DNA from: Squalus acanthias
Lineage: Eukaryota
Assembly (NCBI GenBank): GCA_030390025.1
Contig: JASTWF010000033.1
Location: 5,396,001-5,460,000, forward strand
Direction: 5' to 3'
Length of the DNA: 64,000 nt
In this document: piece by piece, positions 1-64,000 of the stretch
How positions within the stretch are numbered: the stretch's first letter is position 1
Layout of the letters: every line of letters begins with the position of its first letter
Translations under genes and position numbers: made by a program
Notes under the pieces: model-generated
Database searches by the model: none
Seen by the model: the letters and a program-made list of their open reading frames with translations, nothing else
Told to the model about the DNA's origin: nothing

Positions 1-195
1 TGGTGAGGACCTGGAACTCGCTGCCAACAGAAGTGGTGGAAGCGGAGACACTCAATGTTCTCAAGGGGAGACTGGATAGGCTCTTGAGGGAAATAAACTT
101 GCAGGGCTACGGGGATTGAGCGGGGGAATGGGACTGACTGGATTGCATGGCAGAGAGCCGGAACGGCTCCTTCTGTACCGTTATGACTCTATGAT
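1..195 (+). mobile_element. CR1 LINE 3' end fragment (mirror at about 24775-25035, minus strand)
   Basis: gtggtgaggacctggaactcgctgcc (RVV..WN.LP region), followed by a 3' UTR ending in ttatgactctatgat. Confidence 0.8.
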
Positions 196-867
196 CTCGA
201 GCCAAGCTGAAATTATGTTAAGTTCATTCTTCAGCAGCAGGTATGGTGCTGAGCCCAACACAGAAATGAAAATGGCCAGCCTCCACCCCCGGCCTGTGGT
301 CTCTTAGTTCCTCATTTATTGGGCTACTGAGCAATACAGGAAGGGCTCAAGCCTAATGAATATCTTAATGCTCAGGATAATTTATCACTGCCCACGGACT
401 CTCTGATTCCAGTCTTGCACAAGTTGCTAAGTTTCAAATGTAGCATTTTTCACACTGGCAAAGAATTGATTGATAGCCGTGCTGTGATAAGCTAAGTTTT
501 TCAGGGAGATGCAGTGGGCAAGAAGATACATGAAAGACTATTGATAATTGTGACTGTTCTGACACTGTGAGCTACAGTTAAATGTGGGCAACATCTAAAG
601 TGTCTAGTTCCAAATGTTGACAGAAAGGTTGAATCATTTCCTGCCAACTTTGAACAGCAGGAATTTTACAGAAGGCAAGGATGAGCATTTGTGAATTTAA
701 GATAATTTTCACGCCAGGCAAACTTTTCGTACAAAATGACATTTTTTAGGTGACAACACAAAAGACATGTTTGCGAAACCACAGCAACAAGTGTGGGTAG
801 GCATCCACTTGAAATATGTTTCCTTCTGTGCTTTTCTCAGAGACACAGCGAGACAGACAGAGAGTAG

Positions 868-907
868 CCGTCGGGGAATTGAATAGTCACCACTATACTA
901 TCAAGCA
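868..907 (-). pseudogene. tRNA-Asp-derived remnant, anticodon arm deleted (mirror 24063-24102 +)
   Basis: Mirror reads TCCTTGATAGTATAGTGGTGACTA joined to TTCAATTCCCCGACGG, which are the 5' and 3' ends of vertebrate tRNA-Asp(GTC). Confidence 0.75.
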
Positions 908-1370
908 CCTGGTTCAGGAAGTAGTTATGCAGTGCTTGAGACAAATGCTCAAACACACAAAGAGACAGACATGTGTGTGTGCTCTCTTTGTGTGTGTATG
1001 TCTCAGATATCCATCTGAGTTTCATGGATTCATGCAGCACAGAGGGAGGCCATTCGGCCCTTCGTACCTGTGCTGTCTCTTTGAAAGAGCAGTCGTGCTT
1101 AGTCCCAAACCCCAGCTTTTTGTGCGTAACCCTGTTAATCTATTTTTCTCTGTCACTCTCTCCCTCCTCCGTGCTCCACTCAAAAAGGAGAGGGAAACAG
1201 AGAGGGGGCACTATAGTAACGAGGAATTGGTGCAGGAAGTTGTTTTACATATCTTCATATGCCAGTACATCTTTTAACATTATTTTAGTTACTTCTTTTC
1301 TGTTCACCTTTTCCAAGAAGCATTTTAAGGAGCTGCCCAAAGGTTTAAAATTGGGGATGTTAAAAAGCGT

Positions 1371-1437
1371 CTTTCCCGTCGGGGAATTGAACCCCGGTCA
1401 CCCGCGTGACCAGGCAGGGATACTATACTAACGAGTA
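1371..1437 (-). pseudogene. tRNA-Asp(GTC) pseudogene
   Basis: CTCGTTAGTATAGTATCCCTGCCTGGTCACGCGGGTGACCGGGGTTCAATTCCCCGACGGGAAAG: D-arm deletion (GGTGAGT lost), extra G in the anticodon loop, TTTTT terminator downstream. Confidence 0.9.
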
Positions 1438-1489
1438 ACTAACAGATGTAGAATCTGTCAGAGGAACAGTCGAGCTGTGAACAGAGTGA

Positions 1490-1745
1490 GAAAGAGAGAG
1501 TAGAGAAGGACATAGAGAGAGACAGAGACAAAGAGAGAGATAGAGACAAAGAGAGAGACAGAGACAAAGAGAGAGACAGAGACAAAGAGAGAGACAAAGA
1601 GAGAGACAGAGAGAGAGACAGAGACAAAGAGAGAGACAGAGACAAAAAGAGAGACAGAGACACAGAGAGAGACAGAGAGAGAGACAGAGACAAAGAGAGA
1701 GACAGATTGCGACACAGAAAGAGAGACAGACACACAGAGCGAGAG
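1490..1745. repeat. GA-rich simple repeat (gagagacagagacaaa-like units); mirror about 23185-23460
   Basis: Directly visible; the unit number differs between arms. Confidence 0.95.
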
Positions 1746-1764
1746 CCTCAGTTTGACGTATCAT

Positions 1765-2232
1765 AGAGTGGTCCCCGGGATGAGGGACTTCAGTTATGTG
1801 GAGAGACTGCAGAAGCTGGGATTGTTTTCCTCAGAAGGTTAAGAGGTAATTTAATGGAGGTTTTCAAAATGACAAGGGGTTTTGATAGAGTAAATAAGCA
1901 GAAACTTTTTCCAGTGGCAGGAGGTTCGGTAACCAAAGGACACCGATTGAAGATAACCGGCAAAAGAACGAGAGGGGAGATGAGGAAACATGTTTTACGC
2001 TGCGAGTTATTGTGATCGGGAATGCGCTGCCTGAAAGGGCGGTGGAAGCAGATTCAATAGTAACTTTCAAAAGAGAATTGGATAAATAATTGAATAGGAG
2101 AAACTTGCAGGGCTGTGGGGAAAGAGCAGGGGAGTGGGACTAATTGGAGAGCTCTTTCAAAGTGCCAGCGCTGACTTGATGGTCCGAATGGCCTCCTTCT
2201 GTGCCGTATCAATCTATGATTCTATGGTCTAT
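1765..2232 (+). mobile_element. CR1 LINE 3' fragment (mirror about 22700-23165 -)
   Basis: gggatgagggacttcagttatgtggagagactg...ctttcaaaagagaattgg, with a ctatgattctatg tail. Confidence 0.85.
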
Positions 2233-2372
2233 GTGTCGCTCCGCCCCGGTGTCAAAGGTGCAATGGATGTTAATCCAAATAATTCCCCCGTGAGATTCGG
2301 TGTGGAATTGTTTCCTAATAAAACTTGTATTTCAAATGTTACGATAGCCTTAAAATTATGAAAATATTCGGA

Positions 2373-2446
2373 TGGCCTGTACTGGGATCAAACCCGTGAC
2401 CTTGGCGTTATTCGCACCACGCTCTCACCAACTGAGGTAATCGGCC
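2373..2446 (-). pseudogene. tRNA-Ile(AAT), degenerate
   Basis: GGCCGATTACCTCAGTTGGTGAGAGCGTGGTGCGAATAACGCCAAGGTCACGGGTTTGATCCCAGTACAGGCCA: U33 changed to G, TTC changed to TTT in the B box, stem mismatches. Confidence 0.9.
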
Positions 2447-2802
2447 ACAAAGCACCCGTTGGATAGGTTCGGACCCAGGCTGGGGGATTGTCTTTCAGGC
2501 TCACACTGGGTTACCGAGTTACTGCACAAACATTGAACACCCCACATCGCTTAAACATTGTCAACTGTTCGTATATACAACTGGGCAGATCGTAAAGCGA
2601 AAGTAACAGAAAAAGAGCTCTTTAAGCTAACAAACCTCATTCTAAAAATTATTCTCACACCACCGCTGAACAGCCCCTCCCTCAAACACTGTCCCGATAT
2701 AAAACCAGTTGACGCGACCCTGAGCCGCTGTCACCACAACCGGACTCGAACCAGCAGCGGGCGGCTGGAGCTGGATCCAGAGGGTCAGATGTGGTTTACA
2801 CA

Positions 2803-3557
2803 TAAGAACATACGAAAAGAAGCAGGAGTAGTCCATTTGGCCTCCAAAGCTGCTCCTCCATTCAATACAATCATGGCTGATCTTCTACCTCATCTCCACT
2901 TTCCTGCACTATCCCCATGTCATAAGAACATAATTGATTCATTTAATATTGAAAAATCTGTCGATCTCTGCCTTGAATATACTCAAGGACTGAGCTTCCA
3001 CAGGCCTCCGGAGTAGATAATTCCAAAGATTCACCACCCTTTGAGTGAATAAATTTCTTCTCATCACAGTACTAAATGGCCAACCCCTTATTCTGAGACT
3101 TTTACCCCTGGTTCTAGACTCCCCAGCCAGGGGAAACATTATCCCTGCATCCAACCTGTCAAGCCCTGTAAGAATGTTGTATGTTTCAATGAGATCACCT
3201 CTCATTCTTATAAATTCTAGAGAATATAGTCCTAGTCTACTCAATCTCTCCTCATGGGACAATCAACCCAGCCCATGAACCAGTCTGGTAAACCTTCGTT
3301 GCACTCCATCTATGGCAAGTATATCCTTCCTTAGATAAGGAGACCAAAACTGTGCACAATTCTCCAGGTGTGGTCTCACCAGGGCCCCATATAATTACAG
3401 TAAGAAGTCTTTACTCTTATACTCAAATCCTCTTGCAATAAAGGCCAACATAGCATTTGCTTTCCTAATTGCTTGCTGTACCTGCATGTTAACTTTCAAT
3501 GATTCGTGTACAAGGACAGCCAGGTCCCTCTGAATAACAACATTTCCCAATCTCTCA
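2803..3557 (-). mobile_element. CR1 LINE 3' part (host of the Penelope insertion; continues at 5749-5985)
   Basis: Peptides MQVQQAIRKANAMLAFIARGFEYKSKD and EERLSRLGLYSLE..RMRGDLIETY...FTQRVVNLWN; upstream piece [12 protein letters not shown]. Confidence 0.92.
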
Positions 3558-3657
3558 TACGATAGCAAAATACTGCGGATGCTGGAAATCTGAAATAACA
3601 ACAGAAAACGCTGGAAAAACTCAGCAGGCCAGGCAGCATCCGTGGAGAGAGAAAGAG

Positions 3658-3694
3658 AGTTAACGTTTCAGGTCGATGACCTTTCGTCAGAACT
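3658..3694 (-). ncRNA. Minimal type I hammerhead ribozyme in Penelope pLTR
   Basis: AGUU-CUGACGA-A-AGGUC(AUC)GACCU-GAAACGUU-AACU: conserved cores, 5-bp stem II, 4-bp stem I, palindromic ACGU in place of stem III. Confidence 0.85.
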
Positions 3695-3972
3695 GTGAAG
3701 AGCCGGAAATCAAATAGATTTAAGGCCAGAGTAAAGCTGGGAAAAGGGGGAGGGGATAAAAGAACAAAGGGGGAGATGAAGAGACATTAAGAGACATTAA
3801 GAGATATGCAAGGCTAGAGGTGGTGTTAATGTGACAGATTAAGGCTGAAAGAAGTGTGAAATCCACTGGCAGAATGAAGGACAGCTGCCAGCTTCTAGGA
3901 GGAAAAAAAAGGTGGGGGGGGGGCAAATAAAAGGGTGGAAAAAATAAAATATAAATGTGATTGGAGCTGAGG

Positions 3973-5742
3973 TTATGATCTAAAATTGTTGAACTCGATA
4001 TTGAGTCCAGAGGGCTGTAGCGTGCCTAAACGAAAGATGAGGTGCTGTTCCTCGAGCTTACGCTGCGCTTCCGTGGAACAGTGTAATAGGCCAAGGACGG
4101 TGAGGTCAGAGTGGGAGTGAAGCGGTGAATTAAAGTGACAGGCCACCGGGAGCTCGGGGTCCCCCTTACGGACTGAACGGAGGTGTTCCGCAAAGCGGTC
4201 ACCCAATCTGCGTTTGGTCTCCCCAATGTAGAGGAGACCACATCGTGAGCAGCGAATACAGTATACTAAATTGCAGGAAGTACAAGTAAATCGCTGTTTC
4301 ACCTGGAAGGGGTGTTTGGGGCCCTGGACAGTGGGAAGAGGGGAGGTGTAAGGGCATGTGTTGCATCTCCTGCGCGTGCACGGGAAGGTGCCGGGCGAAG
4401 GGGAAGGGGTGCTGGGGGTGGTAGATGAGTGGACTAGGGTGTCGCGGAGGGAGCGGTCCCTGCGGAATGCTGAAAGGGGAGGTGAGGGGAAGATGTGTTT
4501 GGTGGTGGGATCACGCTGGAGGTGGCGGAAATGGCGGAGGATGATCCGTTGAATGTGGAGGCTGGTGGGGTGAAAGGTGAGGACAAGGGGCACCCTATCG
4601 TGGTTCCGGGAGGGAGGGGCAGGGGTGAGGGCAGAAGTGCGGGAGATAGAACGGACCCGGTCGAGGGCCATGTCGACCACGGTAGAGGGGAATCCTCGGT
4701 TGAGGAAAAAGGAAGACATGTCGGAAGCACTGGTATGGAAGGTGGCATCATCAGAGCAGATGCGGCGGAGACGGAGAAACTGGGAGAATGGAATAAAGTC
4801 CTTACAGGAGGCGGGGTGGGAGGAAGTGTAGTCCAGGTAACTGTGGGAGTCAGTGGGCTTGTAGTGAATGTTAGTCAATAACCTATCCCCAGAGATGGAG
4901 ATGGAGAAGTCGAGGAAGGGAAGGGAAGAGTCGGAGATGGACCATGTGAAGGTGAGGGAAGGGTGGAAATTGGAAGCATAGTGAATGAAATGTTCTAGTT
5001 CAGGGCGAGAGCAGGAGACGGCACCGATACAGTCATCAATGTACCGGAAAAAGAGGTGAGGGAGGGGACCCGAGTAGGACTGGAACAAAGAGTGTTCCAC
5101 ATATCCCACGAAAAGGCAGGCATAGCTAGGACCCATGCGGGTACCCATAGCAACACCTTTAATTTGGAGGAAATGGGTAGAGTCAAAGGAGAAGTTGTTC
5201 AATGTGAGAACAAGTTCAGCCAAGCGGAGGAGGGTGGTGGTGGATGGGGACTGGTTGGGCCTCTGTTCAAGGAAGAAGCGGAGCGCCCTCAGGCCATCCT
5301 GGTGGGGAATGGAGGTGTAGAGGGATTGTACGTCCATAGTGAAGAGGAGACGGTTGGGGCCGGGAAACTGGAAACTGTTAAAATGGCGGAGGGCATCGGA
5401 AGAATCGCGGATGTAGGTGGGAAGAGACTGGACAAGGGGAGAAAAAATAGAGTCGAGATAGGAAGAGATAAGTTCCGTGGGGCAAGAACAGGCTGAAACA
5501 ATGGGTCTACCGGGGCAGTCCTGTTTGTGGATCTTGGGAAGGAGGTAGAAGCGGGCTGTGCGCGGTTGGGGAACTATGAGGTTGGCGGCCGTGGGGGGAA
5601 GATCTCCAGAGGAGATGAGGTCAGTGACGGTCTTGGACACGGTGGCTTGATGTTCAGTAGTGGGGTCATGGTCCAGGTGGAGGTAATTATTGGCCCCGGA
5701 CCCCGGGGGGAACTCGGCCACTGTTTTTCGAAATAGTGCCAT
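3973..5742 (-). CDS. Penelope-like reverse transcriptase + GIY-YIG endonuclease (589 aa, chimeric N-terminus)
   Basis: RT motifs FYLLPKIHK..PGRPIVS, MDVQSLYTSIP, GVAMGTRMGPSYA, RYIDD, LPFLD; Cys linker CTRRRCNTC (Neptune-type); endonuclease VYCIRCSRCGLLYIGET..HFN..GLN. Confidence 0.92.
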   Translation of the reverse strand: MALFRKTVAEFPPGSGANNYLHLDHDPTTEHQATVSKTVTDLISSGDLPPTAANLIVPQPRTARFYLLPKIHKQDCPGRPIVSACSCPTELISSYLDSIFSPLVQSLPTYIRDSSDALRHFNSFQFPGPNRLLFTMDVQSLYTSIPHQDGLRALRFFLEQRPNQSPSTTTLLRLAELVLTLNNFSFDSTHFLQIKGVAMGTRMGPSYACLFVGYVEHSLFQSYSGPLPHLFFRYIDDCIGAVSCSRPELEHFIHYASNFHPSLTFTWSISDSSLPFLDFSISISGDRLLTNIHYKPTDSHSYLDYTSSHPASCKDFIPFSQFLRLRRICSDDATFHTSASDMSSFFLNRGFPSTVVDMALDRVRSISRTSALTPAPPSRNHDRVPLVLTFHPTSLHIQRIILRHFRHLQRDPTTKHIFPSPPLSAFRRDRSLRDTLVHSSTTPSTPSPSPGTFPCTRRRCNTCPYTSPLPTVQGPKHPFQVKQRFTCTSCNLVYCIRCSRCGLLYIGETKRRLGDRFAEHLRSVRKGDPELPVACHFNSPLHSHSDLTVLGLLHCSTEAQRKLEEQHLIFRLGTLQPSGLNIEFNNFRS

Positions 5743-6095
5743 GGGATCTTTCCCAATCTCTCACTATTTCAACAATACTCTGCTTTTCTGTTTTTCCTAC
5801 CAAAGTGGATAACTTCACATTTGTCTACATTATATTCCATTTGCCATGTTGTTGCCCACTCACTTAGCCCGTCCATATCCCCTTGAAGCCTCCTTGCATC
5901 CTCCTCACAAATTACATTCCCACCCAGCTTTGTATCGTCAGCAACCTTGGATATATTACATTTGGTCCCCACTCCCAAATCATAGATGAGGGGACCAAGT
6001 TCACTGCTATTGGTCTGGGAGGCGTGGGTTCAAGAGCGAAAAATCTCTCCTGATTCTCTCCCCTTATAGTGAAGGAAAAACAAATTAAACAAAAT

Positions 6096-6148
6096 TGGCG
6101 AAACCCGGGATTGAACCAGGGTATTTAGATCTTCAGTCGAAGGCTCTC
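6096..6148 (-). pseudogene. tRNA-Phe(GAA) 3' fragment (mirror 18667-18719 +)
   Basis: GAGAGCCTTCGACTGAAGATCTAAATACCCTGGTTCAATCCCGGGTTTCGCCA; the 5' end is missing. Confidence 0.85.
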
Positions 6149-6259
6149 GATTGATTTGTAGCCGGGCTGCCATGGCGGGCTGCAGCTCCCACAATGCAGA
6201 GCGCCAGGGAAAGGCCCCTATCTCTGTGACACAGGCCGCGCTGCACTCTGGGAGCAGAG

Positions 6260-6600
6260 TTCACACATGCGCACCTCACCCACCCGATGAGCCGCCGCTT
6301 TCTCTCTGCGGCGCGGGACAAACTTTCAGTCTCTCGGTTCAGAGCGAGCGGTGATTTTGCTGGAAACTGACGTCACTTTTCCTTTTAATCGCGCGGTTTC
6401 ATGGCCGTAAACAGCGCGCATGCGCAGTGAGGTGGGTCGCACCAAGATGGCGTTCGGGCGGCGGGTGACGCCACAATGCTCGCAGACGTCAGAGCGCCCT
6501 GATTGGCGGTTTGTCCCGGGGCCGAGGGTCAGGGGTCAGGGGGCGGCTCCTGTCTCCGGCCAGAGAGAGCGGGCGGGCGCTGAGATTAGAGCGAGCCCGG
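6260..6600. promoter_or_regulatory. CpG-rich, housekeeping-promoter-like segment
   Basis: CRE TGACGTCA 6368-6375, NRF1-like GCGCATGCGCA 6416-6426, YY1-like CAAGATGGCG 6443-6452, inverted CCAAT 6502-6506, GC-box-like motifs, high CpG density. Confidence 0.55.
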
Positions 6601-6734
6601 GGCAACCTGCATTTCCCCAGCGCCTTTCACAGCCTCAGCCCGGCCCAGAGCCTCACACACAATGGGGGGCTTGTGAAGGGAGCTCACTCCAGGAAAAGCG
6701 GCAGGCACTGTGGGCACAGCAAGATCCATAATAC

Positions 6735-6854
6735 GATAGCAAAATACTGCAGATGCTGGAAATCCGAAATAACAACAGAAAACGCTGGAAAAACTCAGCA
6801 GGCCAGGCAGCATCCGTAGAGAGAGAAAGAGAGTTGACGTTTCAGGTCGATGAC
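6735..6854 (-). mobile_element. Solo 5'-truncated Penelope pLTR with 9-bp TSD
   Basis: Matches the pLTR at 3558-3680 with 4 substitutions. TSD ccataatac at 6726-6734 and 6855-6863. Confidence 0.92.
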
Positions 6855-6864
6855 CCATAATACT

Positions 6865-7056
6865 GCACTGTGGGCACAGCAAGATCCCACACACTGCACT
6901 GTGGACACAGCAAGATCCCACACACAGCACTTTGGGCACAGCAAGATCCCACACACAGCACTGTGGGCACAGCAAGATCCCACACACAGCACTGTGGACA
7001 CAGCAAGATCCCACACACCACTTTGGGCACAGCAAGATCCCACACACAGCACTGTG
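6865..7056. repeat. 31-bp tandem repeat, about 6 copies, amplified from the SINE tail
   Basis: Unit gcactgtgggcacagcaagatcccacacaca starting at 6865, 6896, 6927, 6958, 6989. Confidence 0.93.
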
Positions 7057-7634
7057 GCCAATGGCCAAATAATCGCTTCAGTGATGTTGGTCAAGGGAGA
7101 AATATTGGCCCCGGACCCCGGGGGGAACTCGGCCACTGTTTGTCGAAATAGTGCCATGGGATCTTTTACATCCACCTGAGAGGGCAGACAGGGCCTCGGG
7201 TTAACGTCTCATCCAAGAGACGGCACCTGCGACAGAGCAGCACTCCCTCAGCACCGCACTGAAGTGACAGCCTGGATTTTGTGCTTAACTCTCTGGAGGG
7301 GGGCTTGAACACACAACCTTTATGATTCTAGAAGCGAGAGAGTGTTACCAATGAGCCAAGGCCGACACCGAGTACATCAGAATGGTCCTTAATTCTTCCG
7401 TCCCCTAACCCAATGTGGCTTTCTTCCACAGGAGAAGTCGTGCCGGAACTTCCAGGAATTTTCAGAAGGAATTTTGATCGGAGATGAAATGTTCAGGAGA
7501 ATACTTCATTCCGACTGGAAACTGCTTTGGATGATCACATGGCCGGGAGACACCAAGACATCAGGTGGGCAGTTTCTCTGTCGAGGTGGGCAGTTTAAAA
7601 GGAAGTGGAACTGTGCGGGGAGAAAGTTGGCGGA

Positions 7635-8660
7635 GGACAGGAAACAGAGGGTCAGTGTTAATGGGAGTTGGTCAGATTGGTGAAGAGTTGGAAGTGGTTA
7701 CCCCAGGGGTCAGTGCTGGGCCCACTTTTCTTCTCCGTATTCAGAGACTGTTCGGATTTAGGAATCAGGAGCACAGTCTGAACATTTGCTGATGGCACAA
7801 AAGTAGGAGGTTTGACAAACAGTAATGAGACTGTAAATGTGTTCAGGAAGACATTGTGCAGAAAAGGAAAAATCGACCTGTCACTCAATTATTTTGGTCT
7901 CAAATTGATATCCTCTGGTTACCGACTCACTAACCAGTGGGGATAGTTTATTTCTGTTACTTCATTAAAAGCCCCCTCAAAATGTTGAACCCCTCTATCT
8001 GATCCCCTTTTCAACTTCTCTACTCTGAAGAAAAGTTATGTGAAGACTCCCGTCCTTGGGATCATATTAGTGAATCTCTTCTGCAGCTCTCCCAGGCCTT
8101 ACTTTCTTACTAAAATAATGCACCTAAAACTGGAGACAATATTCTGACTGTGGCTGAACCAATGATTTGTCCAGGTGTAGCTTTAACTCTGCTTTTATAC
8201 TCTATGTCCTTACTTATAATTCCTCGGATCTCATGTGGAATTTTGTAAAACAGTTTTATCAACTTGCCTCCCACATTTAAAGATTTGTCTATCTGAATCC
8301 CTGAATCTCTCTGCTCCTCCACTCCTTTTACAGTTTTATCATATAGTGTCTATTTCCTCTCATTCTTCCCACCTCACATCTCTCTGCATTAATTTCCATC
8401 TGACATCTACCTGTCCAATCTGCTCATCTGTCCCTCTCCTCCTGAAGTTCTCGACAGTCCTCTTCATGGTTAACCTCACTCCTTATCTTTGTGGAAGCTG
8501 CAATGTTTGTTATTGTGACCTCAACACCCAAATTCAGCTCAATCATAACCACATATATTGAGAAAAGCAATGGTGCCCACACTGACCCCTGGGGATCACC
8601 ACAGTTTAAATCCTTCCAGTGCAAGAAACAGCTATTAACCACAACTCTCAGTTTTTTTGT
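7635..8660. mobile_element. Old degenerate CR1 RT fragments in both orientations (mirror about 16980-18000)
   Basis: Remnants RKQRVSVNG, PQGSV, FADGTK and DIEYKSR. Confidence 0.7.
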
Positions 8661-8904
8661 GATTCACCCATCCTGTCTCTCTCTCTTTCTCCTTTCCAAC
8701 CTCTCATGTTCATTATCCCTCAGTTCTCGAGCACAAACAGTCTCTTTACTCCTTTTCTCCCGCCGAATCATTAAAAAGTGTTTCTCCCCTTTGTCGCCAA
8801 CAGTCTCTGTTCTTCTCACTCTTGTATGCACACCTTCTCTCTCCCTCCCTCCCTCCCTCTCTCACTCGCTCCCTCCCTTTCCGACCCTCCCTCATTATCA
8901 CACA

Positions 8905-11900
8905 CAGCCTCTGAGTCTCACTCTCTCACACACTGTCTCTCAGACTCACTCTCTCACACACTGTCTCTATAAGACTCACTCTCTCACACTGTCTCTCAGA
9001 CTCACTCTCTCACACTGTCTCTCTCAGACTCACTCTCTCACACACTGTCTCTCAGACTCACTCTCTCACACACTGTCTCTATAAGACTCACTCTCTCACA
9101 CTGTCTCTCAGACTCACTCTCTCACACTGTCTCTCTCAGACTCACTCTCTCACACACTGTCTCTCAGACTCACTCTCTCTCACACTGTCTCTATAAGACT
9201 CACTCTCTCACACACTGTCTCTCTCAGACTAACTCTCTCACACTGTCTCTCTCAGACTCTCTCACACACCGTCTCTCTCAGACTCACTCTCTCACACACT
9301 GTCTCTCTCAGACTCACTCTCTCACACACTGTCTCTCTCAGACTCACTCTCACACACTCTCTCACATACTGTCTCTATCAGACTCACTCTCTCACACTGT
9401 CTCTCAGACTCTCTCTCACACACTGTCTCTCTCAGACTCACTCTCACACACTGTCTCTCTCAGACTAACTCTCTCACACTGTCTCTCTCAGACTCTCTCA
9501 CACACCGTCTCTCTCAGACTCACTCTCTCACACACTGTCTCTCTCAGACTCACTCTCTCACACACTGTCTCTCTCAGACTCACTCTCACACACTCTCTCA
9601 CATACTGTCTCTATCAGACTCACTCTCTCACACTGTCTCTCAGACTCTCTCTCACACACTGTCTCTCTCAGACTCACTCTCACACACTGTCTCTCTCAGA
9701 CTCACTCTCTCACACAGTCTCTCTCAGACTCACTCTCACTCACACTGTCTCTCAGACTCACTCTCTCACACACTGTCTCTCTCAGACTCACTCTCTCACA
9801 CTGTCTCTCTCAGACTCACTCTCTCACACACCGTATCTCTCAGACTGACTCTCTCACACACTGTCTCTCTCAGACTCTCTCACACTGTCTCGCTCAGACT
9901 GTCTCTCTCAGACTCACTCTCTCACACTCACTGTCTCTCTCAGACTCACTCTCTCACACACTCTCACACACTGTCTCTCTCAGACTCACTCTCTCACACA
10001 CTGTCTCTCTCAGACTCACTCTCACACACTCTCACACTCTCTCTCTCTCTCTCTCTCACTGTCTCTCAGTCATGCACTCTCACACTGTCTCTCTCAGACT
10101 CTCTCACACTCTCTCTGACACTGTCTCTCTCAGACTCACTTTCTCAGACTCTCTCACACACTGTCTCTCTCAGATTAACTCTCTCACACACTGTCTCTCT
10201 CAGACTCACTCTCTCACACACTGTCTCTCTCAGACTCACTCTCACACACTCTCTCACATACTGTCTCTATCAGACTCACTCTCTCACACTGTCTCTCAGA
10301 CTCTCTCTCACACACTGTCTCTCTCAGACTCACTCTCACACACTGTCTCTCTCAGACTCACTCTCTCACACAGTCTCTCTCAGACTCACTCTCACTCACA
10401 CTGTCTCTCAGACTCTCTCACACTGTCTCGCTCAGACTGTCTCTCTCAGACTCACTCTCTCACACTCACTGTCTCTCTCAGACTCACTCTCTCACACACT
10501 CTCTCTCACACACTCTCTCTCAGACTCACTCTCTCACACACTGTCTCTCTCAGACTCACTCTCACACTCTCTCTCTCTCTCTCTCTCACTGTCTCAGTCA
10601 TGCACTCTCACACTGTCTCTCTCAGACTCTCTCACACTCTCTCTGACACTGTCTCTCTCAGACTCACTTTCTCAGACTCTCTCACACACTGTCTCTCTCA
10701 GATTAACTCTCTCACACACTGTCTCTCTCAGACTCACTCTCTCTCACACTGTCTCTCTCAGACTCACTCTCTCACACAGTGTCTCTCTCAGACTCACTAT
10801 CTCACACAGTCTCTCTCAGCCTCACTCTCTCACACATTGTCTCTCTCAGCCTCACTCTCTCACACATTGTCTCTCTCAGACTCTCTCTCACACACTGTCT
10901 CTCTCAGACTCACTCTCTCACACACTCTCTATCAGACTCACTCTCTCACACACTGTCTCTCTCAGACTCACTCTCTCACACACTGTCTCTCTCATGCTCT
11001 CTCTCTCACACACTGTCTCTCTCAGACTCACTCTCACACACTGTCTCTCTCAGACTCACTCTCTCACACACTGTCTCTCTCACACTCTCTCACACACTGT
11101 CTCTCTCGGACCCTCTCTCACACACTGTCTCTCTCAGACTCACTCTCTCAGACACTGTCTCTTTCAGACTCACTCTCTCACTCAGACTCACTCTCTCACA
11201 CACTGACTCTCTCAGACTCACGCTCTCACACACTGTCTCTCTCAGACTCTCTCACACTCTCTCTCAGACTCACTCTCTCTCACACACTCTCTCTCAGACT
11301 CACTCTCTCACACACTGTCTCTCTCAGACTCACTCTCTCTCACACGGTCTCTCTCAGACTCACTCTCTCACACACTGTCTCTCTCAGACTCACTCTCTCA
11401 CACAGTCTCTCTCAGACTCACTCTCACACACATTGTCTCTCTCAGACTCACTCTCTCTCACACTGTCTCTCTCAGACTCACTCTCACACACTGTCTCTCT
11501 CAGACTCACTCTCACACACATTGTCTCTCTCAGACTCACTCTCTCTCACACTGTCTCTCTCAGACTCACTCTCTCACACACTATCTGTCAGACTCACTCT
11601 CTCACACACTGTCTCTCTCAGACTCACTCTCTCACACACTGTCTCAGACTCACTCTCTCACACACTGTCTCTCTCAGACTCACTCTCACTCACACTGTCT
11701 CTCAGACTCACTCTCACACACCGTATCTCTCAGACTTTCTCTCACACACTGTCTCTCTCAGACTCACTCTCTCACACACTGTCTCTATCAGACTCACTCT
11801 TTCACACACTGTCTCTCAGACTCACTCTCTCACACACTGTCTCTCTCAGACTCACTCTCTCACACACTGTCTCTCTCAGACTCACTCTCTCTCACACACT

Positions 11901-13570
11901 GTCTCTCTCAGACTCACTCTCTCCTACACAGTCTCTCAGACTCACTCTCACTCACACTCACTCAGACTCACTCTCTCACACACTGTCTCTCTCAGACTCA
12001 CTCTCTCACACACTGTCTCTCTCAGACTCACGCTCTCACACACTGTCTCTCTCAGACTCTCTCTCTCTCACACTCTCCCTCACACTCACTCTCTCTCAGA
12101 CTCACTCTCTCACAGTCTCTCTCAGACTCACTCTCACACACACACTGTCTCTCTCAGACTCACTCTCACACACACTGTCTCTCAGACTCACTCTCTCTCA
12201 CACTGTCTCTCTCAGACTCACTCTCTCACACACTGTCTCTCAGACTCACTCTCACACACATTGTCTCAGACTCACTCTCTCACACATTGTCTCTCTCAGA
12301 CTCACTCTCTCACACACTGTCTCTCAGACTCACTCTCTCTCACACTCTCTCTCAGACTCACTCTCTCTCTCACAGTCTCTCTCATACTCACACTCACACA
12401 CTGTATCTGTCAGACTCACTCTCTCACACTGTCTCTCTCAGACTCACTCTCTCACACACTGTCTCTCTCAGACTCACTCTCACACACATTGTCTCACAGA
12501 CTCACTCTCTCACACACTGTCTCTCTCAGACTCACTCTGTCACACTGTCTCTCTCAGACTCACTCTCTCACACACTGTCTCTCTCAGACTCACTCTCTCT
12601 CACACAGTCTCTCTCAGACTCACTCTCTCTCACACAGTCTCTCTCAGACTCACTCTCTCACACACTCTCAGACTCACTCTCTCACACACTGTCTCTCTGA
12701 CTCACTCTCTCACTCAGACTCACTCTCTCACACACTGACTCTCTCAGACTCACTCTCTCACACACTGTCTCTCTCAGACTCACTCTCTCTCACACTCTCT
12801 CTCTGGGACTCACTCTCACACACATTGTCTCTCTCAGACTCTCTCTCACACTGTCTCTCTCAGACTCACACTCCCACACACACTGTCTCTCTCAGACTCA
12901 CTCTCACACACATTGTCTCTCTCAGACTCACTCTCTCACACACTGTCTCTCAGTCTCACTCTCACACACAGACTCTCTCAGCCACACTCTCTCTCTTGCT
13001 CTCTCTCTCTGACTCTCTCTCTCACACACATTGTCTCTCTCAGACTCACTCTCTCACACATTGTCTCGTCAGACTCACTCACTCTCACACTGTCTCTCTC
13101 AGACTCACTCTCACACACTGTCTCTCTGAGACTCTCTCTCTCACACACTGTCTCTCTCAGACTCAATCTCTCACACTGTCTCAGACTCACTCTCTCACAC
13201 TCTGTCTCTCTCAGACTCACTCTCTCACACACTGTCTATCAGACTCACTCTCACACTGTCTCTCTCAGACTCACTCTCTCTCACACTGTCTCTCTCAGAC
13301 GCAATCTCTCACACACTGTCTCTCTCAGACTCACTCTCTCACACACTGTCTCTCTGTCTCACGCTCTCACACACTGTCTCTCAGACTCACTCTCTTACAC
13401 ACTGTCTCTCAGACTCACTCCCTCACACACTGTCTCTCAGACTCTCTCCCTCACACACTGTCTCTCAGACTCACTCTCTCACACTGTCTCTCTTAGACAC
13501 ACTCTCTCACACTCTGTCTCTCTCAGACTCACTCTCTCACACACTGTCTCTCAGACTCACTCTCTCACAT
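8905..13570. repeat. CT/CA-rich minisatellite, about 30-bp unit cagactcactctctcacacactgtctctct
   Basis: Directly visible, with 26-32 bp variants. It generates the spurious Ser/Leu/His/Thr ORFs. Confidence 0.97.
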
Positions 13571-14070
13571 NNNNNNNNNNNNNNNNNNNNNNNNNNNNNN
13601 NNNNNNNNNNNNNNNNNNNNNNNNNNNNNNNNNNNNNNNNNNNNNNNNNNNNNNNNNNNNNNNNNNNNNNNNNNNNNNNNNNNNNNNNNNNNNNNNNNNN
13701 NNNNNNNNNNNNNNNNNNNNNNNNNNNNNNNNNNNNNNNNNNNNNNNNNNNNNNNNNNNNNNNNNNNNNNNNNNNNNNNNNNNNNNNNNNNNNNNNNNNN
13801 NNNNNNNNNNNNNNNNNNNNNNNNNNNNNNNNNNNNNNNNNNNNNNNNNNNNNNNNNNNNNNNNNNNNNNNNNNNNNNNNNNNNNNNNNNNNNNNNNNNN
13901 NNNNNNNNNNNNNNNNNNNNNNNNNNNNNNNNNNNNNNNNNNNNNNNNNNNNNNNNNNNNNNNNNNNNNNNNNNNNNNNNNNNNNNNNNNNNNNNNNNNN
14001 NNNNNNNNNNNNNNNNNNNNNNNNNNNNNNNNNNNNNNNNNNNNNNNNNNNNNNNNNNNNNNNNNNNNNN
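13571..14070. other. Assembly gap (500 N)
   Basis: Run of N. Confidence 1.
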
Positions 14071-16113
14071 GAGAGAGAGTGAGTCTGAGAGAGAGTGTGA
14101 GAGAGAGTGAGTCTGAGAGAGACAGTGTGTGAGAGAGTGAGTCTGAGAGAGAGTGTGACAGTGAGTCTGAGAGAGACAGTGTGTGAGAGAGAGAGAGTCT
14201 GAGAGAGACAATGTGTGAGAGAGTGAGTCTGAGACAATGTGTGTGAGAGTGAGTCTGAGAGACAGTGTGTGAGAGAGTGAGTCTGAGAGAGACAGTGTGA
14301 GAGAGAGTGAGTCTGAGAGAGACAATGTGTGTGAGAGTGAGTCTGAGAGAGACAGTGTGTGTGGGAGAGTGAGTCTGAGAGAGAAAGTGTGTGAGAGTGA
14401 GTCTGAGAGAGACAGTGTGTGAGAGAGTGAGTCTGAGTGAGAGTGAGTGAGAGTGAGTCTGAGAGACAGTGTGTGAGAGAGAGTGAGTCTGAGAGAGACA
14501 GTGTGTGAGAGAGAGTGAGTCTGAGAGAGACAGTGTGTGAGAGAGTGAGTCTGAGAGAGACAGTGTGTGAGAGAGTGAGTCTGAGAGACAGTGTGTGAAA
14601 GAGTGAGTCTGATAGAGACAGTGTGTGAGAGAGTGAGTCTGAGAGAGACAGTGTGTGAGAGAAAGTCTGAGAGATACGGTGTGTGAGAGAGTGAGTCTGA
14701 GAGAGACAGTGTGAGAGAGTGAGTCTGAGAGAGACAGTGTGAGAGAATGAGTCTGAGAGTGACAGTGTGTGAGAGAGTGAGTCTGAGAGACAGTGTGAGT
14801 GAGAGTGAGTCTGAGAGAGACAGTGTGTGAGAGAGTGAGTCTGAGACAGTGTGTGAGAGAGTGAGTCTGAGAGAGACTGTGTGAGAGAGAGTCTGAGAGA
14901 CAGTGTGTGAGAGAGTGAGTCTGTGAGAGACTGTGTGAGAGTGAGTCTGAGAGAGATGGTGTGTGAGAGAGTGAGTCTGAGAGAGACAATGTGTGAGAGA
15001 GTGAGTCTGAGAGAGACAGTGTGAGAGAGAGTGAGTCTGACAGATACAGTGTGTGAGAGTGTGAGTATGAGAGAGACAGAGAGAGTGAGTCTGAGAGTGA
15101 GTCTGAGAGAGAGTGTGAGAGAGAGTGAGTCTGAGAGAGACAGTGTGTGAGAGAGTGAGTCTGAGAGAGACAGTGTGACAGTGAGTCTGAGAGAGACAGT
15201 GTGTGAGAGAGAGAGAGTCTGAGAGAGACAGTGTGTGTGAGAGTGAGTCTGAGAGAGACAATGTGTGTGAGAGTGAGTCTGAGAGAGACAGTGTGAGAGA
15301 GAGTGAGTCTGAGAGAGACAGTGTGTGAGAGAGTGAGTCTGAGAGAGACCGTGTGAGAGAGAGTGAGTCTGAGAGAGACAGTGTGTGAGAGAGTGAGTCT
15401 GAGAGAGAGTGTGTGAGAGAGAGTGAGTCTGAGAGAGAGTGTGAGAGAGTCTGAGAGAGAGTGTGTGAGAGCGTGAGTCTGAGAGTCAGTGTGTGAGAGA
15501 GTGAGTCTGAGTGAGTCTGAGTGAGAGAGTGAGTCTGAAAGAGACAGTGTCTGAGAGAGTGAGTCTGAGAGAGACAGTGTGTGAGAGTGAGTCTGAGAGA
15601 GACAGTGTGTGAGAGAGGGTCCGAGAGAGACAGTGTGTGAGAGAGTGAGTCTGAGAGAGACAGTGTGTGAGAGAGAGAGCATGAGAGAGACAGTGTGTGA
15701 GAGAGTGAGTCTGAGAGAGACAGTGTGTGAGAGAGTGAGTCTGATAGAGAGTGTGTGAGAGAGTGAGTCTGAGAGAGACAGTGTGTGAGAGAGAGTCTGA
15801 GAGAGACAATGTGTGAGAGAGTGAGGCTGAGAGAGACAATGTGTGAGAGAGTGAGGCTGAGAGAGACTGTGTGAGATAGTGAGTCTGAGAGAGACACTGT
15901 GTGAGAGAGTGAGTCTGAGAGAGACAGTGTGAGAGAGAGTGAGTCTGAGAGAGACAGTGTGTGAGAGAGTTAATCTGAGAGAGACAGTGTGTGAGAGAGT
16001 GAGTCTGAGAGAGACAGTGTGTGAGAGAGTCTGAGAAAGTGAGTCTGAGAGAGACAGTGTCAGAGAGAGTGTGAGAGAGTCTGAGAGAGACAGTGTGAGA
16101 GTGCATGACTGAG

Positions 16114-16145
<32 letters not shown>

Positions 16146-16733
16146 TGTGAGAGTGTGTGAGAGTGAGTCTGAGAGAGACAGTGTGTGAGAGAGTGAGTCT
16201 GAGAGAGACAGTGAGTGTGAGAGAGAGTCTGAGAGAGACAGTCTGAGCGAGACAGTGTGAGAGAGTCTGAGAGAGAGTGTGTGAGAGAGTGAGTCTGAGA
16301 GAGACAGTGTGAGAGAGTGAGTCTGAGAGAGACAGTGTGTGAGAGAGTGAGTCTGAGAGAGAGTGTGTGAGAGAGTGAGTCTGAGAGAGACAGTGTGAGA
16401 GAGTGAGTCTGAGAGAGACAGTGTGTGAGAGAGTGAGTCTGAGAGACAGTGTGAGTGAGAGTGAGTCTGAGAGAGACAGTGTGTGAGAGAGTGAGTCTGA
16501 GAGAGACAGTGTGTGAGAGAGTCAGTCTGAGAGATACGGTGTGTGAGAGAGAGAGTCTTATAGAGACAGTGTGAGAGAGAGTGAGTCTGAGAGACAGTGT
16601 GTGAGAGAGTGAGTCTGAGAGAGACAGTGTGAGAGAGTGAGTCTGAGAGACAGTGTGAGAGAGTGAGTCTTATAGAGACAGTGTGTGAGAGAGTGAGTCT
16701 GAGAGACAGTGTGTGAGAGAGTGAGACTCAGAG
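14071..16733. repeat. Same minisatellite in inverted orientation
   Basis: agagagacagtgtgtgagagagtgagtctg units. Confidence 0.97.
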
Positions 16734-18865
16734 GCTGTGTGTGATAATGAGGGAGGGTCGGAAAGGGAGGGAGCGAGTGAGAGAGGGAGGGAAGGAGAGA
16801 GAAGGTGTGCATACAAGAGTGAGAAGAACAGAGACTGTTGGCGACAAAGGGGAGAAACACTTTTTAATGATTCGGCGGGAGAAAAGGAGTAAAGAGACTG
16901 TTTGTGCTCGAGAACTGAGGGATAATGAACATGAGAGGTTGGAAAGGAGAAAGAGAGAGAGACAGGATGGGTGAATCACAAAAAAACTGAGAGTTGTGGT
17001 TAACAGCTGTTTCTTGCACTGGAAGGATTTAAACTGTGGTGATCCCCAGGGGTCAGTGTGGGCACCATTGCTTTTCTCAATATATGTGGTTATGATTGAG
17101 CTGAATTTGGGTGTTGAGGTCACAATAACAAACATTGCAGCTTCCACAAAGATAAGGAGTGAGGTTAACCATGAAGAGGACTGTCGAGAACTTCAGGAGG
17201 AGAGGGACAGATGAGCAGATTGGACAGGTAGATGTCAGATGGAAATTAATGCAGAGAGATGTGAGGTGGGAAGAATGAGAGGAAATAGACACTATATGAT
17301 AAAACTGTAAAAGGAGTGGAGGAGCAGAGAGATTCAGGGATTCAGATAGACAAATCTTTAAATGTGGGAGGCAAGTTGATAAAACTGTTTTACAAAATTC
17401 CACATGAGATCCGAGGAATTATAAGTAAGGACATAGAGTATAAAAGCAGAGTTAAAGCTACACCTGGACAAATCATTGGTTCAGCCACAGTCAGAATATT
17501 GTCTCCAGTTTTAGGTGCATTATTTTAGTAAGAAAGTAAGGCCTGGGAGAGCTGCAGAAGAGATTCACTAATATGATCCCAAGGACGGGAGTCTTCACAT
17601 AACTTTTCTTCAGAGTAGAGAAGTTGAAAAGGGGATCAGATAGAGGGGTTCAACATTTTGAGGGGGCTTTTAATGAAGTAACAGAAATAAACTATCCCCA
17701 CTGGTTAGTGAGTCGGTAACCAGAGGATATCAATTTGAGACCAAAATAATTGAGTGACAGGTCGATTTTTCCTTTTCTGCACAATGTCTTCCTGAACACA
17801 TTTACAGTCTCATTACTGTTTGTCAAACCTCCTACTTTTGTGCCATCAGCAAATGTTCAGACTGTGCTCCTGATTCCTAAATCCGAACAGTCTCTGAATA
17901 CGGAGAAGAAAAGTGGGCCCAGCACTGACCCCTGGGGTAACCACTTCCAACTCTTCACCAATCTGACCAACTCCCGTTAACACTGACCCTCTGTTTCCTG
18001 TCCTCCGCCAACTTTCTCCCCGCACAGTTCCACTTCCTTTTAAACTGCCCACCTCGACAGAGAAACTGCCCACCTGATGTCTTGGTGTCTCCCGGCCATG
18101 TGATCATCCAAAGCAGTTTCCAGTCGGAATGAAGTATTCTCCTGAACATTTCATCTCCGATCAAAATTCCTTCTGAAAATTCCTGGAAGTTCCGGCACGA
18201 CTTCTCCTGTGGAAGAAAGCCACATTGGGTTAGGGGACGGAAGAATTAAGGACCATTCTGATGTACTCGGTGTCGGCCTTGGCTCATTGGTAACACTCTC
18301 TCGCTTCTAGAATCATAAAGGTTGTGTGTTCAAGCCCCCCTCCAGAGAGTTAAGCACAAAATCCAGGCTGTCACTTCAGTGCGGTGCTGAGGGAGTGCTG
18401 CTGTTTACGGCCATGAAACCGCGCGATTAAAAGGAAAAGTGACGTCAGTTTCCAGCAAAATCACCGCTCGCTCTGAACCGAGAGACTGAAAGTTTGTCCC
18501 GCGCCGCAGAGAGAAAGCGGCGGCTCATCGGGTGGGTGAGGTGCGCATGTGTGAACTCTGCTCCCAGAGTGCAGCGCGGCCTGTGTCACAGAGATAGGGG
18601 CCTTTCCCTGGCGCTCTGCATTGTGGGAGCTGCAGCCCGCCATGGCAGCCCGGCTACAAATCAATCGAGAGCCTTCGACTGAAGATCTAAATACCCTGGT
18701 TCAATCCCGGGTTTCGCCAATTTTGTTTAATTTGTTTTTCCTTCACTATAAGGGGAGAGAATCAGGAGAGATTTTTCGCTCTTGAACCCACGCCTCCCAG
18801 ACCAATAGCAGTGAACTTGGTCCCCTCATCTATGATTTGGGAGTGGGGACCAAATGTAATATATC

Positions 18866-18994
18866 TGATGAAAGGTCATCGACCTGAAACGTCAACTCTC
18901 TTTCTCTCTCTACGGATGCTGCCTGGCCTGCTGAGTTTTTCCAGCGTTTTCTGTTGTTATTTCGGATTTCCAGCATCTGCAGTATTTTGCTATC
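18866..18994 (+). mobile_element. Solo Penelope pLTR with 10-bp TSD, right arm only
   Basis: TSD gtaatatatc at 18856-18865 and 18995-19004; the left arm has the empty site at about 5950-5959. Confidence 0.95.
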
Positions 18995-19187
18995 GTAATA
19001 TATCCAAGGTTGCTGACGATACAAAGCTGGGTGGGAATGTAATTTGTGAGGAGGATGCAAGGAGGCTTCAAGGGGATATAGACGGGCTAATGGAATATAA
19101 TGTAGACAAATGTGAAGTTATCCACTTTGGTAGGAAAAACAGAAAAGCAGAGTATTGTTGAAATAGTGAGAGATTGGGAAAGATCCC

Positions 19188-20957
19188 ATGGCACTATTTC
19201 GAAAAACAGTGGCCGAGTTCCCCCCGGGGTCCGGGGCCAATAATTACCTCCACCTGGACCATGACCCCACTACTGAACATCAAGCCACCGTGTCCAAGAC
19301 CGTCACTGACCTCATCTCCTCTGGAGATCTTCCCCCCACGGCCGCCAACCTCATAGTTCCCCAACCGCGCACAGCCCGCTTCTACCTCCTTCCCAAGATC
19401 CACAAACAGGACTGCCCCGGTAGACCCATTGTTTCAGCCTGTTCTTGCCCCACGGAACTTATCTCTTCCTATCTCGACTCTATTTTTTCTCCCCTTGTCC
19501 AGTCTCTTCCCACCTACATCCGCGATTCTTCCGATGCCCTCCGCCATTTTAACAGTTTCCAGTTTCCCGGCCCCAACCGTCTCCTCTTCACTATGGACGT
19601 ACAATCCCTCTACACCTCCATTCCCCACCAGGATGGCCTGAGGACGCTCCGCTTCTTCCTTGAACAGAGGCCCAACCAGTCCCCATCCACCACCACCCTC
19701 CTCCGCTTGGCTGAACTTGTTCTCACATTGAACAACTTCTCCTTTGACTCTACTCATTTCCTCCAAATTAAAGGTGTTGCTATGGGTACCCGCATGGGTC
19801 CTAGCTATGCCTGCCTTTTCGTGGGATATGTGGAACACTCTTTGTTCCAGTCCTACTCGGGTCCCCTCCCTCACCTCTTTTTCCGGTACATTGATGACTG
19901 TATCGGTGCCGTCTCCTGCTCTCGCCCTGAACTAGAACATTTCATTCACTATGCTTCCAATTTCCACCCTTCCCTCACCTTCACATGGTCCATCTCCGAC
20001 TCTTCCCTTCCCTTCCTCGACTTCTCCATCTCCATCTCTGGGGATAGGTTATTGACTAACATTCACTACAAGCCCACTGACTCCCACAGTTACCTGGACT
20101 ACACTTCCTCCCACCCCGCCTCCTGTAAGGACTCTATTCCATTCTCCCAGTTTCTCCGTCTCCGCCGCATCTGCTCTGATGATGCCACCTTCCATACCAG
20201 TGCTTCCGACATGTCTTCCTTTTTCCTCAACCGAGGATTCCCCTCTACCGTGGTCGACATGGCCCTCGACCGGGTCCGTTCTATCTCCCGCACTTCTGCC
20301 CTCACCCCTGCCCCTCCCTCCCGGAACCACGATAGGGTTCCCCTTGTCCTCACCTTTCACCCCACCAGCCTCCACATTCAACGGATCATCCTCCGCCATT
20401 TCCGCCACCTCCAGCGTGATCCCACCACCAAACACATCTTCCCCTCACCTCCCCTTTCAGCATTCCGCAGGGACCGCTCCCTCCGCGACACCCTAGTCCA
20501 CTCCTCTACCACCCCCAGCACCCCTTCCCCTTCGCCCGGCACCTTCCCGTGCACGCGCAGGAGATGCAACACATGCCCTTACACCTCCCCTCTTCCCACT
20601 GTCCAGGGCCCCAAACACCCCTTCCAGGTGAAACAGCGATTTACTTGTACTTCCTGCAATTTAGTATACTGTATTCGCTGCTCACGATGTGGTCTCCTCT
20701 ACATTGGGGAGACCAAACGCAGATTGGGTGACCGCTTTGCGGAACACCTCCGTTCAGTCCGTAAGGGGGACCCCGAGCTCCCGGTGGCCTGTCACTTTAA
20801 TTCACCGCTTCACTCCCACTCTGACCTCACCGTCCTTGGCCTATTACACTGTTCCACGGAAGCGCAGCGTAAGCTCGAGGAACAGCACCTCATCTTTCGT
20901 TTAGGCACGCTACAGCCCTCTGGACTCAATATCGAGTTCAACAATTTTAGATCATAA
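19188..20957 (+). CDS. Penelope-like RT + GIY-YIG endonuclease (589 aa)
   Basis: Same motifs as the left copy; differs by 2 aa (LRAL/LRTL, KDFI/KDSI). Confidence 0.92.
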   Translation: MALFRKTVAEFPPGSGANNYLHLDHDPTTEHQATVSKTVTDLISSGDLPPTAANLIVPQPRTARFYLLPKIHKQDCPGRPIVSACSCPTELISSYLDSIFSPLVQSLPTYIRDSSDALRHFNSFQFPGPNRLLFTMDVQSLYTSIPHQDGLRTLRFFLEQRPNQSPSTTTLLRLAELVLTLNNFSFDSTHFLQIKGVAMGTRMGPSYACLFVGYVEHSLFQSYSGPLPHLFFRYIDDCIGAVSCSRPELEHFIHYASNFHPSLTFTWSISDSSLPFLDFSISISGDRLLTNIHYKPTDSHSYLDYTSSHPASCKDSIPFSQFLRLRRICSDDATFHTSASDMSSFFLNRGFPSTVVDMALDRVRSISRTSALTPAPPSRNHDRVPLVLTFHPTSLHIQRIILRHFRHLQRDPTTKHIFPSPPLSAFRRDRSLRDTLVHSSTTPSTPSPSPGTFPCTRRRCNTCPYTSPLPTVQGPKHPFQVKQRFTCTSCNLVYCIRCSRCGLLYIGETKRRLGDRFAEHLRSVRKGDPELPVACHFNSPLHSHSDLTVLGLLHCSTEAQRKLEEQHLIFRLGTLQPSGLNIEFNNFRS

Positions 20958-21235
20958 CCTCAGCTCCAATCACATTTATATTTTATTTTTTCCACCCTTT
21001 TATTTGCCCCCCCCCCACCTTTTTTTTCCTCCTAGAAGCTGGCAGCTGTCCTTCATTCTGCCAGTGGATTTCACACTTCTTTCAGCCTTAATCTGTCACA
21101 TTAACACCACCTCTAGCCTTGCATATCTCTTAATGTCTCTTAATGTCTCTTCATCTCCCCCTTTGTTCTTTTATCCCCTCCCCCTTTTCCCAGCTTTACT
21201 CTGGCCTTAAATCTATTTGATTTCCGGCTCTTCAC

Positions 21236-21272
21236 AGTTCTGACGAAAGGTCATCGACCTGAAACGTTAACT
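21236..21272 (+). ncRNA. Minimal type I hammerhead ribozyme
   Basis: agtt ctgacga a aggtc atc gacct gaaacgtt aact. Confidence 0.85.
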
Positions 21273-21372
21273 CTCTTTCTCTCTCCACGGATGCTGCCTG
21301 GCCTGCTGAGTTTTTCCAGCGTTTTCTGTTGTTATTTCAGATTTCCAGCATCCGCAGTATTTTGCTATCGTA

Positions 21373-22130
21373 TGAGAGATTGGGAAATGTTGTTATTCAG
21401 AGGGACCTGGCTGTCCTTGTACACGAATCATTGAAAGTTAACATGCAGGTACAGCAAGCAATTAGGAAAGCAAATGCTATGTTGGCCTTTATTGCAAGAG
21501 GATTTGAGTATAAGAGTAAAGACTTCTTACTGTAATTATATGGGGCCCTGGTGAGACCACACCTGGAGAATTGTGCACAGTTTTGGTCTCCTTATCTAAG
21601 GAAGGATATACTTGCCATAGATGGAGTGCAACAAAGGTTCACCAGACTGGTTCATGGGCTGGGTTGATTGTCCCATGAGGAGAGATTGAGTAGACTAGGA
21701 CTATATTCTCTAGAATTTATAAGAATGAGAGGTGATCTCATTGAAACATACAACATTCTTACAGTGCTTGACAGGTTGGATGCAGGGATGATGTTTCCCC
21801 TGGCTGGGGAGTCTAGAACCAGGGGTAAAAGTCTCAGAATAAGGGGTTGGCCATTTAGTACTGTGATGAGAAGAAATTTATTCACTCAAAGGGTGGTGAA
21901 TCTTTGGAATTATCTACTCCAGAGGCCTGTGGAAGCTCAGTCCTTGAGTATATTCAAGGCAGAGATCGACAGATTTTTCAATATTAAATGAATCAATTAT
22001 GTTCTTATGATATGGGGATAGTGCAGGAAAGTGGAGATGAGGTAGAAGATCAGCCATGATTGTTTTGAATGGAGGAGCATGTTTGGAGGCCAAATGGACT
22101 ACTCCTGCTTCTTTTCTTATGTTCTTATGT
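21373..22130 (+). mobile_element. CR1 LINE 3' part (right-arm copy; upstream part 18830-19181)
   Basis: Mirror of 2803-3557. Confidence 0.92.
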
Positions 22131-22483
22131 GTAAACCACATCTGACCCTCTGGATCCAGCTCCAGCCGCCCGCTGCTGGTTCGAGTCCGGTTGTGGTGAC
22201 AGCGGCTCAGGGTCGCGTCAACTGGTTTTATATCGGGACAGTGTTTGAGGGAGGGGCTGTTCAGCGGTGGTGTGAGAATAATTTTTAGAATGAGGTTTGT
22301 TAGATTAAAGAGCTCTTTTTCTGTTACTTTCGATTTACGATCTGCCCAGTTGTATATAGGAACAGTTGACAATGTTTAAGCGATGTGGTGTGTTCAATGT
22401 TTGTGCAGTAACTCTGTCACCCAGTGTGAGCCTGAAAGACAATCCCCCAGGCTGGGTCCGAACCTATTCTACGGCTGCTTTGT

Positions 22484-22557
22484 GGCCGATTACCTCAGTT
22501 GGTGAGAGCGTGGTGCGAATAATGCCAAGGTCACGGGTTTGATCCCAGCACGGGCCA
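22484..22557 (+). pseudogene. tRNA-Ile(AAT), degenerate
   Basis: Mirror of 2373-2446 with 3 differences. Confidence 0.9.
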
Positions 22558-23530
22558 TCCGAATATTTTCGTAATTTTAAGGCTATCGTAACATTTGAAA
22601 TACAAGTTTTATTAGGAAACAATTCCACACCGAATCTCACGGGGGAATTATTTGGATTAACATCCATTGCACCTTTGACACCGGGGCGGAGCGACACATA
22701 GACCATAGAATCATAGATTGATACGGCACAGAAGGAGGCCATTCGGACCATCAAGTCAGCGCTGGCACTTTGAAAGAGTTCTCCCATTAGTCCCACTCCC
22801 CTGCTCTTTCCCCACAGCCCTGCAAATTTCTCCTATTCAATTATTTATCCAATTCTCTTTTGAAAGTTACTATTGAATCTGCTTCCACTGCCCTTTCAGG
22901 CAGCGCATTCCCGATCACAACAACTCGCAGCGTAAAACATGTTTCCTCATCTCCCCTCTCATTCTTTTGCCGGTTATCTTCAATCGGTGTCCTTTGGTTA
23001 CCGAACCTCCTGCCACTGGAAAAAGTTTCAGCTTATTTACTCTATCAAAACCCCTTGTCATTTTGAAAACCTCCATTAAATTACCTCTTAACCTTCTGAG
23101 GAAAACAATCCCAGCTTCTTCAGTCTCTCCACATAACTGAAGTCCCTCATCCCGGGGACCACTCTATGATACGTCAAACTGAGGCTCTCGCTCTGTGTGT
23201 CTGTCTCTCTTTCAGTGTCGCTGTCTGTATCTCTCTTTGTCTCTGTCTCTCTCTTTGTCTCTGTCTCTCTTTTTGTCTCTGTCTCTCTCTTTGTCTCTGT
23301 CTCTCTCTTTGTCTCTGTCTCTCTTTTTGTCTCTGTCTCTCTCTTTGTCTCTGTCTCTCTCTTTTTGTCTCTGTCTCTCTCTTTGTCTCTGTCTCTCTCT
23401 TTGTCTCTGTCTCTCTTTTTGTCTCTGTCTCTCTCTTTGTCTCTGTCTCTCTCTATGTCCTTCTCTACTCTCTCTTTCTCACTCTGTTCACAGCTCGACT
23501 GCTCCTCTGACAGATTCTACATCTGTTAGT

Positions 23531-23597
23531 TCCTCCTTAGTATAGTATCCCTGCCTGGTCACGCGGGTGACCGGGGTTCAATTCCCCGACGGGAAAG
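23531..23597 (+). pseudogene. tRNA-Asp(GTC) pseudogene
   Basis: Mirror of 1371-1437. Confidence 0.9.
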
Positions 23598-25199
23598 ACG
23601 CTTTTTAACATCCCCAATTTTAAACCTTTGGGCAGCTCCTTAAAATGCTTCTTGGAAAAGGTGAACAGAAAAGAAGTAACTAAAAGAATGTTAAAAGATG
23701 TACTGGCATATGAAGATATGTAAAACAACTTCCTGCACCAATTCCTCGTTACTATAGTGCCCCCTCTCTGTTTCCCTCTCCTTTTTGAGTGGAGCACGGA
23801 GGAGGGAGAGAGTGACAGAGAAAAATAGATTAACAGGGTTACGCACAAAAAGCTGGGGTTTGGGACTAAGCACGACTGCTCTTTCAAAGAGACAGCACAG
23901 GTACGAAGGGCCGAATGGCCTCCCTCTGTGCTGCATGAATCCATGAAACTCAGATGGATATATGAGACATACACACACACAAAGAGAGCACACACACATG
24001 GCTGTCTCTTTGTGTGTTTGAGCATTTCTCTCAAGCACTGCATAACTACTTCCTGAACCAGGTCCTTGATAGTATAGTGGTGACTATTCAATTCCCCGAC
24101 GGCTACTCTCTGTCTGTCTCGCTCTGTCTCTGAGAAAAGCACAGAAGGAAACATATTTCAAGTGGATGCCTACCCGCACTTGTTGCTGTGGTTTCGCAAA
24201 CATGTCTTTTGTGTTGTCACCTAAAAAATGTCATTTTGTACGAAAAGTTTGCCTGGCGTGAAAATTATCTTAATTTCACAAATGCTCATCCTTGCCTTCT
24301 GTAAAATTCCTGCTGTTCAAAGTTGGCAGGAAATGACTCAACCTTTCTGTCAACATTTGGAACTAGACACTTTAGATGTTGCCCACATTTAACTGTAGCT
24401 CACAGTGTCAGAACAGTCACAATTATCAATAGTCTTTCATGTATCTTCTTGCCCACTGCATCTCCCTAAAAAACTTAGCTTATCACAGCACGGCTATCAA
24501 TCAATTCTTTGCCAGTGTGAAAAATGCTACATTTGAAACTTAGCAACTTGTGCAAGACTGGAATCAGAGAGTCCGTGGGCAGTGATAAATTATCCTGAGC
24601 ATTAAGATATTCATTAGGCCTGAGCCCTTCCTGTATTGCTCAGTAGCCCAATAAGTGAGGAACTAAGAGACCACAGGCCGGGGGTGGAGGCTGGCCATTT
24701 TCATTTCTGTGTTGGGCTCAGCACCATACCTGCTGCTGAAGAATGAACTTAACATAATTTCAGCTTGGCTGGAGATCATAGAGTCATAACGGCACAGAAG
24801 GAGTCGTTCCGGCTCTCTGCCATGCAATCCAATCAGTCCCATTCCCCCGCTCAATCCCCGTAGCCCTGCAAGTTTATTTCCCTCAAGAGCCTATCCAGTC
24901 TCCCCTTGAGAACTTTGAGTGTCTCCGCTTCCACCATTTCTGTTGGCAGCAAGTTCCAGGTCCTCACCACTCGCTGCGTAAACAAGTTTTTCCTCTCGTT
25001 CCCCCCTGGACCCTTTGCCCAAAACCTTAAATCTGTGTCTGGGCCTTCACATCCTTCCTAAAGTGTGATGAGCAGAACTGGACGCAATACTCCATTTGTG
25101 GCCTAACAAGCACTTTATGAAGGTTCAGCATAACTTTTCTACATTTGTAATTGTTGATGGTACAAGGAATAGGGGACACAGATTCAAGGTTTGAGGAAT

Positions 25200-26065
25200 A
25201 CAGCGTAGAATTTCTAAATTTGCCAATGACACCAAACCTGGGGGTGTGGCAAACAGTGAGGATGATACCAATCGACTGCAACAGGACATAGAAAAGCTAG
25301 CAGAATGGGCAGATGGAATTTAATGCAGAGAAGTGTGAGGTGATGCATTTTGGCAGAAGGAACAAGGAGAGGCAATACACACTTAATGGCACAGTTTTAA
25401 AGAGTGTGCAGGGACAGAGGGACCTGGGAGTTAATGTGCATAGGTCCCTGAAGGTGGCAGGACATATTGAGAGAGTGGTTAACAAAGCATATGGGACCTT
25501 GGGCTTCATAAATAGAGGTATTGAGTACAAAAGTAGAGAAGTTATGCTGAACCTTTAAAAAGTGCTGGTTCGGCCACAACTGGAGTATTGCGTCCAGCTC
25601 TGGTCACCACACTTTAGGAAGGATGTGAAGGCCCTTGAGAGGGTGTAGAGGAGATTTACCAGAATGGTTCCGGGGATCTTAGCTAAAAGGACAGGTTGGA
25701 GAAGCTGGATTTGTTTTCATTAGAGGAAAGGAAGGTGAGGGGTGATCTGTTAGATGTGTACAAGATTATGACGGGTTTGGATAGGCTTGACGGGGAAAGG
25801 CTGTTCCCACTAGTTTTGGTACAAGGACTAGGGGACACAGATTTAAGGATTTGGGCAAGAGATACAGGGGGGATGTGAGAAAAAAACTATTTTACGCAGC
25901 GAGTGGTGAGAAACTGGAAGTCGCTACCGACAGAATTGGTGGAAGCGGAGACACTCAATGTTCTCAAGGAGAGACTAGATAGGCACTTGAGGGAAATAAT
26001 TTTGCAGGGCTACGGGGATAGAGCGGGGGAATGGGACTGACTGGATTGCTCTGCAGAGAGCGGGC
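25200..26065 (+). mobile_element. CR1 LINE 3' portion, degraded
   Basis: MEFNAEKCEVMHFG..QRDLGV..GFINRGIEYKS, with stops and frameshifts. Confidence 0.9.
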
Positions 26066-26209
26066 GCTGCCTGGCGTTTTTATTTGTCCTTTTCAATCCC
26101 CTTATTTTACAATGAAACAAATTGTAGCCGTGATTTTAATTTAGCAGTGTGAGATTTTTCGAGGACAACTTTAACTGGTTCAATAACCTATTCTTATCAG
26201 TAAGTGTAA

Positions 26210-26235
26210 CCCGTGTTCGATTCCCGGTTAGGGAA
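26210..26235 (+). pseudogene. tRNA-Glu-like 3' fragment
   Basis: CCCGTGTTCGATTCCCGGTTAGGGAA resembles the T arm and acceptor end of tRNA-Glu. Confidence 0.55.
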
Positions 26236-27804
26236 GTAACTTTGACATCACCGTTTTTAATTAATTAAAGCGAATAAATAACATGCAACTAACGTGAAAA
26301 AATTAAGAAATGTTTGAATCACCATTAATTAACTGATAACCTTCTTTTGCAGAATGATAAATAATATAATATGGTGACTGAGGGACAGTCGAAACTTCAG
26401 TCATTTATTTTGCTCTTTGCTTGTGCTGAACTGTTAACCCATATCTCATTTTACACATTGTAATTTAGGAGAATGGTTTAAAATGTTCATTGCTTGTGAG
26501 AGCAGGGCTCTGGGGCAACTTTTGTTAAATTTAACAGGACCGGCTATTTCACAGAACAAAAATGCTCTGACATAATTTTTTCAGACCACACACTGACCGA
26601 GTTTCTTAGGCCCAAAGTGGATGATCTGAATCTTGCCCACGTTAAACTCCATTAATCACAGTTCAGGGGAGATTTAATAGAACTGTTCAAAATTATGGGG
26701 GAAACTGTTTCCACTGGCAGGAGGGTCAGTAGGGCTGTGGGGGAAGAGCAGCGGAGTGGAACTAATTGGATAGCGCTTTCAAAGATGCTGCATCAATTGT
26801 TCATTTAAATCTGCGATTGATAGGTTTTTTTTAACCACAGGTATTAAGGAATAATTCAAGTCTGTGAGACATTTTATAATTGTTTCAATCATCATTAATC
26901 AACCAACAACATTGTGTTGCTCACTGCAGGAATTGCTAACAAGTTTACTGAGTGACAGCCAAACTGCAATAAATTATTATAGAATCACAGAATTATACAG
27001 CACAGAAGGAGGCCATTCGCCACATCGTGCCTGTGCCGGCTCTTTGAAAGAGCGAGCCAATTATTCCCACTCCCCAGCTCTTTTCCCGAAGCGCTGCAAG
27101 AGTTTCTTTTTCAACTTATTTCCCTTTTGAAAGTTAATATTGAATCTGCTTCCACTACCATGTCAGGCAGAAATATATTTACATCAATGTTATCCAAGTC
27201 CCATTTCACACATTGATTTCCCTGCTTTGCATGTCATGAAATGTTATCCCTTCTCATTTTACACACTCTATTTTCGGAGTTTGCTTAAAATTTTTCGATG
27301 CTTGTGACATCCACCATTGTTAGATTTAAAAAGATTGCAGCCCCTTTCCTTGTTAATCTCTGCCCCAAAGTGCTGTTGATGCTCATTCGTTGAGTATATT
27401 CAAGGCTGAGATCGATGATTTTTGGACTGCAGTCGAATCAAGCGATATGGGGATAGGCAGGAAAGTGGAGTTGAGGTCGAAGATCAGCCATTATCTGATT
27501 GAATGGCGGTGCAGGCTCGGGGGGCCATAAGGCCGACTCCTGCTCCTAATTCTTTCGTTCTTATGTCCTTTCACAGCAGAGCAAACTCGCCCCTGGACAT
27601 GTATAAGGAGCAAGTTCCAACAAAATGTTTCCGTGAACGTGATAGCTCCTGCACTGCAGAAACGTCTCCACTTTCAGTATCAGGTCTGATGGAAATGTTC
27701 AGCGAGCAGGTGAAACGCTGAATCCCACTTTTCAGGGATGTCCCAAAGCGCTTCACAGTGGCGTGAAAAGAAATGAGTTGCACTTAGTAATTAAATATAG
27801 GGAA

Positions 27805-27888
27805 TGTCAGAAGGATGATTCGAACCCACGCCTATCAAATGAAACTGCAACGTGAACGCAGCGCCTTAGACCACTAGGCCATCCGAAC
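27805..27888 (-). pseudogene. tRNA-Leu(CAG)-derived pseudogene (anticodon now CAC)
   Basis: GTTCGGATGGCCTAGTGGTCTAAGGCGCTGCGTTCACGTTGCAG...GGCGTGGGTTCGAATCATCCTTCTGACA. Confidence 0.88.
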
Positions 27889-28532
27889 AGCTCCCAAGCT
27901 AAACTGCAAGTTATCACTTCCACATTTAGAAAGTTTCAGTCCGGATGCTTGTTCAATGCTGCTTGAAGGCTCAGTGACCGGGATATCATCTCCCCCGGGG
28001 TGTTTCTGAGCCTGTGCTCGGTGTATGGGGAGGTTTGGCCCGGCTCCCTGGTATCTTGCAGCCCAGGATGGACAATAACCCTCTGAGCTCTGGAGCTGGG
28101 GAAGAGCGAGTAATTAATGGGTTTGTTTCCGCGTCTGAAATGCGGCTTCGATCTGATGATATTAACCGAGGCCGGAGCTGCGAGATGTTGCATTTTGTTT
28201 CGGTTTAATCAGAGGAATATCCGCAGTCAGGAGCTGAAAAGGACTAAGCTGAAAAAACACAAGAACATTGATAAGAAATGTAAGCAATTGTGATAAACTC
28301 GAAAAGTGTTTTCTGGTAGTTTAGTGGTTTAATTGTTTTAATCACCATTCATTAACCGATAGAGTTGTTTTTGCAGAATGAAAGAGATGCTCACACTGAG
28401 GGAGAGTCGAAACTTCAATAACTTAAATTTAATAATTTGCGAAACTTTATTCATTGATGAAGTTTTATCACCGATCTGATTTTACACACTGTGTATTAAT
28501 TTATTTCACAGAAATAATACTCTCGAACATAA

Positions 28533-28606
28533 TGTTTCCGCCCGGGATCAAGCCAGGTGCTTTTTCGAGTGCAAGGCGAACGTGATAACCGCTACACTAC
28601 GGAAAC
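28533..28606 (-). pseudogene. tRNA-Val-derived pseudogene (anticodon reads TGC)
   Basis: GTTTCCGTAGTGTAGCGGTTATCACGTTCGCCTTGCACTCGAAAAAGCACCTGGCTTGATCCCGGGCGGAAACA; B box is damaged. Confidence 0.88.
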
Positions 28607-29059
28607 CATTGGTTCACACTGCCTCCGGAAAGATCTGTTCAGCGAGAAGGTGAAATGCTGAATCCCAGATTCAGGATTAATTTCCCATCACTAACATTTC
28701 TCTGAAAGAAACTGCACAAGTCAAAAATGTTCCTTTCAAACTCATTAAAGTCCCGAAATTCCTTCTCCCGAATCTTCTGAATCAGAAGTCTTTGATTTTG
28801 TCCACTCAATCTATGTCCCTTTGCAATTTCTGCTCCCATCCACACGACTCACTGTGTAACTAATTAGTGTCGTTAAACTTGGGAATATACGCCTATAGAA
28901 GACTTTTAGATTACCTTTTATGTCAGCAGCCATTCTATTCTCATACACTCTCTTTCCCCTCTTATTTTCCTTTTCACATCTCAAATGAACTTTCTATATT
29001 TAGCCTGATTCTCAGATATATTAGGACAGTTGAAGTCTCCCATTATCACTGCTCTATAG

Positions 29060-30332
29060 TTCATAGTCATAGAGTCAAAACGGCATAGAAAGAGGCCATT
29101 CGGCCCATCGAGTTCGTGCTGGCTCTCTGTAGAGCAATCCAGTCAGTCACATTCCCCCGCTCTGTCCCCGCAGCCCTGAAGGTTTATTTCCCTCAAGTGC
29201 CTATCCAGTCTACACTTGAAAACATTGAGTGTCTCCGTTTCCACCACTTCCGTCAGCAGCGAATTCCAGGTCCTCACCACTCGCTGCGTATTTTTTTTTC
29301 CTAACGACCCTCCTGTATCTCTTCCCCAATAACTTAAATATGTGTCCCCTAGTCCTTTTAACATCAACTAGTGGGAACATCCTTTCCCCGTTTAGCCTAT
29401 CCAAACTCATTATAATGTTTTACACCTGTATCAGATCACCCCTCAACCTCCTTTGTCTTAAAATACTCCTGTGCCGCGCCTTGGGACGTTTTATTATGTC
29501 AAAGGTGCTAGATAAATGCAAGTTGTTGTGGTTGTAATGAAAACAAATGCAGCTTCTCCAGCCTGTCCTTGTAGCTAAGATCCCCCATCACCGCGACCAT
29601 TCTGGTAAATCTCCACTGCACCTTCTCAAGGGCCTTCACATCCTTCCTAAAATGTGGTGACCAGATCTGGACGCAGTACTCCAGTTGCGGCCTAACCATA
29701 ACTTTATAAAGGTTCAGCATCACTTCTCTACTTTTGTACTCCATACCTCTATTTATGAAGCCCAAGATCCGATATGTTTTGTTAACCACTCCCTCCATAG
29801 GTCCTGCCACCTTCTAGGACCTATGCACATTAAATCCCAGGTTCCTCTTTCCCTGCACACTCTTTAAAACTGTGCCATTATGTGTATATTGCGTCTCACT
29901 GTTCCTTCTGCCAAAATGCATCACTTCATACTTCTCTGTATTAAATTCCATCTGCCACTTGTCTGCCCATTCTGCTAGCCTTTCTCTGTCCTGCTGCAGT
30001 CGATTGGTATCATCCTCACTGTTTGTTACACCCCCAAGTTTGGTGTCGTCGGCAAATTTAGAAATTCTACTCTGTAATACAATATCCAGGTCAGTTATAA
30101 ATATCACAAAAGCAATGGCCCCAGCACTGACCCTTGGGGAACAACACTGTCTACCATCCTCCAGTGTGAAAAACAGCCATTTACCACAACTCGCTGTTTT
30201 CTATCCTTCAGCCAATTCCTGATCCAAGCTGCCACTGACCCTGCTATTCCATCAGCCTCAATATTGTAAACCAGCCTTCTATGTGGTACTTTGTCAAACA
30301 CCTTTCTAAAATCCATGTAGACAACATCCATT
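29060..30332 (-). mobile_element. CR1 LINE RT and 3' end, degraded (L2/SINE tail piece at about 29468-29535)
   Basis: [47 protein letters not shown]. Confidence 0.92.
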
Positions 30333-33190
30333 TGCATGAATTAGCTGTGCAAATAGATGTAAACAGATCTGATATAATTGGGATTACGGAGGCATGGCTC
30401 CAGGGTGACCAAGGCTGGGAATTCAACATCCAGGGGTATTCAATATTCAGGAAGGACAGACAAAAAGGAAAAGGAGGTGGTGTAGCATTGCTGGTTAAAG
30501 AGGAGATTAACACAATAGTAAGCAAGGATATTAGCTCTGATGATGTGGAATCTGTATGCGTAGAGCTGAGAAATACCAAGGGGCAGAAAAAGTTAGTGGG
30601 AGTTGTATACAGACCCCCAAACAGTAATGCTGAGGTTGGGGATGGCATTAAATGGGAAATGAGAGATACGTGCAATAAGGGCACAGCAGTTATCATGAGT
30701 GACTTTAATCTACATATAGATTGGGCTAACCAAATTAGTAACAATACTGTGGAGGAGAAATTCCTAGCGTGTATACGGGATGGTTTCCTGGACCAATATG
30801 TCGAGGAACCAACAAGAGATCAGGCCATCTTCGACTGGGTATTATGTAATGAGAAAGGATTAATTAGCAATCTTGTTGTGCGAGGTCCCTTGGGGAGGAG
30901 CGATCATGATATGATAGAATTCTTCATTAAGCTGGAGAGTGAAGTAGTTGACTCAGAGACTAGGGTCCTGAATTTAAATAAAGGAAACTATGATGGTATG
31001 AGGCGCGAGTTAGCTAGGGTGGATTGGGGAGCGTTACTTAAAGGGTTGACGGTGAATAGGCAATGGCAAACATTTAAAGATCGCATGGATGAACGACAGA
31101 AATTGTTCATCCCTGTTTGGCTTAAAAATAAAAGAAAAAGATGACTCAAACGTGGCTAACAAGGGAAATTAGGGATAGCATAAGACCCAAGGAGAGGACA
31201 TATAAATTGGCCAGAAAAAGCAGCAAACCTGAGGATTGGGAACAGTTTAGGATTCAGCAAAGGAGGACAAAGGGATTAATTAAGAGGGGGAAAAAAGAAT
31301 ATGAGAGTAAGCTTTCAGGGAACATAAAAACTGACTATAAACGCTTCTATAAATATGTGAAGAGAAAAAGATTGGTGAAGTCAAGCGTAGGTCCCTTGCA
31401 GTCAGAATCAGGGCAATGTATAATGGGGAGCAAAGAAATGGCAGACCAATTAAATACTTACTTTGGTTCTGTCTTCAAAAAGGAGGACACAAATAAACTC
31501 CCAGAGATGTATTGGAACATAGGGTCTAATGAGAGGGAGGAATTGAATGAAATCAGTATTTGTAGGGAAATGGTGTTCGGGAAATTGACAGGATTGAAGG
31601 CTGATAAATCCCCAGGGCCTGATATTCTACATCCTAGGGTACTTAAGGAAGTGGCCTAGAAAAAGTAGATGCATTGCTGCTCACCTTACAAAATCTATAG
31701 TTCTGGAACAGTTCCCATGGATTGGAGGGTAGCTAATGTAATCGCACTATTTAAAAAAGGTGGTAAAGAAAAAACGGGGAATTTTCGACCGGTAAGACTG
31801 ACATCGGTAGTGGGCAAAATGCTAGAGTCCATTATAAAAGATGTAATAGCAGAGCACTTGGAAAACAGTGACAGGTTCGGACAAAGTCAACATGGATTTA
31901 CAAAAGGTAAATCATGCTTGACTAATCTACTGGGATTTTTTGAGGATGTAACTGGTAGAATAGATAAGGGAGAAACAGTGGATGTGGTGTATTTGGACTT
32001 TCAGAAGGCTTTCGATAAGGTCCCGCATAAGAGATTAGCGTGCAAAGTTAAAGCACATGGGATTGGGGGTAAGGTACTGTCTTGGATAGAGAACTGGTTT
32101 GCAGACAGGAAGCAAAGAGTTGGAATAAATGGGTCTTTTTCTGAGTTGCAGGCAGTGACTAGTAGGGAACTGCAGGGATCGGTGCTAGGACCCCAGCCAT
32201 TCACAATATATATTAATGATCTAGACGAGGGAATTAGATGTAATATTTCTAAGTTTGCAGACGACACAAAGCTGGGTGGGCGTGTGTGCTGTGAGGAGGA
32301 TGCAGAGAAACTCCAGTATGATTTGGACAGGTTGGGTGATTGGGCAGATGCATGGCAGATGCAGTATAATGTGGATAAATGCGAGGTTATCCACTTTGGT
32401 GGCAAAAACAGGAAGACAGATTATTATCTGAACGGCAATAGATTGGGAAAAGGGGAAGTGCAACGAGATCTTGGAGTCCTTGTGCACCAGTTGCTGAAGG
32501 TAAGCATGCAGGTGCAGCAGGCGGTTAAGAAGGCAAATGGTATGTTGGCCTTCATAACGAGAGGATTCGAGTACAGGAGCAAGGATGTCTTGCTGCAGTT
32601 GTACAAGGCCTTGGTGAGACCGCACCTTGAGTATTTTGTGCAGTTTTGGTTGCCTTATCTGAGGAAGGATGTTCTTGCCATGGAGGGAGTGCAGTGAAGA
32701 TTCACCAGACTGATACCTGGGATGGCACGAATGACGTATGAAGAGATATTGGGTCGATTAGGCTTATATTCGCTAGAGTTTAGAAGAATGAGAGGGGATC
32801 TCATTGAAACTTATAAAATTCTAACAGGACTAGACAGACTAGATGCAGGAAGGCTGTTTCAGATGGTGGTGAGTCCAGAACCAGGGGTCACAGTCTAAGG
32901 ATAAGGGGTGATCCATTTAGGACTGAGATGAGGAGGAATTTCTTCACCCAGAGAGTGGTGAACCTGTGGAATTCTCTACAACAGAAGGCAGTTGAGGCCA
33001 ATTCATTAAATATATTCAAGAAGGTGATAGATATATTTCTTAAGGCTAAAGGGATTCAGGGATATGTGGAGAATGCAGGGACAGGGTACTGAATTTGGAT
33101 GATCAGCCATGATCTCATTAAATGGCGATGCAGGCTCGAGGGGCCGAATAGCCTGCTCCTGCTCCTATCTTCTATGCTTCTATGCTTCTG
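30333..33190 (+). mobile_element. CR1 LINE, near-complete ORF2 (APE endonuclease + RT), disabled
   Basis: DIIGITEAWL, GGGVALLVK, GVVYRPP, SDFN, SDH; KSPGPD, YLDFQKAFDKVPH, QGSVLGP, FADD. Frameshift near 31141, stops at 31659 and 32697, ctatgctt tail. Confidence 0.95.
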
Positions 33191-33547
33191 TGCAGACTTC
33201 AGCGAACATCCCCATTTCTGACCTTATTTTGGAGGGAAGGTAATTGATGAATCAACTGAAGATGGTTGGGCCTCGGACACTGCCCTGTCTAGGACCCTCG
33301 TGATTTTGAACACCTTTATCAGATCTCCTCGCAAACTTCTCTGCTCTAAGGAGAACAACGACAGCTTCTCCAGTCTATCCACGTAAATAAGTCCCTCATC
33401 CCCCGAAACATGCTTGTGAAACTTTTCTGCCTTCACATCCTTCCTAAAATGTTGTGCCCAGAATCCTCCACCTGAGGCCGAACCAATGATGTATAAATGT
33501 TTAGCATTACTTCCTTGCTTTTGTAATCTATGACTCTATTAATAAAG

Positions 33548-33771
33548 ATGATGTGGAGATGCAGGTTTTGGACTGGGGTGGACAAATGTGAGAATTCGCA
33601 CAACACCAGGTTATAGTCCAACAGCTTTATTTGAAATCAAAAGCTTTCGGAGCGCTGCTCCCTCGTCAGGTGAAGTGAAGAAGGTCATCTGTCGAAGGAG
33701 CAGCGCTCCGAAAGCTTGTGATTTCAAATAAAGCTGTTGGACTATAACCTGGTGTTGTGCGACTTCTCCCA
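33548..33771 (-). mobile_element. Second-family Penelope pLTR with an inverted partial copy (fold-back), 13-bp TSD
   Basis: TSD tctattaataaag at 33535-33547 and 33772-33784; arms about 33590-33673 and 33685-33768; matches the pLTR at 35890-35980. Confidence 0.88.
33637..33673 (-). ncRNA. Minimal hammerhead motif (family 2)
   Basis: UCAC-CUGACGA-G-GGAGC(AGC)GCUCC-GAAAGCUU-UUGA; one stem I mismatch. Confidence 0.7.
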
Positions 33772-34294
33772 TCTATTAATAAAGCCAAGGATCACATATG
33801 CCTTTTAACAGCCTTCTCAACTTGTCCCACCACCTTCAAAGATAGATCAATCTTTGGTAAATCCAGGTCACTCTGTTCCTGCACACGATTTAAAATTGTA
33901 GCATTTAGTTTATATCGCCTCAGTTCAATCTTCCGCCCAAAATGGATCACTTCACACTTCTCTGTTAAATTTCATCTGCTATTTCTCTGCCCATTTCACC
34001 ACACTGTAGATGTCCTCATGAAGTCTGTTACGTTCTGTCTCATTATTTAGTACATTTCTGAGTTTCCTGCCATCTGCAAACTTTGAAATGATGCCCAGTA
34101 TTCCCAAGTCCAGGTCATTAATATATATCAAAAAGAGCAGTGATCCTAACACCGACCCCTGGGGAACACCACTGTATACTTCCTTCCTGTCTGAAAACTA
34201 ACCGTTCACCCCTATTTACAATTAATACACGTGCACAGCATCGCACTCATTCTATAAACACCCATTTTATATATAAACACCACACCCATATACA

Positions 34295-34515
34295 CAACAA
34301 CAAAAACAACTTGCATTTATATAGCGCCTTTAAAGTAGTAAATCGTCCCAAGGTGCTTCACAGGAACGATTATCAGACAGAATTTGACACCGAGCCACAT
34401 AAGGAGATATTAGGACAGATGACTGAAAGCTTGATCCACGTGAAAGATTTTAAGGAGAGTCTTAAAGGAGGAAAGAGAGGCGGAGAGCTTCAGGGAGGAA
34501 ATACCAGAGCTTAAG
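34295..34515 (-). mobile_element. L2-like LINE/SINE 3' tail
   Basis: Reverse complement cctgtgaagcaccttgggacg..aaaggcgctatataaatgcaagttgtt; the same tail occurs at 45169-45231 and 29468-29535. Confidence 0.65.
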
Positions 34516-34842
34516 TCCTTGGCTCATACACCAACAGTTTATATTTGTACACGGCCTTGTTAGCAGTTCTGAATATTGTTTCCCGCAACAAGTTTAATTG
34601 TTTTTCAGAAGCTGCTCGGCCTGTTGTGTATTTTGAGCAGTTTCCCAGTTTATTTCCCTGTGATGTGATGATTGTGGGGGCTCGGTGCGTGTAATTGGAT
34701 TTACTGCAGTCCGCCGGCAGCAGGTGGTGAAAGCGGGCGTGAGACGGTGACTGACAGGTGAGCGCTGCTTCTGATGCTGTCTGACACCCTCTGGGAGTGG
34801 GCGGGGATTTTAAAGCCCTTTCATTAGTCCAAGGCAGGAGAA

Positions 34843-35559
34843 ATGAAACAGTGTTTGAGGCGTGGGGATGGCCTTAGCGAGGTGTTTGTCGTCATCGATG
34901 ACATGTTGAAGGCTGCAAAGAACATGGTGGTATCTGTGTACTTCCCCGGAGCGGAGAAACTACGCCATGTTCTTCACAGCCTTCAACATGTCATCGATGA
35001 CGACAAACACCTCGCTAAGGCCATCCCCACGCCTCCACTACTTGCCTTCAAACAGCCGCCTAACCTCAGAAGTACCATCGTTCGCAGCAAATTACCCAGC
35101 TTTCAGGATAACAGCGACCACGACACCACACAACCCTGCCACGGCAAACTCTGCAAGACATGCCAGATCATCAACACAGATACCACCATCACACGTGAGG
35201 ACACTACCCACCAGGTACATGGTACATACTCATGTGACTCGGCCAACGTTGTCTACCTCATACGTTGCAGGAAAGAATGCATCGCGGCATGGTACATCGG
35301 CGAGACCATGCAGACACTGAGACAACGTATGAACGAGCACCGCGCATCAATCACCAGGCAGGATTGTTATCTCCCAGTCGGGGAACACTTCAGCAGTCAA
35401 GGACATTCAGCCTCGGATGTGCGGGTAAGCGTTCTCCAAGGCAACCTTAGGAACACACGACAGCGCAAAATCATCGAGCAGAAACTGATAGCCAAGTTCC
35501 GCACTCATGAAGACGGTCTCAACCGGGATCTTGGGTTTATGTCACGATACATGACGTGA
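34843..35559 (+). pseudogene. Penelope C-terminal fragment: Cys linker + GIY-YIG endonuclease (RT missing)
   Basis: PLLAFKQPPNLRSTIVRS, PCHGKLCKTC, NVVYLIRCRKEC..WYIGET..RMNEHR..VGEHF..GLNRD; the first 30 or so residues derive from flank and inversion. Confidence 0.88.
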
Positions 35560-35980
35560 TCCGGACTCGAGTTGTCGTTGGCTTGTTCACAGATGTGATA
35601 CCCAGTAAAAAAGTAAAAATTTTCCCAGTAAAAAAGTAATTTTTTTTTACAGCTTATCGTTTTACATACAGACGGCAGCTTTTGACACGTTAGACCCCCT
35701 GCGACTCCACCTCATTGTCTCAGTTGTATCTTGCTATGTCTTTGATGTGGTACCTTCCTGGCTGACCTGATTAACTTTATCACACCTCGGCAGATAGTCA
35801 GGATGACTTAATTTAGTTGTCTGCAATTGTAAGGTACACATGCATTGTTCTCTATCTATATATGCTTTGTCGAGTCTGTATTTCTTTACTACTTCACCTG
35901 AGGAAGGGGCGATCGATAGCTCCGAAAGCTTGTGATTTCAAATAAAACTGTTGGACTATAACCTGGTGTTGTGCGACCTC
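34857..35980 (+). mobile_element. Second-family Penelope-like element, 5'-truncated with 5' inversion
   Basis: GIY-YIG domain, 3' UTR and a pLTR with hammerhead; 71-bp fold-back at the 5' end. Confidence 0.9.
35894..35935 (+). ncRNA. Minimal type I hammerhead ribozyme (family 2)
   Basis: UCAC-CUGAGGA-A-GGGGC(GAUCGAUA)GCUCC-GAAAGCUU-GUGA; palindromic AGCU in place of stem III. Confidence 0.8.
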
Positions 35981-36382
35981 TCTATTAATAAAACCAAGGA
36001 TCCCGTAGGCTTTTTAACAGCCTTTTCAACTTGTCCCGCCACCTTCAAAGATAGATAAATACACCCCCAGGTCTCTTTGTTCCTGCACCTGATTTAAAAT
36101 TGTTCCATTTAGTTTGTGTTGCATCTCCTCAATCTTCCGACCAAAATGGATCACTTCACACTTCTCTGTGTTAAATTCCATCTGCTGTGTCTCTGCCCAT
36201 TTCACTACTCTGTAGATGTCCTCATGAAGTCTGTTACTTTCCGGATCATTGTTTACGACATTTCTGAGTCTCCTTTCATCTGCAAACTTGGAAATTATGC
36301 CCAGTATACCCACGTCCAGGTCATTAATATATATGAAAAAGAGCAGTGGTCCTAATACAGACCCCTGGGGAACACCACTGCA
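35981..36382 (-). mobile_element. CR1 fragment paralogous to 33772-34180
   Basis: ISKFAD..QMEFNTEKCEVIHFG..QRDLGV. Confidence 0.85.
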
Positions 36383-36384
36383 TC

Positions 36385-36553
36385 CTCCTCTCCCCTGTTC
36401 CCTTGCCTCTGTACTTGCTTAAAACCTGTTACAACTCTAACTTTTTTCTGTTATGACGAGAGGTCAGCGACCTGAAACGTTAACTGTGTTTCTCTCTCCA
36501 CAGATGCTGCCTGACCAGCTGAGTATTTCCAGCATTTTCTGTTTTTAATTCAG
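36385..36553 (+). mobile_element. Older solo Penelope pLTR (family-1-related) with decayed hammerhead
   Basis: gtt atgacga gaggtcagcgacct gaaacgtt aactg...cagatgctgcctgaccagctgagtatttccagc; first core C changed to A. Confidence 0.8.
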
Positions 36554-36956
36554 ACACAAACACAGGTATTCGTTCAAAGTCAACCTGCAGGTGGTCACAC
36601 AGATTAAACAAAGACAGAGGGACAAACAGAATCAGGAACCATAGGGAAATAGACAAGAGATATTGACAAGGACTAAAAGCGCTTTGCTTTCAGAAAATTG
36701 CCTGAACGCTTGTAGTTAATTTGATGGTTGATTTCCTTACACACCTTGGACTTCAGGAGAACCTGGTTGCAGGGGATAGATGGCCTCCTTCTGTTGCTAT
36801 GTTCCCATCTATAAAGTCTGGATTAATTTCTGCCAATCTCACAGCCTTCCTAAATATAGCACCGTAATTCAATTCTTATAAACAAAGCCCCTGAAGTATC
36901 CGCCAGTTGTGCAGGTTAAAACTCTAGTTATGTTCGAAATATAACAGCAACTCAGC

Positions 36957-37027
36957 GTTTCCGTGGTGTAGTGGTTATCACGTTCACCTAATGCGAAAAG
37001 TTCCCGGATTGAAACTGGGCGGAAGCA
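36957..37027 (+). pseudogene. tRNA-Val(AAC)-derived pseudogene
   Basis: GTTTCCGTGGTGTAGTGGTTATCACGTTCACCTAATGCGAAAAGTTCCCGGATTGAAACTGGGCGGAAGCA followed by TTTTT; deletion in the anticodon loop. Confidence 0.88.
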
Positions 37028-37139
37028 TTTTTAAAAACATGTTAAACAAAATATTCGATAGAATATTAGAATAATTCACATTTGTGGTTCAAGGTTAACA
37101 ACTATTACATTTGCTGTTCCTCTGTACAGTTCTGTTCAC

Positions 37140-37775
37140 ACTCACAGGGGCAAAGAGATGGTATGAGAATAGAATGGCAGCCAGCATAAAAGGTAATCCA
37201 AAAGCCTTCTACAGGCATTTAAATAGAAAAAGGGTATTAAGTGGAGGGGTGGTGCCGAATGGGACCAAAATGGAGACCTACGCATGGAGGCAGAGGGCAT
37301 GGCTGAGGTATTGAATGAGTACTTTGCATCTGCCTGCACCAAGGAAGAGGATGCTGCCACAGACATAGTGAAGGAGGAGGTAGTGGAGACACTTGATAGT
37401 ATAATAATTGATAAAGAAGAGGAATTAGTAGGCTGGCTGCGCTTAAAGTAGATAAATCACCAGGAGTGGATGGGATGCATCCTAGGAAACTGAGGGAAGT
37501 AAATGTGGAAATCGCGGAACAACTGGCCATAATATTCCAATCCTCCATAGATATGGGGATGGTGCCAGAGGACTGGAGAATTGCAAATGTTACACCATTG
37601 TTCAAAAAAGGGTATAAAGATAAACTCAGCAACTACAGGCCAGTCAGGTTAACCTCGGTTTATGGAAGCTTTTAAAACAGCAATCAGGGTCAAAATTTAC
37701 AGTCACTTGGATAGGTGCAGATTAATTAAAGAAAGCCAGCTCGGTTTTGTGAAAGGCTAATCGTGCTTAACCATC
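37140..37775 (+). mobile_element. CR1 ORF2 internal fragment
   Basis: DGMHPRKLREV..MVPEDWRIANVTPLFKKG..NYRPV. Confidence 0.88.
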
Positions 37776-37854
37776 GTGTTTTTCGCTGCCGAACGGCCTA
37801 CACCTGCTCCTGTTTCTTATGTAGTGATGTTAAGATTGGGTCCCACTTGAGAAA

Positions 37855-39402
37855 TCTTAAAAGAAGTGGCTTGTGAGATAGTTGATGCGTTAGTTTTAAT
37901 TTTCCAAAATTCCCTAGATTCGGGGAAGGTTCCATTAGATTGGAAAATAGCGAACGTAACTCCTTTATTCAAAAAGGGAGGGAGACAGAAAGCAGGAAAC
38001 TACAGGCCAGTTAGCATAACATCTGTCATAGGGAAGATGTTAGAAGCTATTATTAAAGACGTTATAGCAGGGCACTTAGAAAAGTTCAAAGTAATCAGGC
38101 AGACTCAACATGGTTTTGTGCAGAAGAAATCATGTTTTACCAATTTATTGGAGTTCTTTTAGGAAGTAAAATATGCTGTACATAAATGGGAATCGGTGGA
38201 TGTACTGTTCTTAGATTTCCAGAACTCATTTGATAAGGTGCCACATCAAAGGTTATTGCGGAAAATAAAAGTTCATGGTATAGGGGGTAACATATTGGCA
38301 TGGATAGAAGATTGTCTAGCTAACAGGAAACAGAGAGTAGGCATAAATGGGTCATTTTCTCATTCTCAAAATGTAACAAGTGGTGTGCCACAGGAATCAG
38401 TGCTGGGGTCTCAACTTTTTACAATTTATATAAATGACTTGGATGAAGGGACCGAAGGTTGGGTTGGTAAATTTGCTGATGACACAAAGATTGGTAAGAA
38501 AGTAAATTGTGAAGAGGACATAAGGAGGCTACAAAGGGATATAGATAGGTTAAGTGAGTGGACAATGAACTGGCAAATGGGGTATAATATGGGAAAATGT
38601 GAAATTGTCCATTTTGGCAGGAAGAATAAAAAAGAAGCATATTATCTAAATGGTGAGAGATTGCAGAGCTCTGAGATGCAGAAGGATCTGGGTGTCCTAG
38701 TGCATGAATCGCAAAAGGTTACTATGCAGGTACAGCAAGTAATTAGGAAATCTAATAAAATGTAGTCGTTTATTGAGAGGGGAATTGAATAAAGAAGTAG
38801 GGAGGTTATGTTTCAGTTATACAGGGCATTGGTGAAACCACGTCTGGAGTACTGTGTACAGTATTGGTCTCCTTATTTAAGGAAGGATGTACATGCGTTG
38901 GAAGCAGTTCAGAGAAGGTTTACTAGACTAATACCTGGAATGGGCGTGTTGTCTTATGAGGAAAGGTTGGACAGGCTAGGTTTGTATCCGCTTGAGTTTA
39001 GAAGAGAAAGAGGTGACTTGATTGAAACATATAAGAACCTAAGGGGTCTGGACAGGGTGGATGTGGAGAGGATGATTCCTCTTGTGGGAGAATATACAAC
39101 TAGGGCTCACTGTTTAAAAATAAGGGGTCGCCCAGTTAAGACAGAGATGAGGAGAATTTTTTTCTCACAGAGGGTCGTGAGTCTTTGGAACTCTCTTCCT
39201 CAGAGGGCGCTGGAAGCAGAGTCTTTGAATATTTTTAAGGCAGCGGTAGATAGATTCTTGATCAGCAAGGGGGTGAAAGGTTATCGGGGGTAGGGGGGAA
39301 TGTGGAGTAATCGGATCGGCCATGATCTTATTGAATGGCGGAGCAGGCTCGAGGGGCCGAGTGGCCTACTCCTGCTCCTAATTAGTATGTTCGTATGTTC
39401 GT
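37855..39402 (+). mobile_element. CR1 LINE RT + 3' UTR, 5'-truncated, disabled
   Basis: DWKIANVTPLFKKG, LDFQNSFDKVPH, FADDTK, FFSQRVVSLWN; tatgttcg tail. Confidence 0.93.
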
Positions 39403-39557
39403 AATAACCATACTTGGCACAATAACAACAAATGGGTCAGGTTATACATATCAGTCAGATGGAACACCTGTGAGGTAAAAAGTTGTGTTTGATTCTTACG
39501 TTATATTTGCTTCAATTATTTCCTTTTTAATCTAGTTTTAAACCGGAACAACCACAG

Positions 39558-41085
39558 AGTCATAGAATCATAGAGTTATACAGCACAGAAAGAGGCCCTT
39601 CGGCCCATCGTGTCTGAGCTGGCCATCAAGCCCTGTCTATTCTAATCCCATTTTCCAGCACTTATTCCGTAGCCTTGTATGCTATGATGTTTCAAGTGCT
39701 CATCTAAATGCTTCTTGAATGTTGTGAGGGTTCCTGCCTCTACCATCCTTTCAGGCAGTGAGTTCCAGATTCCAACCACCCTCTGGGTGAAAAATGTTTT
39801 CCTCAAATCCCCTCTAAACCTCCTGCCCCTTACCTTGAAACTATGCACCCTGGTGATTGACCCCTTTACTAAGGGGAAACGTTCCTCTCTATCTACCCTA
39901 TCTATGCCCCTCATAATTTTGTACACCTCAATCAGGACCCCCTCAGGCTTCGCTGCTCCAAGGAAAACAACCCCAGCCTGTCCAGTCTCCCTTCATAGCT
40001 GAAACGCTCCAGCCCAGGTAACAGCCTGGTGAATCTTCTTTGCACCCTCTCCAATGCAATCACATCCTTCCTATAGTGTGGCGACCAGAACTGCACACAG
40101 TATTCCAGCTGTGGACTAACTGGCGATTTGTACAGCTCCATCATAACCTTCCTGCTCTTATATTCTATGCCTTGGCTAATGAAGGCAAGTATCCCATATG
40201 ACTTCTTAACCACCTTATCTACCTGTCCTGCTGCCTTTAGGGATCTATGTACATGTACACCAAGGTCCCTCTGATCCCCTGTCCTTCCTAGGGTCCTACC
40301 ATTCATTGTGTATTCCCTTGCCTTGTTAGTCCTCCCAAAATGCATTCACACTTTTCAGGGTTAAATTCCATTTGCCACTGTTCTGCCCATCTGACCAACC
40401 CGTCTATATCGTCCTGTAGCCTGAGGCTTCCCTCCTCGCTATTAACCACTCTACCAATTTTCGTGTCGTCTGCGAACTTACTGATCATACCTCCTACATT
40501 CTTAACTAAATCATTAATGTACACTACAAACAGCAACGGACCCAGCACCGATCCCTGCGGTACACCACTGAACACAGTCTTCCAATCACAAAAACAACCT
40601 TTGACCATCACCTTCTGCCTCCTGCCACTAAGGCAATTTTGGATCCAATGTGCCAAATTGCCTTGGATCCCATGGGCTCTTACCTTCTTGATCAGTCTCC
40701 CATGCGGGACTTAGTCAAAAGCCTTACTGAAGTCCATGTAGACTACATCAACTGCACTACTCTCATCCACACACCTAGACACCCCCTCGAAAAATTCAAT
40801 CAAATTGGTTAGACATGATCTACCCCTGACACAGCCATGCTGACTATTCTTGATTAATCCTTGCCTCTCCAAGTGGAGACTAATTCGGTCCCTCAGATTT
40901 TTTTCCAATTATTTCCCTACCACTGACGTTGGGCTCACTGGCCTGTAATTCCCTGGTTTATCCCTACTACCCTTCTTGAATAATGGTACTACGTTAGCTG
41001 TCCGCCAGTCCTCTGGCACCTCCCCGGTGGCCAGAGAGGTTCTGAAAATGTGTGTCAGAGCCCCTGCAATCTCCTCATTTGCCAG
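39558..41085 (-). mobile_element. CR1 LINE RT + 3' UTR, disabled
   Basis: [46 protein letters not shown]. Confidence 0.93.
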
Positions 41086-41694
41086 AATAACGTCATCTCC
41101 ATGGGAAAATTACAAATTGATTTGGTAACTTTTCTTGCATTGCTTAGGAGTACATAGGATTACAAAGGATATACAGCACATAAACAGGCCATTCAGCCCA
41201 ATCAGTCCATGCCGGCGTTTATGCTCCACTAGAGCCTCCTCCCGTCTTTCCACATCTAACTCTGTCAGCAGAACCCACTATTCCCTTCTCCCTCATATGA
41301 CTATCAACCAGCTCTCCCGCAACTGGCGCGGTCTCACTTCGAGCCTTTCGGTGCTTTGTCTGTGAGGAAATATTCTGATTGTCCCGAAGCCGGTATTAGG
41401 TTTATATTCCTGATCTGCAGTAACGAGAATCTTTCACTTGGCTCCGATCAGTTAAATTCACCGGTAACATCAGAGTAAATGTCTCATTGTCTTAAACCAG
41501 GGAAAGGTGCCTTGATCGCCCCCGGTCAGTCGGGCAGTTCAGCTCTTCATTCTCCGCTCATTCCGTTTCCAAAAGCGTTTCTAAAGATTCACAAAACTGT
41601 TCACTGTATTTTCTTTTTGGGCTCTTTTCGATTTTTCCCGCTCCCAACTGGCAATATTTTCAAAATCTGGTCGCAATCCTCCGCCTTACATCAT

Positions 41695-42156
41695 GTCCAG
41701 GGATGAGGGACTTCAGTGATGTGGAGAGGCTGGAGAAGCTGGGATTTTTCTCCTTATGGCAGAGAAGGTTAACGGGAGATTTAATAGAGGTGTTCACCAT
41801 TATGGGCCGGGTGGGGGCGTTGATGGAGCAGACAGGGAGAAACTGTTTCCACTGGCAGGAGGATCGGTTACCAGAGGACACAGATTTCAGATAAACGGTA
41901 AAACAAAAAGCCAGGGAGGAGGCGAGGCGATTTTTTTTTACGCAGCGAGTTGTTATGATCTGGAATGCACTCCTTGAAAGGTCGGTGGAAGCTGATTCAA
42001 TAGTATCTTTCAAAAGGGAAGGTAAAAAGTAAAACATTGCAGGGCTAAGGGAAGAGCAGGAGAGTGGGACTAATTGGAAAGCTCTTTCAAAGAGCCGGCA
42101 CAGGCACGATGGGCCGAATGGTCTCCTTTAGTGCTGTATGATTCTATGATTCTATG
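41695..42156 (+). mobile_element. CR1 3' fragment
   Basis: Same subfamily as 1765-2232; tatgattctatgattctatg tail. Confidence 0.85.
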
Positions 42157-42362
42157 TCCCATCCTTGACAGCAGCCCCTACCCGCGGGAAGCGTTTCCCC
42201 ACCTCTCCCGTGTGTGAGCTGTAAAATGTAGTGGAGGAGAAGGATTGTGAGCTTTTAGTGTGGGACACAAGTGATGTTGTTTAAGTTGAACCAACATATT
42301 CCCGATCAGCACGGAGGGAGTACACTGGTCAGTTCCGCTCTGTTGCAGTTGCAGTGCCAGCG

Positions 42363-42435
42363 GTTTCCGTGGTGTAGTGGTTATCACGTTCGCTTTACAC
42401 GCGAAAGGTCTCCGGTTCGATCCCAGGTGGGTTCA
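42363..42435 (+). pseudogene. tRNA-Val(TAC), acceptor stem disrupted
   Basis: GTTTCCGTGGTGTAGTGGTTATCACGTTCGCTTTACACGCGAAAGGTCTCCGGTTCGATCCCAGGTGGGTTCA followed by TTTT; A and B boxes are intact. Confidence 0.88.
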
Positions 42436-42924
42436 TTTTGTTTTAACTTGTTGTGGATGAACATCTCGAGGCGAGTTTATTCTCCTGTCAAAAGGGCTAC
42501 AGTGGCTGCTCCCTTATTCATTAACTGCTCTTTATTTCACTTCACTATATAGATAACTTTGAGTGAGAGAATACTGATCAACAGTGACGCCCATTTCATC
42601 TTTTGATCGATTTGGGAAAATCCGAATCCCTCCCCGGTAAAGTTCAGAAATGTAATTCATTAATCTGCACGGTGGCCGTCAGTAAGAAGCCTTTTTCTGT
42701 CTGGATCCGGGAGCGGAGCTGGTTTGAGGCTGAATATTGCCGCTACTGTCGATAGATTTTTGTTGGTTAAGGGTATTATGGGTTACGGAACCTAAGCAGG
42801 TAGATGGAGTTCAGATGCAGATCAGCCCGCGATCTAATTGAATGGCGGAACAGGCTCGAGGGGCTGAATGGCCTCCTCCTCTTCCTATTGAGTCGCTGCA
42901 TTGCAATGCACCCGAGTGCTGAGG

Positions 42925-42997
42925 GTTTCCGGTGTGTAGTGAGTATCGCAGTCCGCTAACACACGACAACTCAACGGTTCGAAAGTGGGTAGAGGCA
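42925..42997 (+). pseudogene. Highly degenerate tRNA-Val-like remnant
   Basis: GTTTCCGGTGTGTAGTGAGTATCGC..CTAACAC..CGGTTCGAAA. Confidence 0.6.
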
Positions 42998-43398
42998 ACC
43001 TGATGGCTTTTCTCCATTCAAGTTCAGTAAATATGAAAACTGGAATCAATTACATGTTTGGTTAAGTATGAATAAAATACGCATTGAAAGGCGAATTATG
43101 CCACTCAAATGGCATAGTTACAGTGAGCGAAGTAATTCTCAATGATATTTCCCATATAGGACACAGTTTTGGTTGCGTACTATAAGGTTTTTTGGGGAAA
43201 GTTGGCGCTGATTTAGGGAATCTCATCCTCGCGTGTCGTTACTGAAGATGTGGACTTATTTTATTTAAAAATTGAGGCTCGGAACCTTGTCATTGAGAAT
43301 GTGGGAGCAGAACAACACAGATTAATAGGAAAACACAGGGTCAGCGATAGGATTCAAATTGCAGTTTCAATCGGTCTGTATGGCTATCTTTTTAATAA

Positions 43399-43482
43399 GT
43401 TGGTCTCGGGTTGTGATTCTCGCTTCGGGGTTGTTGGTTACATTTTGCCAGAAGTTCCCGGATTCAAATCCCGGACGAGCCC
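43399..43482 (+). pseudogene. tRNA-Pro(CGG)-derived, with 16-nt insert at position 37/38
   Basis: GTTGGTCTCGGGTTGTGATTCTCGCTTCGGG[gttgttggttacattt]TGCCAGAAGTTCCCGGATTCAAATCCCGGACGAGCCC; the first 5 nt are lost. Confidence 0.85.
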
Positions 43483-43759
43483 GCGTATTGAAATTGCAGT
43501 TGAAACTTTTGCAAGAAAGACTTGTCTTTCGACAGCGCCTTTCACCCACTCAGGACGTCACAACTGTTTCTCGTCGAAATTGATCCCAACGTGAGTGATG
43601 TGATTCGTCGAGGGAAATCACGGAGCTTTTCAGGAGGTTACTCACTTTGGAATGAAATATGTTCCCATATATTCGATTGGGGAAATGGTAGTGAAAGAGA
43701 GTCAGTGGAGAGAGAGAGAGAGAATCAACAATTCAATCTCGCCTTTGACACGTTCTTTC

Positions 43760-43831
43760 CTGCTTGTGGTGTAACGGTGAGCATTCTGGACTCTGAATCC
43801 AGCGCTCTGAGTTCAAATCTCGCTGGAACTT
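43760..43831 (+). pseudogene. tRNA-Gln(CTG), degenerate
   Basis: TGGTGTAACGGTGAGCATTCTGGACTCTGAATCCAGCGCTCTGAGTTCAAATCTCGCTGGAAC; acceptor stem is broken. Confidence 0.88.
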
Positions 43832-44137
43832 GTTTTGTGTCAATCTCTATGATTCCCATGGAAATGGGGACACTTTTTAACATCTGCAGACAGATCGATT
43901 CTAGTAAATAACATTCCACAAGCCTCCAATCCTGAGCTGCTGCTGCAATCCATGATACTGGAGCTCTGAGTCCAGCTCCTGCCACAATGACAGAATGCTG
44001 TTCTTGGCGGAGATTGTTGAATCGATGCGTCTCTCTGTGTCAGACCACAAGTCTCACTGAACAGGAGTTAAGAAAGATTCCAGTGGCTGTGAATGGGAGG
44101 AGAGCTGGAGAAAACAGAGTTGGCTCAGAGGAGCGCA

Positions 44138-44209
44138 CGTGGAATGGTGTAATGGTGAGCACTCTGGACTTTGAATCCAGTGATCTGAGTTTAAATCTCG
44201 GTGGAACCT
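44138..44209 (+). pseudogene. tRNA-Gln(TTG), degenerate
   Basis: ATGGTGTAATGGTGAGCACTCTGGACTTTGAATCCAGTGATCTGAGTTTAAATCTCGGTGGAACCT; 5' acceptor strand replaced. Confidence 0.88.
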
Positions 44210-44535
44210 GAATTCTTGTCCCGGCTGTTGGAAAATTTGATAAAAACAAGGAAAAGTCTCCTGGAAACCAATCGCTGCTCTGGGCCGTTTGCTGCCTTCA
44301 TCAATGGGGATTGATCTCCTTGTCTAGATGTCAAATCACAAGCTCAGCCTGTCTTTCCCTGTTCCAAATCAGCGGAAGTGAAAGTTGTTTGTTGTCCAAT
44401 GCAGCGTCTGTCTGCACAACATCATGGTGTTTGCTGAACTTCTCTTTGTAATCTGCATTCAGAAGTCAGACTTGTAGAGTTTCAAAGCATTGCTTCTTGA
44501 AATGCAGACATTGCATGTACTGTGTTCTCGCACTA

Positions 44536-45231
44536 GTGCAAATCCCTCCATGGCCTCGCCCCTTTCTATCTCTGTAATCTCCTCCAGCCTTACAACTCCC
44601 CGCGATATCTGCGCTCCTCCAATTCAGGGCTCTTAACAGCACTGACTTTAATCGCTCCACCATGGGTGGCCGTGCTTTCAGCTGCCGAGGACCTCAGCTC
44701 TGGAATTCCCTCCCTGAACCTCTCCGCCTCTCTATCTCTCTTTCCTCTTTTAACGCGCTCCTTAAAACCTACCTCTGTGACCAACTTTCGATCATCTGTG
44801 CTAATAGAAACATAGAAGATAGGAGCAGGAGTAGGCCATTCGGCCCCTCGAGCCTGCTCCGCCATTCGATGAGATCATGGCTGATCATCTAAACTCAGTA
44901 CCCTGTACCTGCCTTCTCCCCATATCCCTTGATATCTTTAGCTTTAAGAAATATATCTAACTCAACCGTGAATATATTTAATGACTTCGCCTCAACTACC
45001 TTCTGTGGTAGAGAATTCCACAGGTTCACCACTGTCTGGGTGAAGAAATTCTTCCTCATTTCTGTCCTAAATGGTTTACCCGTTATCCGTAGATTATGAC
45101 CTCTGGTTCTGGACTCACCGGCCATAATTCCTTTCGCGGCTAGGTGTCACAATTTGGTTCAGAACCCTCCTGTGAAGCGCCTTGGGACGGTCTACGCCGG
45201 TAAAGGCGCTATATAGATGCAAGTTGTTGTT
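44536..45231 (+). mobile_element. L2-like 3' end with nested minus-strand CR1 3' fragment (about 44805-45125)
   Basis: GGRAFSCRGPQLWNSLPEPLR..LLKTYL is an L2-type C-terminus; CR1 piece GESRTRGHNL..FFTQTVVNLWNSLP. Confidence 0.75.
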
Positions 45232-45288
45232 TATGACAAAAGAGGCAAGTTTCTTTCAAATATTTGCTCTCAATAAGATGTCAGTGTC

Positions 45289-45359
45289 GGTTCCATGGTG
45301 TAATGGTGAACACTGTGGACTTTGAATCCAGCGACCTGATTTAAATCTCAGTAGGACCT
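45289..45359 (+). pseudogene. tRNA-Gln(TTG), degenerate
   Basis: GGTTCCATGGTGTAATGGTGAACACTGTGGACTTTGAATCCAGCGACCTGATTTAAATCTCAGTAGGACCT. Confidence 0.88.
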
Positions 45360-45623
45360 GATTTGTGTCAATCTCTGTGTTTTACATGTAAATGCAGACA
45401 CTTGTTAAAATCTGCGGACAGATCGATTCTAGACTACAACATTCCACAAACCCCCAGTCGCCTGAGCTGCTACTGCAATCCATGTTACTGGAGCTCTCAG
45501 TCCTGCTCCTGGCACAATGACAGATTTTGCTCTTGACTAAGATAGTTCACTTTTCAGTTGAAACGATTCATCCCTTTGCAACAGACAACAAGTGCCACTG
45601 AACTGGAGTCAGAAAAGATTCCA

Positions 45624-45809
45624 AATGCAAAATACTGTGGATGCTAGAAATCTAAAAACCCTCCAGAAAATACTGGAAAATCTCAGCAGGTCAGGCAGCA
45701 TCTGTGGAGAGAGAAACCGAGTTAACGTTTCAGGTGAATGACCCTTTGTCACAACTCTGTTGGACTCTCCACAGATGCTGCCTGACCTGTTGAGTATTCC
45801 CAGCACTGG
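45624..45809 (-). mobile_element. Penelope pLTR (family-1-related) plus inverted partial copy, 14-bp TSD
   Basis: TSD cagaaa(a/c)gattcca at 45610-45623 and 45810-45823; empty site in the paralog near 44070; decayed hammerhead agtt gtgacaa agggtcattcacct gaaacgtt aact. Confidence 0.85.
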
Positions 45810-45881
45810 CAGAAACGATTCCACTGGCTGTGAATGGTAGCAGAGATTGAGAAAACAGAGTTGGCTCAAGCAGCGGGTGTG

Positions 45882-45953
45882 TGTTCCATGGTGTAATGGT
45901 GATCACTCTGAACTTTGAATCCAGTGATCTGAGTTTAAATCTCGTTGGAACCT
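45882..45953 (+). pseudogene. tRNA-Gln(TTG), degenerate
   Basis: TGTTCCATGGTGTAATGGTGATCACTCTGAACTTTGAATCCAGTGATCTGAGTTTAAATCTCGTTGGAACCT. Confidence 0.88.
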
Positions 45954-46814
45954 GATTTCTTCTTGTCCCAGCTGTTGGAAAGTTTAGAACAAAGAAGTAA
46001 AAGGCACCTGAGCCAATCGCTGCTCTGGGCAGTTTGCTGCATGAATCAATGAGGATTGAGCGCCTTGTCTAGATGTCAAATCATAATTTTCCTGTTCCAA
46101 ATCAGCGGAAGAGAAAGTTTGTTGTTCAATGCAGCGTTTGACTGCTCAACAGAATGCTGTTTGATGAAATGTTCATTTCCATCTGCATTCAGCTGGTAGA
46201 CATGAAGAACTTCAAAGCAGTGCTTCCTGAAATGCAGGCATTGCATGTATTGTGTTCTCGCCCTCGAGCAAATTTTACATTGTCTTTTCAAGCTTTGTGC
46301 ATCAGTTGCTTGCAATGCTTATACACTTTCTATCTGATAAGACAATAATACAACCTGTGCTGTGCAGTGTGAAACAGAAGCAGCGACTTGAGAACCGATA
46401 GCCTTGACGGCAGCTGTGTGATTAGCTCAGCATCGACACTTGGCAGAGGGGAAAGTGTTGAATCTGTAGCTATGGATGAGGAAAGGCCGAGCCCAAGTGG
46501 AATAATGGAGATAACCTTGCTCACTATTTGGAATTTTGCTGGGCGGAAAGGTTTGCAAGTAGCCTTTAGGGGTCAGCGATGTATCGCCATTGAGTGCTGG
46601 TCCCGCCACAAACTCCGTTCCCTGGCCACCGACTCCATCCCTATCCCTGGCCACTGTCTGAGGCTGAACCAGTCTGTTCGCAACCTTGGTTTCGTATTTC
46701 ACCCAGCTGGAGCAGTGGGATTTAAACTCACGGCCCCGGATCATTAGTCCAGGTCTCTGGATTACTGGTCGAGTAACAGAACCACTGTGACGCCATATCA
46801 CGTCATTAATCGTT

Positions 46815-49800
46815 AAACATAGAAACATAGAAAACGTAGAAAAATAGGAGCAGGAGTAGGCCATTCGGACCTTCGAGCCTGCTCCGCCATTCAATATAAT
46901 CATGGCTGATCCTCTATCTCAATACCATATTCCTGCTCTCTCATCATACCCCGTGATACCTTTTGTGGCTAGAAATTTATCTCCTTCTTAAATATATTCT
47001 GGTGAAACTTCGCTGCACTCCATCTATGGCAAGTATGTCGTTTCTTAGGTAAGGTGACCAAAACTGCACACTGTACTCCAGGTGTGGTCTCAACAAGGCC
47101 CTGTATAACTGTAGTAAGACATCCTTGCTCCTGTACTCAAATCCTTTTGCAATGAAGGCCAACATATCATTTGCCTTCCTAACTGTTTGCTGCCTGTTTC
47201 TTTCAGTGAATGCTGTACAAGGACACCCATGTCCCTGTGTGCATCAACATTTCCCAATCTATCACCATTTAAATAATATTCTGCCTTTCTGATTTTCCTA
47301 CCCAAGTGGATAACTTCGCAGTTATCCACGATATACAGCATCTGCCATGTATTTGCCCACTCACTCAACCTGACTAAATCGCCATGAAGCCTCTTTGCAT
47401 CCTCCTCACAACTCACAATCCCACCTAGTTTCGTGTCATCTGCAAACTTGGAAATATTACATTTGGTTCCCTTATCCAATCATTTATATATATTGTGAAT
47501 AGCTGGGGCCCAAGCACTGATCCCTGCGGTACCCCACTAGTCACCGCCTGCCACCCCGAAAAAGACCCATTTATTCCTACTCTCTGTTTCCTGTCTATTT
47601 ACCAATTTTCAATCCATGCCAGTATATTACCCCCAATCCCATGTGCTTTAATTTTACACACTAACCTCTTATGTGGGACTTTGTTAAAGGCCTTCTGAAA
47701 ATCCAAATACACATATCCACTGGTTCTTCCTTATCTATTCTAACAGTTACATCCTCAAAAAATTCTATTAGGTTTGTCAAACACAATTTCCCTTTCATAA
47801 ATCCATGCTGACTTTGTCTAATCCCGTTAATATTTTAACATAAGAAATAAGAGCAGGAGTAGGCCAATCGGCCCCTCGAGCCTGCTCCGCCATTCAATAA
47901 GATCATGGCTGATCTGATCCTAACCGCCAATCTACTATCTATCACAGAACCATCTCCTGCATCTAACAGAATTGCACACACGAAATAGGAGCAGAATCAG
48001 GCTACACGGTCCCTGGGCCCTCTCCACTACCCACAGGGCCATGACCGATCCGAACCTAGACGCATGTCCAAATTCCTGCCCGCTCCCCGTAACCCTTAAT
48101 GCCCTTTACTTCTAGGAAACTGTCTATTTCTGTTTTAAATTTATTTAATGATGTAGCTTCTACAGCTTTTTGTGGCAGCATATTCCATGGACCTACCACC
48201 CTCTGAGTGAAGTAGTTCCTCCTCATCTCAGTTTTGAAAGAGCAGCCCCTTATTCTAAGACTATGTCCCCTAGTTCTAGTCTCACCCGTCATCGGGAACA
48301 TCCTCCCCGCATCCACCCGATCCAACCCCTTCACAATCTTATATGTTTCAATAAGATCACCTCTCATTCTTCTGAACTCCAATGAGTAGAGTCCCAATCT
48401 ACCCAACCTCTCCTCATATGACCACCCCCTCATCCCCGGGATTAACCGAGTGAACCTTTGTTGCACTGCCTCGAGAGCAAGGATGTCTTTCCTTAAGTAA
48501 GGACACCAAAACTGTATGCAGTATTCCAGGTGCGGTCTCACCAATACCTTGTACAACTGAAGCAATACCTCCCTATTTTTATATTCTATCCCCCTAGCAA
48601 TGAAAGCCAACATTCCATTTGCCTTCTTAATCACTTGCTGCACCTGCATACTAACCTTTTGAGTTTCGTGCACCAGGACCCCCAGATCCCTTTGCACTTC
48701 AGTACTCTCCAGTTTCTTGCCATTAAGATAATAAATTGCTCTAGGATTTTTCCTGCCAAAGTGCATCACCTCACACTTTCCAGTGTTGTATTCCATCTGC
48801 CAAATCTCTGCCCACTTACTTAGCCTGTCTATGTCCCCTTGCAGGTTTTTTATGTCCTCCTCACTCACTACTTTCCCTCCCATCTTTGTATCATCTGCAA
48901 ATTTTGATATGTTACACTTGGTCCCTTCCTCCAAATCGTCAATATAGATTGTAAAGAGTTGGGGACCCAGCACTGACCCCTGTGGAACACCACTAGTTAC
49001 TGATTGCCAGTCTGAGAATGAACCATTTATCCCAACTCTTTGCTTTCTGTTAGATAGCCAATCCTCTATCCATGCCAGAACATTACCCCCAATCCTGTTA
49101 TCAAATCCTTTATAATAGACTCTAGCATGTTCCCTACTACTGATGTTAGGCTAACCGGTCTGTAGTTCCCTGTTTTCTCTCTCCCCCCTTTTTTAAATAG
49201 TGAGGTTACATTTGCCACCCTCCAATCTTCAGGATCTGTTTCATAATATACAGAATTTTGGAAGATGAAAACCAAGGCATCCACTATTGCCATGACTACC
49301 TCTTTTAGTACTCTGGGATGCAGATTATCAGGCCCTGCCGATTTATCGGCTTTCAGTTACATTAATTTCTCCAAAACTATTTTTTACTAATACTAATTTC
49401 CTTTAATTCCTCCTTCTCACTAGACCTTTGGTTCCCTAGCATTTCTGAAAAGTTATGTGTGTCCTCTTTCTTGAAGACAGAACCAAAGTATTTGTTTAAC
49501 TGCTCAGCCATTTCCTTATTCCCCATTATAAATTCTCCCGTTCTGACTGTAAGGGACTGTATTTGTCTTCACTAATCTTTTTCTTTTTAGATGCCTGTAG
49601 AAGACTTTGCAGTCCACTTTTATGTTCCTTCTTAATCAATCTCGTGGTCCTTTTTTGCTGAACTCTAAACTGCTCCCAATCCTCAAGCTTGCTACTTTTT
49701 CAGGCATATTTATATGCCACCTCTTTGGATCTAATACTATCCTTAATTTCTTTTGTTAGCCATGGTTGGGCCGCTTTTCCTTTTGTGTTTTTGCGCCAGA

Positions 49801-50620
49801 AAGGAATGTATAACGGTTGCAATTCATGCATTCATCCTTAAATGTTAGCCATTGCCTATCCACCATCATGCATTTTATTGAAGCTCCCCAATCTATCATA
49901 GCCAACTCACTCTTCATACCTTCGTAGTTTCCTTTGGTTAGTTTAAGAATCCTAGTTGCGGATTGGACTTCTTCACTTTCCATCTTAATGAAGAATTCTA
50001 TCATGTTATGGTCACTCTTCCCTAAAGGACCCTGCACAACAAGTTTATTAATTATTCGCTTCGCATTCCACAATACCCAATCTAGGATAACCTGTTCCCT
50101 ATTTGGCTCCTCAACGTACTGGTCCAAAAAAAACATCTCGTACACACTCCAGGAACTCATCCTCCACAGTATTATTGCTAATTTGGTTTGGCCAGTCTAT
50201 AAGTAGATTAAACTCACCCATGATTACTGTCGTACTCTTGTTACATGCATCTCTAATTTCCTGTTTGATGCCATCCCCTACATTACCACTACTGTTTGGA
50301 GGCCTATAGACAACTCCCACCGATGTTTTCTGTCCTTGGTGCTGCTGAGCTCCACCTAGACTGATACTACATCTTGATTTTCTGAGCCAATATCCTTTCT
50401 CAGTATTGCACTGATTTCATCCTTTACTAACAACGCCACCCCACCTCCTTTTCCTTTATGCCTGTCCTTCCTAAATATCGAATATCCTTGGATATTCAGC
50501 TCCCAGCCTTGGTCACCCTGCAGCCATGTCTCCGTAATCGCAATTATATCGTATCCGTTTACATCTATTTGCGCTGTTAATTCGTTTACCTGATTACGAA
50601 TGTTTCTTGCATTCAGATAC
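46815..50620 (-). mobile_element. CR1 LINE, near-complete ORF2, disabled and interrupted
   Basis: GVVYRPPNS, GKSDHNMIEF, EDWRVANVT, FADDTK; same subfamily as 30333-33190. Confidence 0.92.
47838..49090 (-). mobile_element. Nested younger CR1 (5'-truncated) with open 305-aa RT C-terminal ORF at 48056-48973
   Basis: Uninterrupted [33 protein letters not shown], followed by a distinct 3' UTR. Confidence 0.9.
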
Positions 50621-51460
50621 AGTTAATGAGCAGCACAGAGTCTGAAGCTGGAAATGTAAGTTAGAACAGTGAATTCAATACCAAATCAGGCACAGAAAGC
50701 GAAATAAAGAGAGGAAAAGAAAGATTGGATCAAGAGAGAGAAAAAACAAACAGAATAAAGTAAAAATATTTTAATTATTTTAAAAATCTAATACAATTGA
50801 ATTCTGAATGAATGAGACTCCACATGTATATAGGTTAATTTTCGGTGCCAGAGAGGTTATTTGGCAGTAATTAAGACTTATTAAGACCGTTGAAAAGGGG
50901 ACTTAGACTGAAATGGACGGGGTTGCTGCGGTGTGTGAAATATGGTGACGATCTAGAGTTATTATCCGAGGCGACGCTACAGGATCTTTTAAAGATCTCC
51001 CGCGGATCCACTGAAACGAGTCGAATGTGCAGCTTTGAGAGGAGCTTCCTCACCGTCAGGGCAGAAAACGGGAGTGAAGGAGGGACACCTTCGGAATCTG
51101 TGCTGAGTTTGAGTCTGTGCAGAATTGTACAAAGAAAATATACGGATTCTGTGAGCAATGTCATTTTACTCATAGAGTCATAACTGCAAAGAAGGAGGCC
51201 ATTCGGCTCATCGAGTCCGCGCCGACTCTCTGTAGAGCAATCCAGTCAGTCCCATTCACCCGCTCTATCCAAGTAGACCTGCAAATTTATTTCCCTCAAG
51301 TGCCTGTCCAGTCTCCCCTTGAAAACATTGAGCGTCTCTGCTTCCACCACTTCCGTTGGCACCGAGTACCAGGTCATCACCACTCGCTGCGTATTTAACC
51401 GCAACAGGAATTCTTCAATTTTGCATATTTATTCAATTTTAATGGGGAAGGTTTTCAAAA

Positions 51461-51533
51461 TGTTCCGCTCGGTTTCGAACCGTGGACTTTTCGCGTCTGA
51501 AGACAGACATGATGACAACTACACTGCGGAAAC
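51461..51533 (-). pseudogene. tRNA-Val-derived pseudogene
   Basis: GTTTCCGCAGTGTAGTTGTCATCATGTCTGTCTTCAGACGCGAAAAGTCCACGGTTCGAAACCGAGCGGAACA followed by TTTT. Confidence 0.82.
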
Positions 51534-51791
51534 TCTGCCCCGGCCAATGGTTGTAAGAACATCACAGAAGAGAACCGCAGTCTACAAATGCAGGTCCGGG
51601 ATTAACATTTGTATTAATACACTTTATTATCTGAATTTGACAAAACTCATTAAACTCTGTAAAATGATGAACAATTGTTCTAATTGATGAATCAACTTTC
51701 TGTTTCAGTCTGAAGGAAATCCTAACATGGTCACCGAGTGATAACACCATAGCTTGTGGGTTCGATTCCCATACGGAACCATCATACTTAT

Positions 51792-52514
51792 TGGGCCGCA
51801 TATTCCGATCGCTAGGGGTGTGTACGCGTTGTGGACACACCCGCGGGGACATCGGAAATGCCGGTTTCAGGCATGCGAAGCCCATGCGCTGAAACCGGCA
51901 TTTCCGTTCTGTCAAGAATGCTCTTGACAGATCGGATGCCTTCCCTGGAGAAGGGCCTCTGTGGGCGGATAGTTCCGCTTTCTGGAGAACCTCTGCCCTT
52001 AAAAATCTTACACCTGGTAAAAGCAGGCGTAAGATTTGAAAAAAGTTAAAAACATTTTTTTCACTCATTTATCATTTAAAAATACTTCAAAAAAGGTAAG
52101 TTTATTTTTAGCCCCATAATAATCTTTAATTATTTTTTTCAAAAGATTACATTTTTGTTTAGAATATTTAATTTATTGTAATTTCAACTAATTTTAAGAA
52201 TGTGGTTAAAAAATATATATTTAATATTTTAAAGTGTTTTTGGGGTGATCTCCATTCATATATTTGACCGGTCCATCTGTCAAGTGTATGAAGGGAGATT
52301 CTCTTCTTTGATTGGCTCCACATGACCTACGTGATCCCAGGAACGCTGGCGAACCGCATGCGCCTCTGGGATACGTGGGCCCTGCAGATTTCGAGTTGGA
52401 GAGGCCCAGGAGCGGAAGTGCCCGGGCCTCGGGAGCCCTCAGGTAAGTCAGTAGATTTTCTCCAGATCGGAGGCCTCCGCACGCGGGAAGCGTTCGATCC
52501 GAAAATACGGCCCA
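51792..52514. mobile_element. Candidate non-autonomous DNA transposon (MITE-like)
   Basis: Imperfect TIRs tgggccgcatattccgatcg / cgatccgaaaatacggccca; GC-rich ends around an AT-rich core; no ORF. Confidence 0.55.
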
Positions 52515-52813
52515 TAATTTATTATGTCACGGTCTTTTCTAACATTTAAAATACAAGCTTTACAAAGAAAGAAGTGGACAAGGCTTTAGTTTAGCACAAA
52601 TGCATCAAATGAAATGTTCACCCGGCAGCGCGAGAGAGAAAATTCAGAGAAAAGGACAGAAGCAAATCGATGAAAATAAAACGATATACATATTTCCCAT
52701 CCTAGTTGTTTCTCTATTCCATCGCCAACACTTCAGTGCCGGATACATAATTTAACTTATAATCGTTTCGTTCGAGAACCGGCACCGGCAGAAAACTCAA
52801 ATGAATTGAAAAC

Positions 52814-52875
52814 TGCCGAAAACCCGGGATTGAACCAGGGAACTTTAGATCTTCAGTCGAACGTTCATCCAACTG
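52814..52875 (-). pseudogene. tRNA-Phe(GAA), 5'-truncated
   Basis: CAGTTGGATGAACGTTCGACTGAAGATCTAAAGTTCCCTGGTTCAATCCCGGGTTTTCGGCA. Confidence 0.88.
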
Positions 52876-53276
52876 TTCGTAAAAAATGACATTTTAGGCG
52901 AGAACACAAAAGACATGTTCGCGCAACCACAGCACCAAGTACGATACGGCATCCACTTGAAATGCACAGTGAGGTGAAAGATTACCACAAGCTCCTGATG
53001 GACATGTTTCCATGTCTAAAATGGAGGCACCGAACAATGCAGCTCCTGGGAAAACTGCAAATCCACGCAGGGCTGTCCGGCATCATTTGAAACAACAGTC
53101 AGACACAAGATTCTGCCAGTTTCAAATGGCTTCTCCTTCTGCTCCTATCACTTCTTTCCCTCCAGCCTCCTCTGCTCCTCCAGCCTGCAGGTGAATTAGA
53201 TGCTTGATGCAAACGCGGCGAATTCATGACACAAACCCTTACCTTTCCCTCCAAAAACAGCAGCGCTTGCTCTGTA

Positions 53277-53346
53277 GCGGAAATAAAGCAGTTGGGGGAG
53301 CGACTGAAGATCTTAAAGGTCCCTGGGTCAGTCCCGGGTTTCACTA
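53277..53346 (+). pseudogene. tRNA-Phe(GAA), degenerate
   Basis: GCGGAAATAAAGCAGTTGGGGGAGCGACTGAAGATCTTAAAGGTCCCTGGGTCAGTCCCGGGTTTCACTA. Confidence 0.82.
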
Positions 53347-53493
53347 ATTTAAAGTTTATTTGAGTTTCTTTCCGCTGCTATTCTCGACCGGAACGATTTA
53401 AACTGGAATTACTTATCCGGCACTGAAGGGTTGGCGATGGAATAGAGAGACATCAAGGATATATATGTATATAGTTTTTTTTAATATCTATTT

Positions 53494-53993
53494 NNNNNNN
53501 NNNNNNNNNNNNNNNNNNNNNNNNNNNNNNNNNNNNNNNNNNNNNNNNNNNNNNNNNNNNNNNNNNNNNNNNNNNNNNNNNNNNNNNNNNNNNNNNNNNN
53601 NNNNNNNNNNNNNNNNNNNNNNNNNNNNNNNNNNNNNNNNNNNNNNNNNNNNNNNNNNNNNNNNNNNNNNNNNNNNNNNNNNNNNNNNNNNNNNNNNNNN
53701 NNNNNNNNNNNNNNNNNNNNNNNNNNNNNNNNNNNNNNNNNNNNNNNNNNNNNNNNNNNNNNNNNNNNNNNNNNNNNNNNNNNNNNNNNNNNNNNNNNNN
53801 NNNNNNNNNNNNNNNNNNNNNNNNNNNNNNNNNNNNNNNNNNNNNNNNNNNNNNNNNNNNNNNNNNNNNNNNNNNNNNNNNNNNNNNNNNNNNNNNNNNN
53901 NNNNNNNNNNNNNNNNNNNNNNNNNNNNNNNNNNNNNNNNNNNNNNNNNNNNNNNNNNNNNNNNNNNNNNNNNNNNNNNNNNNNNNNNNNNNN
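53494..53993. other. Assembly gap (500 N)
   Basis: Run of N. Confidence 1.
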
Positions 53994-56900
53994 CCTGCCC
54001 TGGGTGTGTTTGATGGGACTGTGTAGAGGGGGCTTTGCTCTGTATTTAAGGCCGTGCTGTACCTGCCCTGGGAGTGTTTGATGGGACAGTGTAGAGGGAG
54101 CTTTACTCTGTATCTACCCGTGCTGTACCTGACCCTGGAGTTTTTGATGGGACAGTGTAGAGGGAGCTTTTCTCTGTATCTAACCGTGCTGGACCTGCCC
54201 TAGGATGTGTTTGATGGGACAGTGGCAGAGGGAGCTTTACTCTGTATCTAACCCGTGCTGTACCTGCACCTGGGAGTGTTTGATGGGACAGTGTAGAGGG
54301 AGCTTTACTCTGTATCTAACCCGTGCTGTACCTGCCCTGGGAGTGTTTGATGGGACAGTGTAGAGGGGAGCTTTACTCTCTATCTAACCCGTGCTGTACC
54401 TGCCCTGGGAGTGTTTGATGGGACAGTGTAGAGGGAGCTTTACTCTGTATCTAACCCGTGCTGTACCTGCCCTGGGAGTGTTTGATGGGACAGTGTAGAG
54501 GGAGCTTTACTCTGTATCTAACCCGTGCTGTACCTGCCCTGGAGTGTTTGATGGGACAGTGTAGAGGGAGCTTTACTCTGTATCTAACCGTGCTGTACCT
54601 GCCCTGGGAGTGTTTGATGGGACAGTGTAGAGGGAGCTTTACTCTGTATCTAACCCGTGCTGTACCTGCCCTGGGAGTGTTTGATGGGACAGTGTAGAGG
54701 GAGCTTTACTCTGTATCTAACCGTGCTGTACCTGCCCTGGGAGTGTTTGATGGGACAGTGTAGAGGGAGCTTTACTCTGTATCTAACCCGTGCTGTACCT
54801 GCCCTGGGAGTGTTTGATGGGACAGTGTAGAGGGAGCTTTACTCTGTATCTAACCCGTGCTGTACCTGCCCTGGGAGTGTTTGATGGACAGTGTAGAGGG
54901 AGCTTTACTCTGTATCTAACCCGTGCTGTACCTGCCCTGGGAGTGTTTGATGGGACAGTGTAGAGGGAGCTTTACTCTGTATCTAACCCGTGCTGTACCT
55001 GCCCTGGGAGTGTTTGATGGGACAGTGTAGAGGGAGCTTTACTCTGTATCTAACCCGTGCTGTACCTGCCCTGGGAGTGTTTGATGGGACAGTGTAGAGG
55101 GAGCTTTACTCTGTATCTAACCCGTGCTGTACCTGCCCTGGGAGTGTTTGATGGGACAGTGTAGAGGGAGCTTTACTCTGTATCTAACCCGTGCTGTACC
55201 TGCCCTGGGAGTGTTTGATGGGACAGTGTAGAGGGAGCTTTACTCTGTATCTAACCCGTGCTGTACCTGCCCTGGGAGTGTTTGATGGGACAGTGTAGAG
55301 GGAGCTTTACTCTGTATCTAACCCGTGCTGTACCTGCCCTGGGAGTGTTTGATGGGACAGTGTAGAGGGAGCTTTACTCTGTATCTAACCCGTGCTGTAC
55401 CTGCCCTGGGAGTGTTTGATGGGACAGTGTAGAGGGAGCTTTACTCTGTATCTAACCCGTGCTGTACCTGCCCTGGGAGTGTTTGATGGACAGTGTAGAG
55501 GGAGCTTTACTCTGTATCTACCCGTGCTGTACCTGCCCTGGGAGTGTTTGATGGGACAGTGTAGAGGGAGCTTTACTCTGTATCTAACCCGTGCTGTACC
55601 TGCCCTGGAGTGTTTGATGGGACAGTGTAGAGGGAGCTTTACTCTGTATCTAACCCGTGCTGTACCTGCCCTGGGAGTGTTTGATGGGACAGTGTAGAGG
55701 GAGCTTTACTCTGTATCTAACCGTGCTGTACCTGCCCTGGGAGTGTTTGATGGGACAGTGTAGAGGGGCTTTACTCTGTATCTAACCCGTGCTGTACCTG
55801 CCCTGGGAGTGTTTGATGGGACAGTGTAGAGGGAGCTTTACTCTGTATCTAACCCGTGCTGTACCTGCCCTGGGAGTGTTTGATGGGACAGTGTAGAGGG
55901 AGCTTTACTCTGTATCTAACCCGTGCTGTACGTGCCCAGGGAGTGTTTGATGGGACAGAGCTAGAGGGAGCTTTACTCTGTATTAACCAGTGCTGTCCCT
56001 GCCCTGGTAGTGTTTGATGGGCAGTGTAGAAGGGAGCTTTACTCTGTATTTAACCCGTGCTGTGCCTGCCCTGGGAGTGTTTGATGGGACAGTGTCGAGG
56101 GAGCTTTACTCTGTATCTAACCCGTGCTGTACCTGCCCTGGGAGTGTTTGATGGGACAGTATAGAGCGAGTTTTACTATGTATCTAACCCGTGCTGTACC
56201 TGCCCTGGGAGTGTTTGATGGGACAGTATAGAGCGAGCTTTACTCTGTATATAACCCCGTACTGTACCTTCCCTGGGAGTGTTTGATGGGACAGTGTAGA
56301 GCGAGTTTTACTATGTATCTAACCCGTGCTGTAGCTGCCCTGGGAGTGTTTAGATGGGACAGTACAGAGCGAGCTTTACTCTGTATCTAACCCGTGCTGT
56401 ACCTGCCCTGGGAGTTTTTGATGGGACAGTATCGAGCGAGCTTTACTCTGTATCTAACCCATGCTGTACCTACCCTGGGAGTGTTTGTTGGGACAGTACA
56501 GAGCGAGCTTTACTCTGTATCTAACCCGTGCTGTAACAACCCTGGGAATGTTTGATGGGACCGTGTAGAGGGAGCTTTACTCTGTATCTAACCCCGTGCT
56601 GTCCCTGCCCTGGGAATGTTTGATGGGACTGTGTTGAGGGAGCTTTACTCTGTATCTAACCCGTGCTGTAGCTGGCCCTGGGAGTGTTTGATGGGACAGT
56701 GTAGAAGGAGATTAACTCTGTATCTAACCCGTGCTGTACCTGCCCTGGGAGTGTTTGATGGGACAGTGTAGAGGGAGCTTTACTCTGTATCTAACCCGTG
56801 CTGTACCTGCCCTGGGAGATTTTGATGGGACTGTGTAGAAGGAGCTTTACTCTTTATCTAACCCGTGCTGTACCTGCCCTGGGAGTTTTTGATGGGACAG

Positions 56901-59900
56901 TACAGAGGGAGCTTTACTCTGTATCTAACCCGTGCTGTAGCTGCCCTGGGAGTGTTTGGTGGGACAATGTAGAGGGAGCTTTACTCTGTATCTAACCCGT
57001 GCTGTACCTGCCCTGGGAGTGTTTGATGGGACAGTATAGAGCGAGCTTTACTCTGTATCTAACCCGTGCTGTATCCTGCCCTGGGAGTGTTTGATGGGAC
57101 AATGTAGAGGGAGCTTTACTCTGTATCTAACCCGTGCTGTACCTGCCCTGGGAGTGTTTTGATGGGACAGTATAGAGCGAGCTTTACTCTGTAAGTAACC
57201 CGTGCTGTGCCTGCCCTGGGAGTGTTTGATGGGACAGTATCGAGGCGAGCTTTACTCTGTATCTAACCCGTGCTGCAGCCTGCCCTGGGGAGTGTTTGAT
57301 GGGACAGTGTAGAGGGAGCTTTCACTCTGTCTGTAACCCGTGCTGTACCTTCCCTGGGAGTGTTTGATGGGACAGTGTAGAGGGAGCTTTACTCTGTATC
57401 TAACCCGTGCTGTACTGACCCTGGTAGTGTATGATGGGACAGTGTAGAGGGAGCTTTACTCTGTATCTAACCCGTGCTGTACCTGCCCTGGGAGTGTTTG
57501 ATGGGACAGTGTAGAGGGAGCTTACTCTGTATCTAACCCGTGCTGTACCTGCCCTGGGAGTGTTTGATGGGACAGTGTAGAGGGAGCTTTACTCTGTATC
57601 TAACCCGTGCTGTACCTGCCCTGGGAGTGTTTGATGGGACAGTGTAGAGGGAGCTTTACTCTGTATCTAACCGTGCTGTACCTGCCCTGGGAGTGTTTGA
57701 TGGGACAGTGTAGAGGGAGCTTTACTCTGTATCTAACCCGTGCTGTACCTGCCCTGGGAGTGTTTGATGGGACAGTGTAGAGGGAGCTTTACTCTGTATC
57801 TAACCCGTGCTGTACCTGCCCTGGGAGTGTTTGATGGGACAGTGTAGAGGGAGCTTTACTCTGTATCTAACCCGTGCTGTACCTGCCCTGGGAGTGTTTG
57901 ATGGGACAGTGTAGAGGGAGCTTTACTCTGTATCTAACCGTGCTGTACCTACCCTGGTTGTGTTTGATGGGACAGTGCAGAAGGAGCTTTACTCTGTTTC
58001 TAACCCGTGTTTATCTGCCCTGGAGAGTTTGATGGGACAGTGTAAGGGAGCTTTACTCTGTACTCTAACCTCGTGCTGTACCTGCCCTGGAGTGTTTGAT
58101 GGGTCAGTGTAGCGGGAGCTTTACTCTGTATCGAACCCGTGCTGTACCTGCCCTAGGAGTGTTTGATGGGTCAGTGCAGAGGGAGCTTTACTCTGTATTT
58201 AACCCGTGCTGCACCTGCCCTGTGAGTGTTTGACGGGATAGTGTAAAGGGAGCTTTACTCTGTATCTAACCTGTGCTGTACCTGCCCTTGGAGTGTTTGA
58301 TGGGACAGTGGAGAGGGAGTTTTACTCTGTATCTAACCCGTGCTGTACCTGCCCTGGGAATGTTTGATGGGACTGTGTTGAGGGAGCTTTACTCTGTATC
58401 TAACCCGTGCTGTAGCTGCCCTGGGAGTGTTTGATGGGACAGTGTAGAAGGAGATTAACTCTGTATCTAACCCGTGCTGTACCTGCCCTGGGAGTGTTTG
58501 ATGGGACAGTGTAGAGGGAGCTTTACTCTGTATCTAACCCGTGCTGTACCTGCCCTGGGAGATTTTGATGGGACTGTGTAGAAGGAGCTTTACTCTTTAT
58601 CTAACCCGTGCTGTACCTGCCCTGGGAGTGTTTGGTGGGACAATGTAGAGGGAGCTTTACTCTGTAGCTAACCCGTGCTGTACCTGCCCTGGGAGTTTTT
58701 GATGGGACAGTATAGTGCGAGCTTTACTCTGTATCTAACCCGTGCTGTACCTACCCTGGGAGTGGTTGGTGGGACAATGTAGAGGGAGCTTTACTCTGCA
58801 TCTAACCCGTGCTGTACCTGCCCTGGGAGTTTTTGATGGGACAGTACAGAGGGAGCTTTACTCTGTATCTAACCCGTGCTGTACCTGCCCTGGGAGTGTT
58901 TGATGGGACAGTGTTGAGGGAGCTTTACTCTGTATCTAACCCGTGCTGTACCTGCCCTGGGAGTGTTTGATGGGACAGTGTAGAGGGAGTTTTACTCTGT
59001 ATCTAACCCGTGTTGTTCCTGCCCTGGGAGAGTTTGATGGGACAGTGTAGAGGGAGCTTTACTCTGTATCTAACCCGTGCTGTACCTGCCGTGGGAGTGT
59101 TTGATGGGACAGTATAGAGCGAGCTTTACTCTGTAAATAACCCCGTGCTGTGCCTGCCCTGGGAGTGTTTGATGGGACAGTATCGAGCGAGTTTTACTAT
59201 GTATCTAACCCGTGCTGTACCTGCCCTGGGAGTGTTTGATGGGACAGTGTAGAGGGAGCTTCACTCTGTCTGTAACCTGTGCTGTACCTTCCCTGGGAGT
59301 GTTTGATGGGACAGTGTAGAGGGAGCTTTACTCTGTATCTAACCCGTGCTGTACTGACCCTGGTATTGTTTGATGGGACAGTGTAGAGGGAGCTTTACTC
59401 TGCATCTAACCCCGTATTGTACCTTCCCCGGGAGTGTTTGATGGGACAGTGCAGAGGGAGCTTTACTCTGTATTTAACCCGTGCTGTGCCTGCCCTGGGA
59501 GTGTTTGATGGGACAGTGCAGAGGGAGCTTTACTCTGTATCTAACCCGTGCTGTACCTGCCCTATGAGAGTTTGATGGACAGTGTGGAGCGAGTTATTCT
59601 ATGTTTCTAACCCGTGCTGTACCTGCCCTGGGAGTGTTTAATGGGACAGTGTGGAGGGAGCTTGACTTTGTCTGTAACCTGTGCTGTACCTGCCCTGGGA
59701 GTGTTTGATGGGACTGTGTAGAGGGGGCTTTGCTCTGTATTTAAGCCGTGCTGTAACTGCCCTGGTCGTGTTTGATGGGACAGTGTAGAGCGAGCCTTAC
59801 TCTGTATTTAACCCGTGCTGTACCTGCCCTGGGAGTGTATGATGGAACAGTGTAGAGGTAGCTTTACTCTGTATTTAACCCGTGCTGTACCTGCCCTGTG

Positions 59901-62900
59901 AGTGTTTGACGGGATAGTGTAAAGGGAGCTTTACTCTGTATCTAACCTGTGCTGTACCTGCCCTTGGAGTGTTTGATGGGACAGTGTAGAGGGAGTTTTA
60001 CTATGTATCTAACCCGTGCTGTAGCTGCCCTGGGAGTGTTTAATGGGACAGTGTAGAGGGAGCTTTACTCTCAATCTAACCCATGCTGTAACTGTCCAAG
60101 GAGTTTTTGATGGGACAGTGTAGAGCGAGCTTTACTCTGTATCTAACCCGTGCTGTACCTACCCTGGGAGTGTTTGATGGGACCGTGTAGAGGGAGCTTT
60201 ACTCTGTATCTAACCCCGTGCTGTCCCTGCCCTGGGAATGTTTGATGGGACTGTGTTGAGGGAGCTTTACTCTGTATCTAACCCGTGCTGTAGCTGCCCT
60301 GGGAGTGTTTGATGGGACAGTGTAGAGGGAGCTTTACTCTGTATCTAACCCGTGCTGTACCTGCCCTGGGAGTGTTTGATGGGACAGTGTAGAGGGAGCT
60401 TTACTCTGTATCTAACCCGTGCTGTACCTGCCCTGGGAGTGTTTGATGGGACAGTGTAGAGGGAGCTTTACTCTGTATCTAACCCGTGCTGTACCTGCCC
60501 TGGGAGATTTTGATGGGACTGTGTAGAAGGAGCTTTACTCTGTATCTAACCCGTGCTGGACCTACCCAGGGAGTGTTTGATGGGAAAATGTAGAAGGAGC
60601 TTTACTCTGTATCTAACCCGTGATGCACCTGCCCTGGGAGAGTTTGATGGGACAGTGTCGAGCGAGCTTTACTCTGTATCTAACCCGTGCTGCACCTGCC
60701 CTGGGAGAGTTTGATGGGACAGTGTCGAGCGAGCTTTACTCTGTATCTAACCCGTGCTGCACCTGCCCTGGGAGAGTTTGATGGGACAGTATGGAGCGAG
60801 TTTTACTATGTATCTAACCCGTGCTGTACCTGCCCCAGGAGTGTTTGATGGGTCAGTGCAGAGGGAGCTTTACTCTGTATTTAACCCGTGCTGTACCTGC
60901 CCTGGGAGTGTTTGATGGGACAGTGTAGTGGGAGCTTTACTCTGTATTTAACCCGTGCTGTACCTGCCCTGGAGTGTTTGATGGGACAGTGTAGAGGGAG
61001 CTTTACTCTGTATTTAACCCGTGCTGTACCTGCTCTGTGAGTGTTTGACGGGATAGTGTAAAGGGAGCTTTACTCTGTATCTAACCTGTGCTGTACCTGC
61101 CCTGGGAGTGTTTGATGGGACAGTGCAGAGGGAGCTTCACTCTGCATCTAACCCGTGCTGCACCTGTCCTGGGAGTCTTTGATGGGACAGTGTAGAGGGG
61201 GCTTTACTCTCTGTCTCACCCGTGCTGTTCCTGCCCTTGGAGTGTTTGATGGGACAGTGTAGAGGGAGCTTTACTCTGTATCTAATCCGTGCTGTACCTG
61301 CCCAGGGAGTGTTTGATGGGAAAATGTAGAAGGAGCTTTACTTTGTATCTAACCAGTGATGCACCTGCCCTGGGAGAGTTTGATGGGACAGTGTAGAGGG
61401 AGCTTAACTCTGTAGCGAACCCGTGCTGTACCTGCCCTAGGAATGTTTGTTGGGACAGTCTAGAGGGAGCTTTACTCTGTATCTAACCCCGTGCTGTACC
61501 TGCCCTGGGAATGTTTGATGGGACAATGTAGAGGGAGCTTTACTCTGCATCTAACCCGTGCTGTACCTGCCCTGGGAGTTTTTGATGGGACAGTGCAGAG
61601 GGAGCTTTACTATGTATTTAACCCGTGCTGTGCCTGCCCTGGGAGTGTTTGATGGGACAGTGTTGAGGGAGCTTTACTCTGTATCTAACCCGTGCTGCAC
61701 CTACTCTCGGAGTGTTTGATGGGACAGTGTAGAGGGAGCTTCACTCTGTCTGTAACCTGTGCCGTACCTGCCCTGGGAGTGTTTGATGGGACAGTGTAGA
61801 GGGAGTTTTACTCTGTATCTAACCCGTGCTGTCCTTGCCCTGGGAGATTTTGATGGGACAGTGTGGAGGGAGCTTTACTCTGTATCTAACCTGTGCTGCA
61901 CCTGCCCTGGGAGTGTTTGATGGGACAGTGTAGAGGAAGCTTTACGCTGTATCTAACCTGTGCTGTACCTGCCCTGGGAGTGATTGATGGGACAGTGTCG
62001 AGGGAGCTTTACTCTGTATCTGACCCGTGCTGTACCTGCCCTGTGAGTGTTTGATGGGACAGTGTAGTGTGAGCTTTACTCTGTATCTAATCCGTGCTGT
62101 ACCAGCCCTGGGAGTGTTTCATGGGAGAGTGTGGAGGGAGCTTTACTCTGTATCTGACCCGTGCTGTAGCTGCCCTGGGAGTGTTTGTTGGGACACAATA
62201 GAGCGAGCTTTACTCCGTATCTAACCCGTGCTGTGCCTGCCCTGGGAGTGTTTGATGGGACAGTGTAGAGGGAGCTTTACTCTGTAACTAACCCATGCTG
62301 AACCTGTCCTGGGAGTGTTTGATGGGCCAGTGTACAGGGAGCTTTACTCTGTATCTAATCCGTGCTGTACCTGCCCTGGGAATGTTTGACAGGACAGTGC
62401 AGAGGGTGCTTTACTCTGTATCGAACCCGTGCTGGACCTGCCCCGTGAGTGTTTGCTGGGACAGTGTACAGGGAGCTTTACTCTGTATCTAACCCGTGCT
62501 GTACCTGCCCTGGGAGTGTTTGATGGGACAGTGTCGAGGGAGCTTTACTCTGTATCTAACCCGTGCTGTACCTGCCCTGGGAGTGTTTGATGGGACAATG
62601 TAGAGGGAGCTTTACTCTGTATCTAACCCGTGCTGTACCTGCCCTAGGAGTGTTTGATGGGACAGTATAGAGGGAGCTTTACTCTGTATCTAACCCGTGC
62701 TGTACCTTCCCTGGGAGTGTTTGATGGGACAATTTCGATGGAGCTTTACTCTGTATCTAACCCGTGCTGTACCTGCCCTGGGAGTGTTTGATGGGACAGT
62801 GTCGATGGAGTTTTACTCTGTATCTAACCCGTGCTGTACCTGCCCTGGGAGTGTTTGATGGGACAGTGTAGAGGGAGCTTTACTCTGTATCTAACCCGTG

Positions 62901-64000
62901 CTGTACCTGCCCTGGGAGTGTTTGATGGGACAGTGTAGAGGGAGCTTTACTCTGTATCTAAACCATGCTGTACCTGCCCTGGGAGTGTTGGATGGGCCAG
63001 TGTACAGGGAGTTTTACTCTGTATCTAACCCGTGCTGTACCTGCCCTATGAGAGTTTGATGGACAGTGTGGAGCGAGTTATTCTATGTTTCTAACCCGTG
63101 CTGTACCTGCCCTGGGAGTGTTTGATGGGACAGTGTAAAGGGAGCTTTAATCTGTATCTAACCGATGCTGTACCTGTCCTGGGAGTGTTGGATGGGCCAG
63201 TGTACAGGGAGTTTTACTCTGTATCTAACCCGTGCTGTACCTGCCCTGGGACTGTTTGATGGGACAGTGCAGAGGGAGCTTTACTCTGTATCTAACCCGT
63301 GCTGTACCTGCCCTGGGAGTGTTTGATGGGACTGTGCAGAGGGAGCTTTACTCTGTATCTAACCCGTGCTGTACCTGCCCTAGGAGTGTTTGATGGGACA
63401 GTATAGAGCGAGCTTTACTCTGTATCTAACCCGTGCTGTACCTGCCCTGGGAATGTTTGATGGGATCGTGTCGATGGAGTTTTACTCTGTATCTAACCTG
63501 TGCTGTACCTGCCCTGGGAGTGTTTGATGGGACAGTATCGAGCGAGCTATACTCTGTATCTAACCCGTGCTGTACCTGCCCTGGGAATGTTTGGCAGGAC
63601 AGTGCAGAGGGTGCTTTACTCTGTATCTAACCCGTGCTGTACCTGCCCTGGGAGTGTTTGATGGGATCGTGTCGATGGAGCTTTACTCTGTATCTAACTC
63701 GTGCTGGACCTGCCCTGGGAGTGTTTGATGGGACAGTATAGACCGAGCTTTACTCCGTATCTAACTCGTGCTGTACCTGCCTTGGGAGTGTTTGATGGGA
63801 CAGTGTAGAGGGAGCTTTACTTTGTATCTCACCCGTGCTGTACCTGCCCTGTGAATGTTTGTTGGGACAGTATAGAGCGAGCTTTACTCCGTATCTAACC
63901 CGTGCTGTACCTGCCCTGGGACTGTTTGATGGGATCGTGTAAAGGGAGCTTTCCTCTGTATCTAACCCGTGCTGTACCTGCCCTGGGAGTGTTTGATGGG
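53994..64000. repeat. 67-bp satellite array (about 150 units, runs off the window)
   Basis: Unit ctgtatctaacccgtgctgtacctgccctgggagtgtttgatgggacagtgtagagggagctttact; period measured from 55141 to 55208. Confidence 0.99.

Follow-up and report, generated by a model that had tools for sequence, protein, structure and literature searches.

A 5'-truncated Penelope-like insertion in Squalus acanthias, its 5' end probably joined through a 64-bp copy of a neighbouring SINE

The 5'-joining step of Penelope-like elements (PLEs) has not been worked out, and the accessible text of the in vitro study of PAc, a Poseidon-type PLE of Anolis, describes second-strand synthesis and repair as steps that remain unvalidated (PMC11167929). 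A locus of Squalus acanthias bears on this step. The window, that is, the whole stretch of 64,000 nucleotides that was analysed (assembly GCA_030390025.1, contig JASTWF010000033.1, positions 5,396,001 to 5,460,000 of the forward strand), contains a truncated Penelope copy which an initial annotation described as a potentially translatable chimeric gene, its start codon being supplied by a patch of SINE sequence at the 5' junction. Two questions are raised by this locus: where the patch came from and how it was joined, and whether the resulting frame is a gene. Our main reading, to which we assign a probability of about 0.8, is that a copy of a young, high-copy Penelope family was 5'-truncated and its 5' end joined via a 64-base copy of a SINE 1.4 kb away, the ATG probably being incidental.

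Anatomy of the insertion and its inverted copy

Positions 1-8700 of the window belong to a host segment that is present in multiple copies; its paralogues, on C21, C29, C2561 and unplaced contigs (loci L072-L080 and L004-L029), are about 95% identical to it. The segment contains pieces of LINEs, a stretch rich in CpG, and a SINE carrying a 31-bp tandem repeat that varies in length. A possible spliced exon of the segment was noted near 7433-7565, and a piece near 6095-6140 is presumably a partial tRNA-Phe-like sequence. The 15-bp target site duplication (TSD) that had been reported was recovered on both sides of the element (Table 1), and in all seven host-segment paralogues examined the 15-mer is present as a single copy with no insertion, so that these represent empty sites. 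The first 3 nt of the TSD are also the last 3 nt of the patch (AAA/TTT microhomology). The reported frame of 589 aa, with an in-frame ATG from the patch, was likewise found to be open on the minus strand.

Table 1. Positions of the features discussed, in the window unless another contig is named
Feature	Position	Strand	Details
TSD, element 3' side	3543-3557		15 bp; empty site in 7/7 host-segment paralogues
TSD, element 5' side	5749-5763		second 15-bp copy
Penelope 3' UTR/pseudo-LTR with tail	3558-3972	minus	alignment to full-length copy
Chimeric ORF, open, 589 aa	3973-5742	minus	18 patch codons, 1 junction codon, 570 native codons
Native Penelope coding part	3976-5685	minus	aa 347-916 of the family protein; RT core, CX4CxxC linker, GIY-YIG
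Filler, 2 nt, at Penelope/patch interface	5686-5687		alternative: 1-nt slip plus 1-nt microhomology
Templated patch, 64 bp	5688-5751	plus	ATG at 5742-5740 on the minus strand; last 3 nt common to TSD
CpG island-like stretch	6200-6599		GC 0.58-0.69, CpG o/e ~1.0; candidate promoter
Donor, body of tRNA-headed SINE in multi-copy host segment	7103-7166	plus	one mismatch to patch
tRNA-like head of donor SINE	7300-7368	minus	A- and B-box-like motifs by eye
Arm 2, gap-to-gap scaffold piece	14071-53493		inverted copy of DNA from 28.5 kb before the window to ~11.6 kb
Arm-2 copy of whole insertion	19167-21387	plus	TSDs 19167 and 21373; patch 19179-19242; ORF 19188-20957
L114 patch	5676-5751 of locus (C1:40829005)		no clear TSD
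L114 donor	4620-4695 of locus (C1:40827949)

The element was compared with L131, a full-length tandem copy encoding a protein of 916 aa, from which the locus copy keeps aa 347-916 at 99.1% DNA identity. Among 28 other close copies all 28 run on as native sequence at 5685, as was to be expected if other copies lack the patch and extend further 5', and it follows that the locus copy is truncated there and that 5686-5687 is filler. The fusion of the patch to NYLHL in the initial annotation is therefore real in substance, but the Penelope sequence begins at 5685 with YLHLD, the N being derived from the 2-nt filler where the native residue is S. Similarly, the statement that all RT and endonuclease motifs are retained applies to the RT core and the endonuclease but not to the N-terminus: aa 1-346 are lost, including KGLTF (aa 206) and IKPADKGG (aa 316), both of which are present in the full-length copy and correspond to the GxKF/Y and DKG motifs that the accessible text of PMC8557442 places at the N-terminus. 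A Pfam search of the ORF returned RVT_1 (E 1.2e-5) followed by GIY-YIG (E 6.4e-4), both below the Pfam curated cut-offs, and the motifs RYIDD, CX4CxxC and CxxC-LLYIG were located at aa 233, 455 and 494, respectively. A PDB sequence search with the full-length protein gave no match, and a single-sequence AlphaFold model (pLDDT 35) was unusable. Near 3662-3692 in the pseudo-LTR lies a candidate minimal hammerhead-like core, with motifs recognized by eye and a stem in the fold (z -0.49); an Rfam search returned no match.

An internal 33-mer of the family has at least 3,784 copies in the assembly, and the locus copy is young, differing from its family by about 0.5%. The layout of endonuclease-containing (EN+) PLEs, with one ORF in which RT is followed by a C-terminal GIY-YIG, was found here, and so were their characteristic forms in the family, namely tandem pseudo-LTR (L131), 5' inversion (26 of 128 copies), tail and TSD; the locus copy is a defective member of the EN+ PLEs. 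Within them, the CX4CxxC linker points to a Neptune-type family: as far as the accessible text of PMC8557442 goes, a CX2-5CxxC linker before GIY-YIG marks Neptune and is found in neither Penelope nor Poseidon. With the Neptune-type elements described there the family shares the single ORF, the linker, 5' truncation, tandem and inverted forms and the tail, whereas the locus copy differs from them in being without the N-terminal 346 aa that carry the GxKF/Y-like and DKG motifs, the clade having been placed by the linker. It differs from PAc in the linker itself, since Poseidon lacks the zinc-finger linker, and no 5'-junction patches are described for PAc in the accessible text of PMC11167929.

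A second copy of the whole insertion is found in arm 2, which matches arm 1 at 99.06% identity over 34.5 kb (98.0-99.6% per 3 kb). Divergence between the arms is uneven, amounting to 1.3-2.4% over 1-3557 and 0.2-0.5% over the insertion and 7236-9000. The arm-2 ORF is open and differs from that of arm 1 at two residues. Arm 2 is without 6416-7235, an 820-bp deletion (breakpoint 18400-18402, with few-base microhomology) that removed the donor segment and half of the CpG island. It is likely that arm 2 is a falsely placed allelic haplotig, and it may be a real inverted duplication; a single insertion event is behind both arms in either case. The support that had been drawn from both arms holds in that the ORF is open in each, but the arms do not constitute independent evidence because arm 2 is a near-identical gap-to-gap piece.

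Several other features of the two arms were recorded. Penelope 3'-end fragments of about 130 bp occur at 6728-6855 and 18864-19001; they are 99% alike, occupy different sites in each arm and have their own short duplications, and these two fragments, less than 1 kb from the main copy, look like independent or polymorphic insertions. A CT-rich minisatellite of 12-16 bp (8750-13570 and 14071-17000) lies on both sides of the assembly gap in the middle of the inverted duplicate, and 53994-64000, up to the window end, is occupied by a tandem array whose period is about 67 bp, at about 90% identity.

Source of the patch

As had been claimed, the patch is a 64-bp copy of the SINE segment at 7103-7166, in the same orientation, at an offset of 1,415 bp and with one mismatch. 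Judging from the strand of its tRNA-like head, the donor SINE shares its orientation with the Penelope element; ARAGORN found no tRNA gene, and the head was read by eye. The donor may belong to SacSINE1, a Deu-SINE, a type that comprises a tRNA head, a Deu domain and an L2-like tail; background on these SINEs is given in the accessible text of PMC5499810.

A 30-mer across the junction, searched with up to two mismatches, has two sites in the 3.7-Gb assembly, both in the arms of the window, and none of the 28 other close Penelope copies carries the junction. The possibility that the patch is a family-wide feature was rejected on this basis. In a genome search with the 64-mer, 40 of 597 candidates were scored, and among these, patches aside, the local SINE and one paralogue ranked highest, each at 98%. 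The patch differs from most paralogues at three positions, and a 35-nt stretch covering the diagnostic bases was searched exhaustively. With two positions left free, five exact sites were obtained; with up to two mismatches, six were obtained, consisting of the two patches, the local SINE and three paralogues. Among the non-patch sites the A that forms the ATG is found in the local SINE only, which is the sole non-patch site in the assembly with all three patch-diagnostic bases. The same A was seen in two diverged SINE copies with eight mismatches among the 28 non-patch loci listed. The initial proposal of a local SINE template is upheld by this distribution together with the locus-specific junction, and the check for distant SINEs that match equally well did not count against it: one distant paralogue also has a single mismatch, but the ATG-forming base is confined to the local copy.

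The ATG-forming base of the donor is a CpG site. Had it changed independently in patch and donor, which is possible but less likely, the fit of two paralogues would be just as good. Local templating of the patch nevertheless appears well supported, resting on three diagnostic bases of which one is at a CpG. The one private change of the donor likely postdates the copying.

5' junctions of the family and the mode of joining

A set of 128 family copies, each with about 10 kb of sequence mostly on the 5' side, was surveyed (55 first C1 matches, 40 carriers of variant bases and 33 top matches); the set leans toward young copies. TSDs of at least 10 bp were found in 69 of the 128 (median 13 bp, range 10-17), among which 53 showed direct or microhomology joins, 12 had 1-10 extra bases and four had 11-200. 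Local patches were tested at 127 loci, one being dropped as its 5' boundary lay beyond the fetched DNA. A second templated patch was found at L114, where the 5' junction is bordered by 76 bp that repeat, perfectly and in inverted orientation, DNA lying 1,056 bp away; the 76-mer occurs exactly twice genome-wide, and its source is a LINE fragment in inverted orientation. The L114 flanks, read by eye, are presumably one interrupted old pogo-like transposase.

Recurrence of the patch in the family is shown by this copy, and enrichment over background is not established: one of 127 junctions carries a local patch vs 52 of 88,860 control positions (P = 0.07), a figure obtained after masking of tandem repeats, by which the first controls were swamped. 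Matches at L140, L190, L135, L142 and L199 were discounted, being repeats already present in the flanks, or minisatellites. For the non-element 5' extras of L102 (52 nt) and L139 (21 nt), no donor was found within 10 kb at each locus.

A 15-bp TSD in one host-segment member, the truncation at aa 347, the identity of the donor and a junction unique to this locus are direct observations, and the following course of events would connect them. The GIY-YIG endonuclease would have made a 15-bp staggered cut, and the RT would have halted after about 2.1 kb. The free cDNA end could then have annealed to neighbouring DNA, been extended by 64 nt and been released, after which its new 3-nt end would have paired with the target overhang and the gap would have been filled. 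In an alternative order, the target end might have primed on the SINE first. The ATG would likely have been made earlier, in the local SINE, by a CpG-to-CpA change. Microhomology at the patch end is 3 nt on the target side. There is a loose resemblance between the cDNA end and the bases immediately preceding the donor; under three scoring schemes, 0.7%, 2.5% and 5.3% of 600 random local sites do equally well, and this similarity, weak and imperfect, may be taken as a hint only.

Two other origins of the patch were weighed against this reading. The Penelope RT might have switched to an RNA copy of the local SINE, as a Pol III transcript or minus-strand read-through, instead of to DNA. The head of the SINE is on the minus strand, so the polarity of SINE RNA fits extension of the cDNA, and A- and B-box-like motifs are present by eye; however, the piece that was copied comes from inside the SINE and stops where 3 nt match the target, a diffusible RNA would not prefer the nearest among many paralogues, and the inverted LINE fragment at L114 fits DNA of either strand. 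We consider an RNA template unlikely. Less probable still, and in our judgement very unlikely, is a patch donated by some distant host-segment paralogue, or one that repair or gene conversion introduced once the element was in place. One paralogue does have a single mismatch, the discriminating base is at a mutable CpG site and isolated local duplications also occur away from junctions, but the same CpG change would be needed twice within 1.4 kb and the patch lies exactly between the element and an intact TSD.

Copying from local DNA, the preferred reading, has parallels among LINEs. According to the accessible texts, inserts of the zebrafish LINEs ZfL2-2 and ZfL2-1 carry flank-derived extra nucleotides at their 5' ends (PMC4245944, PMC2666801). 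As here, a 5'-truncated retroelement has flank-derived extra DNA at its junction, which is accounted for by annealing or template-jump models; unlike those inserts, the present one is Penelope-like with a GIY-YIG, its patch is 64 bp long, its donor lies 1.4 kb away and an in-frame ATG is included. Templated insertions of L1 are described in the accessible text of 10.1101/2024.08.27.596794 as having templates typically within 15 bp of the site; those are somatic and near-site, whereas here the donor is 1.4 kb away in an assembled genome. A search of the literature on Penelope 5' fillers or templated junctions, with subscription journals mostly outside the search, found no paper. The locally templated 5'-junction patch belongs to a known class of insertion scars (ZfL2-2, L1), of which this is a clean example in a Neptune-type Penelope copy, the type being that suggested by the linker. 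Since its empty sites can be seen, its TSD is intact and its donor has diagnostic bases, the locus provides a clear case of Penelope 5' joining via DNA copied from more than 1 kb away, as in LINEs. Thousands of young copies are available in this genome, in which the frequency, strand and distance of patches are measurable.

Coding status of the chimeric frame

If the frame were a nascent domesticated RT-endonuclease gene, its transcription would begin at the CpG island and its translation at the patch ATG, and purifying selection would maintain it. Such a gene would have arisen in a single integration event, its start codon going back to one CpG mutation in the SINE at a distance of 1.4 kb, and would matter much more than an insertion scar; its sole support is an excess of synonymous changes. 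There are 12 private substitutions (seven common to both arms, three in arm 1 and two in arm 2), nine of which are synonymous vs 4.5 expected from mutation type (P = 0.008), as are six of the seven common to both arms (P = 0.015). Compared with the singletons of 59 young copies (58 of 168 synonymous), the 9/12 gave P ~0.005-0.007. These are small numbers, and the test was one of several. A synonymous excess with P < 0.05 was also seen in three of 22 control copies (lowest 0.018), and the pooled singletons are themselves synonymous-leaning (58 of 165 vs 48 expected), from which it follows that the null is slightly too strict.

A surviving source subfamily was sought as the cause of the silent changes and not found: among 52 copies examined, none with at least 97% identity has more than one variant, four of the seven arm-common variants having been searched genome-wide. 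A source element without other surviving copies would yield the same synonymous pattern. Among 88 matches, of which two were exact, no daughter copy with two linked private variants was found.

Apart from the substitutions, neither arm has a stop or frameshift, the RT core and endonuclease motifs are intact, and the CpG-rich region reported near the ORF start is confirmed at 0.46-0.86 kb upstream, its promoter role being putative. Against a gene stand 13 upstream ATGs on the minus strand between the CpG island and the start (6460-5743), a start context with C instead of a purine at -3 (G at +4), the loss of the GxKF-like and DKG motifs and the partial absence of the CpG island from arm 2; in the accessible text of PMC11167929, moreover, the N-terminal helix of the anole PLE is part of a predicted dimer interface. 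Short contigs of four sequencing runs over 3300-7700 and 5600-5830 were uninformative, as none among the pieces listed spans the junction by 31 letters on each side. No paper on domesticated vertebrate PLEs that matched was found in a literature search in which subscription journals were mostly outside coverage.

The family survey is the most direct comparison for the frame. Among 105 copies truncated within the ORF, the frame reaches the native stop uninterrupted in 39, an in-frame ATG lies upstream in 22 and both are true of seven; six of these seven keep as much or more coding sequence, and five keep DKG. Chimeric frames that stay open thus arise as ordinary by-products, and extrapolation puts their number in the region of 100-200 genome-wide. 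Young truncated copies are just as open as the locus copy in 29 of 41 cases, and the latter owes its open frame mainly to its youth. The claim of a translatable chimeric gene accordingly stands as far as an open frame with an ATG is concerned and is weak beyond that, with seven copies alike, 346 aa gone and the upstream ATGs in the way. On these sequence comparisons selection on the chimeric ORF, and with it a nascent gene, seems improbable, and the patch ATG is probably incidental. At another locus, L111, the open frame of a truncated Penelope copy is joined in frame with 158 codons from a LINE RT fragment in its flank, forming a longer chimera than the ORF described here.
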